In this document: positions 1 through 64,000 of the stretch, piece after piece
Numbering within the stretch: position 1 is the first letter of the stretch
Layout of the letters: each line of letters starts with the position of its first letter
Source: an uncultured Micrococcales bacterium
Lineage (GTDB): Bacteria > Actinomycetota > Actinomycetes > S36-B12 > UBA10799
Direction: 5' to 3'
Length of the DNA: 64,000 nucleotides
NCBI GenBank assembly: GCA_937952095.1
Contig: CALFYG010000089.1
Coordinates: forward strand, 1,114-65,113
Made by a program: the position numbers and the translations under genes
Notes under the pieces: generated by a model
Database searches by the model: none
Seen by the model: only the letters and a program-made list of their open reading frames with translations
What the model was told of the DNA's origin: nothing

Positions 1-336
1 GGTCGGATCCCCGAGTCCAAGTGGTTCCCGCGTCTGGCGATGATCGGCATCATCACCCCGCTTCTCGGTGCGAGCACCGGCTGGATCTTCACCGAGATGG
101 GCCGCCAGCCCTGGGTGGTCTTCAGCCTGATGCTCACGCAGAACGGTGTGAGCCCGACGGTCTCGGTGACGCAGGTACTGATCTCGATGACCGTGTTCAC
201 GCTGCTGTACGGCGTCCTGGCCGTGGTCGAGGTCGGCTTGCTGATGCGGGCGGTCAAGATCGGTCCGCCGGACTCGGTGGAATCCAACTACCCGGACAAG
301 GTCGGCGAAGACCGGCCGCTGACCGTGACCTACTGA
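1..336 (+). CDS. cydA: cytochrome bd quinol oxidase subunit I, C-terminal end (5' part lies upstream of window)
   Basis: Frame open from nt 1. The peptide ...ITPLLGASTGWIFTEMGRQPWVVFSLM... matches the conserved CydA C-terminal region. Stop lies 4 nt before cydB. Confidence 0.9.
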   Translation, partial: GRIPESKWFPRLAMIGIITPLLGASTGWIFTEMGRQPWVVFSLMLTQNGVSPTVSVTQVLISMTVFTLLYGVLAVVEVGLLMRAVKIGPPDSVESNYPDKVGEDRPLTVTY

Positions 337-340
337 GGAG

Positions 341-1420
341 ATGATCATGGAACTCCAACAGATCTGGATCATTCTCATCGCAGTCCTGTGGATGGGCTAC
401 TTCGTACTCGAGGGCTTCGACTTCGGCGTCGGCATCCTGCTCCCTGTGCTGGGCAAGAACGAGCAGGAGCGCCGGGCGATGCTCACCACGCTGGGCCCGG
501 TCTGGGACGGCAACGAGGTGTGGCTGCTGGTGGCCGGTGGCGCGACCTTCGCGGCGTTCCCGGAGTGGTACGCGACGCTGTTCAGCGGCTTCTACCTGCC
601 GTTGCTGCTCATCCTCGTGGCGCTGATCATCCGTGGTGTGGCCTTCGAGTACCGCAGCAAGCGCTCGAGCCTGACCTGGCGCAAGCGCTGGGACGCAGCG
701 ATCGTCGTGGGCTCCTTCCTGCCCGCGCTGCTGTGGGGTGTGGCGTTCGCGAACATCGTGCGCGGTGTGCCCATGAAGCAGGGCGAGTTCGGCAACAGCC
801 TGTACGACGGCGGGTTCTTCAACCTCCTCAACCCGTACGCGCTGATCGGCGGGCTCACCACCCTCACGCTGTTCATGACCCACGGTGCGATCTTCCTGGC
901 GCTCAAGACCGACGGTGATCTGCGCGTGCGTGCCAACAAGGTGGCCGGACAGGTCGGGCTCGTGGCGACCGTGCTCGCCGTGGTGTTCCTGCTGTGGACG
1001 CAACTGGCCTACAGCGACAAGGCCTGGACGTGGGCGCTGGTGGTCGTGGCGGCCGTGTGCTGGTTGGCCGGCCTGGCGATGAACCGGGCGGGCCGTGAGG
1101 GCTGGTCGTTCATCTTCAGCGCGATCACGCTCGCCGGTGCCGTCGCGTACCTGTTCAGCGTGCTCTACCCGAACGTCATGCCGGCGTCCAACGACCCGGC
1201 GCTGTCACTGACGATCTGGAACGCGAGCAGCACCGACTACACCCTGAAGATCATGACCGTGGTGGCCGTCATCTTCACGCCCATCGTGCTGGCCTACCAG
1301 TCGTGGACGTACTGGGTGTTCCGCAAGCGGGTGTCCCCGTCGCAGATCTCCGATGCGGGCGAGGGCTCGCTCGATCTGCCCGGCGAGGGCCAGAAGCCAG
1401 GGGAGACGGTCGGAGTCTGA
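341..1420 (+). CDS. cydB: cytochrome bd quinol oxidase subunit II
   Basis: Polytopic 359-aa ORF with WMGYFVLEGFDFGVGILLP...GPVWDGNEVWLL, the CydB signature. The GAGGAG SD at 335-340 fits ATG 347 slightly better than ATG 341. Confidence 0.93.
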   Translation: MIMELQQIWIILIAVLWMGYFVLEGFDFGVGILLPVLGKNEQERRAMLTTLGPVWDGNEVWLLVAGGATFAAFPEWYATLFSGFYLPLLLILVALIIRGVAFEYRSKRSSLTWRKRWDAAIVVGSFLPALLWGVAFANIVRGVPMKQGEFGNSLYDGGFFNLLNPYALIGGLTTLTLFMTHGAIFLALKTDGDLRVRANKVAGQVGLVATVLAVVFLLWTQLAYSDKAWTWALVVVAAVCWLAGLAMNRAGREGWSFIFSAITLAGAVAYLFSVLYPNVMPASNDPALSLTIWNASSTDYTLKIMTVVAVIFTPIVLAYQSWTYWVFRKRVSPSQISDAGEGSLDLPGEGQKPGETVGV

Positions 1421-1436
1421 ACCGACCGGGATCGGT

Positions 1437-1478
1437 GAGGGCGGCTGGATCGAGGGATCCCGCCGCCCTCTGATTCTT
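1437..1478 (+). terminator. hairpin with T-rich tail after cydB
   Basis: GAGGGCGGC (1437-1445) pairs with GCCGCCCTC (1462-1470), with a nested GGATC/GATCC stem, followed by TGATTCTT. Confidence 0.55.
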
Positions 1479-1564
1479 GACAGGCCCCGCGCTGGACCGT
1501 CGTGCGGCTGACGGATTCGCGCCCCGAGAACTGGTCACGGCGCAGCACTGGGCGCCGGGGACGA

Positions 1565-2029
1565 TCACGGGTGGCGCCGCCGGTGGGCCAGGCGCAGAGC
1601 CATCCGTACCGCGTCGCCCGGATGCTCCGCACGTTGCGGGCCCTCCGGGATGTTCCAGCCACCGACCATCACCACGGGGATCCGGGTCCGCATGGCCAGC
1701 GAGACCTCACTGAGCGAACCCCAACTGGTCCCCACGCAGATGACGGCGTCCGCGGAACGGACGATCAGCGCGTTGCGCATCTCGCCGAGGCCGGTGGGTA
1801 GGCCGATGGTCACGTACGGGTTGGCGTCGCGCTCGAGTCCGGGAAGGATGCCGACGACCACGCCGTCGTTGATCGCCGCCCCGCGGGCAGCCGCCTCCAT
1901 GACGCCGCCGTGGCCCCCGGTCACCACGACATGTCCGCCTGCTGCGAGAAGACGGCCGACCTCTTCGGCCGCCTGGAGTTCATCGGGCTGGGCCTGCGCA
2001 GGGCCGACCACAGCGATGGTGAATGGCAC
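1565..2029 (-). CDS. TIGR00725/LOG-like (SLOG) Rossmann-fold protein
   Basis: IAVVGPAQ...VVTGGHGGVMEAAARGA...ADAVICVGTSWGSLSEVSLA. GTG at 2029 chosen as start; the ORF extension to 2128 is Arg/Pro-rich. Confidence 0.7.
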   Translation of the reverse strand: MPFTIAVVGPAQAQPDELQAAEEVGRLLAAGGHVVVTGGHGGVMEAAARGAAINDGVVVGILPGLERDANPYVTIGLPTGLGEMRNALIVRSADAVICVGTSWGSLSEVSLAMRTRIPVVMVGGWNIPEGPQRAEHPGDAVRMALRLAHRRRHP

Positions 2030-2103
2030 GTGCGCCTCCCTTCCCCTTCCGCCATTGTGACCACGATCGGGGGTGCGCCGACGGGTGCCCCTACGATGTG
2101 GGC

Positions 2104-2454
2104 GTGACGGCAGCCGAGGTTGACGCATATCTGGACGGGGTGCCGCAGCCGCAGCGCGCGACCCTCGAGGTGGTACGGGCCCGCCTGCAGGCGCACCTGC
2201 CGGACGCTGAGGAGGTCATCTCCTACGGGGTGCCGGCCTTCGCCGTCGACGGCAAGGCGGTCGCCGGGTACTCCGCGGCGAAGAACCACTGCTCCTACCT
2301 GCCGATGAGTGGCTCGGTCCTGGCGAAGATGGCCGACGCGCTGGCCGGCTACCAATGGTCGAAGGGGGCGCTGCGGTTCGCCGTCGATGAGCCCCTGCCG
2401 GCGGATCTCATCGGGGCGCTGGTGGATGCACGATTGGCCGAAGTGAGCCGCTGA
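2104..2454 (+). CDS. DUF1801 (YdhG-like) domain protein
   Basis: VDAYLDGVPQPQRATLEVVRARL...ISYGVPAFAVDGKAVAGYSAAKNHCSYLP. GTG start at 2104 chosen. Confidence 0.7.
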   Translation: MTAAEVDAYLDGVPQPQRATLEVVRARLQAHLPDAEEVISYGVPAFAVDGKAVAGYSAAKNHCSYLPMSGSVLAKMADALAGYQWSKGALRFAVDEPLPADLIGALVDARLAEVSR

Positions 2455-2500
2455 GCTCGCTCGCGGCGTATGGTGCCCGCGTGCCCGGGTACCTTCTCGC

Positions 2501-3025
2501 ATGGCTGTCGACATCGTTCTCGTTCTCGGTTCCGAACACCGCCGTCTACGGCAACTCCTGGACCGGTGCGGCCGGTCCAGCCGGGGTTTCCATGACCCGG
2601 CCCAGGAGTTGCACAAGGCGCTGCGTGCACACGTACTGGCCGCCACCGCGGAGGTCTACCCGACCGCCGCGGCGCTTGGGTCTTCGTCGCAATGGCCCGC
2701 TGAGGAGATCGCCGACATCCGGATGTGCGCGGAGTCCAGCCATCCGGCTCGTGAGGAACTGACCGGCGCCGCGGAGGGGCTGATCCGCATCGAGCGGCAC
2801 ATCGTCGCGCTGCTCGAGCAACTCGGACTCGACGAACGCCGCCGCCTGGGAAAGGTCTTCCGGATCCGCCGCGACGCGCAGCTGCGCGGTTCGAGCAGCG
2901 GTTCGCGGCGTCGCCGGTCGCAGACGGAACTGTACGAAATGGCCCGCCGGGCCGGGGTGGAGCATCGCTCCCGGATGACGCAGGCACAACTACAGGCGGC
3001 CATCGAAGCCCGCAGCAGTGGTTGA
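2501..3025 (+). CDS. hypothetical protein, hemerythrin-like N-terminus and Rho_N/SAP-like C-terminus
   Basis: N-terminus DIVLVLGSEHRRLRQLL...ELHKALRAHVLAATAEVYP. C-terminus TELYEMARRAGVEHRSRMTQAQLQAAIEA resembles the Rho N-terminal helix pair. Confidence 0.5.
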   Translation: MAVDIVLVLGSEHRRLRQLLDRCGRSSRGFHDPAQELHKALRAHVLAATAEVYPTAAALGSSSQWPAEEIADIRMCAESSHPAREELTGAAEGLIRIERHIVALLEQLGLDERRRLGKVFRIRRDAQLRGSSSGSRRRRSQTELYEMARRAGVEHRSRMTQAQLQAAIEARSSG

Positions 3026-3119
3026 TCAATCAATCCGAAATGCACCTTTACGGGACCTACCGAAACATGTACTGTAGTTCGTGCGTCGAGAATCCGGCGC
3101 ACTCTCGGATCTACAGAGA

Positions 3120-3155
3120 CGTTGGATCCACCCGTCGATCGGTACCTCTCGGTAC
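3120..3155 (+). promoter_or_regulatory. candidate regulatory sites upstream of the GT-sigma gene
   Basis: CGTTG-N15-CGGTAC (3120-3145) is a one-mismatch variant of the nGnAT-N15-GGGTAC motif. TCGGTAC is directly repeated at 3139 and 3149 (10-bp phase). Confidence 0.25.
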
Positions 3156-3228
3156 GACTTCTGCATCCCGACGTGAGCTTCAGACACCAGGCCGCGTCGC
3201 TCCACACTCCTGTTGAGCGAGGTTTCCT

Positions 3229-4998
3229 ATGTTCATCCACGTTGTATCCCGTCCCCTGTCCGATGTGACGCACGTTCCCCGCAGCGGGGTCCGTGCCCTC
3301 GTTGACTCCATCCGGCGCGCCGGGGGTGAGGCGGACTTCGACATTGCCACCGCAGGTGACATCGGCGCCGCAGTCACGGCCTGCGGCGACCAGCTCCTCG
3401 CGAGTTGGCGCCACAAGCGCCCAGAGGTGGTGCACGCAGTCGGGGTGGTGGCCACGCTGGCCGCTCTGCACGTCCGCCCTGATGATCTACCGGTCGTGGC
3501 CACGTTCGACGAGAACCCCTCGCCCGCGCGGCTCGAGGAGGAACTCGCCAGACAGGTGGACGCAATCCTGCCTCTGTCGACCTCTGAGCAGCAGCGCTGG
3601 CGTGAGGCCGGCGTCCGCTCGCTGCCAGCGGGTGTGATGGGGGTGCCTGCGCCGGCCACGCCGATGCCGACACGTCCTCAGGACGGCCATGTGGTGAGCC
3701 TGTCCACTGGACCCGGCTTGGAGTCGCTCATCAGGTCGATGCCCTTGTGGGGACCCAAGCGGCTCGTGCTGCTCGGGCACATAGGTGAGGAGAAGTTGCG
3801 ACGCCTCCGGGCGGTCGCCGACGAACTTGGTGTTCGGGCCATGGTCGACCACCGTCCGGGGTTGCGCGGTCAGGCACGAACGGCCGTCTGGCGCGACGCG
3901 CTACTGCTCGTGGCGGGTGCGGAGGGTGCCCGCAACGGGGCACACGTGCTGGAGGCCGCGTCTCACGGTGTCACGTCCGTGGCGGTCGCACGTGAGGCAC
4001 ATCTCGACCACATCGTCCCCGGAGCGACCGGTGTACTGATCGAGCCGGACGACGGGGTGCGAGGCCTCGGAGAGGCTGTCGGCGAGCTTCTGGGCGATCC
4101 GCTGCGGTGCCGTGGCATGGGCTCGGCTGCGTGGTTGCGTCTGCACGCATTGCACGAGAAGCCCGCGGTGGGGCAGCACTTGTTGTCGATGTACGAGCGG
4201 GTCCTGGGCGATCCCGCCCCGGAACCGGTTCGTGTGAGCAGCACGGCGCCTCTGACCGAGGAGGGCACGGAGTTGGCCCTGGCCTACATGCCCCTGGCCC
4301 GCCAGCTGGCACATCGGTATGCGGGCCGCGGGCAGCGGATAGACGACCTCGTCCAGGTCGCCTCGCTGGGCCTGGTGCGAGCGGCGTCGCGGTTCGATCC
4401 CCATTTCGGGACCGAGTTCCACTCGTTCGCCGTGCCCACCATCCTCGGCGAACTGCGTCGGCACTTCCGTGATCACGCGTGGGCGGCCCGCGTCCCGCGC
4501 AGCCTTCAGGAGGTCACGCTGAAGGTGCAGAGGGTGTCCGACGAGCTGCGCTCCACGCATGGAAAGGATGCGACTCCCGCCGAAGTGGCCGAGCACCTGG
4601 GCCTTGTGGAGGAAGAGGTCCTGCAGGCTATGCAGGCGCGCGGTGAGGCGATGAGTTCCAAGTCCCTCGACCACCCGATGGGCGAGGACGGCGATGAGGC
4701 GTTCGGTGATCTGGTGGGCGACCTCGACCCGGATCTCGACTACGTGGAGATGAGGGAAGCCGTGCGCGCGGCTCTGCAGCAGCTGCCGGAACGCGAGCGG
4801 GAGATCCTGCTCATGCGCTTCTACGGCGAGCAGACCCAGTCCGAGACCGCGCAGGCGCTCGGACTGTCGCAGGTCCACGTGTCCCGCCTGATCACCAGGA
4901 CGCTGGCGGCGCTGCGCGACCACGTCTTGAACGACGTCCCGCTGCCGCGGTCGTGGCAGTCCGAGGACGGCGCAGAGCCCGGACGGCGCGCGGCCTGA
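3229..4998 (+). CDS. fusion protein: GT-B (GT1/GT4-like) glycosyltransferase-like domain + SigB/SigF-family sigma-70 factor
   Basis: Residues 1-335 carry ...LLLVAGAEGARNGAHVLEAASHGVTSVAVAREAHLDHIVPGATGVLIEPDD..LLGDP (GT1 C-terminal Rossmann pattern). Residues ~345-589 carry YMPLARQLAHRYAGRGQRIDDLVQVASLGLVRAASRFD, FAVPTILGELRRHFRDHAWAARVPRSLQE and LPEREREILLMRFYGEQTQSETAQALGLSQVHVSRL (sigma regions 2, 3, 4). One uninterrupted frame. Confidence 0.8.
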   Translation: MFIHVVSRPLSDVTHVPRSGVRALVDSIRRAGGEADFDIATAGDIGAAVTACGDQLLASWRHKRPEVVHAVGVVATLAALHVRPDDLPVVATFDENPSPARLEEELARQVDAILPLSTSEQQRWREAGVRSLPAGVMGVPAPATPMPTRPQDGHVVSLSTGPGLESLIRSMPLWGPKRLVLLGHIGEEKLRRLRAVADELGVRAMVDHRPGLRGQARTAVWRDALLLVAGAEGARNGAHVLEAASHGVTSVAVAREAHLDHIVPGATGVLIEPDDGVRGLGEAVGELLGDPLRCRGMGSAAWLRLHALHEKPAVGQHLLSMYERVLGDPAPEPVRVSSTAPLTEEGTELALAYMPLARQLAHRYAGRGQRIDDLVQVASLGLVRAASRFDPHFGTEFHSFAVPTILGELRRHFRDHAWAARVPRSLQEVTLKVQRVSDELRSTHGKDATPAEVAEHLGLVEEEVLQAMQARGEAMSSKSLDHPMGEDGDEAFGDLVGDLDPDLDYVEMREAVRAALQQLPEREREILLMRFYGEQTQSETAQALGLSQVHVSRLITRTLAALRDHVLNDVPLPRSWQSEDGAEPGRRAA

Positions 4999-5003
4999 TT
5001 CGT

Positions 5004-5042
5004 GCAACTCGCCGGCCGGCCCTCCGCCGGCCGGCGAGTTGC
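5004..5042 (+). terminator. perfect 17-bp GC-rich hairpin after the GT-sigma gene
   Basis: GCAACTCGCCGGCCGGC / GCCGGCCGGCGAGTTGC with the 5-nt loop CCTCC. No T-tract, which is common in high-GC actinobacteria. Confidence 0.6.
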
Positions 5043-5083
5043 CAAGCCCTGCCAACCGGCCCCGCCGACCGTCCTGCAGTTCC

Positions 5084-5109
5084 GGTATGGAAACCGGCGG
5101 ACCGGGAAA
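5084..5109 (+). promoter_or_regulatory. candidate SigB/F-like promoter of the heptose operon
   Basis: GGTAT-N15-GGGAAA, 58 nt upstream of the gmhB ATG. Same -35 pentamer and spacing as the stress-gene sites; the -10 is of GGGWAW type. Confidence 0.3.
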
Positions 5110-5167
5110 AAGCCCACATCTTGATTGACCTGTTCTTCTCTTCCGGAAGGACCAGTGAGGACTGAAC

Positions 5168-5707
5168 ATGATGGCCGTCAACGCGGTGCTGTTCGATCGT
5201 GATCACACACTGACGATCGACGACCCGCCCTACAACGGGGATCCGGACCTGGTGCGCCCCATGCCGGGCGCGGTGGAAGCTGTGGCCCGCCTGCGCACCG
5301 CGGGTATTCCCGTCGGGGTTGTGACAAACCAGGCAGGAATCGGTCTGGGACTGCTCACCCATGAGCAGGTCGAGAAGGTCAACGCGCGCGTTGACGAAGT
5401 GGTCGGACCCTTCGACACGTGGCAGTACTGCCCGCACGCTCCCGCCGACGAGTGCAGTTGCCGCAAACCCGCGCCCGGTCTGATTCTGCGTGCCGCCGAC
5501 GCTCTGGGAGTCGATGCGCGCACCGTGGTCGTCATCGGGGACACCGTCATGGACGTGGGAGCTGCCGAATCTGCCGGTGCCACCGGGATCCTCGTCCTCA
5601 CCGATCGGACACGGGCCTCGGAGATGCGGCGTTCCCGGCTCGTCTGCCGAGACCTTCTGTCAGCAGTCGACTGGGTCCTCGCGGGTCAGTGGGTGATGCC
5701 CGCATGA
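5168..5707 (+). CDS. gmhB: D-glycero-D-manno-heptose 1,7-bisphosphate phosphatase (HAD-IIIA)
   Basis: LFDRDHTL...VVTNQAGIG...CPHAPADECSCRKPAPGL...IGDTVMDVGAA (GmhB/HisB-N type motifs). Confidence 0.85.
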   Translation: MMAVNAVLFDRDHTLTIDDPPYNGDPDLVRPMPGAVEAVARLRTAGIPVGVVTNQAGIGLGLLTHEQVEKVNARVDEVVGPFDTWQYCPHAPADECSCRKPAPGLILRAADALGVDARTVVVIGDTVMDVGAAESAGATGILVLTDRTRASEMRRSRLVCRDLLSAVDWVLAGQWVMPA

Positions 5708-6711
5708 GTGCGCGCACGTTGGTGACCCGGCTCGACAGCGCCGGTGACGTGCTGCTGGCCGGACCAGCGGTGCGCGCCGTCGCGCGATCGGGTGCCAGCG
5801 TCCCCCTTCTGTGTTCGCGCAAGGGTCTGGCAGCGGCGCAGTTGCTGCCGGACGTCAGTGAGATCCTGGTCTTCGATGCCCCGTGGGTGCACGGCGATCC
5901 TCCGCCCTTGCGCGCACGCGACCTCGCATCGCTGAGCTGGCGCCTGTACCGCCGCCGCTTCGACGACGCGGTCATCCTGACCTCGTCCTTCCAGAGTTCG
6001 CTGCCCATGGCCATGCTCTTGCGCGCGGCGCGGGTGGGCCGGATCTGCGGGGTCAGCGACGACTACCCGGGAAGTCTGCTCGACGTGCGCGTGCGGGTCG
6101 ACGACGGTCTGCACGAGGCCGAGCGAGCCGCTGCGATCGCGCAGGCCGCGGGGTACCCCGCCGATGGCGAGGGTCCCCGCATCCGTGAGGACCTACCGGA
6201 GGTGCCGGGCTGGGCTCCGGGCGGACCGTACGTGGTGCTGCACCCCGGCGCTGAGGTCCCGGCACGCATGTGGGATCCGGACCTGGCGCGCGATGCGGTG
6301 GAACTCATGCAGCGTGAAGGTCACCGGGTTGTGGTCACGGGCGGCCCCGATGAGCGCGCACTGACTGCCCACGTCGCAGGCGCCCACGGCGTCGATCTCG
6401 GCGGGCGTACAACACTGGCACAGCTGGCTGGAGTGCTGCGGGGAGCACAGGCCGTGGTGGTGGGCAACACGGGCCCCGCACATCTGGCAGCAGCGCTCGG
6501 CGCACCTGTGGTGTCCTTGTTCTCGCCGGTCGTACCGGCGCACAAGTGGGCTCCCTACACCGACCGGCTTCTCGTGCTCGGCGACCAATACGCGGCATGT
6601 GCACAGACCCGGGCGCGGGAATGCCCGGTCGCGGGTCACCCATGTCTGCGCTCGGTCGGTCCGCGCGATGTCCTGGCCGCTGTCGAGACCCTCACGCGGG
6701 TGGTCGCATGA
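5704..6711 (+). CDS. GT9 family glycosyltransferase (heptosyltransferase-like) 1
   Basis: ATGA overlap with gmhB. RLDSAGDVLLAGPAVRAV...GGRTTLAQLAGVLRGAQAVVVGNTGPAHLAAALGAPVVSLFSP... Confidence 0.85.
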   Translation: MSARTLVTRLDSAGDVLLAGPAVRAVARSGASVPLLCSRKGLAAAQLLPDVSEILVFDAPWVHGDPPPLRARDLASLSWRLYRRRFDDAVILTSSFQSSLPMAMLLRAARVGRICGVSDDYPGSLLDVRVRVDDGLHEAERAAAIAQAAGYPADGEGPRIREDLPEVPGWAPGGPYVVLHPGAEVPARMWDPDLARDAVELMQREGHRVVVTGGPDERALTAHVAGAHGVDLGGRTTLAQLAGVLRGAQAVVVGNTGPAHLAAALGAPVVSLFSPVVPAHKWAPYTDRLLVLGDQYAACAQTRARECPVAGHPCLRSVGPRDVLAAVETLTRVVA

Positions 6712-7661
6712 AAGTGCTCATGTGGCATGTCCACGGCGCCTGGGCGACGGCGTTCGTCCACGGCCGCCACGAGGTGCTCGTTCCCCTGACACCGGACCGA
6801 GGACCCGACGGCCGTGGTCTGCCGGCCACCTACGCATGGCCGGCGTCCGCCCGCGCCGTCTCGCCCGGGGAACTCGCGCAGGAGCAGTTCGACGTGGTCG
6901 TTCTGCAGCGGACCGAGGAGATCGACCTGCTTCGCCTGTGGTGCGGTCTGCGGGCAGGGGTCGATGTGCCCGCGGTGTTCGTCGAACACAATGCGCCACT
7001 GCAGCCGGTGGCCAGCCGGCACCCGCTCGCAGAGCAGAGCCGGATCCCCATCGTGCATGTCACGCACTTCAACGCGCTGATGTGGGACAACGGGCGGGCC
7101 CGGACCGAGGTGATCGAACACGGGATTCCCGACCCGGGGCCGCGGTACCGCGGAACGCTTCCGAGGGCCGCGGTGGTGGTGAATGAACCCCTTCGCCGGG
7201 GACGCGTCACGGGCACTGATCTCCTGTCGACCGTCGCCGACTCCGCCGCGGTCGACGTCTTCGGCATCGGAACGGCGGCACTGACCACCTCGGCCCACCG
7301 GCACAAGATCCTCGGTCATGGCGACATCGCTCACGATCCGTTGCTGGATCTCGTCGCCGGGCGCCGGGTGTACGTGCACCTGTGCCGTTGGACCAGCCTG
7401 GGCCTTTCCCTGCTGGAGGCCATGGCGATGGGGATGCCGGTGGTCGGTCTGTCGACCACGGCGGCACCCGAGTCCCTGGCCGCGAGCGCGGCTGTACTGA
7501 CCAACGACCCGCATGTCCTGCGCAGCGCGCTGCGCGAGTACCTCAACGACGACGCCGCCGCCGACGCCGCCGGGCGCCGGAACAGGTCGGCCGTGCTTTC
7601 CCGCTTCAGTCTCGAGAGGTTCCAGACCGACTGGGACCGAGTACTCAAGGAGGTCCTCTGA
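6708..7661 (+). CDS. GT1/GT4-like glycosyltransferase
   Basis: ATGA overlap. ...RRVYVHLCRWTSLGLSLLEAMAMGMPVVGLSTTAAPE... (GT-B C-terminal motif). Confidence 0.75.
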   Translation: MKVLMWHVHGAWATAFVHGRHEVLVPLTPDRGPDGRGLPATYAWPASARAVSPGELAQEQFDVVVLQRTEEIDLLRLWCGLRAGVDVPAVFVEHNAPLQPVASRHPLAEQSRIPIVHVTHFNALMWDNGRARTEVIEHGIPDPGPRYRGTLPRAAVVVNEPLRRGRVTGTDLLSTVADSAAVDVFGIGTAALTTSAHRHKILGHGDIAHDPLLDLVAGRRVYVHLCRWTSLGLSLLEAMAMGMPVVGLSTTAAPESLAASAAVLTNDPHVLRSALREYLNDDAAADAAGRRNRSAVLSRFSLERFQTDWDRVLKEVL

Positions 7662-8887
7662 TGAGGATTGCAATGGTGTCCGAACATGCCAGTCCGCTGG
7701 CCGTGCTCGGGGGTGTGGATGCCGGCGGCCAGAACGTCCACGTCGATGCACTCGCCCGCAACCTCGCCGCCCGCGGTCACGAGGTGGTCGTGCACACCCG
7801 GCGCGACGACCCTGACCTGCCCACCACCGTCGAGCTCGCACCTCGGTTGCGCGTGCATCACGTCGACGCGGGCCCGCCCACGTATGTGCCCAAGGACGAA
7901 TTCGGGCCATTCCTGCCGCGGTTCGCGGAGGAACTCGCACGCTACTGGGGTCGTTGGCGACCCGACATCGTCCACGCGCACTTCTGGATGAGCGGGGTGG
8001 TGAGCCTACTGGGCACCGAGCAGTACGCGATTCCGTCGGCGATCACATTCCACGCCCTCGGCGTGGTCAAGAAGCGGCACCAGGCGCAGGCCGACACCAG
8101 TCCTGATGTCCGGATCCCCGCCGAGCGGCAACTGATCGCTCGCATGGATCGCATCATCGCCACGTGCAGTGATGAGGTCCGTGAGTTGCAGGGTCTCGGT
8201 GGCGAGATCGACCGCATCGACGTCGTGCCGTGTGGTGTCGATGCGCAGGCCTTCGTGCCCCGGCCCTCGGTGCGGCCCGACGGACGTCCGTTCCAGGTCC
8301 TGTCGCTGGGCCGTCTCGTGCCGCGCAAGGGGGTTGGTGAGGCCGTGCGCATGATGACGGAACTCCCTGATGCGGAGTTGGTGGTCGCAGGCGGACCGCC
8401 CGCGGCCGAGGTGGACGACGACCCGGAGGTCAAGCGGCTCCGATCGTTGGCCAGGGAGCTCGGTGTGGCTGATCGGGTACGCTTCGTCGGCGCCGTGGAC
8501 CGCGATCGCGTGCCGCAGCTGGTGGCCGACTGTGACGTGGCCGTGTGCCTTCCCTGGTACGAGCCGTTCGGCATCGTGCCGCTGGAGATCATGGCCTGCG
8601 GCCGGCCGGTGGTCGGATCTGCGGTCGGGGGCCTTCTCGACACGGTCAGTGACGGCAGGACCGGACTACTCGTAGCACCCAAGGCACCGAGTGAGGCTGC
8701 TTCGGCCGTGCGGCGTCTGCTCGACGACCCCCGGCGGCGCGCCCGAATGGGTGAGGCCGCACGCCGCAAGGTGGAGCGTCTGTACGACTGGCGAGAGGTC
8801 GCCGAGGCGACCGAGGCGGTGTACCAGCAGATGTTGCAGGAGCGCGGACCGAAGCAGTCCGTCGCGGTGGGACGGACGGCGCGGTAA
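7661..8887 (+). CDS. GT4 family glycosyltransferase
   Basis: 1-nt TGATG overlap. MRIAMVSEHASPLAVLGGVDAGGQNVHVDALARNLAARGHEVVVHT...CLPWYEPFGIVPLEIMACGRPVVGSAVGGLLDTVSDGRTGLLV. Confidence 0.88.
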   Translation: MRIAMVSEHASPLAVLGGVDAGGQNVHVDALARNLAARGHEVVVHTRRDDPDLPTTVELAPRLRVHHVDAGPPTYVPKDEFGPFLPRFAEELARYWGRWRPDIVHAHFWMSGVVSLLGTEQYAIPSAITFHALGVVKKRHQAQADTSPDVRIPAERQLIARMDRIIATCSDEVRELQGLGGEIDRIDVVPCGVDAQAFVPRPSVRPDGRPFQVLSLGRLVPRKGVGEAVRMMTELPDAELVVAGGPPAAEVDDDPEVKRLRSLARELGVADRVRFVGAVDRDRVPQLVADCDVAVCLPWYEPFGIVPLEIMACGRPVVGSAVGGLLDTVSDGRTGLLVAPKAPSEAASAVRRLLDDPRRRARMGEAARRKVERLYDWREVAEATEAVYQQMLQERGPKQSVAVGRTAR

Positions 8888-9522
8888 TGAGTCCCCGAAC
8901 GGCGGCCCGGACCTCGGGACCGGACATCGAGATCCTGGTCGACCCCTTGGTCCAGGAACACCGAGCGGCAACAGTGTCAGCCCTGGAGCTGGCGGGCCCG
9001 GCGCTGGAGAAGGTGGCTGCGTGGGGCCGACGTCTGGCCGAGAAGTTGTCCACGGGCGGTCGTCTGCTGGTGTGCGGCAACGGCGGTAGCGCCGCAGAGG
9101 CTCAGCATCTGAGCGCGGAGATCGTGGGCCGTTTCCGGGACGACCGCCCGGCCTTCTCCGCACTGGCGCTGCATGCCGAGACCTCGAGTCTGACCGCGAT
9201 CGCCAACGATTACGGCCACGTGCACATGTACGCGCGGCAGGTGGAGGCGCACGCCAATCCCGGTGATGTGCTCCTTCTGCTGTCGACGAGCGGCCGTAGC
9301 CCGAATCTTCTCGAGGCGGCTGATCGCGCCAACCGGCTCGGCGTGCGCACCTGGGGTCTCACCGGACCTGCCCCCAATCCTTTGGCACAGCGCTGCGATG
9401 AGGCCGCGACCGTGCCGAGCGTGTCCACCAGCGCGATCCAGGAGGTGCACCTGGTCGCCGTTCACGTGCTCTGTGCAGCATTCGACGCCGCATTGCCGGC
9501 CACTTCGCGGCAGGTGCTCTGA
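8887..9522 (+). CDS. gmhA: phosphoheptose (sedoheptulose-7-P) isomerase, SIS domain
   Basis: 1-nt TAATG overlap. LLVCGNGGSAAEAQHLSAEIVGRF...ALALHAETSSLTAIANDYG...LLLSTSGRSPN. Confidence 0.88.
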   Translation: MSPRTAARTSGPDIEILVDPLVQEHRAATVSALELAGPALEKVAAWGRRLAEKLSTGGRLLVCGNGGSAAEAQHLSAEIVGRFRDDRPAFSALALHAETSSLTAIANDYGHVHMYARQVEAHANPGDVLLLLSTSGRSPNLLEAADRANRLGVRTWGLTGPAPNPLAQRCDEAATVPSVSTSAIQEVHLVAVHVLCAAFDAALPATSRQVL

Positions 9523-10925
9523 TGTCCCCGGATTGGACCGACGCGCCGCCGCTGGTGGTCGTGGGCGACAGCCTCCTGGATGTCGATGTAGACGGCTCCT
9601 GCACGCGAATGTGCCCCGACGAACCGGCCCCGGTGGTCGATGCCAGCCGGAGGATCGATCGCCCAGGAGGTGCCGGTCTTGCGGCGCTGCTCGCCGCCCG
9701 TGACCGCCCGGTCGTGCTTGTCACCGCGATCGGTGCCGATGAGGCAGGTGAGCGACTGCGGGAGCTGCTGGACGGACGCGTCACGCTTGTCGATCTCGGC
9801 GCCGCACACACCGTGGTCAAGACGAGGGTGCGTGTGGATGGCCGCACGCTGGTGCGAATCGACGAGTCCGGTACCGGGCATCCGGGCATTCATGGCGTGC
9901 CCGACGACGTCGCCGCCTGGTTGCGGTCCGCCGCTGCGGTGCTGGTCAGCGATTACGGCCTCGGAGTCACCTGTGAACCCGGCATCCGTCGGCTACTGGC
10001 GGCGGGACCCACTGTGTGGGACCCCCATCCTCGCGGCGCACAGCCCGTGCCCGGCGTCACGCTGGTTACCCCCAACGTCCAGGAGGCGTCGTACTTCTCA
10101 GGCCTGACAGGCAGCGGTCTGGCCGCCGCGATCAGGCAGGGCACGGACCTTGTCGAGCGCTGGTCCGCCAGCGGCGTGGCGGTTACGCGTGGCCGCGACG
10201 GGGTTGTCCTGTGCGCGCCGGACAGCCCGCCGCTGGTCGTGCCCGCCGAGCGGATACATGCAGGCGACACGTGCGGTGCAGGCGACGCGTTCGCGGCCGG
10301 TACCGCCCTCGCCCTGGCCACCGGGGCTGATGCCGCGCAGGCGCTGTCGGCCGGCGTTCGGCGAGCCGGGGACTTCCTGGGCAGGGGAGCGGTGGCAGGC
10401 CTGGATGCCCCTGAGTTCCGTGCGCCGACGCCGATCGGTGCCGATCAGGTCGTCGCCCGCACGCGAGCCGGCGGTGGCACCGTCGTGATGACCGGTGGCT
10501 GCTTCGATCTGCTGCATGCGGGCCATGTGGCGTATCTGGAGGCGGCCCGGTCGCTGGGCGACTGTCTGGTGGTCGCCCTCAACAGTGACGACAGTGTGCG
10601 CGGACTCAAGGGACCGGGCCGTCCGCTGGTTCCGGCCGCGGACCGCAGCCGGGTCCTGAGTGCCTTGGCCTGCGTCGACGCGGTCGAGGTGTTCGAGACC
10701 AGCACCCCGGTCCCGGTCCTCGAGCGCCTCAAGCCGGACATCTTCGCCAAGGGCGGGGACTACCGGGGCCACTCGATCCCGGAGGCCGCCGCGGTGCAGG
10801 CCTACGGCGGCCAGGTGGTTGTGCTGCCCGAACTGATCGGGCGCAGCAGTACCCGCCTCGTGCATGCGGCACGTGGAGCGGATCACGCAGTGGAGGAGCA
10901 GACATGTCGGACGCAGTCGGCCTAG
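9522..10925 (+). CDS. hldE: bifunctional heptose 7-phosphate kinase / heptose 1-phosphate adenylyltransferase
   Basis: 1-nt TGATG overlap. N-terminal PfkB kinase (VVGDSLLDVDV...GDTCGAGDAF) plus C-terminal cytidylyltransferase (VVMTGGCFDLLHAGHVAYLEAARSLGDCLVVALNSDDSVRGLKGPGRP). Confidence 0.88.
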   Translation: MSPDWTDAPPLVVVGDSLLDVDVDGSCTRMCPDEPAPVVDASRRIDRPGGAGLAALLAARDRPVVLVTAIGADEAGERLRELLDGRVTLVDLGAAHTVVKTRVRVDGRTLVRIDESGTGHPGIHGVPDDVAAWLRSAAAVLVSDYGLGVTCEPGIRRLLAAGPTVWDPHPRGAQPVPGVTLVTPNVQEASYFSGLTGSGLAAAIRQGTDLVERWSASGVAVTRGRDGVVLCAPDSPPLVVPAERIHAGDTCGAGDAFAAGTALALATGADAAQALSAGVRRAGDFLGRGAVAGLDAPEFRAPTPIGADQVVARTRAGGGTVVMTGGCFDLLHAGHVAYLEAARSLGDCLVVALNSDDSVRGLKGPGRPLVPAADRSRVLSALACVDAVEVFETSTPVPVLERLKPDIFAKGGDYRGHSIPEAAAVQAYGGQVVVLPELIGRSSTRLVHAARGADHAVEEQTCRTQSA

Positions 10926-11593
10926 GCCGGGTACTCATCACCGGAGGGGCATCCGGGCTCGGCGCAGCGGTGGCCGACGGCGTGGCAGCTGCCGGTGGAG
11001 AACCGATCGTGATGGACCTCGTCGCGCCTCGGCGCTCCCACGTCCACTTCGCCGTCGATCTCGCGGATACGGCAATGACCGAATCCGTGACGTCCTTCAT
11101 CGCCGCGGATGGCCTCGACGCGGTGGTGACCTGTGCCGCGATCGACTCCTGCGGCCCGCTCGAGACGGTGAAGACCGAGGACTGGGAGCGCGTGGTTCAG
11201 GTCAATCTGATGGGTACTGCGGCTGTGATTCGGGCCTCGATGAGTGCCCTGCTGGAGTCCCAGGGGCAGGTCGTGACGGTGGCATCCACCTTGGGCAGGC
11301 GCGCCTTGCCCGACGCCTCCGCCTACTGTGCCTCCAAGTTCGGCGTGGTGGGCCTGACGCGGGCGCTCAATGCGGAGATGGGGCACCGTCTGCGCGTCAC
11401 CTGTGTCATGCCGGGGGGGATGGACACCCCGTTCTTCGACGGCCGGCCACAGAAGTACAGGCCGGCCGCCGACGCCCCCCTGATGGTGCCGGAGGACGTG
11501 GCGGAGGTCATCGTGGACGTCCTTCGCCGGCGGGGATCGGCCACCGTCCCGGAGATCATGATCACCCCTGGTGGGGAGACCTCATGGCCGTAG
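10904..11593 (+). CDS. classical SDR family oxidoreductase
   Basis: VLITGGASGLGAAVA...ASAYCASKFGVVGLTRAL. 22-nt overlap with hldE. Confidence 0.8.
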   Translation: MSDAVGLGRVLITGGASGLGAAVADGVAAAGGEPIVMDLVAPRRSHVHFAVDLADTAMTESVTSFIAADGLDAVVTCAAIDSCGPLETVKTEDWERVVQVNLMGTAAVIRASMSALLESQGQVVTVASTLGRRALPDASAYCASKFGVVGLTRALNAEMGHRLRVTCVMPGGMDTPFFDGRPQKYRPAADAPLMVPEDVAEVIVDVLRRRGSATVPEIMITPGGETSWP

Positions 11594-12474
11594 CCCTGGC
11601 GCTGCGTGCCGCCGGTGTGGGTGACCTGCTCACGGCGGTCCCGGCCCTGCGCGCCGTGGCGCAATGCGATGGGGTACGCCGACTGGAGATCGCAGCACCA
11701 GGTTGGCTGCATCCGCTGGTACATCTCGTTCCGGGGGTCGCAGGGGCGGTTGATGTCGATGGGCTGATCCCACGACGTGATCTGTCGGACGCCGTGGCGT
11801 TCAACATGCACGGTCGAGGCCCGCAGAGCCATCAGGCGCTGATGACCCGGGAGCCCAGGGAGCTGGTGGCGTTCGCGTGCCCCGGGGTGTGGGAGACCGG
11901 TCCGGAGTGGTTCGTGGATCCGGAGGAGCCGGAGCGGGAGAGGTTCTGCAGGCTCGTGCGCTGGATCGGTCTGGACGCAGACCCCGAACTGGTGGGCATT
12001 CGCCGTCCGGATCGCAGGAGTTCGTACGGTCACGTCGTTCTGCATGTCGGCGGCACGGACCCACGACGCAGATGGCCTCCCGAGTACTTCGCCGATCTGG
12101 CCCGCCGGTTGGCCGGCCACCGCATCGTGCTCACCGGGGGACCCGCCGACATCGTGATAGCCCGCCGCACCGCACACCTGGCCGGTCTGGCCAGCGATCA
12201 GGTTCTGGCAGGCCGGCTGGGACTCGAGGACCTTGCGGCGTTGATCGCCGACGCGCGCCTCGTGGTGACCGGGGACACGGGCGCGGCACACCTGGCCCAC
12301 GCGTACGGCGTTGCCTCCGTGGTGGTGTTCGGGCCCGCCTCTCCCGGACAGTGGGGGCCGCCCACCGCCGTCCGCTCGATCGTTCTGCGTGGTCCGGGCG
12401 AGGAACCGCTCGCGGCGGATGTGCCCGTGGCCGATGTGGAGAAGTCTGTGGCTGCGCTGCTGGAGCAGTCATGA
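11584..12474 (+). CDS. GT9 family glycosyltransferase (heptosyltransferase-like) 2
   Basis: 10-nt overlap. RAAGVGDLLTAVPALRAV...VVLHVGGTDPRRRWPPEYF...LEDLAALIADARLVVTGDTGAAHLAHAYGVASVVVFGP. Confidence 0.8.
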   Translation: MAVALALRAAGVGDLLTAVPALRAVAQCDGVRRLEIAAPGWLHPLVHLVPGVAGAVDVDGLIPRRDLSDAVAFNMHGRGPQSHQALMTREPRELVAFACPGVWETGPEWFVDPEEPERERFCRLVRWIGLDADPELVGIRRPDRRSSYGHVVLHVGGTDPRRRWPPEYFADLARRLAGHRIVLTGGPADIVIARRTAHLAGLASDQVLAGRLGLEDLAALIADARLVVTGDTGAAHLAHAYGVASVVVFGPASPGQWGPPTAVRSIVLRGPGEEPLAADVPVADVEKSVAALLEQS

Positions 12475-14033
12475 ATGGTCCTCCGGAGCTGCAGAAGTTG
12501 CCGAATACTCAGAATCCATCGGGTCCGTCGAAACCGTCGCATCCGTGGAATCTGCAGGCTGCTTCGGACGACCCGGATCGTTGGCAACTTCAGCGGCTGG
12601 TGCCGTCCTTGGCCTGGGGCCGCGTGCTGGTCGTCGGCGATGTCCTGCTCGATGAGTGGCTACAGGGGTCATGCGCGCGGATCGCACGGGAGGCTCCGGT
12701 GCCCACGGTCACCATCGGCTATCGCGACGCCGCACCCGGAGGTGGCGGCAACACGGCGGTGAACGTCGCCAGTCTGGGTGGCCAGGCCCGCCTGATCTGC
12801 ACTGTGGGCGATGACGTCGTGGCCGACGAGCTGGTGGGCCACCTTCGGCGCCGCGGTGTGGATCCGTCCCTGGTGAGGGTCCCTGGGCGGCGCACGGTGG
12901 CCAAGCGGCGGGTCGTCGTGGACGGGCACGTCCTCGCGCGCTTCGACGAAGGTGACACCGGGCCGACTCCCGAGGCGATCGACATCGAAGTGGCCGAGCG
13001 CGTGCGCGCCCTGGCGCAGTCCAGCGATGCGGTCGTGGTGGCGGACTACGGACTCGGGACGTTGGGGGGAGCCGCCGTCAAGGAGGCACTCGCACACGTG
13101 GGTACGAGGATCCCGCTGGTGGTCGACGCTCACGACGTGTGTGCCTGGAGCGGAGTGAATCCCGGTGTGGTCACTCCCAACTGGTCCGAGACCGCCGACA
13201 TCCTGGGCCTCGACCCGCGCATGACGGGGCAGGCGCGCATCGAGCGCATCTGGGGTCACCGGCAGAGGCTGATGGCTGCGACCGGTAGCAGGCAGGTGAT
13301 CGCAACGTTGGACGGTGATGGGGCCCTGATAGTCGATGCCGAGGGGGTGCGCCACATACCCACGCGCAGGGTGGTCGATGAGCACAGCGCCGGGGCGGGG
13401 GACACATTCGCTGCAGCGCTGGCCCTGTCCCTGGCGGTCGGCGCCCCGATGGCGCAGGCCGCACATCTGGCGGTCTCCGCGGCCACGGTGGTCGTGCAGC
13501 GCCCCGGTACCGCGACGTGTTCGGCCGCCGACCTCGTCGCCGGCCCGGACACCGCACTGCTCACGACCGAACAACTCGCCGGGCTCTGTCGCGAGCATCG
13601 GCACGCTGGCCGCACGATCGCCTTCACCAACGGGTGCTTCGACGTACTCCACGCCGGGCACGTCGCGAGTCTGCGGGCTGCCGCCGAGCAGGCCGATGTC
13701 GTGGTGGTCGCCCTCGACAGCGACGCCGGGGTGCGTGCGGTGAAGGGTCCTGGTCGCCCGGTGAACCGCCTGGCCGACCGCGCCGCGGTGCTGGCCGCCC
13801 TGGACACCGTGGACCACGTGGTGTCGTTCGACCGGCCGGCCCCCGTGTCACTCATCGAGATGATCCGCCCCGACGTGTACGTCAAGGGGGAGGATCACGA
13901 CATCAGCACGTTGCCCGAGGCTCAGGCTGTGACCCGGTTCGGCGGGCGCCTTCACCGTGTGCCACTGCTGCCGGACCGTTCGACCAGCAGTGTGATCGCC
14001 GCGTGTGCCGCGGCACAGGGGCGCCCGGCGTGA
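12471..14033 (+). CDS. second HldE-like bifunctional sugar-phosphate kinase / nucleotidyltransferase
   Basis: ATGA overlap. PfkB domain (VLVVGDVLLDEW...PGGGGNTAVNVASLG...GAGDTFAAAL) plus IAFTNGCFDVLHAGHVASLRAAAEQADVVVVALDSDAGVRAVKGPGRP. Carries a ~45-aa Pro/Ser/Asn-rich N-terminal extension. Confidence 0.82.
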   Translation: MNGPPELQKLPNTQNPSGPSKPSHPWNLQAASDDPDRWQLQRLVPSLAWGRVLVVGDVLLDEWLQGSCARIAREAPVPTVTIGYRDAAPGGGGNTAVNVASLGGQARLICTVGDDVVADELVGHLRRRGVDPSLVRVPGRRTVAKRRVVVDGHVLARFDEGDTGPTPEAIDIEVAERVRALAQSSDAVVVADYGLGTLGGAAVKEALAHVGTRIPLVVDAHDVCAWSGVNPGVVTPNWSETADILGLDPRMTGQARIERIWGHRQRLMAATGSRQVIATLDGDGALIVDAEGVRHIPTRRVVDEHSAGAGDTFAAALALSLAVGAPMAQAAHLAVSAATVVVQRPGTATCSAADLVAGPDTALLTTEQLAGLCREHRHAGRTIAFTNGCFDVLHAGHVASLRAAAEQADVVVVALDSDAGVRAVKGPGRPVNRLADRAAVLAALDTVDHVVSFDRPAPVSLIEMIRPDVYVKGEDHDISTLPEAQAVTRFGGRLHRVPLLPDRSTSSVIAACAAAQGRPA

Positions 14034-15142
14034 GTCCTACCCCCCGCGAGCTGCCACGGCTCGATCATGTCGAGTCGATCGCCGTGCTGCGGGCCAACGC
14101 GATGGGGGACTACATCGCAGCCGAGCCGGCGCTGACCGCGTTGCGCAGCGCAGCGCCGCGCGCACACATCACCCTTCTCGCCTCCGCCTGGCACTTGGAG
14201 GCTCTGGCCGGGCGGCCCGGACCCGTCGACGAGGTGATCGTCCTGCCGGAAGTCCCTGGCGGCGCCGCCGTGGAGGAATCCGACTTCATCGCCGGCTTGC
14301 GATCACGGCGTTTCGAGATCGCGTTGCAGATGCACGGTGGTGGCCGCAACAGCAACCCGATCGTGGGCGCGCTCGGAGCCTCGTTCACCGCCGGTTTCCA
14401 GGCGGATGATGCGCCGCCCTTGGACGCCACCCTCGCGTACCAGTACTGGCAGCCGGAGGTGTTCAAGTGGCTCGATGTCGTCGGTCTGTTGGGTGTGGTG
14501 GCCCAGCGGGTGCGACCGCGGTTCCCGGTCATTGCTGAAGACCGCCGCGCTGCAGCCGAGAGCCTGGCCATGGCAGGCGTCGAGCCCGACACGGCGTACG
14601 TCGTGATTCATCCTGGCGCGACCGATCCGCAGCGTCGGTGGCCGGCGCAGCGGTTCGCGCAGGTCGCCGAAGCACTGCGCTGCATGGGGTTACAGGTCGT
14701 CGTGATCGGGACCCCCTCAGAAGGACCCGTCGTCGAGGAGGTGGTCCGTAACGCCCCCGGTGCGGTAGCTGTATCGACGCCGGACTTCGCGGCGCTGGTC
14801 GGCGTGCTGGAGGGGTCTCGGTTGCTGGTGGGCAACGACAGCGGTCCGCGGCACCTCGCAGAGGCCGTCGGGACCGCCACGGTTTCGATCTACTGGTGCG
14901 GCAATGTGATCAACGCCGGTCCGCTGTCACGCGATCGACACCGGGTACACATCTCCTGGACCACACACTGCCCGCAATGCGGCCGGATTCGTGTTGGGGA
15001 GCCCTTCCCCCCGCGTTGTTACGATGAAATCAGTTTCGTCAGCGACGTCCGGACGCAGTCGGTGATCCGAAGCGCCGAGGAGTTGCTCGGTCCGGCGGGC
15101 ACCATCCACCGACGATGCGACGGCAGGAGGGCGGCGTCATGA
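14030..15142 (+). CDS. GT9 family glycosyltransferase (heptosyltransferase-like) 3
   Basis: GTGA overlap. IAVLRANAMGDYIAAEPALTAL...VVIHPGATDPQRRWPAQRF...FAALVGVLEGSRLLVGNDSGPRHLAEAVGTATVSIYW, then the C-terminal Cys cluster CPQCG...RC. Confidence 0.8.
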   Translation: MSPTPRELPRLDHVESIAVLRANAMGDYIAAEPALTALRSAAPRAHITLLASAWHLEALAGRPGPVDEVIVLPEVPGGAAVEESDFIAGLRSRRFEIALQMHGGGRNSNPIVGALGASFTAGFQADDAPPLDATLAYQYWQPEVFKWLDVVGLLGVVAQRVRPRFPVIAEDRRAAAESLAMAGVEPDTAYVVIHPGATDPQRRWPAQRFAQVAEALRCMGLQVVVIGTPSEGPVVEEVVRNAPGAVAVSTPDFAALVGVLEGSRLLVGNDSGPRHLAEAVGTATVSIYWCGNVINAGPLSRDRHRVHISWTTHCPQCGRIRVGEPFPPRCYDEISFVSDVRTQSVIRSAEELLGPAGTIHRRCDGRRAAS

Positions 15143-15465
15143 GCACGGACCCGTCGAGGCTGGTCGTCTCCGACTCGGTGGCGAGGCTGATCCTTGCCGC
15201 GGAAGTCACTGGTGAGGACTCGGAACTGGTGCGAGAGCGCGTCAGTTCTGAGCTGCGGCAGCCGCTCTCGCGCTTCGTGATCGATCTGTCTGCGTGCAAG
15301 TTCCTGGACCCGGAGGCCGTCGATCTGATCGGCTCAGTGATGGGCGTGGCCGACCAGCGGGACATACCCATCGTCCTTGAAGGTGCGTCGGCCAACGTGC
15401 GAGTGATTCTCGGGATCGCCGGACTGCTGGACTTCCCGGCCGACCGGGGAGAGGGTGGATCATGA
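15139..15465 (+). CDS. STAS domain protein (anti-sigma-factor antagonist-like)
   Basis: ATGA overlap. ...RFVIDLSACKFLDPEAVDLIGSVMGVADQRDIPIVLEGASANVRVILGIAGL. The DSSG phosphoserine position appears to read DPEA. Confidence 0.75.
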   Translation: MSTDPSRLVVSDSVARLILAAEVTGEDSELVRERVSSELRQPLSRFVIDLSACKFLDPEAVDLIGSVMGVADQRDIPIVLEGASANVRVILGIAGLLDFPADRGEGGS

Positions 15466-16673
15466 ATCCGGTGGACGGGGGGAGCCGGTGGGAGGCCCCG
15501 GACACCCCACTGGTGCAGACAGTCGCGGCCCTCGGCAAGGAGGTTCGCGATCTGCGTGCCTCGGCACGGCTGCGCGCAGTGATCGAACAGGCCAAGGGCG
15601 TGCTGGTCGAGCGGCACGGGATCTCACTTGACGAGGCCTTCTCACGGCTGCGCAGCATGTCCCAGGAGCACAACGTCAAGCTTGTGGAAGTGGCGGCCAC
15701 AGTCGTGGGTGTGGCGCTTCCCGAGGACGAGGCACCGGAGTCCGCGGAGATCCTCGTCGACGAGGCCTTTCCGGCGTCGGAGGCGACCTCAGCGACGTGG
15801 AAGACCCTGCGCGAGCAACCGGATGTGAAGGCCGGCGTTGTCACTGCCGTGATGGATGCGGTGGCCAGTGCCACCGACGAGGGGTCGGAGGCGGCACAGC
15901 TGCTGCTGGAACTGATGGAGCCGTCCGGGGCGGCGGCGTTGACGATGTACCGGACGAGCGTCGATGGTTCGTTGCGCCTGGTCGGCCACGTGAACATTCC
16001 GGGGGACCTGGTCAGCTCCTGGCGCAGCGTGCCACCGAGCACCGATGTGCCGTTCGTCCGCTCGGTGGTGGACAACGTCGCCCTGTTCTGGGGGGACCGC
16101 GCGGAGCGGATCGCCGAGTTCCCGCAGGTGGCGCGCAGCGGTTCGGCCGGCTTCGAGGCGACCGCGACCATCCCCGTGGTGGAGGAAGAGACGGTCATCG
16201 GTGTGATCGGTCTGATCTGGCGTGATCGGCAAACGTTCGACGACCTGCGCAAACGGTCGATCACCAAGACCGTTCAGCGCGTGGCTCCGCTGTTGATGCG
16301 CAATCTGCGGGCCGCGGATCCGGAACTCGACTGGATGAACACCCTGATGCGGCTGCATCTGGATCCGTGGCTGATCCTCGATATCGTCCAGAACTCACAG
16401 GGCCAGCCCACCGATTTCGTCGTCCAGGATGTCGCCTCCAACGTCGCTGGTGGCGGCGACTGGCTGGGGCGCCGCCTGTTCGAGATCTGGCCCTTCCTCG
16501 CCGAGGACGGGACAGGTGACACCCTCATGCAGTTGGCGAGGACCGGCGGATCCTGGTCGGTAACCATCGCTGAGGAGTCGGCGGCGCCGTGGGGGGTCCC
16601 GGGGGGCATCCTGCGGTCCGTCCGCCTGGGGCTACGTGTGGCTCTGCTCTGGCGCACCGGCCAGCCGCACTAG
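15462..16673 (+). CDS. ANTAR domain (N-terminal) + GAF + PAS-like protein
   Basis: ATGA overlap. LRAVIEQAKGVLVERHGISLDEAFSRLRSMSQEHNVKLVEVAATVV is the ANTAR motif. The middle has a GAF-like pattern (..ATIPVVEEETVIGVIGLIW) and the C-terminus is PAS-like. Confidence 0.75.
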   Translation: MNPVDGGSRWEAPDTPLVQTVAALGKEVRDLRASARLRAVIEQAKGVLVERHGISLDEAFSRLRSMSQEHNVKLVEVAATVVGVALPEDEAPESAEILVDEAFPASEATSATWKTLREQPDVKAGVVTAVMDAVASATDEGSEAAQLLLELMEPSGAAALTMYRTSVDGSLRLVGHVNIPGDLVSSWRSVPPSTDVPFVRSVVDNVALFWGDRAERIAEFPQVARSGSAGFEATATIPVVEEETVIGVIGLIWRDRQTFDDLRKRSITKTVQRVAPLLMRNLRAADPELDWMNTLMRLHLDPWLILDIVQNSQGQPTDFVVQDVASNVAGGGDWLGRRLFEIWPFLAEDGTGDTLMQLARTGGSWSVTIAEESAAPWGVPGGILRSVRLGLRVALLWRTGQPH

Positions 16674-18083
16674 CAGCAAGGACGCGTCTCCACGGGCCTG
16701 CCGGGGCGTCATCACCGCATTCATGACAATCCTCGCCCACCCCTGCGTGGACCTGCGACGCAGTGCCACCGCACTGGCCCTGAGGTTCGACAGCCCCTCG
16801 ACCAGATCGCGCGTGCCATCGACCACGCCGTCGGTGTAGATGAGCAGCGAGTCCGACGGCAGCACGCGGGCTTGAACCACGTTCTGCGATCCGGGGCGAG
16901 GAGCTCCGATGCCACGCCCTGTGGCTTCAAGCCAGTCGCAGGAACCGTCGTCATGCACCAGCAAGGCGGGCGGGTGTCCGCCGGACACCAGCTCGACCCG
17001 CCCGGTGGCAGGATCCATCACGGCCGCCAGTAGAGAGGCCCGCGGTGGCTGCGTCTCGGCCGAAAGCGTCTGCGCCGAGCGTGCGATCAGCTGGTCGAGG
17101 GGGACTCCCGCGGCGAAATGCGCTCGGCTCACATACAGGACTTTCCACGCGTCCCGCACAGATATGACCCCGGAGCCCAGGGCGTCGACCACGAGGATGA
17201 GTACTCGCCCGTCCGGCATCTGGCCGACGTCGATGACGTCTCCCCCGCTTGGCGTGTCCGGGCCGGCAGTGGTACCCCACAGATCGAGTTCCACTCCAGG
17301 AATTCGCGGCAGCGTCGCCTGCTGCGGGGAGCCGAGTGCCTTGAGCAGCGCGGTCTGTTCCCGCCGGCGGGCGGCGGCCTCCAGCAGGGCCCGCCGATCC
17401 TGCTCGGCCTCGATGATCGTCGTGACGTCCCGGATGGAGACCAGAGTTGTGTCCTCGTCCACGCGTGAGGCGTAGTACTCGATCCACCGTTCACCGTCCG
17501 GTCCGAGCAGCCGTTCGTCCTCATGCAGGCGCGCGGGCTCGTCGGCAGACAGCCGCCGGGGGTCGTCCATCACACAACCACCCGAACAGACTCGGCCGTC
17601 GGCCAGGACGTGGCCGAGCAGGCGATGCAACGCGACAGAGGGTGCCACGCCCGGCGCGAAGGTGCTCATCGCCGGATTCGCGAGGACGACGCGACCCTCG
17701 TTGTCCAGGACCGCCAGACCCTCGGGGACGGACTCGAACACCCGCGACTGGGTGCGCTTCAGGCGGGTCAGGCGGGCCACACGCAGGTCGATCGCCCACG
17801 AGGCCGCGACGCCGAGAAGCGAGGCGAGCGCCACGTTCCCGATCCGGTACGCCTTGTGGTCGGTGTCGGTTGCGAAGGCCACCGCCACAGCGGTGAGCAC
17901 TGCGGCTCCAGCCACGATCATCGTCTCGCGGGGGTTGAGGAAGAGTGCGGCGGCGACGACCACGATGCCCATGGTGGGGATGAGGACTCCACCGAACTCC
18001 GGCACCACGATGGCCAGAACCAGCAGGCAGCCCAGCGGTATGCCGATGGTCGCCGAACGCAATCGCGGACCCACTGGCGGCAC
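16632..18083 (-). CDS. membrane-anchored PAS + PP2C/SpoIIE-family phosphatase
   Basis: 3-4 N-terminal TM helices. PAS (FESVPEGLAVLDNEGRVVLANPA). PP2C motifs GGDVIDV, VVDALGSGV, LIYTDGVVD, GDASLLLV. Confidence 0.82.
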   Translation of the reverse strand: MPPVGPRLRSATIGIPLGCLLVLAIVVPEFGGVLIPTMGIVVVAAALFLNPRETMIVAGAAVLTAVAVAFATDTDHKAYRIGNVALASLLGVAASWAIDLRVARLTRLKRTQSRVFESVPEGLAVLDNEGRVVLANPAMSTFAPGVAPSVALHRLLGHVLADGRVCSGGCVMDDPRRLSADEPARLHEDERLLGPDGERWIEYYASRVDEDTTLVSIRDVTTIIEAEQDRRALLEAAARRREQTALLKALGSPQQATLPRIPGVELDLWGTTAGPDTPSGGDVIDVGQMPDGRVLILVVDALGSGVISVRDAWKVLYVSRAHFAAGVPLDQLIARSAQTLSAETQPPRASLLAAVMDPATGRVELVSGGHPPALLVHDDGSCDWLEATGRGIGAPRPGSQNVVQARVLPSDSLLIYTDGVVDGTRDLVEGLSNLRASAVALRRRSTQGWARIVMNAVMTPRQARGDASLLLVRLAGAPEQSHT

Positions 18084-18095
18084 CGTCCCTTCCGC

Positions 18096-19649
18096 CTAGC
18101 CTTGCCCCACTTCATCCGACAGTACCGTCTCCGGCGGACTCTCCGAGGCGATCGCCTGTACGGCCGGGCCCTCGAGGACCGCCCCATCGGGTGAGAAGAC
18201 GGACCCGTGCAGTGGGCAGTCCCAACTCTGATCGGCGTCGTTCCAGGCAACGATGCCGCCGAGGTGGGTGCACACGGCACTGCACACCCGCCGGCGACCA
18301 CGGCTGGTGCTCACCGCTTGCGGGGCAGGGACGTGCCGCCGTACGGCGCCGCGACCCTCCTGCGACTCCGAGTCCGGAGTCAGTCGCGGTTCGACCGCCC
18401 AGCCCTTCAGCAACTTGACGCCGACCTCCGCGTTGAGGCGAGCGAACTTGCCCAGCCCGGGGATGCTGCCCGCCAGCCGGGGCTTCAACGCAGCAGCCCA
18501 CGGTTTCTCCTGCCCCGTGATGATGTCGGCGAGGATCAGCCCTGCGGCCGACCCGTTCGTCATGCCCCACTTGCCCATACCCGTGGCCATGAGCAGTCCC
18601 GAGGGCCCCAGCGGCGCCCGACCGATCTGTGGCAGAAGATCGACACTGCTGTAATCCTGAGCCGACCACCGGTGGGTGAACTCGCTTACCTGGAAGTTCG
18701 CGTGTGCCCAGCGGGCGAGGTCGTCCACGTGCTGATGGGTGGGGTTCTTCTTACCCGTCGGATGGCCGTTGCCGCCTACAAGCAAGTACTGTTCACCGGC
18801 CGCCGAACGGGCCGTCCGTAGCGACCGCGTTGGTGAGTCCGCGCTGATGTACATCCCCTCGGGCATCGTCCGGGGGCCGCGGCAGGCCATCACGTAGGAG
18901 CGCGAGGGGCTGCTGTTCGCGAAGACCAGCGTGCGGCGGGGGAACGGGAGCAGGGTGGCCAGCACGACCCAGCGCGCCGAGACGGTCAGTCCGCCGGTGG
19001 TGACCACATGCAGTTCGTCGCCGGAGTCCATTACGCCGGCCACCCGGGTGGGCCACGCGACCGGGACACCGAGTTCGGTCAGACGACCCTCGAGCGCGGC
19101 CACGTACTGACTGGGGTTGATCTGCAGCTGCCCCGGCAGCCGGACGGCCGCCCTGGTCGGGAACGGAAGCTCCTCGGGGACGGACAGCGTGGCCGGCAGG
19201 CCCTGTTCCGCCAGCGCGGCGTGCTCCTGATGGATGGCGCCGACACCCTGCTCGGCGATCGTGTAGGTCCAGGCGTCACGGACATCGTGGTCCACATCCG
19301 CGCCGTCGATCACACGCCGCACAAGATCCTGACCGTGCCTGTTGGCCGTGAGGTAGGCCCGCGCGACCTGAGGGCCGTGGGTTGCGGTGATCTTGCCCAG
19401 CATGGTGCTCTGCTGCAGAGTGACCTTCGCGGTCGAGCGGGTAGTGGTGCCCGCACCCGGCCGGCGGGCCTCGATCACGGCGACATCCACACCCCGTTCG
19501 GCCAGCACCAGCGCCGTCGACAAGCCGATGATCCCGGCGCCGACCACTATCACCTCGTGACGCTCCCCGAGGTGATCCGGGGTGCCGTCGCCGAGCACCG
19601 GACCCCAGAACGATTCGGCACGCCGGGGGATCGAAGGATGATCATTCAT
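18096..19649 (-). CDS. FAD-dependent oxidoreductase fused to a Rieske [2Fe-2S] domain (YhfW-like)
   Basis: VIVVGAGIIGLSTALVLAERGVDVAVIE (FAD dinucleotide fold) and C-terminal CTHLGGIVAWN...WDCPLHGSVF (Rieske CxH...CxxH). ATG 19649 chosen as start. Confidence 0.85.
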   Translation of the reverse strand: MNDHPSIPRRAESFWGPVLGDGTPDHLGERHEVIVVGAGIIGLSTALVLAERGVDVAVIEARRPGAGTTTRSTAKVTLQQSTMLGKITATHGPQVARAYLTANRHGQDLVRRVIDGADVDHDVRDAWTYTIAEQGVGAIHQEHAALAEQGLPATLSVPEELPFPTRAAVRLPGQLQINPSQYVAALEGRLTELGVPVAWPTRVAGVMDSGDELHVVTTGGLTVSARWVVLATLLPFPRRTLVFANSSPSRSYVMACRGPRTMPEGMYISADSPTRSLRTARSAAGEQYLLVGGNGHPTGKKNPTHQHVDDLARWAHANFQVSEFTHRWSAQDYSSVDLLPQIGRAPLGPSGLLMATGMGKWGMTNGSAAGLILADIITGQEKPWAAALKPRLAGSIPGLGKFARLNAEVGVKLLKGWAVEPRLTPDSESQEGRGAVRRHVPAPQAVSTSRGRRRVCSAVCTHLGGIVAWNDADQSWDCPLHGSVFSPDGAVLEGPAVQAIASESPPETVLSDEVGQG

Positions 19650-19657
19650 GCCGGGTA

Positions 19658-19683
19658 GTACCCGCGGGCGGCCCGGGTATCCG
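19658..19683 (-). promoter_or_regulatory. candidate SigB/F-like promoter (near-leaderless) of the FAD/Rieske-PP2C operon
   Basis: Minus strand reads CGGAT-N15-GGGTAC; the hexamer ends 8 nt before ATG 19649. Confidence 0.35.
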
Positions 19684-19686
19684 CAA

Positions 19687-19712
19687 CGTCTGTTCATCCG
19701 CCCACCGGGTAC
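19687..19712 (+). promoter_or_regulatory. candidate SigB/F-like promoter (near-leaderless)
   Basis: CGTCT-N15-GGGTAC; the hexamer ends 9 nt before ATG 19722. Confidence 0.3.
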
Positions 19713-19721
19713 AGACTGATC

Positions 19722-20210
19722 ATGTCCGGCAGGATCCTCGGTCCCGACCTCGAGATCCCCGACGAGTCCGCCTTCCTCGCAAGGGAGCGCCGCGTCGAGC
19801 GGGTGGGCTGGATGGTTGTGCTGGTGCTGATGATCGCCGCCGCGACCGGTCTGCTGGGTGCGGGACCGGCGAGCTGGGCCACGGCGTCCGCGGGCATGGT
19901 CGCCGTCGACTACTCACGCGTCGTGCATCACCAGACCGAGGAGGACCTCACGATCGTCTTCCCCGTCAGCGGCGAGGACGTTGCCGTGGAGTTGCGGGGT
20001 GGCTGGGTGGAGGCGGCCACCATCCGAGGGTTGACCCCCGAACCCTCCGAGCAGTTGAGCGTCCCGGGGGGTGTGCGCTACCAACTGCCGGCCGGACCGG
20101 GCCGGGGCCGGTTCACAGTGGCGTTCCGCATGGACAGGGTGGGCCTGGTGTCCGGGGAGGTGGTGGTCGACGGCCGCCGCGTCGACGTCCGGCAACTGGT
20201 CCTTCCCTGA
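19722..20210 (+). CDS. hypothetical membrane-anchored protein
   Basis: 162-aa ORF with one TM helix (VGWMVVLVLMIAAATGLLGAG). Coding-like composition. No family recognised. Confidence 0.55.
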   Translation: MSGRILGPDLEIPDESAFLARERRVERVGWMVVLVLMIAAATGLLGAGPASWATASAGMVAVDYSRVVHHQTEEDLTIVFPVSGEDVAVELRGGWVEAATIRGLTPEPSEQLSVPGGVRYQLPAGPGRGRFTVAFRMDRVGLVSGEVVVDGRRVDVRQLVLP

Positions 20211-20222
20211 AGGAGGTGCGAC

Positions 20223-20675
20223 GTGCAAGCAGTCCTGAGTGCCGCTGCGGTGTACCTGATCCTGATGCTGCTCTTCCGGCTGACCGGCAAACGCACTCTG
20301 GCACAGGTCACGACGTTCGACCTCGTACTGCTTCTCATCATCTCCGAGGCCACCCAGCAGGCACTGATCGGTGAGGACTTCTCGGTCACACAAGCGTTCA
20401 TCGTGATCACCACATTGATCGCGCTCGAGCGCGGATCGGACTACCTGTCTTGGCGCTTTGCGGGCTTTCGCCGGTGGAGCGAGAGTGTGCCGGTCGTGCT
20501 TGTTCACCAGGGCGCCGCGCAGGAGGCTCAACTGCGCCATTACCGGCTTACACGCGACGACATCCTGTCCGCCGGCCGTCAGCAGCATGGCCTGCGCAGT
20601 TTCGCGCAGATCCAGTGGGCAGTGCTGGAGAGTTCGGGGTCGATCAGCGTCGTGCCGTGGCCGGACCAGACGTGA
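20223..20675 (+). CDS. DUF421 (YetF-like) membrane protein
   Basis: AVYLILMLLFRLTGKRTLAQVTTFDLVLLLIISEATQQALIGED is the typical DUF421 N-terminus. Confidence 0.75.
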   Translation: MQAVLSAAAVYLILMLLFRLTGKRTLAQVTTFDLVLLLIISEATQQALIGEDFSVTQAFIVITTLIALERGSDYLSWRFAGFRRWSESVPVVLVHQGAAQEAQLRHYRLTRDDILSAGRQQHGLRSFAQIQWAVLESSGSISVVPWPDQT

Positions 20676-20700
20676 GTATGCCCGCGGGCCACGCGGGTAG
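20675..20700 (+). promoter_or_regulatory. candidate SigB/F-like promoter of the YghA-like SDR gene
   Basis: AGTAT-N15-GGGTAG, ending 9 nt before ATG 20710 (GTG 20704 is the alternative start). Confidence 0.3.
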
Positions 20701-20703
20701 TGG

Positions 20704-21558
20704 GTGATCATGACGGCGCATCCCGACCAGACGATCAGCTACCCGGGCGACGAGTCGACGATGAGTGAACAGCCCCGCGATGAGATGCGCGACTACACCG
20801 GCAGGGGACTGCTCGAGGGCAAGGTGGCGATCGTCACCGGTGGTGACAGCGGCATCGGGCGTGCGGTGTGCGTCGCCTTCGCCAAGGAGGGCGCCGACGT
20901 CGCTGTGAGTTACCTCGATGAGCACGACGACGCGCAGCGGACCGGTGAACTGATCGAGGCCGCCGGCGGACGCTACCTGGGGATCCCGGGAGACATCAGT
21001 GACCAGGACCACCGGCGGCAGGTCGTTGGCCGGACCGTTGACGAACTCGGTCGCCTCGACATCCTCGTGAACAACGCGGCTTTCCAGAACCCTGTCGACC
21101 GCCCGGAGGATCTCACCCTCGAACAGTGGCGCCGGACGTTCGCCACCAACATCGAGTCGACCTTCTTCTTGACCCAGGCGGCCCTGGAGCACATGCCGGA
21201 GGGGTCCGCGGTGATCAACACGGCCTCGATCACCGGCCTGCAGGGACACAAGACGCTGCTGGACTACTCGGCCACCAAGGGGGCGATCATCACGATGACG
21301 TACTCCCTGGCACAGGCGCTCGTGGACCGGGGCATCCGCGTCAATGCGGTCGCGCCCGGTCCCGTGTGGACACCGCTGATCCCCGCCACGTTCGACTCCG
21401 AGAAGGTCAAGGGCTTCGGCACGGACACCCCGATGGGGCGAGCGGCCCAGCCGGACGAGATCGCCCCGTCCTACGTGTTCTTCGCCAGTGATCGCCTGTC
21501 GTCCTACTACAGCGGCGAGGTCCTGGCCCCCGTCGGAGGCCAGACGATGCCTGGCTGA
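20704..21558 (+). CDS. SDR oxidoreductase, YghA/YdaD (general stress protein 39)-like
   Basis: ...SYPGDESTMSEQPRDEMRDYTGRGLLEGKVAIVTGGDSGIGRAV...YSATKGAI... Confidence 0.85.
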   Translation: MIMTAHPDQTISYPGDESTMSEQPRDEMRDYTGRGLLEGKVAIVTGGDSGIGRAVCVAFAKEGADVAVSYLDEHDDAQRTGELIEAAGGRYLGIPGDISDQDHRRQVVGRTVDELGRLDILVNNAAFQNPVDRPEDLTLEQWRRTFATNIESTFFLTQAALEHMPEGSAVINTASITGLQGHKTLLDYSATKGAIITMTYSLAQALVDRGIRVNAVAPGPVWTPLIPATFDSEKVKGFGTDTPMGRAAQPDEIAPSYVFFASDRLSSYYSGEVLAPVGGQTMPG

Positions 21559-21699
21559 ACCACCAGTCGCGTCCGCGGGCTCTGCCCCGCCGGACGTCCC
21601 CCGGGCGGGCTTTCCCCTTCCGTCCGGCAGGCCGGGAGGGTGTGGCGGCACCCTCCCGGCCACTTCTTTGCGACCAGTTTGCCGACCGGATTGCCGGCC

Positions 21700-21950
21700 G
21701 GGCCAGGGGGTACGCGACACGCCGTAGGGACGCGCGGTGGGTGGCGGCGGAGTGCGTGTTACTGGTTGGCGGCGGCGTGCCTCAACCAGTTGGGTACGCG
21801 ACACGCCGTAGGGACGCGCGGTGGGTGGCGGCGGAGTGCGTGTTGCTGGTTGGGGGCGGCGGGCCTCAACCAGTTGGGTACGCGACACGCCGTAGGTGGC
21901 GGCGGAGTGCGCGGCGGAGTGCGTGTTGCTGGTTGGGGGCGGCCGGAGCC
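21700..21950. repeat. tandem 84-bp repeat (about 2.8 copies) containing CTGGTTG-N14-CAACCAG hairpins
   Basis: GGTACGCGACACGCCGTAG starts at 21709, 21793 and 21877 (exact 84-nt period). Units are near-identical over their full length. Confidence 0.9.
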
Positions 21951-21988
21951 AGGGGCACGCCCATCGGGGCCCGCCCCTGGCCCCCGCG

Positions 21989-23101
21989 TCACTTGGCGGT
22001 GCGGCGTCGGCGCTTGTTCGCGTCGATCTCCTCATCTATGGCGAGGACCTCCTGGCCGGCCTTGGCGGCGACCTTCTTGCGGCTCGCGGCCTTCTGCTGG
22101 TCGGCGGAGTCCGCGAGGTCGGAGGTGCGCTGGCGATTCCGCTGACCCTCCTGGGCCTTCTGGGCCTTCTTGCGGGCGTCTGCCTTCCGGCGCCGCTCGG
22201 TCTGTTCCACCTGCTCGCGCTTGCGCTGCTCGCGGCGCTCGAGGTCCTCGGTGCGCTTCTGTGCTTCAGAGCGGGCCTGCTCCTTCGATTGCTCCGCCTT
22301 CTCGACCTGCTCCTGCTCACGGGCCTGCGCCTCGGCATCACGGCGCTGCGCCTCGGCCTCTTCGGCCATGGCAGCCTTCAGGGTTCGCACCGCGGCCTGC
22401 TTCGAGCGGCCCTTTCGTGTGAGCTCCTCGTTTCTCAGCAGCCCCCCGGCCACCTGCATCACAGTCGCCTCGAGTGCACCGAAGCCCATGGCTGGTGGCC
22501 AGTCGGACCCCTGTCGGCCCGTGACCCTCTCAACGCCGGTCAGAGGCAGTCGCACCGCTGACAGACCACGTCCGAGCATCCGCTCCGAGAAGGAGCCAGC
22601 CTCGATCGCCCCGTTCTCGGCGAGCGCATGGGCCCGCTCCTGCTCGGCGCTGGCCCGGTCGCGGATGTCGGCGACCTCATTGTCCGCGTCGGCACGCTGC
22701 CTGTGGGCCGCCTGCTTTCGCTGGTCGGCACCCCGCTCGGCGCGCTGCTTGTCCTGCGCCACCGCGCCCTTGCCCCGTTGTGTGAGATCGACAACGGCGT
22801 CCTGGGCCGCGTCAGCCTCCCGTTCGGCACGGGTCAGTTCCTCCTGCTCTCGCTTCTCGGCGAGCAAGCGCGCGCGCTCATCGGCGGCCTCCCGCTGCGC
22901 CATCTCGGCCTCGGTCAACTCCTCCGTCAGCTCGGCGCGCTCACGCTGCTCGCGAGCGCTACGGATGCTCTGAGCCTTCTCGCGGTGCAGGTCACCCTCG
23001 CGCTCGAGGTCTTCACTGCCGGTCACCGCGCCGGCCATGCGTTTGGCCGCACCGGTCACGCGGTCCATGGCCTCTTGTCCCAGGGACGTCCTGGAGTCCA
23101 T
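21989..23101 (-). CDS. CsbD-like, highly charged coiled-coil protein
   Basis: N-terminus GAAKRMAGAVTGSEDLEREGDLHREKA (CsbD-like). A second CsbD-like stretch LLRNEELTRKGRSKQA. Long E/R/K/Q/A-rich segments. Confidence 0.65.
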   Translation of the reverse strand: MDSRTSLGQEAMDRVTGAAKRMAGAVTGSEDLEREGDLHREKAQSIRSAREQRERAELTEELTEAEMAQREAADERARLLAEKREQEELTRAEREADAAQDAVVDLTQRGKGAVAQDKQRAERGADQRKQAAHRQRADADNEVADIRDRASAEQERAHALAENGAIEAGSFSERMLGRGLSAVRLPLTGVERVTGRQGSDWPPAMGFGALEATVMQVAGGLLRNEELTRKGRSKQAAVRTLKAAMAEEAEAQRRDAEAQAREQEQVEKAEQSKEQARSEAQKRTEDLERREQRKREQVEQTERRRKADARKKAQKAQEGQRNRQRTSDLADSADQQKAASRKKVAAKAGQEVLAIDEEIDANKRRRRTAK

Positions 23102-23150
23102 CAGTTTCTCCTTGCGTTGTGATTGCGGTCGTTACCGCCGTGTCAGTCCC

Positions 23151-23176
23151 GTACCCCCATGCCTGCTGGGCATGCC
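23151..23176 (-). promoter_or_regulatory. candidate SigB/F-like promoter of the CsbD-like gene
   Basis: Minus strand reads GGCAT-N15-GGGTAC, 49 nt upstream of ATG 23101. Confidence 0.35.
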
Positions 23177-23183
23177 CGCTGTC

Positions 23184-23209
23184 GGTATGGCGCTGACCCG
23201 TGGGGGTAC
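23184..23209 (+). promoter_or_regulatory. candidate SigB/F-like promoter of the 23253-24987 operon
   Basis: GGTAT-N15-GGGTAC, 43 nt upstream of ATG 23253. Its hexamer is the mirror arm of the inverted repeat CGTACCCCCA/TGGGGGTACG. Confidence 0.35.
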
Positions 23210-23252
23210 GCCGGTGGTGAACACACCCCTAGAACAGGAGAGGAGTCCAGAC

Positions 23253-24044
23253 ATGGATGGGACCCCCGGTACGGCACACGCCGACCAGCCCACCGCTGGC
23301 ACCACCGAACCCACCGTGGACATCCGAGAGGAGGCCGCGGCCGATGCGCGCGCGGTCGTGGACACGGCCAAGGACCAGACCCGCGGCGCGATGTCGAACT
23401 TGAAGCAGGAGTTCCGTCGGCAGATGTCGGAGCAGAAGTCCCACGTGGCGGGCTCGATCCGCGAGATCGGTGACGAACTGGAGAAGGCCTCCGGAAGCAG
23501 TTCGGGCACCGTGGCCGACATGGCCTCCACCGCAGCGCAGAACGCGCGCCGGATCTCCGCCTGGGTGGAGGACCACGAACCCGGCGATGCCGTGCGCTCC
23601 ATCGAGGACTTCGCGCGCCAGCGGCCGATGCTGTTCCTAGTGGGGGCCGCTGCGGCAGGAGCGATCGTGGGCCGGATAACGCGCAACGCGATGGCGGCAC
23701 GACAGAGTTCGCAGAAGAACCCCTCGACCGGCAGTGGCGTCGACCATGGCGTTTACGCGGGAGGTAAGCGGGCCGACGCCGATTACCTGGGCCCGGATCA
23801 ACAACTGGTGACCGGCGAGGTGCCTCCGCTTGGCGGGCCGAGCGGGCAGGCCATGCAGCCGCATATGACGGGGCAGCCGGTCGATGAGGCACGGCTGACC
23901 CAGGGGTCCGGACCGCTGGCGCAGCGCGGGCACGACCCCCAGTCGGCGTATCCCAGCAACGACCAGCCCGCGATCGACGTCGGGGACGAGTTGCCGGCAC
24001 CCGGCACCCGGATCGGGCCGCGCACACAAGGTGGCGGGCGATGA
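23253..24044 (+). CDS. hypothetical stress-cluster protein with one TM helix
   Basis: AGGAGAGGAG SD before ATG 23253. ...RPMLFLVGAAAAGAIVGRI..., then a Gly/Pro/Gln-rich tail. Confidence 0.6.
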   Translation: MDGTPGTAHADQPTAGTTEPTVDIREEAAADARAVVDTAKDQTRGAMSNLKQEFRRQMSEQKSHVAGSIREIGDELEKASGSSSGTVADMASTAAQNARRISAWVEDHEPGDAVRSIEDFARQRPMLFLVGAAAAGAIVGRITRNAMAARQSSQKNPSTGSGVDHGVYAGGKRADADYLGPDQQLVTGEVPPLGGPSGQAMQPHMTGQPVDEARLTQGSGPLAQRGHDPQSAYPSNDQPAIDVGDELPAPGTRIGPRTQGGGR

Positions 24045-24487
24045 GTGAGCCCACTGCCGACATCCGTGATCACGCGGATCCGCTGGACGTCCGTGAGACA
24101 CCCTCGGCGGACAACTCCTTCGCCGAACTCGTGGGCAAACTGACCGAGGACACCTCTCGGTTGTTCCGCCAGGAGGTTGAACTGGCGCGCGCCGAGGTCA
24201 AGCAGGAGGCCGTTGTGGCCGCCACGGCGGCCGCACTCATGGCGGCGGCCGGGGCGCTGGGGGCAGTGGCGCTGATTCTGCTGTCCTTCGCGGCCGTCGA
24301 GGGTCTGCAGCGACTGCTCGACATCGATCTGGCCTGGTGCTACTTGATCGTCGGCCTGCTGTGGGCCGTTATCGCGGCTGTCCTGTTCGCAGCCGGCCGC
24401 AAGAAGTTGCAGAACGTGAACCCCAAGCCGGAACGCACCGTGGAGACGGTCAAGGAGATTCCGCAGGCATTGAAAGGACAATCATGA
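24041..24487 (+). CDS. DUF1469 / holin-X-like (Phage_holin_3_6) membrane protein
   Basis: ATGA overlap. SFAELVGKLTEDTSRLFRQEVELARAEVKQE plus two TM helices. Confidence 0.75.
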   Translation: MSEPTADIRDHADPLDVRETPSADNSFAELVGKLTEDTSRLFRQEVELARAEVKQEAVVAATAAALMAAAGALGAVALILLSFAAVEGLQRLLDIDLAWCYLIVGLLWAVIAAVLFAAGRKKLQNVNPKPERTVETVKEIPQALKGQS

Positions 24488-24987
24488 GCACACCCGAAGA
24501 GATCCAGGACGATATCGAGCAGACCCGGGCGGACGTTCGGCAGGACGTCGAGGCCCTGCAGGAGAAGGTCAACCCCCGAGGTGCTGCCGGTCGTGGCGCG
24601 GCGCGGGTCAAGGAAACGGTGTCAGAGGTGACCGACCGAGTCATGGGATCCGCGCAGGACGGTGCCTCCACCGCCCGCAGCGCCGTTACTGCTGCACCTG
24701 AGCGCGTGCGGTCGGGCACTCAGGGCAACCCACTGGCCGTCGGGCTCGGGGCTTTCGCCCTGGGATGGCTGGTTTCGTCGCTGATCCCCGCCTCTGAGCG
24801 CGAACAGGACGCGGTGCGCTCCATACAGGACTCGGGGATCACCCAGCCGCTGCAGGAGACCGCCCAGAAACTCGCCGACGAGGCGCAGTCCCAGGGGCAG
24901 CAGGCGTTGCATGAGGTCGCGGAACAGGCCAAGAGCAGCGCGGAGTCGCTGGCGGAGACCACCAAGGAGAAGGTCAAGGGCTCCTGA
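24484..24987 (+). CDS. DUF3618 domain protein
   Basis: ATGA overlap. STPEEIQDDIEQTRADVRQDVEALQEKVNP... plus one TM helix. Confidence 0.75.
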   Translation: MSTPEEIQDDIEQTRADVRQDVEALQEKVNPRGAAGRGAARVKETVSEVTDRVMGSAQDGASTARSAVTAAPERVRSGTQGNPLAVGLGAFALGWLVSSLIPASEREQDAVRSIQDSGITQPLQETAQKLADEAQSQGQQALHEVAEQAKSSAESLAETTKEKVKGS

Positions 24988-25004
24988 CCCGGTCACCTGT
25001 CACG

Positions 25005-25038
25005 GCGAACCCCCCGGCGCACATGCCGGGGGGTTCGT
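25005..25038. terminator. bidirectional hairpin between convergent genes
   Basis: GCGAACCCCCCGGC / GCCGGGGGGTTCG(T), a 13-14 bp stem with a 6-nt loop. Confidence 0.6.
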
Positions 25039-25061
25039 TCGCTCCCGCGTCCCGGCGGGAC

Positions 25062-26024
25062 TCACCCCTCCCACAACAGCCTGAGCAGCGCGGGTTCCCA
25101 GTCGCACAACTCGTCTCCGGCCGCTTCGGGAAGATCGGCGCCGTCCACGTATGCCTGCACCACGCGCGGGTCGACGTAGGAGGAGCGAGCCACCGCTGGT
25201 GTGTTGCCGAGATGGGAAGCGGCGGCCTCCATGGCCTGCTCGACCGCCCGTGCCTGCGACGCGGCGCCGCTGTGCGTCTTGCTGAGAGTGGCCAGCGCCT
25301 GGAGGCCGGCTTGCCAGGTCCGGAAGTCCTTGGCGGTTCCCTGCACCCCGATCTCCTCGAGGTAGTCGTTGATGTCCTGACTGGTCACGTCGTGCCAGCC
25401 GGATGCGTCGCGCCAGGCGAGTATCTCGATCCCGCCACCCCGCCTTCTCTGAAGATGGCGCACAGCTGCCAGCAGGCCGTCGTCGTGGAGTGCCACGTCA
25501 TGGTCGCGTGCCGACTTTCCGGGGAACCGAAGCCGGATGATGCCGCCACGGGTGCTGACGTGATCGCGGCGCAGAGTCGCGACCCCGAAGCTGTTCGCGT
25601 ACCCCTCTGAGCCGATCCGCAGACCGCCGAGGTCAAGGATGTGGAACGCCACAGCCAGCGCGCGCTCTCGCGGCATGCCGGGCAGCCTCAGGTGCCTCGC
25701 CGCTCGATCCCTCCCCAGCGGGAGGCTGCGTCCGAACTCCAGCACCCGGTCGAACTTCTCCCGATCGCGTTGCTCGCGCCATCCAGGGTGGTACAGGTAC
25801 TGACGGCGCCCGGCCTCGTCGGTCCCGAGGGCCTGGATGTGGCCGTTGTCCCACGGGCAGATCCACACGTCGGTCCAGGCCGGCGGTATCGCCAGGTCCT
25901 TGCAGCGCTGCACGTCGATGTCGGGCAGGCGATTGCGCTCGACATCCAGATACGAGAAGCCCCGGCCGCGCCTGACCCTTGTCCACCCTGCGGTGGTCGG
26001 ATCCGAGCGACGCAGCCGGGGCAT
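25062..26024 (-). CDS. type IB DNA topoisomerase (poxvirus-like bacterial TopIB)
   Basis: GRGFSY..IPPAWTDVWICP..GHIQALGTDEAGRRQYLYHPGWREQRD..KF...RFPGKSARDHDV...TAKDFRTW...LGNTPAVARSSYVDP (catalytic Tyr context). ATG 26024 chosen as start. Confidence 0.88.
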   Translation of the reverse strand: MPRLRRSDPTTAGWTRVRRGRGFSYLDVERNRLPDIDVQRCKDLAIPPAWTDVWICPWDNGHIQALGTDEAGRRQYLYHPGWREQRDREKFDRVLEFGRSLPLGRDRAARHLRLPGMPRERALAVAFHILDLGGLRIGSEGYANSFGVATLRRDHVSTRGGIIRLRFPGKSARDHDVALHDDGLLAAVRHLQRRRGGGIEILAWRDASGWHDVTSQDINDYLEEIGVQGTAKDFRTWQAGLQALATLSKTHSGAASQARAVEQAMEAAASHLGNTPAVARSSYVDPRVVQAYVDGADLPEAAGDELCDWEPALLRLLWEG

Positions 26025-26035
26025 CCTGCGGAGTC

Positions 26036-26476
26036 TTACTGCGGTAGATCGACCTCGGTCGGCAGATCGTCGCGCCAGTCCTGCAACTGTTGCTCCACGC
26101 GATCCAGCGCTCGCTCGTCGTTGAGGAAGTACGTGACGCCGAGCGCCATCGCACCCCCCAGCAGCGCAGCGATGATGCTGAGGACCAGCCCACCGATCGC
26201 CGTGCCTCGCCCGGTCACCTGGATCCGGTCGGCATTGCGGATCCCGACGATTCCGAGGACGATGCCGATGAGGCTCAGCACCAGCCCGAGGGGGACAAGG
26301 ACCACCGTGAGCACGCTGAGCAGCGCGGAGAGGCCGAAGACGACCGCGAAGACCGCAGCTGCTGAGGTCTTGGCCGGGGTCGTCATCCGGGTCTGGACGT
26401 CGGGTCCGGACGAGTAGGTGGTCGGCTGACCGGCCGGTTGCCCGGTGGCCCGGCGGGACTGTGGATCGTACGACAT
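26036..26476 (-). CDS. DUF4190-like small membrane protein
   Basis: Pro/Gln-rich N-terminus followed by two long hydrophobic helices (AVFAVVFGLSALLSVLTVVLVPLGLVLSLIGIVLGIVG...). 11 nt upstream of topIB. Confidence 0.6.
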   Translation of the reverse strand: MSYDPQSRRATGQPAGQPTTYSSGPDVQTRMTTPAKTSAAAVFAVVFGLSALLSVLTVVLVPLGLVLSLIGIVLGIVGIRNADRIQVTGRGTAIGGLVLSIIAALLGGAMALGVTYFLNDERALDRVEQQLQDWRDDLPTEVDLPQ

Positions 26477-26520
26477 GTTCTGTGCCCTTCCTGTGGCGTG
26501 TCGTTCGCTGTCGTCGCCGA

Positions 26521-26546
26521 GTACCCGCCGATGCGGCGTCCATCCG
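26521..26546 (-). promoter_or_regulatory. candidate SigB/F-like promoter of the membrane protein-TopIB operon
   Basis: Minus strand reads CGGAT-N15-GGGTAC, 44 nt upstream of ATG 26476. Confidence 0.35.
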
Positions 26547-26559
26547 CAGGGCGGGACTT

Positions 26560-26585
26560 GGTATGGACCCTCCCGCACCGGGCAG
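26560..26585 (+). promoter_or_regulatory. weaker SigB/F-like promoter variant of the hemerythrin gene
   Basis: GGTAT-N15-GGGCAG, 36 nt upstream of GTG 26622. Confidence 0.2.
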
Positions 26586-26621
26586 GTGGTGGTGACCGAT
26601 CCGAAGCCTTCAGGAGGACAC

Positions 26622-27191
26622 GTGACCGTGACGGGAAATGGCCAGGACGTCCTGGACCTACTCATTCAGGAACACCGCGACGTCGAGCAGATGCTCGAGC
26701 AGTTGAGCATGCAGGACGGGCAGGAGCAGGACCCGCGGGACGTCGCCGATCTGGTGATCGCCAGCCTCGTGCGGCACTCCGTGGCAGAGGAGATGTACGT
26801 CTACCCGGCCATGCGTGAGTACCTCGAGGACGGTGACGCGGCAGTCGAGCACGACATCGCCGAACACCAGGAGATCGAGGAGTGCCTCAAGGATCTCGAG
26901 GGGCTCGAGCCGGCCGACGGCCGCTTCACGGAGGTGGTCGCCCGGTTGCAGGAGCTCATCGCCGATCACGTCAGTGACGAGGAGGACGAGCAGTTCCCGC
27001 GTCTGCGCGAGGTCGTTCCCGAGCAGCGGCTCATCGACCTTCGCGAGAAGGTGGAGGCTGCCGAGAAGGTGGCGCCGACCCGGCCGCACCCGAACACCCC
27101 GCACAGTGAGCTCTTCCACAAGGTGGTCGGTCCCGGGGTGGGGATGGTTGATCGTCTGCGGGATGCCATCTCGGGGCGGATCACCCCCTGA
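26622..27191 (+). CDS. hemerythrin HHE cation-binding domain protein
   Basis: AGGAGGA SD then GTG. DVLDLLIQEHRDVEQMLEQL...LVRHSVAEEMYVYPAMRE...EHDIAEHQEIEECL...DHVSDEEDEQFPRL. Confidence 0.8.
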   Translation: MTVTGNGQDVLDLLIQEHRDVEQMLEQLSMQDGQEQDPRDVADLVIASLVRHSVAEEMYVYPAMREYLEDGDAAVEHDIAEHQEIEECLKDLEGLEPADGRFTEVVARLQELIADHVSDEEDEQFPRLREVVPEQRLIDLREKVEAAEKVAPTRPHPNTPHSELFHKVVGPGVGMVDRLRDAISGRITP

Positions 27192-27238
27192 ACGAATCCT
27201 TCGCGGTCCCCGTCGGCTACCTGCTGGCGGGGATCGCG

Positions 27239-28444
27239 TTGTTGCTGGCGGCGATCCTGCCAAGGATCCTGAGCCGGCTGCCCCTTTCTCCGGCGATCGT
27301 CTTCGTGGCGGCCGGTGCCCTTGCGGCGCTCGTTCCGGTGGGGGGTCGTGTGGACCCGATGGCGCATCTCGGGCTGATCGAGCACGTCACCGAACTGGTG
27401 GTGATCATCGCGCTGATGGGAGTGGGGTTGGCACTGGACCGACCACTGTCCCTGCGCGGGTGGGCGCCCACCTGGCGTCTGTTGGCGATCGGGATGCCGG
27501 CCTTCATCGCCATCGCGGCCGGTCTGGCGTGGGCTGTCCTGGGTGTGTCGGTGGCCGCTGCGGTGCTCCTGGCGGCCGTGCTCGCGCCCACCGATCCCGT
27601 GCTCGCCTCGGAGGTGCAGGTGGGAGAACCGACCGACGACCCGGGCAGTGAGGACGTCGTCCGGTTCTCCCTGAGTTCGGAGGCCGGACTCAACGACGGG
27701 CTCGCGTTCCCGTTCGTGCACGCCGCGATTCTGCTTGTGGCGTTCGGGGGCTGGGAGTGGGTCGGCGGATGGGTCGCGTGGGAGCTCATCGGCAAAGTGG
27801 CGATCGGCGTGGGGTGCGGCTGGATAGTCGGCATGCTGCTCGCCCGGCTGGCGTTCCGGGCACCTGCGCGTTCCCTGCGATTCGCGGAGACCGCAGAGGC
27901 GATCGTCGCCCTGAGTGCGGTCTTCGTGTCGTACGGCCTCGCGGAGGCTGTGGGAGGGTACGGCTTCCTGGCGGTGTTCTGCACGGCGATCGCGTTGCGG
28001 GCCTTCGAGCGTGGTCACGAGTACCACCGGGTGCTGCATGAGTTCGTCGGCCAGCTCGAGCGACTACTCACACTGGCCCTCCTGCTCGTGTTCGGCTACG
28101 CATTGATGCGTGGGATCTTGGGGGGCCTCACATGGTCCGCGGTGCTCTGGGGTCTGTGCGCAGTGCTGCTGGTCCGTCCGGTCACCGCGTGGTTGTCCCT
28201 GCGTCGCCTGGACCTGCATACGGCCGACCGACGCAGCATCGCGTTCTTCGGCGTGCGCGGGATCGGCTCCTTCTACTACCTGGCCTTCGCGTTGAACACG
28301 GCGCGATTCCCCGAGGCCGACGTGCTGTGGGCGACGGTGTCGTTCGTGGTCCTCGCGTCCGTCGTGATCCACGGTGTCTCGGCGGCCCCCGTGCTGCGGG
28401 CCCTCGACCGACGCTTCGGCAGGCGTACGCCGGATCCGGCCTGA
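27239..28444 (+). CDS. cation:proton antiporter (Na+/H+ exchanger family, NhaP-like)
   Basis: Polytopic membrane ORF with LAPTDPVLASEV...SSEAGLNDGLAFPFV. The TTG start is uncertain; the hydrophobic sequence continues upstream without a canonical start codon. Confidence 0.8.
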   Translation: MLLAAILPRILSRLPLSPAIVFVAAGALAALVPVGGRVDPMAHLGLIEHVTELVVIIALMGVGLALDRPLSLRGWAPTWRLLAIGMPAFIAIAAGLAWAVLGVSVAAAVLLAAVLAPTDPVLASEVQVGEPTDDPGSEDVVRFSLSSEAGLNDGLAFPFVHAAILLVAFGGWEWVGGWVAWELIGKVAIGVGCGWIVGMLLARLAFRAPARSLRFAETAEAIVALSAVFVSYGLAEAVGGYGFLAVFCTAIALRAFERGHEYHRVLHEFVGQLERLLTLALLLVFGYALMRGILGGLTWSAVLWGLCAVLLVRPVTAWLSLRRLDLHTADRRSIAFFGVRGIGSFYYLAFALNTARFPEADVLWATVSFVVLASVVIHGVSAAPVLRALDRRFGRRTPDPA

Positions 28445-28457
28445 CTTCTGCCACAGT

Positions 28458-29633
28458 GTGCCTGTGGATCCGCTCGAGTCGCTCTTCTGGGTCATCCTCG
28501 TGGCCGCGCTGGCGCCGGTCGTCGCGCGGGTGCTCCCCGGCAAACTTCCGGGGGTCGTGTTCATGCTCATCGGCGGAGTGCTGATCGGCCCGGAGGTCCT
28601 GGCCAACGCTGACCCCGATGACATGTCGTTGTTGTCCACGATCGGGTTGTCTTTCCTTTTCCTGCTGGCCGGGTACGAGCTCGAGCCGACGCTGATGCGG
28701 CAGACGCCGGGCAGGATCGCGATCCGTTCGTGGTTCGTCAGTGCCGCGTTGTCCGTCGCGGTGACGGCGGTGCTCTACGAGGCGGGTGTCATCACAGACT
28801 TCGTGGCGATCGCCATCGGACTGACGACGACCGCCCTGGGTACCCTGCTTCCCATCGTGCGTGACGCGGGGATGCTGGACGGACCGCTGGGCCCCTACAT
28901 CTTCGCCGCCGGCGCGGTGGGGGAGTTCCTTCCGATCGTGGCCATGGCCCTGCTGCTCACCTCGTCCGGGCCCATCGCGGGGGTGTTCGCGCTGGTCGGG
29001 ATGGCCGGTGCGACTCTGCTGGCGCTGCTGCTGATCCGATGGGTGAAGCGTAAGGGCTGGAGTGAGCGTCTGCGGCTGCCCGAGGAGTCGACGGGCCAGA
29101 CCACTCTGCGCTGGACGCTGGTCCTGCTCGCGGCGTTGGTTCTGGTCGCCGACGACTTCGGCCTCGATGTCGTGCTCGGAGCCTTCCTCGCCGGCGTGGT
29201 GCTGCGGCAGTGGTCGCCGGTCTCGGCCGAATCGCTGGAGCGCAAGCTCGAGGCCGTCGGATACGGCGTCTTCATCCCGATCTTCTTCGTGACCTCCGGC
29301 ATGCGGCTCGACGTCATCTCGATCATGGAGAACCCTGGGCGCCTGTTGCTCTTCTTCGTGTTGCTGTTCGTCGTGCGCGGACTGCCCCAGTTGGTCATGT
29401 ACCGCGGGCACCTGGATCGTGTTCAGCGGTGGCAGATGGTGTTCCTGACGGCCACGGCCCTGCCGTTGCTGGTGGCACTGGCCGACGTGGGCACCGCGTC
29501 CGGTCTCATGCTTCCGGAGAATGCAGCGGCGCTCGTCGGGGCAGGAGCCCTGTCGGTCCTGGTGTTCCCACTGGTGGCCACGACGATGAGGGCGGCCCCG
29601 GCCGGCGAATCCGTCGAGACGGCCACCGGCTGA
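28458..29633 (+). CDS. cation:proton antiporter (Kef/CPA2-like)
   Basis: LPGVVFMLIGGVLIGPEVL...LSTIGLSFLFLLAGYELEP. About 11-12 TM helices. GTG 28458 chosen as start. Confidence 0.78.
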   Translation: MPVDPLESLFWVILVAALAPVVARVLPGKLPGVVFMLIGGVLIGPEVLANADPDDMSLLSTIGLSFLFLLAGYELEPTLMRQTPGRIAIRSWFVSAALSVAVTAVLYEAGVITDFVAIAIGLTTTALGTLLPIVRDAGMLDGPLGPYIFAAGAVGEFLPIVAMALLLTSSGPIAGVFALVGMAGATLLALLLIRWVKRKGWSERLRLPEESTGQTTLRWTLVLLAALVLVADDFGLDVVLGAFLAGVVLRQWSPVSAESLERKLEAVGYGVFIPIFFVTSGMRLDVISIMENPGRLLLFFVLLFVVRGLPQLVMYRGHLDRVQRWQMVFLTATALPLLVALADVGTASGLMLPENAAALVGAGALSVLVFPLVATTMRAAPAGESVETATG

Positions 29634-29657
29634 GGCGAGCCTTCGTAGTCTGGGGCA

Positions 29658-31895
29658 ATGCAGACACGGGGGCGCGCGACCCCAGAGGTCCAGGCGACGC
29701 AGACGGCCCTGGACCGCCTCGGCACCGCTCTGAGTGTCGGATTGTTCGTGGTGGCGGGGTTGAGTTTCCTTGTGCCGTACGCAGGTCAGGGGCTTGCTCT
29801 GCGGACGGCGTCCTTCGCGGTGTGTGTGGCGGGGGCCATCGGGATGTGGCGGGTCAGGAGCGCGGACCGTCCCTTCGAGCCGGCTCTCAACCTGCTGATT
29901 CCTCCGCTGGTGGTGGTCGCGTTGGCGGCGGTGCAGATCATCGCCGGTGCCGCCTCCTGGTGGCTTCCCCTGGAGATCGCTGCTCTCGGCGCGGTGATGG
30001 CGACCGCCGCGATGCACAGGATTCCTGCCTCGACCGCATTAGCCGCCGTCACGATCGTGGTGTCCGTCGCACCGGGCCTGTTGCTCGCCCCGATGGGAAC
30101 GACCGACGAGGGGCTCGTGTTCTACCGGCTCGAACAACTCGTGATCGCCTATGTGATCACAGCCGTCGGGGCCGCTGTTCTGTTGAGAGTTCAAAGCACA
30201 GCGGGTAACGATCGCGAAGTCTCCCGTCGGGAACTCATGGCGCGCGCCGATGGGCAGACGCAGGCAGTGGCGCGGATGTCGGTGAGACGAGTCCTGCACG
30301 ACACGGTCTTGAACACACTGGAAACGGTCGCAAATGGGGTCCCGGAGGAGCAGTGGCCCCAGCTGCGTCGCAGGTGCACGGCGGATCTGCGGACACTGGA
30401 GAGCATCCCCGATGTCGCAGCGGCTCGTGAGTTGGCGGACCTGGTGAGCGAGTTGCACCACGTGGGGGTCGCCATAGACGCCGATGTCAAGTGGCTCGGC
30501 GACCCGCCCCCTCTTGTCAAGGAAGCCGTCTTGGCCGCCACGGCCGAGGCGATTCGCAATGCCGCCCGGCACTCGGGAACCGATCGGGTGCTGGTGCGTG
30601 GCCGGGTCACCGTCGACGCGGTGTTCGTCGAAGTCGTGGATTCCGGCGTGGGCCTGGCGGGGACGTCCTCAGACCGGCTCGGCGTGCGCACGTCGATCGT
30701 GGCCTCGATGGACGCCGTCTCCGGGCACGCCTTCGTCGACAGCCAGCCGGGGGTCGGGACCCGGATCAGTCTCGTCTGGGACGCCGACAAGGCACGTGTG
30801 GCCAGTGCACTGTCAGGCATGAGACTGCGCCTGCAGCGGGTGTTCGCCATGGCCGCCACGGTGTCCCTGGCCGCCTTCACCATCTCGGCACTCGTCGATC
30901 CCGGCCTGCAATGGCCTCTTTGGAGGCTGTGTGTGATCGGGGTCGCGGGAACCACGATCCTCGTGCTCCTGCGTTCGGCGATGCGTGGAAACCTGGGCCG
31001 CGGCGGCCTGATGCTTGCGCTGGCCGGGCTGGCCCTTGTCGTCGTCCTGCTGCCTCTGTCCGATCCTCGGTGCGCTTCCTTGCAGAGTTCGTACCCGTTC
31101 GATCTACGCGCGGTCCTGATGGCGGCGATCGCCTTGTCAGTGATCACATGGCGGGGGTTGGCCGCCTCCGTGGTGGTGCTCCTGCTGGCGTCGGGTATGG
31201 CCAACCTCTTGTGGATCAACATCGGATCCACGTGTGGATGGACCTATTTGCTCATCTCGTGTGTTGCGGCCTCCATCGGGATTGCGGCGTTCTGGTTCGC
31301 ACGGACCATGGACGAACAGGGCAGGTCTCTGGCCAGGCAGGTGCTCGGGCACGAGCAGGCGATGTTTGCCGATGCACAGCGTGAGGCCCGGACCAGGGAG
31401 TTGTCGTCCTGGAAGGGGATCGAAGTCGCCGAGGCGGCCGCAGTCCTGGAGCGGATCGCGTCGGGCGAGCCGGATTCCCCGAGCCTGCGTCGCAGGGCGC
31501 GTACGGTTGCCCAGCAGGTCCGGCAATGGTTGCTCCTGCTGGGCACCTCGGGCCCGGTCCCCATCGTGCTCGCAGACCTGCTGCAGCACTTCCCGTGGTC
31601 ACCGGCACTGCATCTTGAGGGTGATCCGCGCGCGGTGGACGATGACAGCCTCGGCGCGCAACAAGCAGCGCAGCGCCTGGCCGACTGGATTCCCCAGGTT
31701 CCAGGCGCCGCTGTCAGGGTCACCGTCAGTCGCACCGGGGATACCGCCAGTGTGCTGGTGCACAGCGATCGGCCGGGAGCCTGTGAGGATCCGGAGGAGT
31801 GGAGTGATGAGGACGGGTGGTGGCTGCACCTGACCTGGGAGCCGGCCCCGCGCCAGGCTCAGGCACTTGGCGTCGAACCCCGGCCTCGAGTGTGA
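29658..31895 (+). CDS. atypical sensor histidine kinase with two TM bundles and a degenerate second kinase-like module
   Basis: TM block (aa 20-190). H-box RRVLHDTVLNTLETV and ATPase EAIRNAARHSGTDRV...VEVVDSGVGL...QPGVGTRISLVW. Second TM block (aa ~395-555). The C-terminal module lacks an obvious His box. Confidence 0.72.
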   Translation: MQTRGRATPEVQATQTALDRLGTALSVGLFVVAGLSFLVPYAGQGLALRTASFAVCVAGAIGMWRVRSADRPFEPALNLLIPPLVVVALAAVQIIAGAASWWLPLEIAALGAVMATAAMHRIPASTALAAVTIVVSVAPGLLLAPMGTTDEGLVFYRLEQLVIAYVITAVGAAVLLRVQSTAGNDREVSRRELMARADGQTQAVARMSVRRVLHDTVLNTLETVANGVPEEQWPQLRRRCTADLRTLESIPDVAAARELADLVSELHHVGVAIDADVKWLGDPPPLVKEAVLAATAEAIRNAARHSGTDRVLVRGRVTVDAVFVEVVDSGVGLAGTSSDRLGVRTSIVASMDAVSGHAFVDSQPGVGTRISLVWDADKARVASALSGMRLRLQRVFAMAATVSLAAFTISALVDPGLQWPLWRLCVIGVAGTTILVLLRSAMRGNLGRGGLMLALAGLALVVVLLPLSDPRCASLQSSYPFDLRAVLMAAIALSVITWRGLAASVVVLLLASGMANLLWINIGSTCGWTYLLISCVAASIGIAAFWFARTMDEQGRSLARQVLGHEQAMFADAQREARTRELSSWKGIEVAEAAAVLERIASGEPDSPSLRRRARTVAQQVRQWLLLLGTSGPVPIVLADLLQHFPWSPALHLEGDPRAVDDDSLGAQQAAQRLADWIPQVPGAAVRVTVSRTGDTASVLVHSDRPGACEDPEEWSDEDGWWLHLTWEPAPRQAQALGVEPRPRV

Positions 31896-32113
31896 GCCCG
31901 TGCGGACGTGACCCCCGGCCGACAGGCCCCGGTGTGGCTGCCGCCGTCGAGTGCTGCGAACGGGCCAGGTTTCGGGGTGGGGAGTTGACCTGTTCGTGAC
32001 GCTCGCCGTCCGACAATCCAGCGCGGCCGAATTTGTTGTCCACAACCCCGGTTTGGTACTGGTGTTCGTCGTACACCCGTGCGATATTGGAGGTACGGAA
32101 GCGGGGTGACGAT

Positions 32114-33337
32114 ATGGCGGTGTTCGAGGTCTCACGAAGAGTCCAGCGCCGCATCAGTCTGGCCGCCGACCTACCGTCCGAACACCCCCCAGTCCTTGAT
32201 GAGATCAACGCGCTGGTCGATGAGTTGCCCGACCCGCAGCTGATGCACGCCGAATCCCGGGCCGGGACGTTGGCGGCGGTGGCCCGGCTCCGCAACCGTC
32301 TGGAGGCCTACCTGACCGAAACCGCCGGTGCCGCGGACGAGCACCACGACTCCCGGGTGTTGGGTGCTGGCACGACGGGGACGATGGTCGCGGTCGCCAC
32401 GGGGCAGAATCCGGCGGTCGGGTCGGCCACCGTGGCCCGCGGCAACGCCCTGCAACATTTGCCGGCAGTCAGTGCCGCGTTCCGCGACGGCAGCATCTCT
32501 GGTGCCCATGTGGCGGTGATCACCACTGAGGCGCCGCGGATCACCAGGTTCCACCTCATCGAATCCCAGGTGGTCACCATCGCGCAGACCGTGGAACCGG
32601 CCGAACTACGCCGGCTGCTGACGTTGTTGGTGGAGCAGTGCCGTCCCGAAGCCCGCGACGACACCGCCGAACACCTCCACGCAAAACGCGGGATCTCGCT
32701 GTCGGAGACCGCCAACGGCATGTTCCGCCTCGACGGCTACCTGGACCCGATCGCCGGGGCCGCGCTACGCGACGCCCTGGCCACCCTGATGGGCCGCACC
32801 GGACGAGACGACCGGCGCACCCCGTTGCAGCGCCGCGCCGACGCGCTCACCGACCTGACCACCGCCGGCACGGCCAACACCAACCCGCTGGGCGTCTCCC
32901 AGGTGTCCGTCATGGTGGACCTGGAAGACCTCTCATCCGACGGCGCAGTGTTGGATGACGACTCCGCGCTCGGCACCCGGATGCTCGACCTGATCACCTG
33001 CACCGCCATCATCTCGATCATCCTGGGCACCCGCCGCGACAAAACCTTCGTCCCCCTAGCCCTCGCCCGGGGCAAACGCACCGCGAACCACGACCAATGG
33101 CGCGCCCTGACCGCACGAGACCGTGGCTGCATCCGCTGCGGCAAAACCCCCCGATACTGCCAAGCCCACCACATCCACCACTGGCGCCACGGCGGCACAA
33201 CAGACCTCAACAACCTCGTCCTGCTGTGCTCAAGATGCCACCACGACCTCCACCACGGCCACTACACCATCACCATGACCCACGGCATCCCCCACATCAC
33301 CACCACCGGCACCCGCGCACCACCCCAAACCGGCTAG
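32114..33337 (+). CDS. DUF222 + HNH endonuclease protein (REP13E12-type)
   Basis: ...RLRNRLEAYLTE...LQHLPAVSAAFRDGSISGAHVAVI.. plus C-terminal CIRCGKTPRYCQAHHIHHWRHGGTTDLNNLVLLCSRCHHDLHHG. Confidence 0.85.
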   Translation: MAVFEVSRRVQRRISLAADLPSEHPPVLDEINALVDELPDPQLMHAESRAGTLAAVARLRNRLEAYLTETAGAADEHHDSRVLGAGTTGTMVAVATGQNPAVGSATVARGNALQHLPAVSAAFRDGSISGAHVAVITTEAPRITRFHLIESQVVTIAQTVEPAELRRLLTLLVEQCRPEARDDTAEHLHAKRGISLSETANGMFRLDGYLDPIAGAALRDALATLMGRTGRDDRRTPLQRRADALTDLTTAGTANTNPLGVSQVSVMVDLEDLSSDGAVLDDDSALGTRMLDLITCTAIISIILGTRRDKTFVPLALARGKRTANHDQWRALTARDRGCIRCGKTPRYCQAHHIHHWRHGGTTDLNNLVLLCSRCHHDLHHGHYTITMTHGIPHITTTGTRAPPQTG

Positions 33338-33507
33338 AAAGAGGGTCGGGCAACTGGTCACCTGGTCCCGAAGGTCCAGGGCAACAACCGGAGAGATCGG
33401 TGGTGTTTGCGCGGGTCTAGGCAAAGACTCGTCGCGCGGGGAGTTCCTCAGGACCGCGATAACGGGCACGGGCGACGACGGCCAGCGTGACCGTCAGCCG
33501 TTCGCGC

Positions 33508-34158
33508 CTACTCGTCTCCTTCGAGCAGTCCGTCTTCACGAGCCGCGGCTTGCAGCTCGGCCTTCGTGCGCGCAGGGCGCCCGGTGGCGCGGTATTTCGC
33601 GCGCACCCGGTCGAGGTACTCCTTCGCGGTGTGCTGACTGACCCCCATCCGGCGCGCCACGGCTTTCAGCGTGAGTCCCTGCGCGTACAGCTGAAGGGCC
33701 CGCAGTTCCTGGCCGCTCAGCTCGGGCAGGCCCGGGCTGTACATGACCTCGGCGATCTCCCGGGTCAGGATGAAGTTGCCACCGGCGACCTCCCGCAGAA
33801 GGTTCAGGAGGTCGTCGGGTCCGGACGCCTTGGACACGTAGCCGCCGGCGCCGGCCAACAGGGCCTCCCGCAGCGCGGTGCCCCGCACGACCGCGCTCAC
33901 GAGCAGGACCGGAATACCCCGGGTCCCGAAGGCCTCCACCGTGTCCGCCGCGCGCGGGCCACCAGGGCCGAGGTCGATGTCGAGCAGGACCACGTCGAGC
34001 TCGCCGGCTCGGGCCAGTGCCTCGGCAGGGTCACCCCCCAGGTAGGTGACCCGCACGGTGGGTGCGTTGTCCCCCAACCACGCCCGCAACCCCTCGGCGA
34101 ACATCAGGTGATCATCGATGATCGCTACGCGCAGGGGCTCCCCGTTCACGCGAACCAT
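33508..34158 (-). CDS. NarL/LuxR-family response regulator
   Basis: LRVAIIDDHLMFAEGLR...DVVLLDIDLG (receiver domain) plus LSGQELRALQLYAQGLTLKAVARRMGVSQHTAKEYLDRV (LuxR HTH). ATG 34158 chosen as start. Confidence 0.88.
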   Translation of the reverse strand: MVRVNGEPLRVAIIDDHLMFAEGLRAWLGDNAPTVRVTYLGGDPAEALARAGELDVVLLDIDLGPGGPRAADTVEAFGTRGIPVLLVSAVVRGTALREALLAGAGGYVSKASGPDDLLNLLREVAGGNFILTREIAEVMYSPGLPELSGQELRALQLYAQGLTLKAVARRMGVSQHTAKEYLDRVRAKYRATGRPARTKAELQAAAREDGLLEGDE

Positions 34159-34247
34159 TGTGCCAAGGGCCTTAACAAAGCCTGTCCCCCGATTCGGTGA
34201 CACGCCGGGGTGGAACGCACGGTGTCCGCTGGGCGACTGTGTGTGAC

Positions 34248-34282
34248 AGAGGGGGTGCATCGCGGGGGGGTGCACCCCCTCT
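34248..34282. promoter_or_regulatory. perfect 12-bp inverted repeat in the divergent RR / secernin-like intergenic region
   Basis: AGAGGGGGTGCA-N11-TGCACCCCCTCT, 47 nt upstream of ATG 34329. Confidence 0.35.
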
Positions 34283-34328
34283 TGATGTTTCGCTACAACC
34301 ACGTGCCGCGCGGGCGCACAATGGGCGC

Positions 34329-35585
34329 ATGTGCGACACGTTCGTCTCTTTGCCCGATGCCACCACGGACGCCTCGGTGATCCTCGGGAAGAACAGCGAC
34401 CGCGAGCCCAACGAGGCGCACGAGGTCGTCATGATCCCGGCTGCCGACCACGATCGGGCCCGGGTCAAGGCCACCTACCTCGACATCGCGCAGGTGTCCC
34501 ACACACACGCTGTCCTGTTGTCAAAGCCCTACTGGATCTGGGGCGCCGAAATGGGCGTCAACGAGCACGGGGTGGCGATCGGCAACGAGGCGGTCTTCAC
34601 GAAGGCCAAGCGGGAGAAGACGCCGGGCCTGCTCGGGATGGATCTGTTGCGCCTCGGTCTGGAGCGCGCGGCGACCGCCGACGAGGCGGTGGACGTCATC
34701 ACTGCCCTGCTCGAGGCCCACGGACAGGGCGGACAGGCCGGTCACACGCACAAGCTGGAGTACGACAACAGTTTCATCGTCAGCGATCGCACGCAGGCCT
34801 GGATCCTTGAGACCGTCGGCCGGGATTGGGCCGCGAAGCGCGTGGATCGCACCGCGTCCATCAGCAACGGCTTGACGCTCGGCTCGGTTGAACGCGCCTC
34901 CGGCGGATTGCGCGGCGAGCCTGTGACGTCGCATTCCGACTTCCTGTACACGCGGTTCTCGGACTCCGCAGCCCGGCAGTGCCGGACCTCCGACGCCCTC
35001 AGCGCCGCGCGAGGACGCATCGACGTGCCTACGGCGATGCGCCTGCTGCGCGACCACGGTGACGTGGGCCCGGACTGGTCACCCGCCCGCGGAATCACCG
35101 GTCAGACCGTTTGCGCCCACGCCGGATTCGGTCCGATCCGGGTGGCACAGTCGACGGGCTCGATGGTCGCGCACGTCACCGCCGACGACATCACGGTCTG
35201 GCTCACGGCGACATCCGCGCCGTGCACTTCGGTGTTCAAGCCGGTCTGGTTCGACGGCGGGTTGCCCGAATTGAAAGCACCCGGCATGCAGTTCGACGCT
35301 CAGACCCTGTGGTGGCGCCACGAGCTGCTGCACCGGGCCACGCTGGGCAACTATCCCGAACGGGCAGCCGCCTACGCCAAGCTGCGCGACGATCTCGAGG
35401 CGGAGTTCCTGGCCGCAGCGCCGACCGCCGATGATCGCGCAGGGTTCACAGCCCGTTGTTTCTCCCAGGCCGACGAGGCGGAGGCGGCATGGCTGCAGGC
35501 GGTCAGAGCGCTCCCGGAGGCGAAGATCCCGCGGCTGTATGAACGGGCCTGGCGCACGTGGGACCGTCTGGCGGGCATGCCGTGA
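34329..35585 (+). CDS. secernin-like peptidase C69 family Ntn hydrolase
   Basis: Starts MCDTFVSLPDATTDASVILGKNSDREPNEAHEVV (N-terminal nucleophile Cys and the GKNSDR motif typical of secernin/C69). Confidence 0.78.
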   Translation: MCDTFVSLPDATTDASVILGKNSDREPNEAHEVVMIPAADHDRARVKATYLDIAQVSHTHAVLLSKPYWIWGAEMGVNEHGVAIGNEAVFTKAKREKTPGLLGMDLLRLGLERAATADEAVDVITALLEAHGQGGQAGHTHKLEYDNSFIVSDRTQAWILETVGRDWAAKRVDRTASISNGLTLGSVERASGGLRGEPVTSHSDFLYTRFSDSAARQCRTSDALSAARGRIDVPTAMRLLRDHGDVGPDWSPARGITGQTVCAHAGFGPIRVAQSTGSMVAHVTADDITVWLTATSAPCTSVFKPVWFDGGLPELKAPGMQFDAQTLWWRHELLHRATLGNYPERAAAYAKLRDDLEAEFLAAAPTADDRAGFTARCFSQADEAEAAWLQAVRALPEAKIPRLYERAWRTWDRLAGMP

Positions 35586-36802
35586 CCTCCGCGGCGAAGC
35601 AGCAGGCGCTGCAGTGGGCCGAGCAGTACGTGTGCCCCGATCGGGTGCGCTTTCTGACCGCCGCCGGGATCGACCTGGTGATCGGTCGCCGCGAGGGGTA
35701 CCGGCTGTGGGACCTCGATGGCCGGGAGCTTATCGACATCCATCTCAACGGAGGCGTGTTCAACCTCGGCCACCGCAATCCGCAGGTCATCGAGGCGCTG
35801 AGGGCGGCCCTGGAGACCCTCGACATCGGCAATCACCACTTCCCGAGCGTCGAGCGCGCCCAACTGGCCCATGAACTCGTCGGGCTGACCCCGGGCATGC
35901 AGTACGCGGTCTTCGCCAGCGGGGGTGGGGAGGCGATCGATCTGGCTATCAAGAGTGCCCGCCGGGTGACAGGGCGCCGACGCATCGTGTCGGTGACCGA
36001 CGCCTACCACGGACACACCGGGCTGGCCCTGGCCGCCGGGGACGAACAGGCCGCCACTGCCTTCCTGTCCCTCGACCCCGACATCGTGAGAGTGCCGTTC
36101 AACGACGCCGAGGCACTGGCTGCGGCCCTGCGGGAACCCACCGCGGCCGTCATCCTCGAAACCGTCCCGGCGACCGCCGGCTTCCCCAGGCCCTCGGACG
36201 CGTACCTGCCGGCAGTTCGCAGGTTGTGCGACGAGGCCGACGCGCTCTACATCGCCGACGAGGTGCAGACCGGCCTGGGCCGAAGCGGACGGATGTGGGG
36301 CGTGGAGTTGTTCGGCGTGGTCCCGGACATCCTCGTGACCGGCAAGGGACTGTCCGGGGGGATCTACCCCATTGCCGCCACGTTGCTCAACGAGCGCGCC
36401 GGTCAATGGCTGCAGACCGACGGCTGGGGTCATGTGTCGACCTTCGGCGGCGCCGAGCTCGGCTGTCGAGTCGCCTCCCGCGTGCTCGAGCTCACCGGCG
36501 AGGCGCTGCCGACGCTGCCGATCGATGCCTGGGCCGCAGGGTTCGCCGAACTGGCGCAGGCATACCCGCAGTGGGTCGTAGAGGTGCGCCAGACGGGGCT
36601 GATCATCGGTGTGAAGTTCGCCAACGAGATGGGCGGCATGCTGATGACCCGGCTGCTGTACGACCAGGGGGTGTGGGCGATGTTCGCGGGGTTCGACCGC
36701 TCGGTGTTGCAGGTGAAGCCGGGCCTGCTGATGAGCGACGGCGAGCGCGGGCAGGTGCTCGAGGCCTTCCATCGGGCATGCGCCGTGGCGGTGACGATGT
36801 GA
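35582..36802 (+). CDS. class-III (PLP) aminotransferase
   Basis: GTGA overlap. GYRLWDLDGRELIDIHLNGGVFNLGHRNP...SGGGEAIDLAIK...YHGHTG...ADEVQTGLGRSGRMWG...VTGKGLSGGIYP. Confidence 0.85.
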   Translation: MTSAAKQQALQWAEQYVCPDRVRFLTAAGIDLVIGRREGYRLWDLDGRELIDIHLNGGVFNLGHRNPQVIEALRAALETLDIGNHHFPSVERAQLAHELVGLTPGMQYAVFASGGGEAIDLAIKSARRVTGRRRIVSVTDAYHGHTGLALAAGDEQAATAFLSLDPDIVRVPFNDAEALAAALREPTAAVILETVPATAGFPRPSDAYLPAVRRLCDEADALYIADEVQTGLGRSGRMWGVELFGVVPDILVTGKGLSGGIYPIAATLLNERAGQWLQTDGWGHVSTFGGAELGCRVASRVLELTGEALPTLPIDAWAAGFAELAQAYPQWVVEVRQTGLIIGVKFANEMGGMLMTRLLYDQGVWAMFAGFDRSVLQVKPGLLMSDGERGQVLEAFHRACAVAVTM

Positions 36803-37677
36803 GACAGACACTCGAGCAACTCGAGTCCCGGCTCGATCCCGCCCATCCGCAGGGCGTCACCGTGCTGGCCTACGGCGAGATCTCAGCGGCCCTGTTGGTG
36901 CCCGGCCTCGAGGGCAGGGTGTGCAAGCGCATGTCCGGCTTCGCCGACCACGCGATGGCGGCCGCGTACTGCGATCTGGTGACCGAGTACATCGCGGTGC
37001 TGCGCGACAACGGCGTGCGGGTCGTGGACACCGAGGTGGTTCTGCTCGACCGTCGGGGCCGCGCCCCCGTCGTATACCTGGTGCAGCCTTTGCTGGACGC
37101 CTTGGGCAACAAGATCCTGCACACCGCGGCCGACGATGAACTCACCGCCGCGATCCACACGGTGCTGGACCGGGTGTGGGCGTTGCACCAGCGCACGGCG
37201 GCGCCCGAGGTCGCGATCGACGCGCAGTTGTCCAACTGGTCCTTCAGCGACCCCGATGATCCGGTGTTGCTGGACGTGGGCACGCCTTTCGTCCGGCAGG
37301 CCGGGGCTCACGCCTTCGATCAGGAGATCCTGCTGTCCGCCGTCCCGCCCGGGATCCGCGCCTACTACCGGCGCAAGGGGACGGCCTCGGAATACATGGA
37401 CGACTACTTCGCGCCCCGCCTGGTGGCGGTGGACCTGCTGGGCAACTTCATCAAGGAGTCCGCGGTGCCCCGCCTGCCCGAGGGGATCGTCGCAGCCAAC
37501 GAGTGGCTGACCGCGCACGACCTCGACCCCATCGAGCGGGCCGAGGTCGACGACTACTACAAGCAGGACGCCTCCACCCTGGAATTGTTCCTGCGGGTGC
37601 GTCGACTCGACCGGGCGGCCAAGCGGCTGCTGCGCCGGGAGTACGACTTCATCCTTCCCGGGAAGGTGGAGCGCTAG
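36799..37677 (+). CDS. conserved hypothetical protein, possibly protein-kinase-like fold
   Basis: GTGA overlap. By-eye kinase-like landmarks: YGEISAAL..VCKRM (Lys), VYLVQPLL (hinge), AIDAQLSNW (catalytic-loop-like), LLDVGTPF (DFG-like). Confidence 0.5.
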   Translation: MRQTLEQLESRLDPAHPQGVTVLAYGEISAALLVPGLEGRVCKRMSGFADHAMAAAYCDLVTEYIAVLRDNGVRVVDTEVVLLDRRGRAPVVYLVQPLLDALGNKILHTAADDELTAAIHTVLDRVWALHQRTAAPEVAIDAQLSNWSFSDPDDPVLLDVGTPFVRQAGAHAFDQEILLSAVPPGIRAYYRRKGTASEYMDDYFAPRLVAVDLLGNFIKESAVPRLPEGIVAANEWLTAHDLDPIERAEVDDYYKQDASTLELFLRVRRLDRAAKRLLRREYDFILPGKVER

Positions 37678-37712
37678 AAGCGGGCAGGGGCGTGCGCAAG
37701 TAGCCTTGCCAC

Positions 37713-39329
37713 GTGCGCGGATTCGATCGGCGGCTGCTGACCTACGCCCGATCCACGCGCGCTTTCCTCATCGCCAGCGTCGCGGTGCAGTCCCTGCAGG
37801 CCGTGCTCATCGTCATCCAGGCCCTGCTGATCGCCACGATCATCGTGCAGGCCTTCACCGAGGGCGCGACGCTCGCGCAGGTCATGCCCCGGGTGGTGCA
37901 GTTGGCGGTCGTGATCGGCCTGCGCTCGCTGACCGCGTTCTTCGCTGAGTGGCTGGCCCACCGCACAGCCGCCACCGCGATGAGCGAGCTGCGGATGGCT
38001 GCCTGGCGCCACATGATGAGCCTGGGGCCGGCGTGGCTGTCGAACCAGCGCACCGGTGAGCTCGCACAGTTGCTCGTGCGCGGGATCGGGGGGCTCGAGG
38101 CCTACTACGCGCGCTACCTGCCGCAGCTGGTCTTGGCCGTCGTCGTGCCGTTGATCGTAGGCGTCGCGATCCTCACCCAGGACCTGCTCGCCGCGGTGAT
38201 CGTGGCGCTGACGGTCCCGCTCATCCCCGTGTTCATGATCCTCGTCGGCTGGGTGAGCCAGGCCCGTGTCGACAAGCAGTGGCGCTGGCTGTCGGTGCTG
38301 GGCAACCACTTCCTGGATGTGGTCGAGGGTCTGCCCACCCTGAAGGCGTTCAACCGTGCGCAGCACCAGGTCGGCCAGATCCGTCGGGTCGGGGACGAGC
38401 ACCGGCAGGCCACCATGGGCGTTCTGCGGATCACGTTCCTGTCTGCCCTCGTGCTCGAACTGCTGTCGACGCTTTCCGTCGCGCTGATCGCCGTGTCCAT
38501 CGGCGTGCGGCTCGTGGACGGCGACATGACCCTGATGGCCGGGCTGTCCGTGCTGATCCTGGCGCCAGAGGTGTACCTGCCGCTGCGGATGGTGGGGCAG
38601 CACTTCCATGCCGCTGCCGAGGGTGCCGATGCCGCGGACCGGGTCTTCGCCATCATGGCGCAGGCGCCGCCGTCGAAGGGGTCCGCCGACCTTGTCACCG
38701 CCGACGCCGACCTGAGTCTGCGTGACGTGTCGCTGGCCTACGGCGACGATCCTGTGGTCAGCGGTCTGTCGGCCACGATCCCCGCCGGACGGATCACGGT
38801 CATCAATGGGCCGTCGGGTGCGGGTAAGACCACCGTGCTCAATGCGCTGCTCGGGTTCCTCACACCCCGCGAGGGAGAGGTCCTGATCGGCGCGCAGGAC
38901 CTTGTGGATATCGACGTGCGGCAGTGGTGGGAACACGTGGCCTGGGTCCCGCAGTCGCCGCAACTGCTGCCCACGACCCTGCGGGAGAACCTGACTCTGG
39001 GTCAGGACGTGGATGTCGCCGAGGTGTTGGCGCAGACGCGGCTCGCGCACTGGGTCGCCGGCCTTCCCGACGGGCTGGACACGGTGGTGGGGGAGGGCGG
39101 ACGGCCGGTGTCGGTCGGCCAGGCGCGGCGCATCGCACTGTCCCGGGCCCTGCTGCGGCGAGCCCGCGTTCTCATGCTCGACGAACCGACGGCCGGGGTC
39201 GACCCGGAGTCCGAGGCCGCGATCATCGATGTGCTGCGCGAGGTGGATGCCACGGTTGTCGTGGTCGGGCACCGGTCGGCGATCAACGACATCGCGGACC
39301 ACACCGTCTCGGTGGGGGTGGTCGTGTGA
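37713..39329 (+). CDS. cydD: thiol reductant ABC exporter subunit CydD
   Basis: RLLTYARSTRAFLIASVAVQSLQAVLIVIQALLIA... (6 TM helices) plus NBD GPSGAGKTT...VSVGQARRIALSRAL...LMLDEPTAGVD. Confidence 0.88.
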   Translation: MRGFDRRLLTYARSTRAFLIASVAVQSLQAVLIVIQALLIATIIVQAFTEGATLAQVMPRVVQLAVVIGLRSLTAFFAEWLAHRTAATAMSELRMAAWRHMMSLGPAWLSNQRTGELAQLLVRGIGGLEAYYARYLPQLVLAVVVPLIVGVAILTQDLLAAVIVALTVPLIPVFMILVGWVSQARVDKQWRWLSVLGNHFLDVVEGLPTLKAFNRAQHQVGQIRRVGDEHRQATMGVLRITFLSALVLELLSTLSVALIAVSIGVRLVDGDMTLMAGLSVLILAPEVYLPLRMVGQHFHAAAEGADAADRVFAIMAQAPPSKGSADLVTADADLSLRDVSLAYGDDPVVSGLSATIPAGRITVINGPSGAGKTTVLNALLGFLTPREGEVLIGAQDLVDIDVRQWWEHVAWVPQSPQLLPTTLRENLTLGQDVDVAEVLAQTRLAHWVAGLPDGLDTVVGEGGRPVSVGQARRIALSRALLRRARVLMLDEPTAGVDPESEAAIIDVLREVDATVVVVGHRSAINDIADHTVSVGVVV

Positions 39330-40942
39330 TCCTGCGCGATCCGGCCGTGACCCGGCTGCGGGAGATCTACCGTCCCGCCTCGGGTCGCCTGTGGTTGGCC
39401 GCCTTCCTCGGGGCGCTGGCCCTCGGGTGCTCGGTCGGGCTGATCGCCGCGAGCGCATGGCTGATCTCGCGCGCCTGGGAGCAGCCCCCGATCCTGTTCC
39501 TGCAGGTGGCGGTGGTCAGCGTCCGCGCCTTCGGCATCGGCCGTGGCGTGTTCCGTTACGCCGAGCGTCTGGTCAGCCACCAGGCCGCGTTCCGCTCGCT
39601 CGTGGACCTGCGGGTCGCGCTCTACGAGCGGCTCATCCCTCTGGCCCCGGCGGGCCTGCCGGCCTTCAAGCGCGGGGACCTACTGCGCAGGATGGTCGAC
39701 GACGTCGAGGCGATGGCGGACCTGAGCCTGCGCGTGATGTTGCCGATCTTCTCGGCGATCCTCGTGGGGACCGGCTCGGTGATCCTCTGTGCGTGGCTCC
39801 TTCCCACGGCCGGTGTGATCATGGCCGTCATGCTGCTGCTCGGCGGCATCGTCGTGCCGGCGGTCATCATCTGGTCGTCCGGGCGGGGTCAGGCCGTGCA
39901 GGCCCCGTTGCAGGCCGAGCTGTCGTCCGAGGTGCTCACCGCCCTGCACGCCGGGCCAGAGCTGATGGTGCTCGGCGCCGACGACGAGTACGCGCGGCGC
40001 ATCGCGGACGTCGACCACCGGCTGACCTCGGCCATGCGACGCACCGCCGTCGGCTCGGCGCTGTCGTCGGCGCTGGGGATCCTGATCCAGGGTGCGGCGG
40101 TGATCGCGATGATCCTGGTGGCGGTCCCGGCGGTGCGAAACGGGGATCTGCGCGGGGTCAACCTGGCGGTTCTCGTACTGCTTCCGCTGGCGGCCTACGA
40201 GGCGGTCGCGGTGCTCGCCCCGTCGGCCCTTGCGGCCATCCGCGTGCGGGCGGCGGCCGGGCGTCTCGTGGAGATCCTGGATGCCGTGCCGCCTGTCGGC
40301 GAGCCCACGTCGCCGCAGGTCGGCTCCGGCACGGCGATCGAGGTGGCGGGCCTGCGTGCGCAGTACCCGACGGGGCCCGTGGCCGTTCGCAACGTGGGCT
40401 TCACCCTGCCGCAGGGGCGGCGTGTCGGTCTGGTGGGGGAGTCTGGTTCGGGCAAGTCGACCGTGCTGAACGTACTGGCGGCCTACCTCGGCTATCAGGG
40501 CCGGGCGGCGCTCGGCGACGTGGAGATCGCCGACCAGGCCGGGGACGAGGTGCGCGGGCAGGTGTTGTGGACGCCCCAGATCCCCCACGTGTTCGACGCC
40601 GATGTGGCGGCCAATCTGCGCATGGCCAAGCCTGATGCCACGGACGAGCAGTTGCGGTCCGCGCTCGAGGCCGTCGGGCTGCCGCTGGAACTCGACCGGG
40701 CCGTCGGCCAGCACGGCGCGACGTTGTCGGGTGGCGAGCGGCAGCGGCTGGGTCTGGCACGCGCGGTTCTCGCCGATCATCCTGTGCTGCTACTCGACGA
40801 GCCGACCGAACACCTGGACCCCCCGACGGCCGCCGGGGTGCTGGCGACCATCGAGCGGGTGAGCGCTGGACGGTCCCTGGTGGTCGTCACCCATCGACCG
40901 ATCGAGTGGCTCGATGCGCACGTCGAGGTGCGGGTGCCGTGA
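39326..40942 (+). CDS. cydC: thiol reductant ABC exporter subunit CydC
   Basis: GTGA overlap. TMD plus [12 protein letters not shown]...[15 protein letters not shown]...[11 protein letters not shown]. Confidence 0.88.
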
Positions 40943-41604
40943 AGCCCCTGGCACAGATCATCGACCCGGGGTGGGCGACTGCTCTCGCTCCGGTCGAGCC
41001 GCAGATCCGCGCGATGGGTGACTTCCTTCGCGCCCAGCCCGCATATCTGCCTGCGGGCGCGGACGTGCTGCGGGCCTTCACGTACCCCTTCGACGCGGCC
41101 GAGGTCCTGATCGTCGGCCAGGATCCGTACCCGACGCCGGGGCATCCGATCGGGTTGAGTTTCGCCGTGGCTCCGGACGTGCGGCCCCTTCCGCCGAGCC
41201 TGGTCAACATCTACACCGAGTTGGTGTCCGACCTAGGCGTTCCGATGCCCTCCACCGGCGACCTGCGGCCGTGGGCGCAGCGGGGGGTGGTGCTGCTCAA
41301 CAGGGTGCTCACTGTGGCGCCAGGCAGATCCGCGTCGCACCGCGGCAAGGGCTGGGAGCCGATCACCGAGCACGCGATCCGTGCGCTGGCCGCCAGGGAT
41401 CGTCCTCTGGTCGCGATCCTGTGGGGACGCGACGCCCAGACACTCACCCCGATCCTTCGCGACCACGGGGTGCCGGTTCTGACCAGCGTGCATCCGAGCC
41501 CGCTTTCGGCCCACCGGGGGTTCTTCGGATCCCGGCCCTTCAGCCGCGCCAACACCGCACTTGTCGAGCAGGGGGGCTCGGCCATCGACTGGTCACTGCC
41601 CTGA
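40939..41604 (+). CDS. ung: uracil-DNA glycosylase, family 1
   Basis: GTGA overlap with cyd[21 protein letters not shown]...PSLVNIY...LLLNRVLTV...HPSPLSA. Confidence 0.9.
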
Positions 41605-41773
41605 CGCGGCTGGCTGGGTCATCCGCGAGCACTCCGGACTTCGGGGATCACCGAAGTCCTCACGCCTGGGGTGGGGTTCGTCGGGGTCAACTTCTGCTCA
41701 AAGTCGCCGCGCCCCGGGTGCACGGGCACCCTCTGGCACGCTAACGTCGTGGCTCCCCAGCGAAAGGAACGCA

Positions 41774-42022
41774 ATGAGCGAGAACGACAACATCGAGGTC
41801 GTTGAGGCCGTCACCGCGGAAGTCACCGAGGACGGCGACATCGTGGCCGAAGACATCGTGGCGGCCATCGACACCGAGACCGGCGAGGCACTCATCGACG
41901 ACGTCGTAGCGGTGGAGGCCGCGGATGGCAGCACCTTCGTGGAGGAGACCGTCACCGCGATCGACGCCGACGGCAATGAGACGCTGCTGGCCGACGTGAT
42001 CGAGGAGACCGAGGCCGAGTAG
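41774..42022 (+). CDS. small, very acidic hypothetical protein (82 aa)
   Basis: GAAAGGAA SD before ATG. Asp/Glu/Val/Ala-rich sequence with repeated V-E/D-x-V-T-A patterns. Confidence 0.5.
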   Translation: MSENDNIEVVEAVTAEVTEDGDIVAEDIVAAIDTETGEALIDDVVAVEAADGSTFVEETVTAIDADGNETLLADVIEETEAE

Positions 42023-42078
42023 TTTGACTGGTGGTAGATCCCACTCGAGGGTTCTGCCCACTCACAAGGAGTTACTGA

Positions 42079-42456
42079 ATGGACGGCTCTGTTTTCCAGG
42101 CCATTTTGCTCGCGTTCCTGTTCATGGCGTACCTGATCCTGGTCTTTGTCATCGTCGGCGACCTCATGCGCGATCACGAGCTCAGCGGTTGGTGGAAGGC
42201 GGTCTGGATCGTCGCCCTGATCCTGATCCCGTGGCTCACCGGCCTGATCTACATCATCGTGCGCGGTAAGGGGATGGCCGAGCGTTCTGCGCAGGAGGCC
42301 GCGCGCATCCAGCAGGCGCAGGCCGACTACATCAAGCAGGTGTCCGGCAACGCCGACCCCGCCACGCAGATCGCCAACGCCAAGAAGCTGCACGACGACG
42401 GCGTCATCAGCGACAAGGAGTTCGAGGAGCTCAAGGCCAAGGCCCTGTCTGCCTGA
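42079..42456 (+). CDS. PLD-nuclease-N (PLDc_N) membrane domain + SHOCT domain protein
   Basis: AYLILVFVIVGDLMRD...WKAVWIVALILIPWLTGLIYIIV plus C-terminal KLHDDGVISDKEFEELKAKAL (SHOCT). Confidence 0.78.
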   Translation: MDGSVFQAILLAFLFMAYLILVFVIVGDLMRDHELSGWWKAVWIVALILIPWLTGLIYIIVRGKGMAERSAQEAARIQQAQADYIKQVSGNADPATQIANAKKLHDDGVISDKEFEELKAKALSA

Positions 42457-42470
42457 TCCGCAACCACCTG

Positions 42471-42502
42471 GAACGCCCCCCGCCGCGAGGTGGGGGGCGT
42501 TT
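42471..42502 (+). terminator. GC-rich hairpin after the SHOCT gene
   Basis: AACGCCCCCC / GGGGGGCGTT, a 10-bp stem with a 10-nt loop. Confidence 0.5.
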
Positions 42503-42640
42503 CGCGTATCGAACTGGTTGACGCAGGCCCGCCGCCAACCAGTAACACGCGGGTGGGCGGTCCGAACACCCGCCTCACACGGCGTGTCGCGTATCGAACT
42601 GGTTGGCCGGTGGTGGTGCTCAACCAGTTCGATACGCCTG
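42496..42640. repeat. second locus of the same ~84-bp repeat family, inverted orientation (about 1.7 copies)
   Basis: GGCGT(T/G)TCGCGTATCGAACTGGTTG occurs at 42496 and 42581. This is the reverse complement of CAACCAGTTGGGTACGCGACACGCC from the 21.7-kb locus. It contains CTGGTTG-N14/15-CAACCAG hairpins and overlaps the MFS stop codon. Confidence 0.85.
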
Positions 42641-44011
42641 AGCACGGAAACCCACGCCGGCGACCAGGGCACCCACCCCGCATAGCACCGCTGAGATGAG
42701 CATCGCCCGGGCGTATCCGGGGTCGAGGCCCGCGCCGCCGACCCCCACCCCGGCCAGCGCCGGCAGCACCGCGATGGCGATGAGCCCGGCCACCCGGGCG
42801 ACGGCGTTGTTGACACCTGAGGCGGTGCCCGACAGGTCGGGCCCGACATCCAGTAGGGCCGCCGTGGTCACCGGCGCCACCACCAGCACCAGTCCCACGG
42901 CGAAGATCACCAGCGCCGGGAGGACCTTCCCCTGATAGGAATCCCCGGCTCCGAGCGTGCTCAGCCACGCCAGCCCCACGGCCATGATCACCGGCCCGGC
43001 CACAAGGAACCACCGCGGACCGAAGCGGCTGACCAGAGCCCCCACCCGTGCCGAGCCCAGCGCCAGCAGGATCGTGATGGGCAGGCCCGCGGCACCGGCG
43101 GCCAGCGCCGAGTACCCCATCTGGATCTGCAGATAGACCGTCAGCAGGAACGTCGACACGCTCAATGCCCCGTAGACGACGAACGTGACGAGGTTCGCCA
43201 CGGTGAAGGTCCGGATGTTGAAGATGCTCAGCGGCAGCATCGGCGCGGCGGCGCGGCGCTCCACCACCACGAACACGACCAGGAGCAGCACACCGATCCC
43301 CACGAGGAGCCACGCGCGCCCGCCGAGGCGGTTGATCTCGATGAGCGGGCCGACCACCAGCCCCAGGCCGATGGTGGCCAGCCCGGCCCCGACCAGGTCG
43401 AGCTGACGCAGCAGGCCGGCGTCGGTCCGGGTGCCGGGGGTGGCAGGGACAGCGCGCGCCAGCCACACCGCGAGCGCGGCCAGTGGCAGGTTGATGAGGA
43501 ACGCCAGCCGCCAGCCGATGGGGAACGCATCGACCAGCGCCCCCCCGACGAACGGCCCGAGTGCGGTGAAGATCCCGGACAGACCCGACCACGCCCCGAT
43601 CGCGCGCCCCCGGTCGTCGCCAGCGAACTCCGAGTTGAGCAGTGCCAGTGAGGTGGGCACCATCAAGGCCGCGCAGGCACCCTGCAGCATGCGCGCGGCC
43701 ACCAGCGCGACCATCGATGGCGCAAGGCCACACGCCGCGCTGGCCACGGCGAATCCCACGATCCCGAACACGAACACCCGGCGCTTGCCGAGCAGGTCTC
43801 CGAGTGAGCCACCCACGAGCACCAAGGCCCCCAGGGTCAGCAGGTACCCGTCGAGAACCCACTGCATCCCGGAGAAGCCCCCACCGAGATCCTCGGTGAT
43901 GTGGGGCGCCGCCACGGTCACGATGGTGCCGTCGAGGAATGCCATGCCCGAGGCGACAACGCTGGCGCTCAGGGCTCTGCGCCCCTGACCCGAGGACAGC
44001 GTGAGCGACAT
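42620..44011 (-). CDS. MFS transporter, DHA2 (EmrB/QacA)-like
   Basis: VVASGMAFLDGTIVTVAAPHI...MQWVLDGYLLTLGALVLVGGSLGDLLGKRRVF. About 14 TM helices. Confidence 0.88.
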   Translation of the reverse strand: MSLTLSSGQGRRALSASVVASGMAFLDGTIVTVAAPHITEDLGGGFSGMQWVLDGYLLTLGALVLVGGSLGDLLGKRRVFVFGIVGFAVASAACGLAPSMVALVAARMLQGACAALMVPTSLALLNSEFAGDDRGRAIGAWSGLSGIFTALGPFVGGALVDAFPIGWRLAFLINLPLAALAVWLARAVPATPGTRTDAGLLRQLDLVGAGLATIGLGLVVGPLIEINRLGGRAWLLVGIGVLLLVVFVVVERRAAAPMLPLSIFNIRTFTVANLVTFVVYGALSVSTFLLTVYLQIQMGYSALAAGAAGLPITILLALGSARVGALVSRFGPRWFLVAGPVIMAVGLAWLSTLGAGDSYQGKVLPALVIFAVGLVLVVAPVTTAALLDVGPDLSGTASGVNNAVARVAGLIAIAVLPALAGVGVGGAGLDPGYARAMLISAVLCGVGALVAGVGFRAQAYRTG

Positions 44012-44103
44012 GCCCCAACCCTAGGGGGCATGTGGCGCATGTCTCGGCGCCGAAACGGGGCGGGCTCGACGGCGGGACGCGGACCGGGTGTAACCATGGA
44101 TGC

Positions 44104-44778
44104 ATGGCCGATCGACCCGGGCGCAGTGGCGCACTCTTCGACGAACTCGAGCGCTGGAGCAACCTCGGCCTCGGCCTGGCCGGGCTGGCGTCGGGCTACA
44201 CCCGCTCCCGGCTGGTGGACGACGGGCAGCCGGCCCCGGGTGACCCGGACGTCGTGACGCTCGCCGACCTGCTGGCCGTGCTGCCCGGTGCCGCCGCCTC
44301 GATCGCGGCCGCGGCGCAGTCAGCGATCTTCGACGCCGTCGCGCATGTGGAGGATCTGCTCAATCAGGCGTCCGCAGCGGCCTCCGGGGTCGAGTTCACG
44401 GGCCGCCCGATGCGCGCACTGCATGCCTGGCTGACCGGACTCGACCGGCAGTTCCGTGACAAGCAGGCCGAACGTGCGGAGGTCGCCGCGCAGTTCCTCG
44501 CCACCGTCGGCCCGGAGACGACCGCCGAGCTGCTCTCCCGGGTCGACATGAACATGGTGCTCAGCGAGGTGGACATGGATGCGCTGGTGGAGCGGGTGAC
44601 CCTCGAGAAAGTCCTCGAGAAGGTGGACTTCAACTCAGTGGTGGCCGACGCTCTCACACAGATCGACGCCACCGATCTCACCGGCGTGCTGGCGACGACG
44701 ACCGTGGACTCGATTCGGACCCTGCCAGGGGCCGCGACCCGGATGGCCGGCCGAGTCGTGCGGCGCCCGACCTCCTGA
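44104..44778 (+). CDS. hypothetical protein
   Basis: ORF with coding-like composition. ATG 44104 chosen as start. No family recognised. Confidence 0.5.
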
Positions 44779-45245
44779 TGCGGGCACTCGTCCAGCGCGC
44801 CGACGGCGCCGCCGTGAGCATCCACGGCGAAGTGACGGGATCCTTCGACGGGCCCGGACTGGTGGTCCTCGTCGGCGTGACCCACACCGACACCCCGGAA
44901 CTCGCCGCGCGCCTGGCCGCGAAGGTCTGGGGGGCGCGACTGTTCGACCGTGACCGCCTGCCGTCGGTGTGTGTGCCGCCGGGCGGACCCGCCGAACTGT
45001 CGGCCTCCGATGTCGGCCTGCCCCTGCTGGTCATCAGCCAGTTCACGCTCTACGCCAACACCCGTAAAGGTCGCCGCCCGACCTGGGATGCGGCAGCGCC
45101 CGGCCCTGTGGCCGAACCGCTCGTGGAGGCGTTCGTCGAAGCCTTGCGCGAGGCCGGGGCACGGGTCGAGACCGGGCGATTCGGCGCGGACATGCAGGTC
45201 CGTCTCACAAACGACGGGCCGATCACCGTCCTGTTCGAGGTCTGA
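44778..45245 (+). CDS. dtd: D-aminoacyl-tRNA deacylase
   Basis: MRALVQRA...[12 protein letters not shown]...[18 protein letters not shown]...[15 protein letters not shown]. Confidence 0.9.
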
Positions 45246-45264
45246 AGCGGCTACCCTTTGGCGC

Positions 45265-46020
45265 GTGTACGACGCGCCCATCGCCGAGGTCAGCGGCGCC
45301 TGCTTCGCCGGCGACCGCCTCGTCCTCGTCGGCGACTCCGAACCGGTGCTGGCCTGGGCGACGTGGGCCGATGGGCCGGGACAGTGGCACACCCTGGATG
45401 TGTCGGCCCTGCCCGGCGCACCGTCGGACACCGGTCAGTTCGAGGCGGTCGAACACCTCGACGACGACATCGTCGTGATCCTCTGCGAGGAGCCGGCACT
45501 GCTGGTGGCCGTGGACCTGGGTGCCGAACAGATCGTGGGCTCGTGGCACCTGCACGTCGATCTGAAGGGATTGGCCAAGCCCTGGTCGAAGGATCCGAAC
45601 TCGCACGGTGAAGGCTTCTTCTTCGGCCCTGACCGGCTCTTCATCGTCAAGGAGAAGAAGCCGGCGGCGATCGTCGAGTTCGGCATCCGTGGCCAGGAGA
45701 GCATCGGGGCACCCCGCGTGGGGACCTGGCGACCACCAGCCGACGGGGAACTCAGCGCGCTGGCCTGGACCGAACTGGACCTCGAGGACGTCAGCGACGT
45801 GTGCGTGGTCGGGTCGGACATATGGCTGCTCAGCGACAAGGCCCGCTGCATGCAGCGACTCGGGGACCCGGCGACGGCACTGCCCAAGCACATCGAGAAA
45901 CCCGAGGGACTGGCGCGCACGCCGGAGGGTAGGTGGTTGGTGGCAGTGGACAACACACACGGCGAAGGGGCACTTCATGTGCTCGATGGGACTGGCCAAT
46001 ACCCCGATACGGATCGATGA
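45265..46020 (+). CDS. hypothetical protein (possibly beta-propeller/SdiA-regulated-like)
   Basis: 251-aa ORF from GTG 45265. Repeated strand-like segments. No confident family. Confidence 0.5.
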   Translation: MYDAPIAEVSGACFAGDRLVLVGDSEPVLAWATWADGPGQWHTLDVSALPGAPSDTGQFEAVEHLDDDIVVILCEEPALLVAVDLGAEQIVGSWHLHVDLKGLAKPWSKDPNSHGEGFFFGPDRLFIVKEKKPAAIVEFGIRGQESIGAPRVGTWRPPADGELSALAWTELDLEDVSDVCVVGSDIWLLSDKARCMQRLGDPATALPKHIEKPEGLARTPEGRWLVAVDNTHGEGALHVLDGTGQYPDTDR

Positions 46021-46391
46021 TGGACTTGTTCAGGTGGTTCGGCTGGCCGTTCCGGCACTCCCCGGTGGAAGATGGGGAACCCGATGCGGATCCACGATCC
46101 GAGGAGGATGACATCGCTACCGACGACGACAGCGAGGCCACACGGGACCGTTCCGTTCCCACGCGTGACGAGTTCTTCACGCCGATGGCACGATTCCAGG
46201 GCGAGTTCACCCCCGAGAACCTCGCGTTCGACGCCAACCTGCAGGAGTTCGCGCAGCGGGTGGCCTACCTCTGTGGGCTGGAGACGGCGGGCAAACTCAG
46301 CCCGGACGAGGCCCACTCCCGGATTCGGGACCTGTACGAGCAGTTGGCCCGCACCAAGAAGGGCCTCGGGATCGGTGAGCCGGAAGCCTGA
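46017..46391 (+). CDS. hypothetical protein with acidic disordered N-terminus and conserved C-terminal helical domain
   Basis: ATGA overlap with the preceding gene. C-terminus FTPENLAFDANLQEFAQRVAYLCGLETAGKLSPDEAHSRIRDLYEQL. Confidence 0.55.
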   Translation: MMDLFRWFGWPFRHSPVEDGEPDADPRSEEDDIATDDDSEATRDRSVPTRDEFFTPMARFQGEFTPENLAFDANLQEFAQRVAYLCGLETAGKLSPDEAHSRIRDLYEQLARTKKGLGIGEPEA

Positions 46392-46458
46392 CCCCCCTTC
46401 GACAAGACCGCGCACGTGTGCCACACTTCTGCACAACGTAGGAAGGAGGTTCGCGACG

Positions 46459-46512
46459 ATGGATTCCCGGCAGATGTGTATGTGTCGAATGATGTCCGTC
46501 GCCGGGGCCTGA
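46459..46512 (+). CDS. candidate 17-aa Met/Cys-rich leader peptide MDSRQMCMCRMMSVAGA
   Basis: GGAAGGAGG SD at 46441-46449, 9 nt before the ATG. 5 Met and 2 Cys in 17 codons. The stop abuts hairpin segment 1. Confidence 0.5.
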   Translation: MDSRQMCMCRMMSVAGA

Positions 46513-46583
46513 GCGACGATTCCTTACGTTCCCCGGCGAAGAGTCCGGGGCTTTTCTTTTCGGTGCGTCGAGCGCCCGGACTC
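46499..46583 (+). promoter_or_regulatory. candidate transcription attenuator (mutually exclusive hairpins) upstream of metY-metX
   Basis: Segment 1 CGCCGGGG (46500-07) pairs with segment 2 CCCCGGCG (46531-38). Segment 2 CCCCGG pairs with segment 3 CCGGGG (46545-50). Segment 3 GAGTCCGGG (46541-49) pairs with segment 4 CCCGGACTC (46575-83). Confidence 0.5.
46531..46563 (+). terminator. intrinsic terminator inside the metY leader
   Basis: CCCCGG-cgaagagt-CCGGGG followed by CTTTTCTTTTCGG, a T-run that is rare in this GC-rich sequence. Confidence 0.5.
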
Positions 46584-46626
46584 CCACCCATCCGGCACCG
46601 ATCCCAGAACCGAGAAAAGGAAAACC

Positions 46627-47943
46627 ATGAGCGACGCCTGGTCCTTCGAAACCAAGCAGATCCACGCAGGACAGACCCCCGACGAGACCACCAACGCGCG
46701 GGCCCTGCCGATCTACCAGACCACCAGCTACACCTTCAACGACACGACCCACGCCGCGAACCTGTTCGCCCTCAAGGAACTCGGCAACATCTACACCCGG
46801 ATCATGAACCCGACGCAGGCGACCGTCGAGGACCGGATCGCAGCCCTCGAGGGCGGCGTCGGGGCCCTGCTGGTCTCCAGCGGGCAGGCCGCCGAGACCA
46901 TCGCGATCCTGAACGTGGCGGAGGCCGGGGACCACATCGTGTCCAGCCCCAGCTTGTACGGCGGCACCTACAACCTGTTCCACTACACGCTGCCGAAGCT
47001 CGGGATCGAGGTCTCTTTCGTGGAGAACCCCGACGACCCGCAGTCGTGGCGTGACGCCATCAAGCCCAACACCAAGGCCTTCTTCGGCGAGAGCATCTCG
47101 AACCCGAAGAACGACATCCTCGACATCGAGACCGTCGCCGAGGTGGCGCACGAGTTCGGCGTGCCGCTGATCGTGGACAACACGGTGGCCACCCCCTACC
47201 TGGTCCAGCCGCTGAAGTGGGGCGCGGACATCGTCGTGCACTCGGCCACCAAGTACATCGGCGGTCACGGCACCGCCGTTGCCGGCGTGATCGTGGACGG
47301 TGGGACGTTCGACTACGCCCAGTACCCCGAGCGCTACCCCAACTACAACGAGCCGGACCCGAGCTACCACGGCCTGGTGTACGCCCGTGACCTCGGCGTG
47401 GGCTCGCAGTTCGGCGCGAACCTCTCGTTCATCCTCAAGGCGCGCGTGCAGTTGCTGCGCGACCTCGGCGCCGCGGTGGCACCGTTCAACGCGTGGCTGC
47501 TGTCGCAGGGCCTCGAGACGCTGAGCCTGCGGGTTGAGCGGCATGTGGAGAACGCGCAGGCCGTCGCCGAGTGGCTCACCACCCGCGACGAGGTGGAGAA
47601 GGTCAACTACGCGGGTCTGGAGACCAGCCCGTGGTACGAGACCGGCCGCAAGTACGCCCCCAGCGGCACCGGTGCAGTGCTCTCCTTCGAGATCGTCGGG
47701 GGCGTGGAAGCGGGCAAGGCGTTCGTGGAGGCGCTCGAACTGCACAGCCACGTGGCCAACATCGGGGACGTGCGCAGCCTGGTCATCCACCCCGCGTCGA
47801 CGACGCACTCGCAGTTGACGCCCGACGAGCAGTTGGCCGCGGGAGTGACCCCCGGTCTGGTGCGTCTGGCGGTCGGGATCGAGAACATCGCCGACATCCT
47901 CGCCGACCTCGACGCCGGTTTCCGCGCCGCGAAGCAGGCCTGA
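46627..47943 (+). CDS. metY: O-acetylhomoserine aminocarboxypropyltransferase (sulfhydrylase)
   Basis: FETKQIHAGQ..DETTNARALPIYQTTSYTF...YTRIMNPT...HSATKYIGGHG... (PLP-dependent Cys/Met metabolism family). Confidence 0.92.
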   Translation: MSDAWSFETKQIHAGQTPDETTNARALPIYQTTSYTFNDTTHAANLFALKELGNIYTRIMNPTQATVEDRIAALEGGVGALLVSSGQAAETIAILNVAEAGDHIVSSPSLYGGTYNLFHYTLPKLGIEVSFVENPDDPQSWRDAIKPNTKAFFGESISNPKNDILDIETVAEVAHEFGVPLIVDNTVATPYLVQPLKWGADIVVHSATKYIGGHGTAVAGVIVDGGTFDYAQYPERYPNYNEPDPSYHGLVYARDLGVGSQFGANLSFILKARVQLLRDLGAAVAPFNAWLLSQGLETLSLRVERHVENAQAVAEWLTTRDEVEKVNYAGLETSPWYETGRKYAPSGTGAVLSFEIVGGVEAGKAFVEALELHSHVANIGDVRSLVIHPASTTHSQLTPDEQLAAGVTPGLVRLAVGIENIADILADLDAGFRAAKQA

Positions 47944-47946
47944 GCG

Positions 47947-49053
47947 ATGAGCACCTCCGGCGGATGGCGCGAGGGTGACGATCCCGGCTGGCGGCGCTTC
48001 GCCGACCTCGGCCCGATGGATCTTGATCTCGGCGGCCGTCTGCCGGAGGTGCGCGTCGCCTACGAGACGTGGGGAACGTACAACGGCAACAACGCTGTGC
48101 TGGTGCAGCATGCTCTGACCGGCGACGCCCACGCCGCGGGTCCGGCCGGTCCGGGGCAGCCGACGCCGGGATGGTGGGACCCGCTCATCGGCCCGGGCAA
48201 GGCCATCGACACCCGGCGGTGGTTCGTCCTGTCGTCCAACGTCCTAGGTGGCTGTCAGGGAACCACGGGTCCCTCGAGCCTCGCCCCTGATGGCCGTCCC
48301 TACGGGTCGCGGTGGCCGCGCATCACCATCCGCGATCAGGTAGCCGTCGAGGTGGCGCTCGCGGATGCCCTCGGCATTGAGCACTTCACCGCCGTGATGG
48401 GTGGGTCGATGGGTGGTATGCGGACGCTGGAGTGGATCGTGCAGCATCCGCAGCGGGTGGGTACGGCTCTGGTGATGGCGACATCGGCCTCGGCGACAGC
48501 CGACCAGATCGCCACCCAGAGCGTGCAGATCCAGGCCATCGCGACCGACCCGGCCTGGCATGGCGGGGACTACTACGACACCGGGCAGGTTCCGCTGGCC
48601 GGGATGGGCGTCGCGCGCCGGATCGCGCACCTCACATACCGCACCGAGCGCGAACTCGCCGCGCGGTTCGGCCGGGACCATCAGCTCGGGGAGGACGCGC
48701 TGGCCGACGGGCGCTTCGCCGTGCAGTCGTACCTGGATCACCAAGCAGACAAGTTGAGCAAGCGGTTCGACCCCGGCACGTACGTCGCGCTGTCGGACGC
48801 CATGAGCCTGCACGACGTGTACCGGGGCAGGGGGCTCGGCGCCCTGCGTGACGTGGCGGTCCCGACACGTGTGGTCGGAATCCCGTCGGACCGCTTGTAT
48901 CCGCTGTACCTGCAGCAGCAGATCGCTGACGAACTCGGTGTGGAGCTCGACGTCGTCGATTCCCCGTTCGGCCACGACGGCTTCCTGCTCGAGGATGACG
49001 AGATCGGCCGGGTGGTCTCGGATCTGCTGGCCCCCCAGGCGACGCCCTGCTGA
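47947..49053 (+). CDS. metX: homoserine O-acetyltransferase
   Basis: LPEVRVAYETWGT...NAVLVQHALTGDAHA...WWDPLIGPGKAIDT..WFVLSSNVLGGCQGTTGPSS...GGSMGGMRTLEW. Confidence 0.92.
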   Translation: MSTSGGWREGDDPGWRRFADLGPMDLDLGGRLPEVRVAYETWGTYNGNNAVLVQHALTGDAHAAGPAGPGQPTPGWWDPLIGPGKAIDTRRWFVLSSNVLGGCQGTTGPSSLAPDGRPYGSRWPRITIRDQVAVEVALADALGIEHFTAVMGGSMGGMRTLEWIVQHPQRVGTALVMATSASATADQIATQSVQIQAIATDPAWHGGDYYDTGQVPLAGMGVARRIAHLTYRTERELAARFGRDHQLGEDALADGRFAVQSYLDHQADKLSKRFDPGTYVALSDAMSLHDVYRGRGLGALRDVAVPTRVVGIPSDRLYPLYLQQQIADELGVELDVVDSPFGHDGFLLEDDEIGRVVSDLLAPQATPC

Positions 49054-49063
49054 GATAGTGCTG

Positions 49064-49447
49064 ATGGCCGAGCCGAAGACCCGCCCCACCGGCGCCAGCG
49101 TCGAGGCATTCCTGGACGCCGCGACTCCCAGGCAGCGTCGAACGGACGGATTCACGCTGCTGGAGATCATGGGCGAGATCACCGGGCAGCCCGCCGTGAT
49201 GTGGGGACCCAGCATCGTCGGCTTCGGTTCCAGGCCGATGGTCTACGCCTCCGGTGCCACGGTCGACTGGCCGGTGGTGGCGTTCAGTCCGCGCAAGGCC
49301 AGCCTGGTGCTGTACATCGACCACGACGACGACCTGCTGGCCAGACTCGGTAAGCACAAGCTGGGCAAGGGATGCCTGTACATCACCAAACTCTCCGACG
49401 TGGAGGAATCGGTGTTGCGCGAGTTGATCTCGCGGACCGTCGGCTAG
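49064..49447 (+). CDS. DUF1801 domain protein
   Basis: KTRPTGASVEAFLDAATPRQRRTDGFTLLEIMGEITGQPAVMWGPSIVGFG...VAFSPRKASLVLY. Confidence 0.75.
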   Translation: MAEPKTRPTGASVEAFLDAATPRQRRTDGFTLLEIMGEITGQPAVMWGPSIVGFGSRPMVYASGATVDWPVVAFSPRKASLVLYIDHDDDLLARLGKHKLGKGCLYITKLSDVEESVLRELISRTVG

Positions 49448-49977
49448 TCCTCGAGCCCCGGCGGATCCTCGCCAACCAAACCGTCCACGGTTTCGCGGAT
49501 CAGATCGGCGTGGCCGGTGTGGCGGGCGTACTCCTCGATGAAGTCCACCAGGATGCGCCGCAGTCCCGGGCGTTGTCCGTCGGGGAACCTCACACCGAGA
49601 TGGTCGAGCCCGTTCGCGGCGAGGGCCTCAGCGAGCAGTTCGCGTGAGCGCACCACGGAGGTCCGCCACAGAGCCGTCAGTGTCTCGGGACTGTCGTGGG
49701 CTGCGGATGTCCATGGCCATTCCTCGCTGTGTTCACGCCACATGGGCTGCAGCGGCCGGCCATGGAGCTTGTACGAGAACGTGAAGTCCTCCGCGAAGGC
49801 CATGTGTTTGAGAAGCCCGCCGAGTGTGATGGTTGAGACGCCGATCCGCGCCCGCATCCCGTCTGCGTCCACTCCGGTGCATTTCCAGGCGAAGGTGGCC
49901 CGTTGGCGCTCCAGGGAACCGACAAGCGTGGTGAGTTCATCGCCGACGACCGGCGGGAAACGCGGCCAGGAATCCAT
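49444..49977 (-). CDS. DinB/DUF664 family protein
   Basis: LVGSLERQRATFAWKC...TLGGLLKHMAFAEDFTF...FIEEYARHTGHADLIRE. Confidence 0.78.
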   Translation of the reverse strand: MDSWPRFPPVVGDELTTLVGSLERQRATFAWKCTGVDADGMRARIGVSTITLGGLLKHMAFAEDFTFSYKLHGRPLQPMWREHSEEWPWTSAAHDSPETLTALWRTSVVRSRELLAEALAANGLDHLGVRFPDGQRPGLRRILVDFIEEYARHTGHADLIRETVDGLVGEDPPGLED

Positions 49978-49987
49978 GCAGCGACAT

Positions 49988-50767
49988 TCAGGGCCGGGAC
50001 ACCACGAAGAACCGTGCTCCGTTGGGGTCGAGGACCCCGGCGACCACGCTGGTGGCCGTCTCGTAGGGCTTGACGAACACCTTGCCGCCCAAGGACAACG
50101 CGTCGTCCACGGTGCCGGGTACATCGTTCACCGCGAAGTACACCTGCCACACCGCGGGGATCTCCTCCGGCACGTTGCGGGGCATGTCCTCCGCGCCGGC
50201 GTTGGTCTGGTCCTCACCGGGCTTGTCCGGCAAGTGGGCGACCTTGTAGCCCGGCGTGGTGCCGTCGGTCCAGATCCATCCGAAGACCTTCTCGTAGAAC
50301 GGCAGAGCAGCCGTCAGGTCGCGGGTCTGCAGTTCGTTCCACGTCAGCGAACACGGTTCGTCGAAGACATCGGCGCCGGTGTGCGCGTACGGCTGCCAGA
50401 TCCCGAGCATGCCGCCGCTCGGGTCCATGATGTTGGCCAGCCGCCCCTGGTCGGTGACGTCCATGGGCGCGAGCATCACCTGCCCGCCCGCGGCCCGCAC
50501 CGCCTCACACGTGGCATCCGCGTCGTGCACGAGGACGTACGAGACCCACTGCGGGAGCAGGCCCTCGGCCGACATCTCCGGGGGCATCGGGCTCATGCCG
50601 GCGACGAGTTGGCCGTCGAGGAAGAACTGCGTGTAGTGGGCGCCCATGTCCTGCGTGCGGTCGTAGGCCTCCCATCCGAACAGCCCGCAATAGAAGTCCC
50701 GCGCGCGGTCCTCATCGGACGTGAAGGTGTCGGCCCAGCCGAACATGCCATCGGGATGCGCAAACAT
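49988..50767 (-). CDS. two-domain VOC (glyoxalase/bleomycin-resistance fold) protein
   Basis: FGWADTFTSDEDRARDFYCGLFGW... and a second half ..ALPFYEKVFGWIW...VWQVYFAVNDV... Paralog of the next gene. Confidence 0.8.
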   Translation of the reverse strand: MFAHPDGMFGWADTFTSDEDRARDFYCGLFGWEAYDRTQDMGAHYTQFFLDGQLVAGMSPMPPEMSAEGLLPQWVSYVLVHDADATCEAVRAAGGQVMLAPMDVTDQGRLANIMDPSGGMLGIWQPYAHTGADVFDEPCSLTWNELQTRDLTAALPFYEKVFGWIWTDGTTPGYKVAHLPDKPGEDQTNAGAEDMPRNVPEEIPAVWQVYFAVNDVPGTVDDALSLGGKVFVKPYETATSVVAGVLDPNGARFFVVSRP

Positions 50768-50797
50768 GCTCCGAGGGTATGGCACCGACATCGGCGT

Positions 50798-51568
50798 CTA
50801 GAACGACCCGAGCAGGAACATGCCTCCGGTCGGGTCGATGAGTCCGCCGAACTTGCCGGGTCCCATCTCCATCGCCGGCAGGAACACCTCGCCGCCGAGG
50901 CCTTCGGCCGCCGCCATCGAGGTGTCGCAGTCCTCGACCGCGAAGTAGACCATCCAGACGTTGGGCGCCTCGTCCGGCACCCCTGGAGGCGTGGTCATCG
51001 CCCCGGCGTTGGACTTGTCATCACCCTCCTTGGCCGCGATGTTGGCCACGTAGTACCCCGGGTTCGGCCCGTCGTCCCACTCCCAGCCGAACACCGTCTC
51101 GTAGAAGGGTAGCGCCGCCTCGATGTCGCGGGTCTGCAGCTCGTTCCAGGTCATCGACCCGGGTGCGTTGAAGATGTCGGCACCTTGGTGGGCCGCGGGT
51201 TGCCACAAGCCGACGGCGGCGCCGGTGGGGTCGGCCAGCATCGCCATCCGACCCTGATCCATGACGTCCATCGGCGGCATCGAGATTGTTCCTCCTGCGG
51301 CCTCGGCTGCAGCTGCCGTGGCGTCGGCGTCCTCGACCAGCACGTACGAGGTCCAGAACGCCCCGACCTCCTCGGGCACCCCGGGCATCATCGGGGACAG
51401 TCCGCACACGAGCTGCCCGTCCTTGAAGAACTGCGTGTAGGGCGGGCCCATCGGGGTGGGCTGGTCCACGTGGGTCCACCCGAACAACCCCTCGTAGAAC
51501 TCGATGGCCCGGCCCGGGTCGCGGGTCATGAGATCGGCCCAGCCGAACAGTCCATTCGGATACCGCAT
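50798..51568 (-). CDS. two-domain VOC family protein (tandem paralog)
   Basis: AAAGGAGA SD before ATG 51568. LFGWADLMTRDPGRAIEFYEGLFGW...ALPFYETVFGWEW...VWMVYFAVEDC. Confidence 0.8.
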   Translation of the reverse strand: MRYPNGLFGWADLMTRDPGRAIEFYEGLFGWTHVDQPTPMGPPYTQFFKDGQLVCGLSPMMPGVPEEVGAFWTSYVLVEDADATAAAAEAAGGTISMPPMDVMDQGRMAMLADPTGAAVGLWQPAAHQGADIFNAPGSMTWNELQTRDIEAALPFYETVFGWEWDDGPNPGYYVANIAAKEGDDKSNAGAMTTPPGVPDEAPNVWMVYFAVEDCDTSMAAAEGLGGEVFLPAMEMGPGKFGGLIDPTGGMFLLGSF

Positions 51569-51730
51569 GATGTCTCCTTTCGTCCGTGGTCCCACGCTAG
51601 GCACGGGGTACGACATCCGCGCAAGGGTCCAACGGACACAGTTGTTCCGGCCAACGCGCGGTGACGTAGCGGTGACACGTGGCCGACCGGTGGGGAATCG
51701 GCCGGGGTGCCTCACGGGGCCGGGTGCGAT

Positions 51731-51754
51731 TAGGTTTGTGCGTAGGTTTGTGCG
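51731..51754 (+). promoter_or_regulatory. tandem 12-bp direct repeat TAGGTTTGTGCG x2 just upstream of glpK
   Basis: Exact duplication at 51731-42 and 51743-54. Each copy starts with the TANNNT-type hexamer TAGGTT. 20 nt upstream of ATG 51775. Confidence 0.3.
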
Positions 51755-51774
51755 CAGACGAGTGGAGGCAGCAC

Positions 51775-53271
51775 ATGGCGATCATGGCCATCGATCAGGG
51801 CACGACCTCGAGCCGGGCGATCATCTTCGACGTCGACGGCGTCCCGCTGGCGATGGACCAGCAGGAACACGAGCAGATCTTCCCCAAGGCAGGCTGGGTC
51901 GAGCACGATCCCATGGAGATCTGGCGCAACACCCGCGAGGTGATGGGCGCCGCGCTGGCGAAGTCGAACCTGTCGCTGAGCGACATCGATGCGGTCGGCA
52001 TCACGCAGCAGCGGGAGACGACGGTCGTCTGGAACCGCACGACCGGCCTGCCGATCTACAACGCGATCGTCTGGCAGGATACGCGGACCCAGGCGATATG
52101 CGACGAGCTCGCGAACACAGTCGGCGAGGACCGCTTCCGGCAGACGACCGGCCTTCCGCTGGCCACCTACTTCTGCGGGCCCAAGGTCCGCTGGATCCTG
52201 GACAACGTCCCCGGCGCTCGCGCCCAGGCCGAGTCCGGGGTGCTTCTCATGGGCACCATCGACACCTGGCTGCTGTGGAACCTCACCAACGGCCGCGTGC
52301 ACGCGACCGACCCCAGCAATGCCTCCCGGACCCTGCTCATGGACCTCGACACCCTGCAGTGGGACCCCGAACTCGCCGACGTGATGGGTGTGCCGATGAG
52401 CATGCTCCCGGAGATTCGCAGTTCATCGGAGGTCTTCGGCGAGGTCCAGAGCCCGGCATCCATGCGAGGTGTTCCCATTGCGGGAATCCTCGGCGACCAG
52501 CAGGCGGCCACCTTCGGCCAGGCGTGCCTGAGCCCTGGCGAGGCGAAGAACACCTACGGAACGGGAAACTTCCTGCTCCTCAACACCGGAACGGAGAAGG
52601 TGCTGAGCAACAACGGGCTGCTCACGACCGTCTGCTACAAGATCGGTGACGCCCCGGCCGTGTACGCCTTGGAGGGGTCCATCGCGGTGACGGGCAGCCT
52701 CATCCAGTGGCTGCGGGACAACCTCGGGATCATCGACTCGGCGCCGGAGATCGAGGAGTTGGCCCGTGGTGTGGAGGACAACGGCGACTGCTACTTCGTG
52801 CCGGCGTTCAGCGGATTGTTCGCCCCGTACTGGCGCGGTGATGCGCGGGGAGCGATCGTGGGGCTCACCCGGTTCATCAACAAGGGGCACATCGCCCGGG
52901 CCGCCCTGGAAGCCGCCGCGTACCAGTCACGCGAGGTCATCGAGGCCATGGAGGCCGACAGCGGCGTGCGGCTGACGACGCTGAAGGTCGACGGCGGAAT
53001 GGTCCTCAACGAGTTGCTGATGCAGTTCCAGTCCGACGTGCTCGGCGTCCCCGTGATCCGGCCCCGGACGATCGAGACCACCGCGCTCGGCGCCGCCTAT
53101 GCGGCGGGGCTGGCCGTGGGCTTCTGGGAGAACGAGACGGCCATCCGCACCAACTGGGCCGAGGGCAAGCGCTGGGAGCCGCAGATGTCGCCGGGGGACC
53201 GGGAGTGGCTGTTCGACCGGTGGCGGCAGGCGGTCACGCGCACGTTCGACTGGGTGCCGACGGGCCAGTAG
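51775..53271 (+). CDS. glpK: glycerol kinase
   Basis: [15 protein letters not shown]...[11 protein letters not shown]...[28 protein letters not shown]... Confidence 0.95.
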
Positions 53272-53363
53272 CCGCAGGCGGCGCGAGTGTCACCAAACGG
53301 TCAGTTCCAAGGGCGCGGATCGTGCGTCTTCGTAGCACTCGCCCGCAGGTCCTCCGGCGGGGC

Positions 53364-54050
53364 TCAGACGAAGTCGGGTGCCTGTTGCATGACCGGTTCC
53401 CCCAGGTCTAGGTCGGGGAACCATTCGGCGAGCAGGGCGCGGACCTGCAGGTCGATGTCGACGAGCACCTGCTGGACCTCGGCGCCCGACAGCCCTTCGA
53501 GGTGGCTGATGTCGCGCCATTCGTAGCGGTCCTGGCCGTCGATCACAGGCAGGGAGCCGGCCGTGGTGGCGCCCACCACGACCAGTCGGTCCGCGACGGC
53601 GAGCATCTCGTCGCTGTACTTCTTGGGGATGTCGGTCAGGTGCACACCGTGAGCCGCGAGGCCGTTGGTGACCTCGTCCAGCACGTGCCCCTTGGGCGCC
53701 ACACCGGCCGATACGACGTAGACCAGCCCGGGGGCGTAGTAGCGGAAGAGCGCCGCGGCTGCCTGGGAGCGGCCGATGTTGTCCTGACAGACGATGAGGA
53801 CCTCGGGCTGCGACTTCAGGATCTCGCCGGCCTGGATCTGTTCGGCGCGGACCTGGGTCAGGGCGGCCCGCCCGACGAGCACCGGGAGGTAGGTCTTCAC
53901 AGAAGCGGTGGCCGCCATCTGGTCGTACAACTCGTCGACGATCGCCGCGAGGCGCTCCCGGGGGATGGCCGCGCCGGTGTGGTTGACCAGGCCGTCGACC
54001 ACACTGCGCAGCTGCATGTCGACATTGGGCTCTCGCGCGGTTTCACTCAC
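53364..54050 (-). CDS. LMW-phosphatase/ArsC-fold protein with N-terminal three-helix domain
   Basis: LIVCQDNIGRSQAAAALF (CX5R(S) P-loop). The N-terminal ~70 aa are helical. GTG 54050 chosen as start. Confidence 0.65.
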   Translation of the reverse strand: MSETAREPNVDMQLRSVVDGLVNHTGAAIPRERLAAIVDELYDQMAATASVKTYLPVLVGRAALTQVRAEQIQAGEILKSQPEVLIVCQDNIGRSQAAAALFRYYAPGLVYVVSAGVAPKGHVLDEVTNGLAAHGVHLTDIPKKYSDEMLAVADRLVVVGATTAGSLPVIDGQDRYEWRDISHLEGLSGAEVQQVLVDIDLQVRALLAEWFPDLDLGEPVMQQAPDFV

Positions 54051-54063
54051 TCCTGCATTGTGC

Positions 54064-55038
54064 TCAACCGCGGGGGCGACTCGCAACGAATACCGGAAGT
54101 CCGGCGCGCCATGCCAGGTAGTACTGGTCACGCTGCATACCCACACTCTCGTACAGCTGCGTCGCACCCGTGGGGTTGGTGGCGTCGCAGTGCAGCGCGG
54201 TACCGGTGAATCCCAGACCGGCGTCGCGGTGGAACGCATCGCGCAGCAGGAACTTCGCGACCCCCCTGCCGCGGTACTCGCGCAGCACCCCCAGGGTGGC
54301 CACGTAGCCCAGCTGATGGGCCGCGTAGCGGTTGCTTCCGAGGCACACACCCACACAGTCGTCCCCGTCGAACACCAGGCGCCACTGTGTGAGGTCCGCG
54401 GTCTCGTCGAGCATGTCCTGCTTGAAGGCGTCGAACGGCCGCGGGTGGAAGTCGTAGTGATCGAGGAAGGATGATTGCACGACCTCGTACACATCGCCCC
54501 AGTTCTCCTCGCGCATCCCCCCGACGGTCAGACCGGGGGGTGGCGTCGCGGGTTGGGGTGTGTCGAGGAAGTCCAGCCGCATACGCAGATAGACGCGGTG
54601 GGTCTCGTAGCCGGCCTCCCGCAGCGCGGATTCGACGGCGTCATCGCCACGGAAACTCTCCACCTTCAGCGTCGCGCCGAGGGGGACCTCGAAGGTCGCG
54701 GCATACGACTGCCCGGCGACCAGCAGGCGGGCGGCGATCTGCTGCCGGTGCCGGGCGTGGGGGGCGATGAACACATCCATGTAGAGGGCGTGGCTGTGGG
54801 CGAAGTCCTCGTACGCCAGCGCCACCGCCACCAGTTCCTCGTCATGCCACACCGCCGCGGTGCCTCGTGCGCCGTGCAGCTCGGGTGCACGCAGCGCCCC
54901 GAGCGTCTCGGAGTCGTTGCTGTCCGAGCGTCCGAAGAACGCGGTTTCCATCGACGTGACCACGGCGGTCACCTGGGAGAGATGCGCATCCTCCACCGGC
55001 GTCACTCGAAGCCCGGAGGGCAGTCCGGTGGTATGCAT
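54064..55038 (-). CDS. tandem-GNAT N-acetyltransferase
   Basis: Second half ..LGYVATLGVLREYRGRGVAKFLLRDAF... (acetyl-CoA motif A). The first half is a degenerate GNAT. ATG 55038 chosen as start. Confidence 0.75.
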   Translation of the reverse strand: MHTTGLPSGLRVTPVEDAHLSQVTAVVTSMETAFFGRSDSNDSETLGALRAPELHGARGTAAVWHDEELVAVALAYEDFAHSHALYMDVFIAPHARHRQQIAARLLVAGQSYAATFEVPLGATLKVESFRGDDAVESALREAGYETHRVYLRMRLDFLDTPQPATPPPGLTVGGMREENWGDVYEVVQSSFLDHYDFHPRPFDAFKQDMLDETADLTQWRLVFDGDDCVGVCLGSNRYAAHQLGYVATLGVLREYRGRGVAKFLLRDAFHRDAGLGFTGTALHCDATNPTGATQLYESVGMQRDQYYLAWRAGLPVFVASRPRG

Positions 55039-55131
55039 GGCGAGGTGTGACACGGCTGTCAGGCAACCACAAGCCGGGGCCGGTCGCCAGCAGGTTTCGC
55101 CGCCGAGGACCGCATGGGCGAGGATGGGGCT

Positions 55132-56013
55132 GTGAAACGTGTGCTCCTGCTGGTCGTCGCATTCCTGCTGGCCGGGTGTGCCAGCAGTGCCGGATCGCCG
55201 GCGCCGAGCCCGTCGGCACCGTGCGATCCTGGCCCGGCCGGGACCAGGCAGGTCCAGGTCGGCAAGCGGTCGTTCCTGCTGCACGTACCCACCGATTTCC
55301 AGAACCCCTCGCCGGCCGTGTTCACGTTCCACGGCCGCGGCTCCAACGCCCAGCAACAGCTACTGCTGACCGGCTTCGATCAGGTCGCCGAGGAGGGTCG
55401 CTTCCTCGTGGTCGCGCCGGAGGCCCGTAACGGCCGCTGGGACTTCACCGGAGGCGACGACGACTATCTGCGGGCAGTGGGCGCCGCGGTGCCGTGCATG
55501 GATCCCACCCGCGTCTACGCCTCCGGGATGTCGATGGGTTCGGCGATGACGTTCGCGCTCGCATGCGCTCCTGACCGCAAGTTCGCGGCCTTCGGCGGTG
55601 TGGCGCTCACGGTGTTCGAGCCGCAGTGCGAGCAGGCACCGCCCGCGCCGATCATCTACTTCCACGGCACCGCCGATGAAGTGGTGCCGTTCCGGGGTGG
55701 GCAGCCCGAGGGTGAAGACATCGACCTTCCGGCGGTACCGGTGGCGATGCGGGAATGGGCGCAGCACAACGGCTGCACCTCCGACACCGTCGAACGCCTC
55801 GGCAAGGACATCCGGTTGCAGGAGTGGAGCGACTGCACGGCCGATGCCGACGTGGACTACTACCGGGTGCGCGGCGGGGGTCACACGTGGCCGGGTACGG
55901 CACCTTTCATCGCCGATGCGATCGAGCAGTCCCTGGGCAAGACCTCACAGACGGTGAACGCGTCGTCACTGATGTGGGAGTTCTTCGAGCAGTACACGCT
56001 GTCACCCGCCTGA
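55132..56013 (+). CDS. secreted lipoprotein, PHB-depolymerase/LpqC-type esterase family
   Basis: Signal peptide plus lipobox VVAFLLAGCASS. FTFHGRGSNAQQ...GRFLVVAPEA...RVYASGMSMGSAMTF (GxSxG)...YFHGTADEVVP. Confidence 0.8.
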   Translation: MKRVLLLVVAFLLAGCASSAGSPAPSPSAPCDPGPAGTRQVQVGKRSFLLHVPTDFQNPSPAVFTFHGRGSNAQQQLLLTGFDQVAEEGRFLVVAPEARNGRWDFTGGDDDYLRAVGAAVPCMDPTRVYASGMSMGSAMTFALACAPDRKFAAFGGVALTVFEPQCEQAPPAPIIYFHGTADEVVPFRGGQPEGEDIDLPAVPVAMREWAQHNGCTSDTVERLGKDIRLQEWSDCTADADVDYYRVRGGGHTWPGTAPFIADAIEQSLGKTSQTVNASSLMWEFFEQYTLSPA

Positions 56014-56091
56014 GCGCGAGTTCGACCCCGGGAAACACCCGCCGCCGCTGTGTCACAGTTGAGGGGATCCTCGTCCAGACAGGAGTGGCAC

Positions 56092-57297
56092 ATGCTCGAA
56101 TTCGCATCCTCCAACTGCCGGGCGGTGAACGCCGAACGAGCCGTGCTTGAAGCCCTGGAGTTGGCCTACGGTGTACCGGATCCCGAGGTGGACCTTATCC
56201 TGATCAACGCCGCCGTGGGCCACGACTTGCAGACCCTGTCGCGTGTGGCGATGCGGCAGTGCCCGGATGCCCGCGTGCTGGCCGCGTCCTGCGCCGGTGT
56301 GGTGGGACCGCAGGGCCCGGGGGAGTCATTGCACGACATCGGACTCATCGGCGTGCGCGGCTCGGAGTTCACCGTGGCGCAGGTGGATGGGCTGTTCGGG
56401 GCCACGTCGTTCGAGATGGGTGCGGCGCTCGGTGAGCAACTGGCGAGCACTCCACAGCCGGTCAGCATGGTCTACCTGCTCGCCTCCGGCATCGACATCG
56501 CCAACGACCGGGTGATCGAGGGTATCGAGTCGGTGCTGGGTCCGGACGTGGTGATATTCGGGGCCACCTCCAGCGACCAGATGCAGGGAGTGGCGACGTA
56601 TCAGGCGATCGACGGTGAGTCCTACCAGCACGCGGCCTTCGCCGTGGGGTTCTGGGATCCCACCCTGCGGGTCGACACGCAAGCGACGCACGGGTTCATC
56701 GCCGTCGGCGAGCCCATGGTCGTGACCGCTGCGGAGGGCAACCGGATCATCGAGCTCGACGGCAAGCCCGCGTGGCCGACGTACCTCGAGCGGATGGGCC
56801 TGTCACCGGACGCCACGGAGGGCGACACCATCCCGATCGGCGCGCTGGCCGAGGAGTTGTCACCCGAACTCGCCGCGGAGTACGGGAACGCGCACATCCT
56901 GCGGGTGGTGACGCACCACACGGACGACGGCGAGATCATCTACGCCACCGAGGTTCCGGTGGGCACCAGACTCTGGCTCACCGTGCGCGACGAGGAGCGC
57001 ATCTTCGCGGACATGGACCGGATGATGCAGTCGATGGAGAAGCGATATCCGGACAGCAAGCCGGTCGCCGTGTTCCAGGCCGACTGCCTTGCGCGTGGGC
57101 GACGGCTCTTCGACAGGGTGATGAAGGAGGAACTGGTCCACCGCATGCAACAGCCCATGGCCACCGACGGTGAACTCCCGGCCTGGTTCGGGATGTACGG
57201 CTTCGGCGAGTACGCCCGCCTCGGCGGCACCAACTGCTACCACAACTACACGACGGCCCTGGCCGCCCTGTACCGCGTGGGAGACGACGGCGCATAG
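56092..57297 (+). CDS. FIST (FIST_N + FIST_C) sensory domain protein
   Basis: Architecture and motifs: ..LILINAAVGHD...VIFGATSSDQMQG...FIAVGEPMVVTAAEGNRIIELDGKPA...WFGMYGFGEY. Confidence 0.72.
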   Translation: MLEFASSNCRAVNAERAVLEALELAYGVPDPEVDLILINAAVGHDLQTLSRVAMRQCPDARVLAASCAGVVGPQGPGESLHDIGLIGVRGSEFTVAQVDGLFGATSFEMGAALGEQLASTPQPVSMVYLLASGIDIANDRVIEGIESVLGPDVVIFGATSSDQMQGVATYQAIDGESYQHAAFAVGFWDPTLRVDTQATHGFIAVGEPMVVTAAEGNRIIELDGKPAWPTYLERMGLSPDATEGDTIPIGALAEELSPELAAEYGNAHILRVVTHHTDDGEIIYATEVPVGTRLWLTVRDEERIFADMDRMMQSMEKRYPDSKPVAVFQADCLARGRRLFDRVMKEELVHRMQQPMATDGELPAWFGMYGFGEYARLGGTNCYHNYTTALAALYRVGDDGA

Positions 57298-57309
57298 GCC
57301 GGCACTGCG

Positions 57310-59598
57310 ATGACCGAGGACGTGTCGAGCCCATCGCGCCGGATCGACGCCGGTGCGTACAGCCTGCTCCAGCAGCAGCTGGTCTCGGTGCGTGCCCGCC
57401 TCGACCGCCAGGTCAGTCAACTGATCCGGCTCAACCGCGTCTCCGACGAGTTGCTGCATGCGCAGGCCCCAATGGCGCAGTTCTTCGCGGAGGCCATCGT
57501 GGACATCCTGGACGTGGCTCTGGGTGCGGTGTGGATCTTCGGTGACGACGGGCAGCCGTCCCAGGTCGCGGCGTTCGGCGTGCCGGACAGCGACGGGTGG
57601 GCGCAGGCCGGCATGAGGATCGCAGAGCAGTTGCAGGAATCGAAGGCCGTGCCCTTGCCGGACCCGGTGCGGCAGTACCTGCCTGGCCCGGCCCTCGTCG
57701 ACCCGATCGTCTGTCGGGCATTCGGGGCCGACAAGCAGGTGAAGGCGCTGCTGCTGGCGTCCAACACGACGTCCATGGCCGGCATGTGCGAACCGACCGC
57801 GGAGGAGACCCTCGAGATCCTGACGTTGGTGGCCGAGAAGTTGTCCGCACACATGGCCGTGCTGGCCGACCGCAAGATCATCGCCGAACAGGTTGTGATG
57901 CTTCGTGAGTCCGAGGAACGTCTGGGGCTGGTGCTCAAGGGCACCAACGACGGGTGGTGGGACTGGGAACTGACCTCGCACAAGTGCCTGGTGTCGCAGA
58001 GGTGGTTGCAGATGCTCGGTCTTGAGGGTGGCGACGTCGAAGTGCTGGACGGCTTCTGGTGGGATCAGGTGCACCCCGAGGACCGCGCGAGCTTCCGTGG
58101 AGATCTCGAGGACGCGCTGGCCGGTGACGCCGGGGGCCTCGAGGCGGAGATCCGGATGCGGCATCAGGACGGCACCTACGTCCCGGTCCTCCTGCGCGGG
58201 ACGATCACGCGCGCCGCCGGGGGTGAGCCGGTCCGCTTCACCGGCTCCATCTTCGACCTGTCCGAGCGGCATCGCCAGGAGAACCAGGTCCGGCGCCTGG
58301 CCTTCTTCGATCCCCTCACGGATCTGCCCAACCGGCGCATGCTCATCAGCCGCATCGAAGACACGCTGCGCGTCAACAGCCAGACCGGTGCGATCGCGGC
58401 GGTGCTGATGCTCGACCTCGATCGGTTCAAGACACTCAACGACACCCACGGGCACGCCGCCGGTGACCAACTCCTGCGGATCGCGGCCCACCGCCTGCAT
58501 GCGGAGGTGCGCGACGCCGACACTGTCGCCAGGCTGTCCGGTGACGAGTTCGTCGCGTTGCTGCCCGCCGCCGGTGACGACGTGCCCGGGGCCATCCGGT
58601 CCGCCGAACTGGTCGCCGAACGTCTCCAGCAGGCGCTCAACCGGCCCTTCGAGCTCGATGCGGGGACCATGCATCTGAGTACCAGCATCGGGATCGCGCT
58701 GGCTGCCGGTTCGACGGCGACCGTGGACGACGTGCTGAAGCAGGCCGATGTCGCGATGTACGAGGCCAAGGCCGCCGGGCGCAACGCAGTGAGGGTGTTC
58801 AAGCTGGCCATGCAGATGCAGCTGGAGGAGAGGGCCAGGTTCGACGCGAGGCTGCGGGAGGGTTTCGCGGCCGGGGAGCTCGAGGTGCACTACCAGCCGC
58901 AGGTCGACGCGGAAGGGCGGTTGTGCGGGACCGAGGCGCTGCTGCGGTGGTTCCCGCCGGAGCTCGGTCCGGTGGCCCCCACCGAGATCATCACAGCGGC
59001 AGAGGACAGTGGATTCATCCACGAACTCGGCCAGTGGGCACTGGAGACCGTGTGCCGGCAGGCCGCCCTTTGGGGGTCGGGTCCGGATTCTCGGATCGCC
59101 GTGAACCTGAGTTCCGCGGAGTTCCTCCATCCCGATTTCCCGGAACGGGTGCTCGCGGTCCTGGAACGCACCGGGGTGTCCGGCAAGGCCATCCGACTGG
59201 AGATCACCGAGGCCACAGTCGTCAGCGACGTGGAGTTCGCCGCCAGCCGCATGGAGACCTTGATGGCACACGGCATCGAGTTCTCCGCGGATGACTTCGG
59301 CACTGGGTACTCGTCCTTGACGTACCTGCGGGGGCTGCCCTTCTCGGAGGTGAAGATCGACCGTAGTTATGCCGCGCGACTGCCCACCGATGCTCAGGAC
59401 GTGGCGATCGTGCAGGCCATCATGGCGCTGTGCCAGACGCTCGGTCTGCGCATCGTCGCCGAAGGCGTGGAGACCTCGGCACAGCTGGAAGCCCTCGCGA
59501 AGTACGGCGGTGAGGTGTTCCAGGGGCACCTGTTCGGGGGCCCGCAGCCGCCACCGACTCGCCCTGAGGACCTCGTCCAACGCCGGCGCTCGGTCTAG
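57310..59598 (+). CDS. GAF-like + PAS + GGDEF + EAL c-di-GMP signalling protein
   Basis: FFDPLTDLPNRRML...LMLDLDRFKTLNDTHGHAAGDQLL...ARLSGDEFVALL (SGDEF). EALLRW...RLEITE...ADDFGTGYSSLTYL...VKIDRSY...AEGVE. Confidence 0.9.
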   Translation: MTEDVSSPSRRIDAGAYSLLQQQLVSVRARLDRQVSQLIRLNRVSDELLHAQAPMAQFFAEAIVDILDVALGAVWIFGDDGQPSQVAAFGVPDSDGWAQAGMRIAEQLQESKAVPLPDPVRQYLPGPALVDPIVCRAFGADKQVKALLLASNTTSMAGMCEPTAEETLEILTLVAEKLSAHMAVLADRKIIAEQVVMLRESEERLGLVLKGTNDGWWDWELTSHKCLVSQRWLQMLGLEGGDVEVLDGFWWDQVHPEDRASFRGDLEDALAGDAGGLEAEIRMRHQDGTYVPVLLRGTITRAAGGEPVRFTGSIFDLSERHRQENQVRRLAFFDPLTDLPNRRMLISRIEDTLRVNSQTGAIAAVLMLDLDRFKTLNDTHGHAAGDQLLRIAAHRLHAEVRDADTVARLSGDEFVALLPAAGDDVPGAIRSAELVAERLQQALNRPFELDAGTMHLSTSIGIALAAGSTATVDDVLKQADVAMYEAKAAGRNAVRVFKLAMQMQLEERARFDARLREGFAAGELEVHYQPQVDAEGRLCGTEALLRWFPPELGPVAPTEIITAAEDSGFIHELGQWALETVCRQAALWGSGPDSRIAVNLSSAEFLHPDFPERVLAVLERTGVSGKAIRLEITEATVVSDVEFAASRMETLMAHGIEFSADDFGTGYSSLTYLRGLPFSEVKIDRSYAARLPTDAQDVAIVQAIMALCQTLGLRIVAEGVETSAQLEALAKYGGEVFQGHLFGGPQPPPTRPEDLVQRRRSV

Positions 59599-60290
59599 AA
59601 GCGCCAGACCTCCACAGCGAGAGCGGCGGGCACGCCGACCGAACTCCCGGTCTGCTCCAGGAACGCCCGCAGGAACTCCGGGTCGGCCATGGGGTGCTCG
59701 CCGAGGCCGTCGAGGTATGCCCGGTGCTCGGACAGCGACGCCACCGCCCGGTCGACACCGGCGGAGACGTCGAGCGCGTGGGTCGCCTCGGGTGAACCCG
59801 CCACCAGGGCGAGGTCGACGTGGTGGGGTTCGGTCCCCGGGAAGATCCACCGGTTCCCGGCATCGGCGATCGCATCGAGTGCCGCTTCGCCCACGATCCG
59901 GTGGTCGGCGCTGTTGCGGGCGTGTGGGCCCCAACTCTCCCGGTGGTTGAAGAGCAGGACGGTGTCCGGGGTGTGCCGCCGGATCGCGTGCGCGAACTCG
60001 CGGCGCAGGCCCATGCGGTCGTGGATCGTGCCGTCGGGGTGGGCGAGGAACTCCACGACCCCCACGCCCACGACGTCGGCGCTGCTGATCTGCTCGGCCT
60101 CGCGGACCACAGCCGCCTGTTCCGGGTCCATGCCGTCGATGCCCGCCTCGCCGCGGGTGGCCAGCAGGTAGCGACAGTCCGCACCGGCAGCCGTCCACAT
60201 GGCCACCGCGGCTGCCGCACCGTACTCGATGTCGTCGGGGTGCGCGACGATCGCCAGCGCCCGCCGGGGCGTGTGTTCCAGCAGTTCCAT
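59595..60290 (-). CDS. PIG-L (LmbE-like) family deacetylase
   Basis: ALAIVAHPDDIEYGAAAAVAMWTAAG...LATRGEAG...HPDH. Confidence 0.82.
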   Translation of the reverse strand: MELLEHTPRRALAIVAHPDDIEYGAAAAVAMWTAAGADCRYLLATRGEAGIDGMDPEQAAVVREAEQISSADVVGVGVVEFLAHPDGTIHDRMGLRREFAHAIRRHTPDTVLLFNHRESWGPHARNSADHRIVGEAALDAIADAGNRWIFPGTEPHHVDLALVAGSPEATHALDVSAGVDRAVASLSEHRAYLDGLGEHPMADPEFLRAFLEQTGSSVGVPAALAVEVWRF

Positions 60291-61178
60291 TTACTGCTGT
60301 GGCTTCGACTGGAAGGCGGAGGCGAAGTTCTCCAGGGCGCCGGTCAGTTCGGCCGGGACGACCCACACCTTGTTCGACTCCCCCTTGGCGATCTCCGGCA
60401 GTGCCTGCAGGTACTGGTAGGCGAGCAACTTGGGATCGGGGTCGGCCTGGTGGATTGCGTCGAACACCTTCTGCACCGCCTGCGCCTCACCCTCGGCGCG
60501 CAGGATCGCCGACTGCTTGTCACCCTCTGCACGAAGCACAGTGGCCTCCCGCTCGCCCTGCGCAGTCAGGATCTGGGACTGCTTGATGCCCTCGGCCGTG
60601 AGGATGGCCGCCCGGCGATCGCGCTCGGCGCGCATCTGCTTCTCCATCGACTCCTGCACGCTCGGCGGCGGGTCGATGGCCTTGAGTTCGACGCGGTTCA
60701 CGCGGATCCCCCACTTCCCGGTTGCCTCGTCGAGGACCCCGCGGAGTTGGCTGTTGATCTGGTCGCGTGAGGTCAGTGTGGCTTCGAGGTCCATGCTGCC
60801 GACGACGTTGCGCAGGGTCGTGACCGTCAACTGCTCGACGCCCCAGATGTAGTTCTGGATCTCGTAGGTCGCGGCCTTCGGGTCGGTGACCTGGAAGTAG
60901 ATGACCGAGTCGATGCTGACCACCAAGTTGTCCTCGGTGATCACCGGCTGCGGCTGGAAGCTCACCACCTGCTCACGAAGGTCGAGCCGGGAGGTGATGC
61001 GGTCGACGAACGGAACCAGGATGTGCAGCCCGGCGCCGAGGGTGCGGCTGTACCGACCCAGGCGCTCGACCACACAGGCCTGCGCCTGCGGGACGATCCG
61101 GACCGTCTTGGCGATGACGATGATGACGAACAACAGGACGAGCAGTACGACGACGGCACTGGCGATGGCTGCGGTCAT
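60291..61178 (-). CDS. SPFH/band-7 (stomatin-like) protein
   Basis: IVPQAQACVVERLGRYSRTLGAGLHILVPFVDR...TLRNVVGSMDLEATLTSRDQIN... plus coiled-coil tail. Confidence 0.9.
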   Translation of the reverse strand: MTAAIASAVVVLLVLLFVIIVIAKTVRIVPQAQACVVERLGRYSRTLGAGLHILVPFVDRITSRLDLREQVVSFQPQPVITEDNLVVSIDSVIYFQVTDPKAATYEIQNYIWGVEQLTVTTLRNVVGSMDLEATLTSRDQINSQLRGVLDEATGKWGIRVNRVELKAIDPPPSVQESMEKQMRAERDRRAAILTAEGIKQSQILTAQGEREATVLRAEGDKQSAILRAEGEAQAVQKVFDAIHQADPDPKLLAYQYLQALPEIAKGESNKVWVVPAELTGALENFASAFQSKPQQ

Positions 61179-61187
61179 GTCTTCTCC

Positions 61188-61616
61188 TCAGTAGGGCCGG
61201 ATGATCGCGGTGGCACCGCGGATGGCGACGACGGTTCCGGTGGCACCGGTGTCGATGGGGTCCCAGGCGTCTTCGAGTTGGGCCGACCAGATCTCGCCGT
61301 TGAGCTTGACCCGTCCGCTCTGCGCGGTCACCGTCTCGAGCACGGTGACCTGCTGGCCAATCAGCGCGTCCACCCCGGTCAGGGCGGTCGGTCCGGTCTT
61401 GAGGTGGCGCAGTGCGATCGGGCGGACCGCGAAGATCCCCAGCACGGCCACCCCGACGGCGGCGCCGGCCTGCACGATCAGTGGCGCACCCAGGGCAGCG
61501 GCACCCGCGCCCGCAAGCGCACCCGCGGCGAGCATGATGAGCACGAAGTCGAGGCTCATGACCTCGAGAATCCCGAACACCACCGCCGCGATGAGCCAGA
61601 AGATCGCTGCTGACAC
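61188..61616 (-). CDS. NfeD family membrane protein
   Basis: Two to three TM helices then OB-fold-like GQQVTVLETVTAQSGRVKLNGEIWSAQ. GTG 61616 chosen as start. Confidence 0.8.
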   Translation of the reverse strand: MSAAIFWLIAAVVFGILEVMSLDFVLIMLAAGALAGAGAAALGAPLIVQAGAAVGVAVLGIFAVRPIALRHLKTGPTALTGVDALIGQQVTVLETVTAQSGRVKLNGEIWSAQLEDAWDPIDTGATGTVVAIRGATAIIRPY

Positions 61617-61831
61617 TGTGCCTCCTCCGTCCAGCCTATGCGCTCGACTGCCGGAGGGGAAACAGCGTGATTGCCGTGGAGGCGCCCCCACAATTGGGCC
61701 GGAAATGCCGAGAGGCCCGGAAACCGACCTCTTTCGATGCCCGGAGTGCCTGGTTTGCACCCTTCTGAGAGGGCGGGCAGCCCGGAAACCCACCTTTGTC
61801 GCCCAGTTGTGGGGAGGCTAGCCTGAGCCCG

Positions 61832-62761
61832 ATGGACGTCTACGTGCCCGGTCGGGCGATGCGCAATCCCCACCTGCAGACCACACGCAGTCGGCTGCTG
61901 CCCCTTCGTGTCCATCTGCCCGAGCCGGAACTCGTCCTGGTGGATATGCCGGACGGCTCCGGAGACCGCCTTGCCGTGCTGCTGCACGAGGGGGATCCGG
62001 ACAAGCCGCTGGTGCTGGTGGTGCACGGTCTGGGCGGAAGCGCGGAGTCCGACTACGTCCGCTACGTGACCGCCGGCCTGCTCGACGCCGGTTTCCCGGT
62101 GGGGCGGATCGATCTGCGCGGAGCCGGCACCGGCGAGTACGCCGTCGGGATGTACCACGGCGGCAAGACCGAGGACGTGCGAGCGGTCATCGAGCACTTC
62201 GACCGCCCGGTGGCCCTGGTCGGCTTCTCCTTGGGCGGGAACCTGAGTATCAAACTCCTGGGCGAACACCCGGATGCTGTCGTGGCCGGCGTGGCGGTCT
62301 CGGCTCCACTCGACCTCGCGGTCAGCGTCGAGCACCTGCACCACATGGCCGGGGGACTCTACGAGCGCTTCTTGGTGCACCGCCTGCGCAAGGAGGCATT
62401 GCGGGCAGGCGCGCGCTACACCCCCGAGGAACGCGCGGGCATCATCGCCGCCAAGGGCCTCGTGGAGTTCGACAACGCGCTGACCGCACCGCGCCACGGG
62501 TGGCGCGACGCCGCCGAGTACTACGCGGTCAATTCCAGCATCGGGTACCTGGACAAGGTCGAGGTCCCGCTGCTGCTCGTGCACTCCAGGGACGACCCGA
62601 TGGTGCCCTTCGGCCCGTACCTGTCGGTGGACTGGGATGCGCTGCCCACCACTGAACTGGTGCTCACCGACCACGGCGGGCACGTGGGGTTCCACAGCCG
62701 TGGGCGAGCGCCCTACTACGTCGGCTTGGCCGTCGACTTCCTGCGGAAGGTCGAGGGCTAG
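61832..62761 (+). CDS. alpha/beta hydrolase (YheT-like)
   Basis: PLVLVVHGLGGSAESDYVR...DLRGAG...VALVGFSLGGNL...SRDDPMVP. Start could be 61832 or nearby. Confidence 0.78.
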   Translation: MDVYVPGRAMRNPHLQTTRSRLLPLRVHLPEPELVLVDMPDGSGDRLAVLLHEGDPDKPLVLVVHGLGGSAESDYVRYVTAGLLDAGFPVGRIDLRGAGTGEYAVGMYHGGKTEDVRAVIEHFDRPVALVGFSLGGNLSIKLLGEHPDAVVAGVAVSAPLDLAVSVEHLHHMAGGLYERFLVHRLRKEALRAGARYTPEERAGIIAAKGLVEFDNALTAPRHGWRDAAEYYAVNSSIGYLDKVEVPLLLVHSRDDPMVPFGPYLSVDWDALPTTELVLTDHGGHVGFHSRGRAPYYVGLAVDFLRKVEG

Positions 62762-63330
62762 CGCGTCTCGAGGTCGAGCCGGATGTGGGAGATCATGGAC
62801 CGCAGGGCGGTGTGGGCGTTGAGCAGGTCCTCGCCCCAGCTCGACAGGTAGGCGTATTGCCACCACCACAGGGCCTCGATCGGCCGCCCGGCGGCGTAGT
62901 GGCCGAAACCGTGGTTGAGGTCGGTGACGATGCTGGACAGGTCGTCGGACAGCGACGACTCCACGATCTCCGGCGCCGGGAAGTACGGGTCGTCGATGGT
63001 GTTGTACCTGTCGGCGTGGCTGAAGACTTCGGCAAGGCGCAGCCGCAGGTCGTCGACCTCGGGTTCTCCGCCTGTGTCCGGCTCGTAGCGGCCCTCCGGG
63101 ACGACGTCGGTGAGCGCGCCGAGCCGTGCCCCGTGCGCGGCCAGCTGCGAGGTGTGGATGAGCAGCAGTGCGATGGCACTGTCGCCGAGGCCGCCGGCGG
63201 CGACCCGTTCGACGGCGATGACGAACTCCTGCACCGCTACTGCCATCTCGTCGGCGAGATCCAGAGCCGTCGAGTCCACCGGGGTGGGGGCAGCCGTCAC
63301 CGACACCTCGTCACCTGGCAAGTCACGCAT
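62758..63330 (-). CDS. DUF5063 domain protein (usual recR neighbour in actinobacteria)
   Basis: ...[12 protein letters not shown]...[18 protein letters not shown]...[34 protein letters not shown]. Confidence 0.75.
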
Positions 63331-63628
63331 CGATCCTCCTGCGTCCCGCGAACGCCCTTCCGAGCGTCACCTCATCAGCCAACTCCAGGTCACCGCCCAT
63401 CGGCAACCCACTGGCCAAACGTGTCACAGCCACGCCGATCGTGGCCAACTGCCGGCCCAAGTATGCGGCGGTCGCCTCGCCCTCGGTGTTCGGGTCGGTT
63501 GCCAGAATGACCTCCTGCACCGTGCCGTCCGCAAGGCGCCCGAAGAGCTCTCTTATGTGCAACTGGTCCGGGCCGATGCCGCGCATGGGGTCCAGCACGC
63601 CACCGAGCACGTGGTAGCGGCCGCGGAA
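63323..63628 (-). pseudogene. recR: recR 3' portion only (Toprim + C-terminal domain; HhH and C4 zinc finger missing)
   Basis: [32 protein letters not shown]...[22 protein letters not shown]...[24 protein letters not shown]. The in-frame upstream sequence is not RecR-like. Confidence 0.75.
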
Positions 63629-64000
63629 GCCGTGATCGTCGACCAGATCCTGGTAGATGGCCTTGGCATTGCGGCCTTTGCTCAGAGACAACTCAATGAA
63701 GTCGGCATAGGGTTGGCAGGCGCTAGCGGAGGGGCCGCGAGTTGGCGTGGGCACCGAGGCAGAGTCGAGGGACACTTCGTTGGCCGGTTTTGGCGCTCGC
63801 GTGCTGGGAGCGGTGCCGGAGTCGGGGGACACCTCGTTGGCCGGTTTTCGATCCGGTCCCGAGTCGGTGGACACCTCTATGGCCGGATATGCCGCGCGGC
63901 CCCAGCGGCCGGGCTCGCGCACCGCAATCCCGGCCGCCTTCAGGTAGCCGCTCGCGGTCTCGCGCCGGACACCCGTCGCATCCTCGATGCGGCGCAGCGT
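63629..64000 (-). mobile_element. IS21-family-like transposase (IstA) N-terminal fragment, fused in frame to recR; continues beyond window
   Basis: Frame open to nt 64000: [27 protein letters not shown] (HTH-like), KPANEVS(P/L)DS repeats, [32 protein letters not shown] (pattern recalled from IS21 IstA N-termini). Confidence 0.5.

Follow-up and report, generated by a model that had tools for sequence, protein, structure and literature searches.

A cwg-type heptose and glycosyltransferase cassette inserted in a sigma factor/STAS/ANTAR-GAF/PP2C island of an uncultured Micrococcales bacterium

The window, a stretch of 64,000 nucleotides of contig CALFYG010000089.1 from an uncultured Micrococcales bacterium, contains an operon of 12 plus-strand genes (5168–16673) chained by overlaps. 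Start and stop coordinates reproduced exactly the 11 junctions listed in the original prediction (six 4-nt ATGA/GTGA overlaps, three of 1 nt, one of 22 nt and one of 10 nt), and public annotations of identical metagenome contigs independently call the same genes. The products are GmhB, GmhA, two intact HldE paralogues, three GT9 transferases, a GT4 transferase, a divergent GT1-type transferase, a classical short-chain dehydrogenase/reductase (SDR), a STAS protein and an ANTAR-GAF protein, with Pfam domains in the order HAD, GT9, GT1 (C-terminal half only), GT4, SIS, PfkB plus cytidylyltransferase, adh_short SDR, GT9, PfkB plus cytidylyltransferase, GT9, STAS, and ANTAR plus GAF. Overlaps of 4 nt are frequent elsewhere in the same genome and are kept in orthologous clusters; here they indicate ordinary translational coupling of a high-GC operon, nothing exotic.

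Hydropathy analysis (Kyte-Doolittle, 19-residue scan) revealed no transmembrane helix in any of the 12 products and no value above 1.75, in agreement with the by-eye reading of the original prediction. The segments flagged in the scan are Ala/Val-rich stretches, and the one in GT9a falls inside the region aligning to WaaC and other GT9 enzymes. Precomputed Pfam calls for approximately positions 1–59000 of the window annotate no Wzx/Wzy, polyprenyl-phosphate transferase, LCP protein, PKS/NRPS or extended-SDR epimerase, and no aglycone, aminocyclitol or nucleoside gene, so that the predicted absence of adjacent exporter or polymer machinery stands for this region. Some 22 kb downstream there are two ABC_membrane+ABC_tran genes, with an MFS gene farther away, neither linked to the operon; the adjoining membrane component is a convergent PAS-PP2C phosphatase, a regulator.

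The ADP-heptose pathway genes that had been predicted are present with intact motifs, although every NCBIfam match falls under its equivalog cut-off and names such as gmhA and hldE are valid at family level only. The GmhB-like HAD-IIIA phosphatase (5168–5707; heptose 1,7-bisphosphate 7-phosphatase family, Pfam HAD families) matches beta-type GmhB at 127.5 bits (cut-off 178) versus 50 bits for the alpha type, with a DRDHT motif and a C88-x-H90...C96-x-C98 loop. The GmhA-like sedoheptulose-7-phosphate isomerase (8887–9522; SIS_2, 90 bits) scores 158.9 bits against gmhA TIGR00441, under the cut-off of 209. HldE1 (9522–10925; PfkB and CTP_transf_like), a bifunctional heptose-7-P kinase/heptose-1-P nucleotidyltransferase, is the core-cassette copy of the two HldE proteins; its GAGD and GCFDLLHAGH motifs are intact, its C-terminal motif reads LIGRSST, and it is 50–53% identical to the HldE of Streptomyces, Blastococcus, Thermomonospora and Gaiellales cassettes. 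HldE2 (12471–14033), a second intact bifunctional enzyme with a 45-residue N-terminal extension, scores higher against NCBIfam HldE (305 bits, compared with 268 for HldE1), has intact motifs with a C-terminal LPDRSTS, and matches HldC (5X9Q) and HldA (4E84) in the PDB. Together with GT9c it forms an accessory module, and in Georgenia an HldE2-like gene likewise lies beside a GT9c-like gene. The 229-residue SDR (10904–11593; adh_short, 117 bits) is of the classical kind, not an HldD-type extended SDR, and its PDB matches are generic sugar/polyol/ketoacyl SDRs; it is kept after hldE1 in Gaiellales (56–58% identity) and in close relatives. The window encodes no C6 epimerase, as had been noted for HldD.

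Five soluble GT-B transferases accompany these genes. GT9a (5704–6711), a heptosyltransferase-family enzyme (PF01075, 93.6 bits), carries a C299/C307/H312/C314 motif that is invariant in 26 orthologues; orthologues about 60% identical occur in many cultured actinomycetes, and the homologues found come overwhelmingly from Actinomycetota, a phylum without a lipid A/Kdo acceptor. GT1c (6708–7661) can be recognised as a transferase only by its C-terminal GT1 domain (Glyco_trans_1_4, Glycos_transf_1 and Glyco_trans_1_2 at 32–36 bits), with orthologues of 51–70% identity at loci L030, L033–L035, L037 and L041 and none in the Gaiellales cassettes. GT9b (11584–12474), a short GT9 of 296 residues without a Cys motif (PF01075, 78 bits, C-terminal half only), is the final gene of the core cassette, and its orthologues follow HldE or SDR at L001–L003, L034 and L053. 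GT9c (14030–15142; PF01075, 85.5 bits) has a metal-site-like motif, C314-P-x-C317...C330, invariant in 51 homologues.

Comparison with WaaC, WaaF and TibC placed these GT9 enzymes on the LPS side. WaaC, WaaF and 3TOV were the best sequence matches of all three and the only PDB matches of the GT9a profile, whereas phmmer searches with each GT9 and the GT9a profile returned no TibC match even at E ≤ 10. The AlphaFold2 model of GT9c (pLDDT 92.6) was nearest to 3TOV and WaaF (TM-scores of 0.70–0.75), with TibC well behind (0.45–0.55). The GT9s resemble LPS-type enzymes in sequence, and GT9c also in structure, rather than TibC-type protein heptosyltransferases, which disfavours the BAHT-type option raised in the original prediction.

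GT4 (7661–8887) belongs to the sucrose-phosphate-synthase/MshA/GlgM clade, matching TeSPS (6KIH) at 247 bits over its full length, MshA at 179 bits and PimA/PimB at about 58 bits in the PDB; against the MshA equivalog it scores 251 bits (cut-off 462.5). By alignment, K78, H131, R151, E301 and E309 correspond to TeSPS Arg105, His158, Arg178, Glu331 and Glu339, and none of the five varies among 10 orthologues. In TeSPS, Arg105 and Arg178 are ligands of the acceptor's phosphate (PMC7264703), and GT4 is predicted from its residues to glycosylate a phosphorylated small acceptor. Where the original prediction left the choice between a cytoplasmic protein and a small molecule, the small-molecule acceptor gains independent support from GT4, which is closest to sucrose-phosphate synthase and MshA and keeps the two basic TeSPS-type acceptor-phosphate residues. 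As a counterpoint, this acceptor assignment comes from the homology of one enzyme, and the K78/R151 pair could equally bind phosphate on the head group of a phosphoinositide.

We also investigated the regulatory genes around the cassette. Directly upstream lies a gene overlooked in the original prediction (3229–4998, plus strand), encoding a SigB/F/G-family sigma factor (residues ~345–570) with a sixth glycosyltransferase-like domain, an N-terminal GT-B pseudo-glycosyltransferase (residues 1–326). Pfam detects Sigma70 r2/r3/r4 and weak GT1 matches, and the fusion has more than 200 full-length homologues (44–98% identity). In its AlphaFold2 model (pLDDT 83) the N-domain is nearest to ManT/BshA/GlgM/MshA/SPS and the C-terminal part to SigB, with 33–36% identity to SigB structures; the pseudo-glycosyltransferase domain lacks the catalytic His, the donor-phosphate Arg and the first Glu of EX7E. 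Right behind the stop codon is a 17-bp GC-rich hairpin without a U tract (5004–5042, plus strand; −42.7 kcal/mol as RNA, z = −5.8, with none of 200 shuffles folding equally well), which is terminator-like or transcript-stabilising. A SigB-type promoter-like motif, GGTATG-N14-GGGAAA (−10 GGGWAW), follows at 5084–5109 on the plus strand, 59 nt upstream of the gmhB ATG. It occurs once in 64 kb (0.08 expected). Its position is conserved in six lineages, and it lies at the homologous place in L030, L037, L038/L048, L040/L041 and L045. Related sites at 23184 and 26560 precede two other plus-strand gene groups, one stress-type and one with hemerythrin and Na+-H+ exchanger genes.

Behind the cassette, the single-domain STAS protein (15139–15465; Pfam STAS/STAS_2) reads FLDPEA at the position of the usual phospho-Ser motif, and it appears from its sequence to lack a phosphorylatable serine. 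The ANTAR-GAF protein (15462–16673; N-terminal ANTAR 66.9 bits, GAF_2 26 bits) is a putative RNA-binding regulator. On the minus strand, a membrane-anchored PAS plus PP2C (SpoIIE-type) phosphatase (16632–18083; Pfam SpoIIE and PAS_4; three or four N-terminal hydrophobic segments, Kyte-Doolittle ≤ 2.4) is convergent with the ANTAR gene and overlaps it by 42 nt. STAS is kept beside the sigma gene in L039 and L045, where the cassette is missing; the ANTAR-GAF protein (55–87% identity) and the PAS-PP2C phosphatase are kept in L031, L038, L039 and L045, the former with or without the cassette; in L031 a CsbD gene lies behind the sigma gene. The sigma fusion, STAS, ANTAR-GAF and membrane PP2C proteins are a conserved regulatory backbone, and the STAS and ANTAR genes, into which the predicted operon had been run on, are not cassette members since this backbone persists where the cassette is absent. 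Clustering of a SigB-family sigma factor, STAS and PP2C, and the GGGWAW-type −10 element, recall SigB partner switching (RsbU-type PP2C/RsbV STAS/RsbW/SigB), and STAS/PP2C modules govern glycan synthesis in Anabaena (HenR/All4160). Unlike SigB modules, the island has no annotated RsbW-type kinase in about 59 kb of the window, its STAS apparently lacks the phospho-serine, its sigma factor bears a 330-residue pseudo-glycosyltransferase domain, and it includes an ANTAR-GAF protein.

Between these same flanking regulators, relatives have the whole cassette, a decayed form of it or none at all; it is an accessory insert within the conserved island. Its core, GmhB-GT9-[GT1]-GT4-GmhA-HldE-[SDR]-GT9, is shared with Streptomyces, Blastococcus, Thermomonospora and Gaiellales. 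In the decayed L038/L048 loci all GT9 genes and both hldE genes are gone, with gmhB, GT4 and gmhA kept at 85–87% identity and an SDR at 57%, which suggests a working sub-module around a sugar phosphate. A membrane-protein scan covered 10 orthologous loci of two actinobacterial classes (Nanopelagicales-like MAGs, Streptomyces, Blastococcus, Thermomonospora and Gaiellales). At none of them was an exporter or other multi-transmembrane protein encoded in or beside the cassette, so that the link to dedicated exporters that would have told against the original prediction was not seen.

The original prediction suggested an undescribed system, but the cassette corresponds to the cwg operon of Streptomyces coelicolor (SCO6179–SCO6190, cwgA–L), the σE-dependent "putative cell wall glycan" operon of Hong et al. 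2002 (PMC6767563, PMC5839063), and heptose-oligosaccharide clusters in actinobacteria are already discussed in the literature. Orthology to the SCO genes is traced through S. thermolilacinus and a published annotation table: a 12-gene S. thermolilacinus cluster contains orthologues of gmhB, GT9a, GT9b, GT1c, GT4, gmhA and hldE1 (45–65% identity), and SCO6185–6188 (transferase, phosphoheptose isomerase, HldE, transferase) follow the order GT4-gmhA-hldE1-(SDR)-GT9b. Both operons are stress-induced (predicted here), exporter-free and composed of soluble enzymes. They differ in control, with a SigB-type promoter beside the sigma/pseudo-glycosyltransferase fusion here and the ECF factor σE there; in the SDR, classical here and an extended-SDR epimerase/dehydratase there; in the additional hldE2-GT9c module here; and in the GT2, carbamoyltransferase and GCS2 genes, found in Streptomyces-type clusters but not here.

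Two further systems share parts of this architecture. The LPS inner core (GmhA/HldE/GmhB/HldD with WaaC, WaaF and WaaQ) uses the same four-step nucleotide-heptose route and the GT9 family, with the top matches given above, and its waa clusters likewise encode soluble or peripheral transferases with no exporter alongside. The cassette departs from it in the absence of HldD, the two HldE paralogues, the Cys-rich motifs of two GT9s, and scores far under the equivalog cut-offs. Sucrose-phosphate synthase with its phosphatase, and MshA with its phosphatase in mycothiol synthesis, resemble the GT4 part: GT4 aligns full length with TeSPS and MshA and retains catalytic, donor and acceptor-phosphate residues, a HAD phosphatase is in the same operon, and the L038/L048 survivors are a phosphatase, a GT4 and a sugar-phosphate-making isomerase. 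Unlike those systems, sucrose or mycothiol genes are absent beside GT4, and the glycoside would be lengthened by further transferases.

We favour, tentatively and at somewhat less than even confidence, a stress-regulated accessory cwg-type cassette that would assemble a heptose oligosaccharide in the cytoplasm on a phosphorylated small-molecule primer. In S. coelicolor cwgA is up under salt while sigE is not induced, and a Frankia gene annotated as ADP-heptose:LPS heptosyltransferase, which may or may not be related to the cassette, is also up under salt; both are consistent with stress induction. Counter to this reading, characterised GT9 enzymes act on Kdo2-lipid A, a lipid-anchored glycan, or on proteins, and are not known to act on soluble sugars.

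The original cwg hypothesis of an envelope glycoconjugate is a real but rather doubtful possibility. The soluble or peripheral transferases would work from the cytoplasmic side on an acceptor anchored in the membrane, for instance a polyprenyl-linked wall glycan or a glycolipid of phosphatidylinositol type, made by unlinked genes. Flipping and attachment would fall to unlinked genes as well, as for the LPS core. LPS core clusters without exporters, and PimA/PimB-type enzymes that make membrane glycolipids without transmembrane helices, show that a missing membrane gene is compatible with a lipid acceptor made elsewhere. The S. coelicolor operon is a direct target of the envelope-stress factor σE, induced by vancomycin and divergent from a σE-dependent deacetylase gene, which points to an envelope role; the WaaC/WaaF/3TOV affinities of the GT9s, the adjoining membrane-anchored PP2C sensor, the GT2 enzymes and carbamoyltransferase added in Streptomyces-type clusters, and the control of exopolysaccharide synthesis by partner-switching-like modules in other bacteria agree with it. 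However, at none of the 10 loci does the cassette contain or adjoin a priming transferase, flippase, ABC exporter or LCP ligase, the similarity of GT4 to its soluble-acceptor clade far exceeds that to PimA/PimB or WaaG, and "cell wall glycan" has been a prediction since 2002. The promoter, too, is SigB-type rather than σE-type: a nearby AAC...CATCTT pair is spaced by 21 nt, not the 16–17 nt of σE, and is not conserved.

Heptosylation of a cytoplasmic protein by at least one GT9, especially by one of the GT9c type, which often stands alone, would parallel the action of TibC/AAH on autotransporters but is improbable. TibC and AAH (PMC4358343) are likewise soluble, GT9-related users of ADP-D,D-heptose with a Cys-based metal finger in the C-lobe, and the invariant motifs of GT9c (CxxC...C(xH)) and GT9a (C...C...HxC) lie in the C-terminal part like the four-Cys iron finger of TibC; every cassette enzyme is soluble, and Carbonactinospora has an orphan GT9c homologue. 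Besides its poorer structural fit, however, GT9c opens with a Rossmann domain, lacks the N-terminal β-barrel required for TibC activity and shows no evident β-hairpin thumb, no autotransporter or repeat-protein substrate gene was found nearby, and three GT9s with GT4 and GT1 suggest chain building over single-sugar modification. A secreted natural product, a heptose glycoside akin to septacidin/hygromycin-type chemistry exported by unlinked transporters, is very unlikely: ADP-heptose is documented to feed into natural products of actinomycetes, multi-transferase heptose-synthetase clusters have been proposed to make heptose oligosaccharides, and a carbamoyltransferase and a GCS2-type ligase occur in Streptomyces-type clusters. 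Yet the window lacks the biosynthetic genes listed above, control would be by a stress sigma factor with no pathway-specific regulator, and secondary-metabolite clusters are not typically conserved, as this cassette is, throughout entire orders and in uncultured lineages with small genomes.

In the favoured reading, transcription would start at the SigB-type promoter. Judging from adjacency and motif type only, this promoter is most probably recognised by the neighbouring sigma factor, whose pseudo-glycosyltransferase domain could serve as a ligand-sensing or partner-binding module. GT4 would carry out the priming step, adding a sugar to a small phosphorylated acceptor, most simply a heptose or sedoheptulose phosphate from the same operon, or an inositol phosphate. 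The three GT9s and the GT1-type enzyme would then attach heptose and other sugars, the SDR would modify a sugar, and the HAD phosphatase may also strip the primer's phosphate. Assembly would be cytoplasmic and on a non-polyprenyl acceptor, and under stress it would yield an oligosaccharide or glycoside that contains heptose.

The forward-strand operon at 5168–16673 comprises, in order, gmhB, GT9a, GT1c, GT4, gmhA, hldE1, SDR, GT9b, hldE2, GT9c, STAS and ANTAR-GAF, with stops at 5707, 6711, 7661, 8887, 9522, 10925, 11593, 12474, 14033, 15142, 15465 and 16673. These stop and start positions bear out the original prediction that all 11 junctions of the 12-gene chain overlap (six 4-nt ATGA/GTGA overlaps, three of 1 nt, one of 22 nt and one of 10 nt). 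The same gene set appears in public gene calls on identical metagenome contigs, and proteins identical to those of the operon are present on hundreds of metagenome contigs, one of them 3.5 Mb long. Overlaps of 4 nt are frequent both elsewhere in the source genome and in orthologous operons; the overlaps themselves are ordinary. GC content stays at 66–70% along the whole window and shows no break in composition at the operon.

Pfam searches assigned, gene by gene, HAD, GT9, a GT1-type C-terminal domain, GT4, SIS, PfkB plus cytidylyltransferase, adh_short, GT9, PfkB plus cytidylyltransferase, GT9, STAS, and ANTAR plus GAF domains. The ADP-heptose route is complete, as had been proposed, with an isomerase (SIS), a 7-phosphate kinase plus 1-phosphate nucleotidyltransferase (PfkB+CTP_transf, present twice) and a 7-phosphatase (HAD-IIIA) all encoded. 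The best NCBIfam family for every pathway enzyme is a heptose enzyme (GmhB of the beta type, GmhA or HldE); the equivalog cut-offs were missed (GmhA, 158.9 against 209.45; HldE, 268 and 305 against 521; GmhB, 127.5 against 178), and the predicted gmhA, hldE and gmhB assignments are valid at family level only. The catalytic motifs of these families (GAGD in PfkB, (H/T)xGH in the nucleotidyltransferase, DxDxT in HAD and the GmhB Cys/His loop) are intact in HldE1 (DTCGAGD and GCFDLLHAGH), HldE2 (SAGAGD and GCFDVLHAGH) and GmhB (DRDHT and the C88-x-H90...C96-x-C98 loop). The two HldE paralogues (9522–10925 and 12471–14033) are both complete, alongside a single GmhA and a single GmhB. Nucleotide-promiscuous heptose nucleotidyltransferases are marked by the STTR5 motif, (F/L)xxGRSTT (PMC11573728). 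At this position HldE1 reads LIGRSST and HldE2 LPDRSTS, neither an exact match; both retain the Arg, so the use of nucleotides other than ATP, or of a second sugar phosphate, is possible. The absence of an HldD-type C6'' epimerase was likewise confirmed in the annotated part of the window (positions ~1–59000), which has no strong Epimerase-family gene; the operon's sole SDR, of 229 aa, is a classical adh_short enzyme, not an extended SDR.

A hydropathy scan found no transmembrane segment in any of the 12 products, in agreement with the original assessment by eye. The claim that no export, priming or antibiotic gene is adjacent also stood: the annotated part of the window (~1–59000) contains no glycan exporter, priming transferase, LCP ligase or PKS/NRPS, and the closest transporter genes, two for ABC proteins ~22 kb off and one for an MFS protein, are not linked to the operon. 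Among 10 orthologous loci scanned for membrane proteins, none has a multi-TM protein inside or beside the cassette, and those within 10 kb are only cytochrome bd, TctAB, a FUSC-type protein and unrelated small proteins. In the present window, cydAB (cytochrome bd oxidase genes) lies at the start (1–1420, forward strand), and a fused ABC_membrane+ABC_tran gene pair (~37713–40942, forward strand), possibly CydDC-like, is located 36 kb from cydAB rather than adjacent to it. Two further features were observed. Bacterial type IB topoisomerase domains (Top1B_N_bact and Topoisom_I) are encoded at ~25062–26024 on the reverse strand, an enzyme type uncommon in bacteria, and a DUF222 plus HNH endonuclease gene at 32033–33337 on the forward strand, of a kind often multi-copy in actinobacterial genomes, adjoins the gene for a multi-TM protein of 745 residues that has no Pfam match (29658–31895).

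We then compared the cassette with its relatives. Orthologues of GT9a at ~60% identity occur in Streptomyces, Blastococcus, Thermomonospora, Pseudonocardia, Actinosynnema, Modestobacter and others, in loci that share a core of GmhB-like HAD (often fused to GT2), GT9, GT1-type, GT4, GmhA, HldE and GT9, with an extended-SDR epimerase, a carbamoyltransferase, GT2 and a GCS2-type ligase as variable additions. Identities are 45–65% in S. thermolilacinus and 42–60% in Blastococcus and Thermomonospora; these operons, too, have 4-nt overlaps. Gaiellaceae/Thermoleophilia MAGs carry gmhB-GT9a-GT4-gmhA-hldE1-SDR-GT9b at 44–62% identity, flanked upstream by a carbamoyltransferase gene and downstream by one for a soluble PAS-GAF histidine kinase; a search of genome contigs with HldE1 returned only distant relatives, from Gaiellaceae at 52% and then from Proteobacteria. 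In S. coelicolor, SCO6185–6188 encode a transferase, a phosphoheptose isomerase, a bifunctional synthase/transferase and a transferase within the 12-gene cwg ('cell wall glycan') operon, which is a sigmaE target and is induced by vancomycin (PMC6767563, PMC5839063). This order, compared at the level of annotation, equals the GT4, isomerase, HldE and GT9 order found here. The role of cwg in cell-wall glycan synthesis is 'predicted' or 'tentatively' assigned, with the same wording in 2018, 2019 and 2026. The operon had been put forward as an undescribed heptosylation system, which does not hold, since the same core is widespread in actinobacteria and matches the Streptomyces cwg operon; the cassette type is known genetically and unsolved biochemically. 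The hldE2-GT9c pair is a separate module: in Georgenia an HldE2-like gene has GT9c-like, GT9b-like and two GT2 genes as neighbours, and Carbonactinospora has an orphan GT9c-like gene.

Two genes overlooked in the original prediction flank the operon. The upstream gene (3229–4998, forward strand) encodes a 589-residue protein in which Pfam recognizes a sigma factor of the SigB/F/G type at the C-terminus and a GT-B domain at the N-terminus. Its family has more than 200 full-length homologues (44–98% identity) in uncultured Actinomycetota, some labelled 'Candidatus Nanopelagicales' and one Limnocylindrales. In an AlphaFold model (pLDDT 83), the N-terminal domain is nearest ManT, BshA, GlgM, MshA and SPS (sucrose-phosphate synthase), and the sigma part is nearest SigB (33–36% identity to SigB structures from B. 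subtilis and S. aureus). The 330-residue N-terminal domain belongs to the SPS/MshA/BshA GT4 clade and is 25% identical to the operon GT4; it lacks the catalytic His, both donor-phosphate Arg residues and the first EX7E Glu, whose position is Ala229 in nearly all of 50 homologues. Judged by these residues, the domain is a pseudo-enzyme. A targeted literature search found no description of a sigma factor fused to a glycosyltransferase domain, and this sigma/pseudo-GT family, which seems undescribed, may be the most original item at the locus.

The downstream gene (16632–18083, reverse strand) is convergent with the ANTAR gene, with a 42-nt overlap, and encodes a PAS-PP2C phosphatase with 3–4 N-terminal TM segments. 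The SigB partner-switching trio of Group 3 SigB/F/G-type sigma factor, STAS protein and PP2C phosphatase (Pfam) is clustered here, and it is conserved in four related sigma-fusion neighbourhoods (L031, L038, L039 and L045). No RsbW/SpoIIAB-type kinase (HATPase_c_2-type) is annotated in the covered part of the window (~1–59000) or beside the sigma gene in the related loci L030–L032. The four backbone STAS proteins (15139–15465 in the window, and those of L038, L039 and L045) carry FL(D/N/E)P(E/V/A)A at the place where the phosphorylatable Ser in the DSSG-type motif of SpoIIAA/RsbV-type STAS proteins would be expected. On this tentative reading of the motif, the STAS protein of the island may be non-phosphorylatable; a PDB search gave no match for the STAS protein. 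The ANTAR-GAF protein (15462–16673, forward strand) consists of an N-terminal ANTAR domain (residues 30–82), a GAF domain and ~140 residues without a Pfam match.

Comparison of the neighbourhoods of diverged fusion genes revealed the operon in full, decayed and absent states. The full operon occurs in the same order in L030, L037 and L040/L041. In L038 (4436–7900) and L048 (1276–4740), all three GT9 genes and both hldE genes are lost, gmhB, GT4 and gmhA are retained at 85–87% identity and SDR at 57%, and STAS, ANTAR and PP2C follow. L039 and L045 have no operon and the order sigma-STAS-ANTAR-PP2C; L031, also without the operon, has sigma-CsbD, a gmhB remnant (12341–12634), ANTAR and PP2C, and L032 has the sigma gene alone. 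These states mark the cassette as an accessory insertion within a regulatory island that is itself conserved. Since they occur between the same regulators, STAS and ANTAR belong to the backbone and not to the biosynthetic unit: they are overlapping members of the chain, as originally described, and they persist without the cassette in L039 and L045.

A 17-bp hairpin lies 3' of the sigma gene (5004–5042; −42.7 kcal/mol, z = −5.8), and GGTATG-N14-GGGAAA occurs at 5084–5109, 59 nt 5' of the gmhB ATG. Its −10 element is of the GGGWAW/GGGTAY type of SigB/SigF promoters. The degenerate pattern has 1 site in 64 kb against 0.08 expected, and six related lineages share the motif at the equivalent position, in the conserved form GGTATG-N14-GGGWAW; in the cassette-less L045 it precedes a small ORF. 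When two mismatches were allowed, six sites were found against 1.5 expected, three of them intergenic and correctly oriented. Forward-strand copies of the form GGTATG-N14-GGG(T/C)A(C/G) lie at 23184–23209, 44 nt ahead of a group of hypothetical, holin-like and DUF3618 genes, and at 26560–26585, 36 nt ahead of a hemerythrin gene that precedes two genes for Na+/H+ exchangers. The operon, 23184 and 26560 sites suggest a small local stress regulon, and we infer that the adjacent sigma fusion reads all three promoters. A sigmaE-type promoter (AAC, 16–17 nt, CGTCT) was also considered and rejected, the sole AAC...CATCTT pair 5' of gmhB being spaced 21 nt and unconserved in orthologous leaders. A sigma-70 promoter scan of 2900–18300 returned nothing, T-rich terminator-like hits there were no more than expected by chance, no Rfam family reached gathering thresholds across the window (no ANTAR-target or riboswitch leader), and the gmhB 5' leader has no unusual structure (z = −0.1). 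What distinguishes this locus from the known cwg type is its regulatory context (the sigma/pseudo-GT fusion, the apparently non-phosphorylatable STAS, ANTAR-GAF and membrane PP2C), together with the SigB-type promoter, the added hldE2-GT9c module and a classical SDR replacing the epimerase.

Taken as a whole, the locus is very probably an accessory cassette of the cwg type, driven by a stress sigma factor, whose soluble enzymes make NDP-D,D-heptose and assemble a glycan that contains heptose. For the acceptor we tentatively favour a narrower proposal, in which the SPS/MshA-type GT4 would prime the product on a phosphorylated small acceptor in the cytoplasm. The best solved relatives of GT4 (SPS, 247 bits over the full length, 6KIH, residues 3–392; MshA, 179; GlgM, 104; and BshA) all use small soluble acceptors, mostly phosphorylated, and its scores against the lipid-acceptor enzymes PimA/PimB and WaaG are 45–59 bits. 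In TeSPS, the sucrose-phosphate synthase of 6KIH, Arg105 and Arg178 hold the sucrose-6-P phosphate, UDP is bound by Arg249/253 and Glu339, and activity depends on His158 and Glu331 (PMC7264703). GT4 residues K78, R151, H131, E301, R218/R222 and E309 align to Arg105, Arg178, His158, Glu331, Arg249/253 and Glu339, respectively; K78, H131, R151, E301 and E309 are invariant in 10 orthologues from four orders, and C. glutamicum MshA has K78 and an Arg in the columns of GT4 K78 and R151. No other single argument for a phosphorylated small-molecule primer is as strong as these conserved, predicted acceptor-phosphate residues; the survival of gmhB, GT4 and gmhA in the decayed operon also fits such a primer. 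As an identity for GT4, MshA itself was rejected, the TIGR03449 score of 251.4 bits being below the cut-off of 462.5. Among the transferases, PADLOC detected no anti-phage defence family, despite a weak Pfam 'GT4-conflict' match; the sigma domain alone matches MzaA.

The main rival is an envelope glycan, the original cwg reading, which we regard as possible and somewhat more doubtful than a cytoplasmic product. It draws on the sigmaE and vancomycin control in Streptomyces, on the fact that waa and Pim enzymes likewise lack TM helices and linked exporters, and on the LPS-type character of the GT9s. All three GT9s exceed the PF01075 gathering score (GT9a 93.6, GT9b 78.1 and GT9c 85.5 bits) and match only LPS-type/3TOV entries in PDB sequence searches (3TOV, 1PSW, 2GT1/2H1F, 6DFE); none reaches heptosyltransferase I/II/III equivalog level (best 59–73 bits against cut-offs of 134–185), and the enzymes of LPS synthesis use Kdo2-lipid A as acceptor and ADP-heptose as donor. 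Here, homologues and host names indicate Actinomycetota, which are not known to have lipid A. A Frankia gene annotated as ADP-heptose:LPS heptosyltransferase, a possible relative of the cassette genes, is salt-induced, and cwgA is induced by salt without sigE induction. Both hints agree with the SigB-type promoter and are equally compatible with a cytosolic or an envelope product.

Heptosylation of proteins is very unlikely. The original prediction named a cytoplasmic protein or a small molecule as acceptor: the clade and residues of GT4 support the latter, and the former is weakened by the mismatch between the GT9s and TibC, a bacterial autotransporter heptosyltransferase (BAHT). Neither GT9c nor the GT9a profile matched TibC at E ≤ 10, and the GT9c model (pLDDT 92.6) superposes on 3TOV and WaaF with TM 0.70–0.75 and on TibC (4RAP/4RB4) with TM 0.45–0.55, ranked below WaaC, WaaF and 3TOV. 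The chloroplast NDH subunit PnsB1 (9GRX, 7WFF, 7F9O) ranks between WaaF and WaaC in this comparison (TM 0.65–0.68). TibC requires its N-terminal beta-barrel (residues 1–97) for activity and has a four-Cys iron finger in its C-lobe (Cys339/342/358/370) (PMC4358343). GT9c has no such barrel, its model opening with a Rossmann strand at residue 16, and the alignments of GT9a and GT9c with WaaC and 3TOV begin at residues 4–17. On the side of a BAHT-like function, GT9c has invariant C314, C317, C330 and H/D (C-P-x-C-x12-C-x-H/D, residues 314–332) and GT9a invariant C299, C307, H312 and C314 (C-x7-C-x4-H-x-C); these clusters, which look like putative metal sites, lie in the C-terminal parts, as does the TibC iron finger, and are absent from GT9b and from WaaC/WaaF-type enzymes. 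The net charge and pI calculated for the GT9 N-domains were judged uninformative about the type of acceptor. A secreted natural product is about as unlikely: ADP-heptose is a known precursor of actinomycete natural products, and the annotated part of the window (~1–59000) contains no PKS/NRPS gene.

Developed in full, the preferred cytoplasmic proposal becomes speculative and, with all of its parts, rather improbable: cwg-type cassettes would make a soluble cytoplasmic heptose glycoside or oligosaccharide, a stress protectant primed on heptose, sedoheptulose or inositol phosphate by the SPS/MshA-like GT4 and extended by GT9s. It would be switched on by an undescribed SigB-like sigma class. The pseudo-GT domain of this class, derived from the clade of the operon GT4, would either sense a metabolite of the pathway or, taking the role of an RsbW kinase, provide a docking site for the non-phosphorylatable STAS. 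If true, this would be the first physiological role of NDP-heptose inside Gram-positive-type cells.

NDP-heptoses are ALPK1 agonists, and which abundant environmental actinobacteria make them therefore has some wider relevance. A 2024 commentary called their role beyond LPS, protein heptosylation and a few antibiotics 'elusive', and the cwg product has been an open question of Streptomyces biology since 2002. The locus and its relatives make this question experimentally specific: they offer a primer enzyme with a predicted, assayable phosphorylated acceptor, natural 'knock-out' relatives in which the cassette is decayed or absent within the same regulatory frame, and a defined promoter with a candidate sigma factor. 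The sigma/pseudo-GT fusion, in turn, could be a new coupling of sugar metabolism to a general stress regulon.

Follow-up and report, generated by a model that had tools for sequence, protein, structure and literature searches.

The locus raises the question of what a STAS protein, an ANTAR sensor and a membrane PP2C phosphatase do beside one another in a 64,000-nt stretch of DNA (the window) where no RsbW/SpoIIAB-type kinase was found. Judged by sequence comparison, the three genes and the stress sigma factor upstream of them are a conserved, non-canonical signalling unit, which resembles a sigma-B partner-switching circuit that has dispensed with phosphorylation. The linkage of the genes is well supported; the mechanism, with all its protein-protein and protein-RNA contacts and the direction of control, is what we infer.

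Table 1. Features of the signalling locus, with positions counted from the first nucleotide of the window
Feature	Position	Strand	Evidence
Conserved leader hairpin	3169..3199	+	Alignments, RNAalifold, pairing test
GT4-like domain + SigB/SigF/SigG-family sigma factor (sigma fusion), 589 aa	3229..4998	+	NCBIfam, Pfam, synteny
Perfect 17-bp GC-rich hairpin, no U-tract, right after the sigma-fusion stop	5004..5042	+	RNA fold, z-score −3.8
Heptose/glycosyltransferase cargo, 10 genes	5168..15142	+	ORFs, GT9 Pfam, locus comparison
STAS, anti-sigma-antagonist fold, 108 aa	15139..15465	+	Pfam, profile alignment to SpoIIAA 1auz/1th8, orthologue alignment
ANTAR/GAF/PAS-like sensor, 403 aa	15462..16673	+	Pfam, PDB profile matches, AF2, Foldseek, homologues
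Membrane PAS-PP2C, 483 aa	16632..18083	-	Pfam, Rv1364c 3ke6, SpoIIE 5mqh alignment, motif table, hydropathy

The sigma domain was assigned with the curated SigB/F/G model of NCBIfam (TIGR02980; score 247.4 bits, cutoff 234.35), and Pfam detected sigma regions r2, r3 and r4 together with a weak Glycos_transf_1 match in the same fusion. Eleven of the 15 distinct loci have the fusion 5' of the ANTAR gene, an arrangement that persists down to 50% protein identity; in the remaining four, the heptose cluster fills the 10-kb flank or the contig and hides the position of the sigma fusion. The cargo between the two genes varies from nothing to GmhB, CsbD, GT4 or, in the window, the 10-gene heptose cluster (GmhB, GT9, GT, GT4, GmhA, HldE, SDR, GT9, HldE, GT9), an insert that separates the sigma fusion from the STAS gene. 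The heptose cassette was found in L008, L010, L011 and L209 and is replaced or absent in other loci. The STAS gene is accessory (6/15 loci, absent from nine), as is the PP2C gene (10/15, absent from five).

The STAS and ANTAR genes abut or overlap in all six STAS-bearing loci. In the window, the STAS start lies on the GT9 stop (ATGA, 15139-15142) and the ANTAR start on the STAS stop (ATGA, 15462-15465), which bears out the predicted translational coupling of both to the last GT9 gene. The PP2C gene converges on the ANTAR gene, also as predicted, with a tail-to-tail overlap of 42 nt (10-82 nt in the nine loci with both genes, all of which overlap). Among cultured actinomycetes, single ANTAR-GAF-PAS-SpoIIE polypeptides are encoded in Kitasatospora, Dactylosporangium and Phytomonospora (Pfam-confirmed), and PP2C matches in the same ORF as the ANTAR protein were also obtained in Saccharothrix and two more Kitasatospora loci. 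Most ANTAR-PP2C fusion loci have a SigB-type sigma gene within 10 kb. The gene order in Kitasatospora locus L014 is RsbW, STAS (with Ser), RsbW, fusion, PP2C, SigB; in Dactylosporangium, GT4 and sigma are encoded by separate genes, GT4 first, an order matching the GT-sigma fusion. The original prediction of a non-canonical set tied to the GT-sigma fusion stands as regards this linkage and the fusions beside SigB-type sigma genes, but the trio is not the core of the module, since STAS and PP2C are missing from relatives' loci. What stays constant by synteny is the pairing of the GT-like/SigB-F-G sigma fusion with the ANTAR protein.

The STAS protein matched Pfam STAS (1.4e-8) and STAS_2 (2.5e-8), both over the gathering threshold. 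Pro-Glu-Ala had been proposed at the phospho-Ser site of SpoIIAA, and the profile alignment agrees: a profile of 10 STAS orthologues aligned with SpoIIAA (1auz, E 4.7e-7), and SpoIIAA D57-S58-S59-G60 corresponds to D57-P58-E59-A60 in the window protein. Pro58, at the phospho-Ser position, is invariant among the orthologues, and so is Cys53. By this alignment, the window STAS is non-phosphorylatable at the SpoIIAA Ser58 position. In other actinomycetes, seven of eight STAS genes near ANTAR genes (five immediately adjacent, the rest 0.5-3 kb off) likewise have no phospho-Ser. The serine is kept in all four STAS genes from Kitasatospora fusion loci; L014 and L016 carry RsbW-type genes.

The PP2C protein has a PAS_4 domain at residues 116-221 (nt 17421-17738, 5e-9), in which H153, H158, C166 and C170 are invariant, and a SpoIIE domain at residues 290-474 (nt 16662-17216, 9e-24); Rv1364c (3ke6) matches it with E 3.5e-12. 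Residues 8-74 are strongly hydrophobic by hydropathy, and a further hydrophobic stretch was seen by eye to about residue 98 (8-98, nt 17790-18062). Its metal motifs had been called apparently intact, which holds in part. In the alignment to 5mqh, the equivalents of SpoIIE D610, D628 and D746 are the invariant D282, D300 and D418, whereas that of D795 is Gly465 (non-Asp in 7/9 PP2C orthologues), and the last metal motif reads G465-D466 instead of D-D. Going by these motifs, the active site is partly eroded; with three of the four acidic ligands invariant, the phosphatase may remain active on some substrate.

The predicted absence of an RsbW/SpoIIAB-type kinase was confirmed within the 64-kb window. 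The Pfam scan, which covered about two thirds of the gene calls and left aside mostly obvious enzymes and transporters, gave no HATPase_c_2 match, and neither six-frame phmmer nor a local RsbW-HMM search of the whole window found an RsbW. The sole GHKL domain found there belongs to a 745-aa membrane histidine-kinase-like protein (29658-31895). Ordinary partner switching would place the kinase elsewhere: an RsbW-type protein outside the window would hold the sigma fusion, the PP2C would dephosphorylate some other, Ser-bearing STAS or another substrate, and the local, non-phosphorylatable STAS would be a decoy or competitor. RsbW paralogues are scattered in actinomycete genomes, and in M. tuberculosis the non-phosphorylatable STAS protein RsfA acts on the kinase-type anti-sigma UsfX, a precedent for this arrangement. 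The RsbW-regulated SigB/F/G family of the sigma domain, the three invariant PP2C aspartates, the RsbW genes adjoining the fused ANTAR-PP2C of relatives and the RsbW-like gene 4 kb from the sigma fusion of a distant locus (L215) are consistent with it. We nevertheless regard this reading as doubtful: an RsbW-like gene was found neither in the 64 kb here nor within 20 kb at the 10 orthologous loci searched (among L001-L013), most PP2C orthologues have no D795-equivalent ligand, and PP2C and STAS are lacking in many loci where sigma fusion and ANTAR gene are retained.

In the constant partner, Pfam placed a full-length ANTAR domain at residues 30-82 (1.3e-18, 66.9 bits); with a coiled-coil helix it spans residues 15-85 (about nt 15504-15716). 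The GAF_2 match at residues 143-265 (nt 15888-16256, 1.1e-5) is slightly under the gathering threshold and is backed by homologues and by an AF2 model (pLDDT 77), for which Foldseek returned phytochrome and tandem-GAF modules. A PAS-like fold occupies residues about 285-400 (nt 16314-16661). The predicted order, with an N-terminal ANTAR followed by GAF and PAS-like regions, is supported by Pfam and AF2/Foldseek but is not unique: the N-terminal-ANTAR family holds at least 112 clusters (50% identity), and PAL is a precedent with a solved structure. More than 160 full-length homologues were found, and the PDB profile matches were EutV, NasR and PAL. The ANTAR domain ranks among the best-conserved parts of the protein; R38, E42 and K45 are invariant, as is Phe60, at the position of EutV Tyr164, the residue stacking on G4 (PMC8934654).

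A hairpin lies 30 nt 5' of the sigma-fusion ATG (CGACGUG-A-GCUU-[CAGACACC]-AGGC-CGCGUCG) and was found in the sigma-fusion leader of 12 of 14 loci, with the invariant core GUGnGCUUCAG..A..AGG. Its loop and upper stem are invariant and its lower stem covaries, four pairs having compensatory changes; 91.7% of cells were paired, against 28-48% when slid. In 1.6 Mb it occurs once per locus; it matched no Rfam family and, because of its U-G pairs, can form on the sense strand only. The hairpin is present in all 11 loci with the ANTAR gene next to the sigma fusion, while of three sigma-fusion loci that have no ANTAR gene next to them two are without it and L214 keeps it; this association is biased, as all hairpin-positive loci but one were retrieved via the ANTAR gene, and phylogeny alone could explain it, the two hairpin-lacking loci also being the most divergent. 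The loop (CAGNCANC, 7-9 nt) has no A1/G4 hexaloop and the hairpin is single, unlike canonical ANTAR targets; we propose that the ANTAR protein may bind it. In the window sequence, a competing fold is predicted in which the 3' arm pairs with a stretch just before the ribosome-binding site.

No canonical dual-hexaloop target or terminator pair was found at a conserved place. The dual-hexaloop motif matched the window eight times (5.2 expected), always inside ORFs and never in the operon's intergenic regions, in line with the original failure to see such hairpins. The ANTAR protein might instead act on proteins, its coiled coil and three-helix bundle being a dimerisation or sigma-binding surface of a new anti-sigma or co-factor with STAS as its antagonist. 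The missing canonical RNA would fit, as would the replacement of the RNA-contacting EutV K143 and K147 by Ala39 and Gln43, and the closest co-occurrence is that of the ANTAR protein with the sigma fusion, with no other anti-sigma candidate nearby. Such a role seems unlikely to us, since the ANTAR domain is full-length and highly conserved, retains the aromatic RNA-stacking position and shares the motif pattern of the RNA-binding PAL, and literature searches gave no ANTAR domain binding a sigma factor.

Classical antitermination of the coupled heptose/glycosyltransferase operon by this protein is very unlikely, and the original suggestion of antitermination of the operon mRNA found no support. 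Although STAS and ANTAR are the final genes of that operon and a strong hairpin precedes it, the heptose cluster is an optional insert (5/15 loci, against 15/15 for the ANTAR gene), its intergenic regions lack the dual-hexaloop motif, and no conserved counterpart of the hairpin at 5004-5042 was found in other loci. That hairpin may be a terminator or attenuator between the sigma gene and the cargo/STAS/ANTAR unit; no SigB-type promoter was found 5' of the cargo or of STAS/ANTAR. That the three genes are unrelated neighbours is highly improbable: some loci lack STAS and some lack PP2C, but chance adjacency is contradicted by synteny to about 50% identity and domain fusions in other genera, and also by the ATGA coupling and the conserved tail-to-tail overlap.

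Our preferred reading, which we hold with about even confidence, is a phosphorylation-independent derivative of actinobacterial SigB/F partner switching: STAS and PP2C would modulate the ANTAR sensor, which in turn would control the sigma fusion. The conserved regulator would be the ANTAR-GAF-PAS protein, a putative RNA-binding sensor working with the sigma fusion that heads the same gene string. The ligand state of GAF/PAS would determine the activity of the ANTAR dimer, and the coupled STAS would bind or compete for the ANTAR protein, stoichiometrically and without phosphorylation, as AmiC does with AmiR. Either as a binding partner or through weak phosphatase activity, the membrane PAS-PP2C could relay an envelope or redox signal. 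The output would be sigma-fusion synthesis, most plausibly through the ANTAR protein on the leader hairpin, where binding would shift the competing fold near the ribosome-binding site. The sigma fusion would then drive the variable cargo, heptose glycan genes here and CsbD elsewhere.

Among known systems, the classical ANTAR antiterminators (EutV, NasR, AmiR, PdtaR/Rv1626) share the full-length ANTAR behind a long coiled-coil helix, but their sensor or receiver is N-terminal; stoichiometric sequestration of AmiR by AmiC offers a precedent for regulation through a protein partner. These antiterminators recognise tandem hexaloop hairpins carrying A1 and G4 and overlapping a terminator or RBS (PMC8164766). 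PAL (PAS-ANTAR-LOV, Nakamurella multipartita, 6hmj) is likewise actinobacterial, has a PAS-type sensor after the ANTAR, shares the ANTAR motifs xIxQAKG and xxAF, and has single small hairpins, rather than dual hexaloops, as its RNA targets (PMC11381354). Unlike PAL, the protein of the window lacks an N-terminal PAS and a visible NCRFL flavin-cysteine motif, has GAF and PAS-like sensors, and is encoded alongside sigma, STAS and PP2C genes. The uncharacterised ANTAR-GAF-PAS-SpoIIE fusions (Kitasatospora, Dactylosporangium, Phytomonospora, Longispora, Saccharothrix) are homologous over the N-terminal 360-400 residues (26-33% identity, E 1e-15 to 1e-31) and have SigB-type sigma neighbours, L014 with a second, convergent PP2C after the fusion. 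They differ in that the phosphatase is in the same polypeptide and has the canonical D-D motif, and those of Kitasatospora are accompanied by RsbW and a Ser-bearing STAS. With RsbU/RsbV/RsbW-sigmaB and SpoIIE/SpoIIAA/SpoIIAB-sigmaF of Bacillus and Rv1364c and UsfX/RsfA/RsfB-SigF of M. tuberculosis, the module shares a SigB/F/G-family sigma factor; its best solved relatives are SpoIIAA for STAS and Rv1364c for the SpoIIE-type PP2C, and the Kitasatospora relatives have the complete set. RsfA, non-phosphorylatable and redox-controlled, is the nearest precedent for the STAS, yet it acts on a kinase-type anti-sigma. The module departs from partner switching in having no local RsbW/SpoIIAB kinase, an invariant Pro in place of the STAS phospho-Ser, a PP2C without the D795-equivalent ligand, a sigma factor fused to a GT4-like domain and, as its constant partner, the ANTAR protein.

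The region between positions 15139 and 18083 (window G+C content approximately 68%) was filled by three genes encoding a STAS protein, an ANTAR protein, and a membrane PAS-PP2C protein. Coordinates are collected in the table below. The STAS and ANTAR genes had been described as translationally coupled to the last GT9 (glycosyltransferase) gene, and two ATGA start/stop overlaps, each with a GGAGG-like Shine-Dalgarno sequence ahead of it, were present in the sequence. The ANTAR and PP2C genes were convergent with a 42-nt overlap, and their 3' ends overlapped by 10–82 nt wherever both genes co-occurred. The N-terminus of the PP2C protein was strongly hydrophobic (residues 8–74, hydropathy). The original observation of a three-gene module lacking a kinase was confirmed, with one correction concerning the PP2C active site.

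Features of the module, its sigma fusion and neighbouring genes in the window, with corresponding features in related loci (L numbers)
Feature	Position	Strand	Remarks
Cytochrome bd genes	1-1420		upstream of the module
174-aa protein gene	2501-3025	+	directly upstream of the sigma fusion
Housekeeping-like promoter	~3051-3079		TTTACG-N17-TACTGT
Second, weaker conserved hairpin	~3083-3104		GCGUC...GGCGC
Leader hairpin	3169-3199	+	CGACGUG-A-GCUU-[CAGACACC]-AGGC-CGCGUCG
Sigma fusion	3229-4998	+	589 aa; C-terminal half SigB/SigF/SigG, N-terminal half weak GT4-like
GC-rich hairpin	5004-5042	+	perfect 17-bp stem, no U-tract
ATGA overlap, last GT9 gene/STAS	15139-15142
STAS gene	15139-15465	+	108 aa; Pfam STAS 1.4e-8, STAS_2 2.5e-8, both above gathering
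ATGA overlap, STAS/ANTAR	15462-15465
ANTAR protein gene	15462-16673	+	403 aa; ANTAR residues 30-82, 1.3e-18, 66.9 bits
PP2C gene	16632-18083	-	483 aa; PAS_4 116-221 (5e-9); SpoIIE-type PP2C 290-474 (9e-24)
PAS domain of PP2C	17421-17738	-	HxxxxH...CxGGC
Hemerythrin-domain gene	26622-27191	+
GHKL protein gene	29658-31895	+	745 aa; HATPase_c 2e-4
LuxR-type response regulator gene	33508-34149	-
Leader hairpin, L001	8005-8035
Leader hairpin, L214	7904-7951		35.6 bits
Promoter-like motif, L012	7158-7185
Promoter-like motif, L013	7428-7453
CsbD gene, L006	9008-9181
CsbD gene, L212	9622-9795
Hemerythrin-domain gene, L005	12904-13479
Hemerythrin-domain gene, L007	11355-11924
Hemerythrin-domain gene, L013	11243-11857
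Hemerythrin-domain gene, L215	9841-10398
GT4 gene preceding SigB-type sigma gene, L015	7365-9656	-	stand-alone, strongly scoring

The reported lack of an RsbW/SpoIIAB-type kinase, the anti-sigma kinase of partner switching, held for the window. Pfam, run on the module genes and most other window genes (about two-thirds of all gene calls; the remainder were for the most part obvious enzymes or transporters), detected no HATPase_c_2 domain. The phmmer search, for which two Kitasatospora RsbW and two Bacillus sequences were used as queries, yielded no match in the window or in the related loci L001–L013, and a local HMM of 14 RsbW-like sequences had none among all six-frame ORFs of the window. 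The sole GHKL domain in the window belonged to a 745-aa multi-pass membrane protein with a weak central HATPase_c match; visual inspection also showed a histidine-kinase-like H-box. Nearby was a LuxR-type response regulator gene, and in L001 and L005 both genes kept synteny with the module. Across the orthologous loci, the single RsbW-HMM match was the GHKL protein's orthologue in L001 (5.5e-7). The 745-aa protein was rejected as the missing kinase given its membrane topology, H-box, and neighbouring regulator, with which it forms an ordinary two-component pair.

The window STAS sequence gave no match in a single-sequence PDB search, and a profile of 10 orthologues was therefore used, which confirmed the STAS fold by matching SpoIIAA (1auz, 4.7e-7; 1th8, 9e-7). 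SpoIIAA D57-S58-S59-G60 was aligned onto D57-P58-E59-A60 of the window protein, so the Pro-Glu-Ala assigned by eye to the phospho-Ser position was correct, and no phosphorylatable Ser/Thr was present in the DS(S/T)G loop. Pro58 was invariant among all orthologues, likewise Cys53, and the orthologue alignment contained no conserved Ser/Thr at any other position. The N-terminal Ser2/Thr3 was rejected as an alternative phospho-site, being not conserved in L005, L208, and L009.

The best solved relative of the PP2C protein was the phosphatase domain of Mycobacterium tuberculosis Rv1364c (3ke6, 3.5e-12; with the profile, 1.3e-15). SpoIIE binds its metals through D628, D746, D795, and the G629 carbonyl (PMC5468089). 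In the alignment to SpoIIE (5mqh/3t91), D610, D628, and D746 corresponded to D282, D300, and D418 of the window protein, all invariant in the orthologues. The equivalent of D795, the first Asp of DDMT (numbered from the construct lengths of 5mqh and 3t91), was Gly465 and was not Asp in 7/9 orthologues; D796 corresponded to D466 (D, E, or N in the orthologues). The last motif was D-D solely in L008 and L208, and G-D, S-D, G-E, or G-N in the remaining seven. The metal-binding motifs, previously taken as apparently intact, were thus preserved at D282, D300, and D418 but not at the D795 position, and because this ligand is replaced in most orthologues, the active site is predicted to be partly eroded. 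Separately, the PAS domain of the same protein carried invariant H153, H158, C166, G168, G169, C170, and D173, and this His/Cys cluster suggests a putative metal, haem, or redox-disulfide site.

Partner switching, the textbook route to sigma-B/sigma-F activation, is defined by a kinase/phosphatase cycle on the STAS protein. The lineage studied here retains the sigma factor, the STAS fold, and the PP2C, and has lost the local kinase, the phospho-site, and, in most orthologues, one metal ligand; the gene always retained is that of the ANTAR RNA-binding sensor. The main rival explanation is a conventional circuit with an RsbW kinase encoded elsewhere, which we consider unlikely. The module appears to be a non-canonical variant of partner-switching control of SigB/F sigma factors. 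The fuller reading, in which the circuit as a whole has moved away from phosphorylation, is argued for by the lack of a nearby RsbW-type kinase, the fixed Pro, the PP2C ligand lost in most orthologues, and the complete absence of PP2C in some loci, and we hold it to be evenly balanced.

The sigma fusion, linked by synteny only, would be the controlled output of the module. Its sigma part matched the NCBI curated model TIGR02980 with 247.4 bits (cutoff 234.35) over residues 348–566. Sigma fusions made up more than 220 clusters. Gene order was surveyed in 15 distinct loci, window included. The sigma fusion was upstream of the ANTAR gene in 11 of them, and in 4/15 the heptose cluster filled the upstream sequence as far as the flank or contig end; the visible cluster opened with GmhB in three of these four, and in the window GmhB is the first gene after the sigma fusion. 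The convergent PP2C was found in 10/15 loci and STAS in 6/15. Ten heptose-pathway/glycosyltransferase genes separated the sigma fusion from STAS in the window. Across loci, the intervening cargo was absent (L001, L005, L009, L013, L208, L210) or consisted of a GmhB-like gene (L006, L012), CsbD (L006, L212), GT4 (L007), or the whole heptose cluster (window, L008, L010, L011, L209). Since the intervening genes vary, the sigma fusion and the ANTAR protein are the constant unit and the heptose cluster is exchangeable cargo, which accounts for its location amid regulatory genes; STAS and PP2C are accessory components belonging to a single sub-clade. The non-canonical signalling set tied to the sigma fusion was therefore a real linked module, its core being the sigma fusion and the ANTAR protein. 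Functional coupling of the STAS, ANTAR, and PP2C genes to the sigma fusion is highly probable. In Bacillus, CsbD ranks among the classic general stress proteins that depend on sigma-B, and its occurrence as cargo is consistent with a general-stress role of the sigma fusion.

Several other features were observed around this unit. The gene of the 174-aa protein is conserved immediately ahead of the sigma fusion in most loci (L006, L007, L009, L013, and others). Neither Pfam nor NCBIfam matched this protein, whose C-terminus is reminiscent of a Rho_N/SAP-like helix pair; in L213 the position is taken by a ChaB/Rho_N protein. The 174-aa protein might belong to the sigma-fusion unit. A possible terminator dividing the sigma gene from the heptose/STAS/ANTAR unit is the GC-rich hairpin that begins just past the stop codon of the sigma fusion (region z-score −3.8); structure downstream of the stop codon was not conserved among the related loci. 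A hemerythrin-domain gene recurred near the module, in several loci as the next gene behind ANTAR or the sigma fusion, and, with the cytochrome bd genes upstream, hints at an oxygen or redox theme.

Pfam and the AlphaFold2 model (mean pLDDT 77) agreed with the original description of an N-terminal ANTAR followed by GAF and PAS-like regions. The ANTAR domain was full-length (PF03861, model positions 2–54 of 54), with no signal-receiving domain N-terminal to it, and a GAF_2 match at residues 143–265 was slightly below gathering (1.1e-5). In the model, a long helix (15–52) runs into the three-helix ANTAR bundle, followed by an alpha/beta GAF domain (~159–253), a connecting helix (261–281), and a PAS-like alpha/beta domain (287–398). 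The best Foldseek matches of the sensor part were phytochrome PAS-GAF-PHY and tandem-GAF modules (probability 1.0; TM-score low, as expected of a multi-domain model). In the EutV–RNA complex, the aromatic Y164 stacks on a flipped-out G; its equivalent in the window protein is the invariant F60. R38, E42, and K45 were also invariant, and the EutV lysines K143 and K147 had no counterpart.

More than 160 full-length homologues with 50–98% identity were found, all from uncultured Actinomycetota, in MAGs labelled Micrococcales or Candidatus Nanopelagicales. Among 1.84 billion cluster representatives (50% identity clusters), 112 clusters had E ≤ 1e-30, and 10 of these were checked by Pfam for architecture: stand-alone ANTAR-GAF-PAS (~400 aa), the same with an extra PAS (~550 aa), fusions to a SpoIIE-type PP2C (620–823 aa checked, unchecked matches up to ~880 aa), and tandem copies (940–1085 aa). 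N-terminal ANTAR proteins thus form a sizeable, uncharacterised family and are not a one-off. The literature search returned no paper tying ANTAR to PP2C, STAS, or sigma factors.

Alignment of the regions upstream of the sigma fusions revealed a conserved element approximately 30–50 nt before the start codon, folding into the leader hairpin. Its core (GUGnGCUUCAG..A..AGG) was invariant across loci whose proteins are only ~50% identical, and the lower stem covaried (G-C to U-A, A-U to G-C, C-G to U-A). Pairing was possible in 91.7% of hairpin cells, compared with 28–48% when the 3' partner was slid, and four pairs showed compensatory changes, a number reached by 0/500 shuffles. U-G pairs were invariant or frequent, so the helix forms on the sense strand only, which makes it a feature of the RNA rather than a palindrome in the DNA. 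Searched against 1.6 Mb of related loci, the covariance model of the hairpin (R1) hit each sigma-fusion locus exactly once and had no other match. No Rfam family matched the hairpin (the E-value mode gave one meaningless snoRNA match, E 7.9), and in a metagenome pattern scan, 120/120 returned stretches were chance matches without a complementary 3' arm. The conserved sigma-leader hairpin appears to be undescribed. A second, weaker conserved hairpin was observed further upstream. Just upstream of the leader hairpin, a SigB/F-type promoter-like motif (GGTAT/C-N15-16-GGGTAC) was present in the distant clade only (L012 and L013; similar in L006, L007, L210, and L212), suggesting possible autoregulation there. 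The cargo, STAS, and ANTAR genes showed no SigB/F-type promoter upstream, so their control by the sigma fusion is unsupported. The window sub-clade had no clear counterpart of the motif ahead of the sigma fusion, its candidate promoter there being housekeeping-like.

The hairpin was present in 11/11 ANTAR-linked sigma-fusion loci and absent in two of the three without an adjacent ANTAR gene (L214 has it), a trend in the expected direction that is confounded by phylogeny and locus sampling. In the predicted minimum-energy fold of the window 5' region, the hairpin's 3' arm GUCGCUC paired instead with GAGCGAG, running into the GAGG Shine-Dalgarno sequence; judging from the window fold only, a hairpin binder could alter access to the ribosome-binding site. 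The actinobacterial protein PAL (6hmj), whose sensor is likewise C-terminal to ANTAR, aligned to the window protein. PAL binds single small hairpins (PMC11381354), so recognition of one hairpin alone is not implausible here. The two proteins differ in the sensor: the PAL-type LOV flavin-Cys motif (NCRFL) was absent in the translated window protein, the best structural matches of which were GAF/PHY modules. The leader RNA upstream of the sigma gene is a concrete candidate target, and its recognition by the ANTAR protein is proposed tentatively. Alternatively, the ANTAR protein might act at the protein level as an anti-sigma factor, which the constant pairing with the sigma fusion would also allow; we regard this as rather improbable.

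Canonical ANTAR targets are pairs of hairpins spaced 2–25 nt apart, each with A1 and G4 in its hexaloop (PMC8164766). As reported earlier, such dual hairpins were not found: the tandem hexaloop scan of the window gave matches at chance level (8 versus 5.2 expected, all inside ORFs), with none at a shared syntenic position in 21 related loci, and Rfam detected no family at gathering thresholds in the whole window. Classical antitermination of the heptose operon mRNA is unsupported, given that the operon is cargo and that dual-hexaloop matches in the window stay at chance level, and is very improbable.

In the preferred reading, the ANTAR-GAF-PAS protein would be the primary regulator of the sigma fusion, acting most probably at the leader hairpin of its mRNA. 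The STAS protein, whose gene is translationally coupled, would modulate the ANTAR protein stoichiometrically, as would in its own way the membrane PAS-PP2C, which is one polypeptide with ANTAR in relatives.

About 60 ordinary C-terminal-ANTAR loci, many with a GAF-like match, were also fetched by a genome scan. A STAS or RsbW gene was beside or near the ANTAR gene in L043, L051, L052, L063, L065, L073, L077, and L027; L027 encodes the tandem N-terminal form, and the others C-terminal ANTAR proteins of other actinomycete genera. When aligned to SpoIIAA by MAFFT, 7/8 STAS proteins near ANTAR genes carried another residue in place of the phospho-Ser (A, N, A, V, A, C, A), and 4/4 from Kitasatospora fusion loci kept Ser (RsbW-type genes in L014 and L016), the counts being small. 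This suggests that a non-phosphorylatable STAS may be the usual partner of ANTAR proteins in the phylum, a pairing that appears to be undescribed. Taken together, the data suggest that STAS proteins could act on ANTAR proteins, or be acted on by them, with no phosphorylation step, and that ANTAR domains form part of sigma-B networks, a connection not met in the literature searched.

More distant homologues (26–33% identity) were found in the cultured genera Kitasatospora, Dactylosporangium, Phytomonospora, Longispora, Saccharothrix, and Actinoplanes, with lengths of 757–891 aa except for a 1053-aa tandem protein of Actinoplanes. In Kitasatospora (L014), Dactylosporangium (L015), and Phytomonospora (L020), Pfam confirmed fusion of the ANTAR-first module to a SpoIIE-type PP2C, the GAF and PAS matches being strongest in L014; same-ORF PP2C matches were also obtained in L021, L035, and L072. 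Most fusion loci had a SigB-type sigma gene within 10 kb. In L015, a GT4 gene directly precedes the SigB-type sigma gene, and this pair, ordered as in the window sigma fusion, adjoins the ANTAR-PP2C fusion gene; the two genes represent the GT-sigma fusion in unfused form. Within the 1.6 Mb searched, R1 had no match in the Kitasatospora-type fused loci, so the hairpin is not shared with these clusters.

A widespread and undescribed mode of SigB/F control in Actinomycetota, in which ANTAR sensors and non-phosphorylatable STAS proteins replace the RsbW step post-transcriptionally via a single-hairpin sigma leader, is a speculative and rather unlikely extension. If true, the ANTAR-GAF-PAS-PP2C fusions of streptomycete-like genera would be an evolutionary bridge in which a single sensor controls a phosphatase as well as an RNA-binding output. 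The gene order in Kitasatospora L014 is RsbW-like, STAS, RsbW-like, ANTAR-GAF-PAS-PAS-SpoIIE, a convergent second PP2C, and SigB-like, and its STAS protein carries D-S-T-G with Ser at the phospho-site. The canonical partner-switching set is complete there, whereas the window has no local RsbW and carries Pro in place of Ser.
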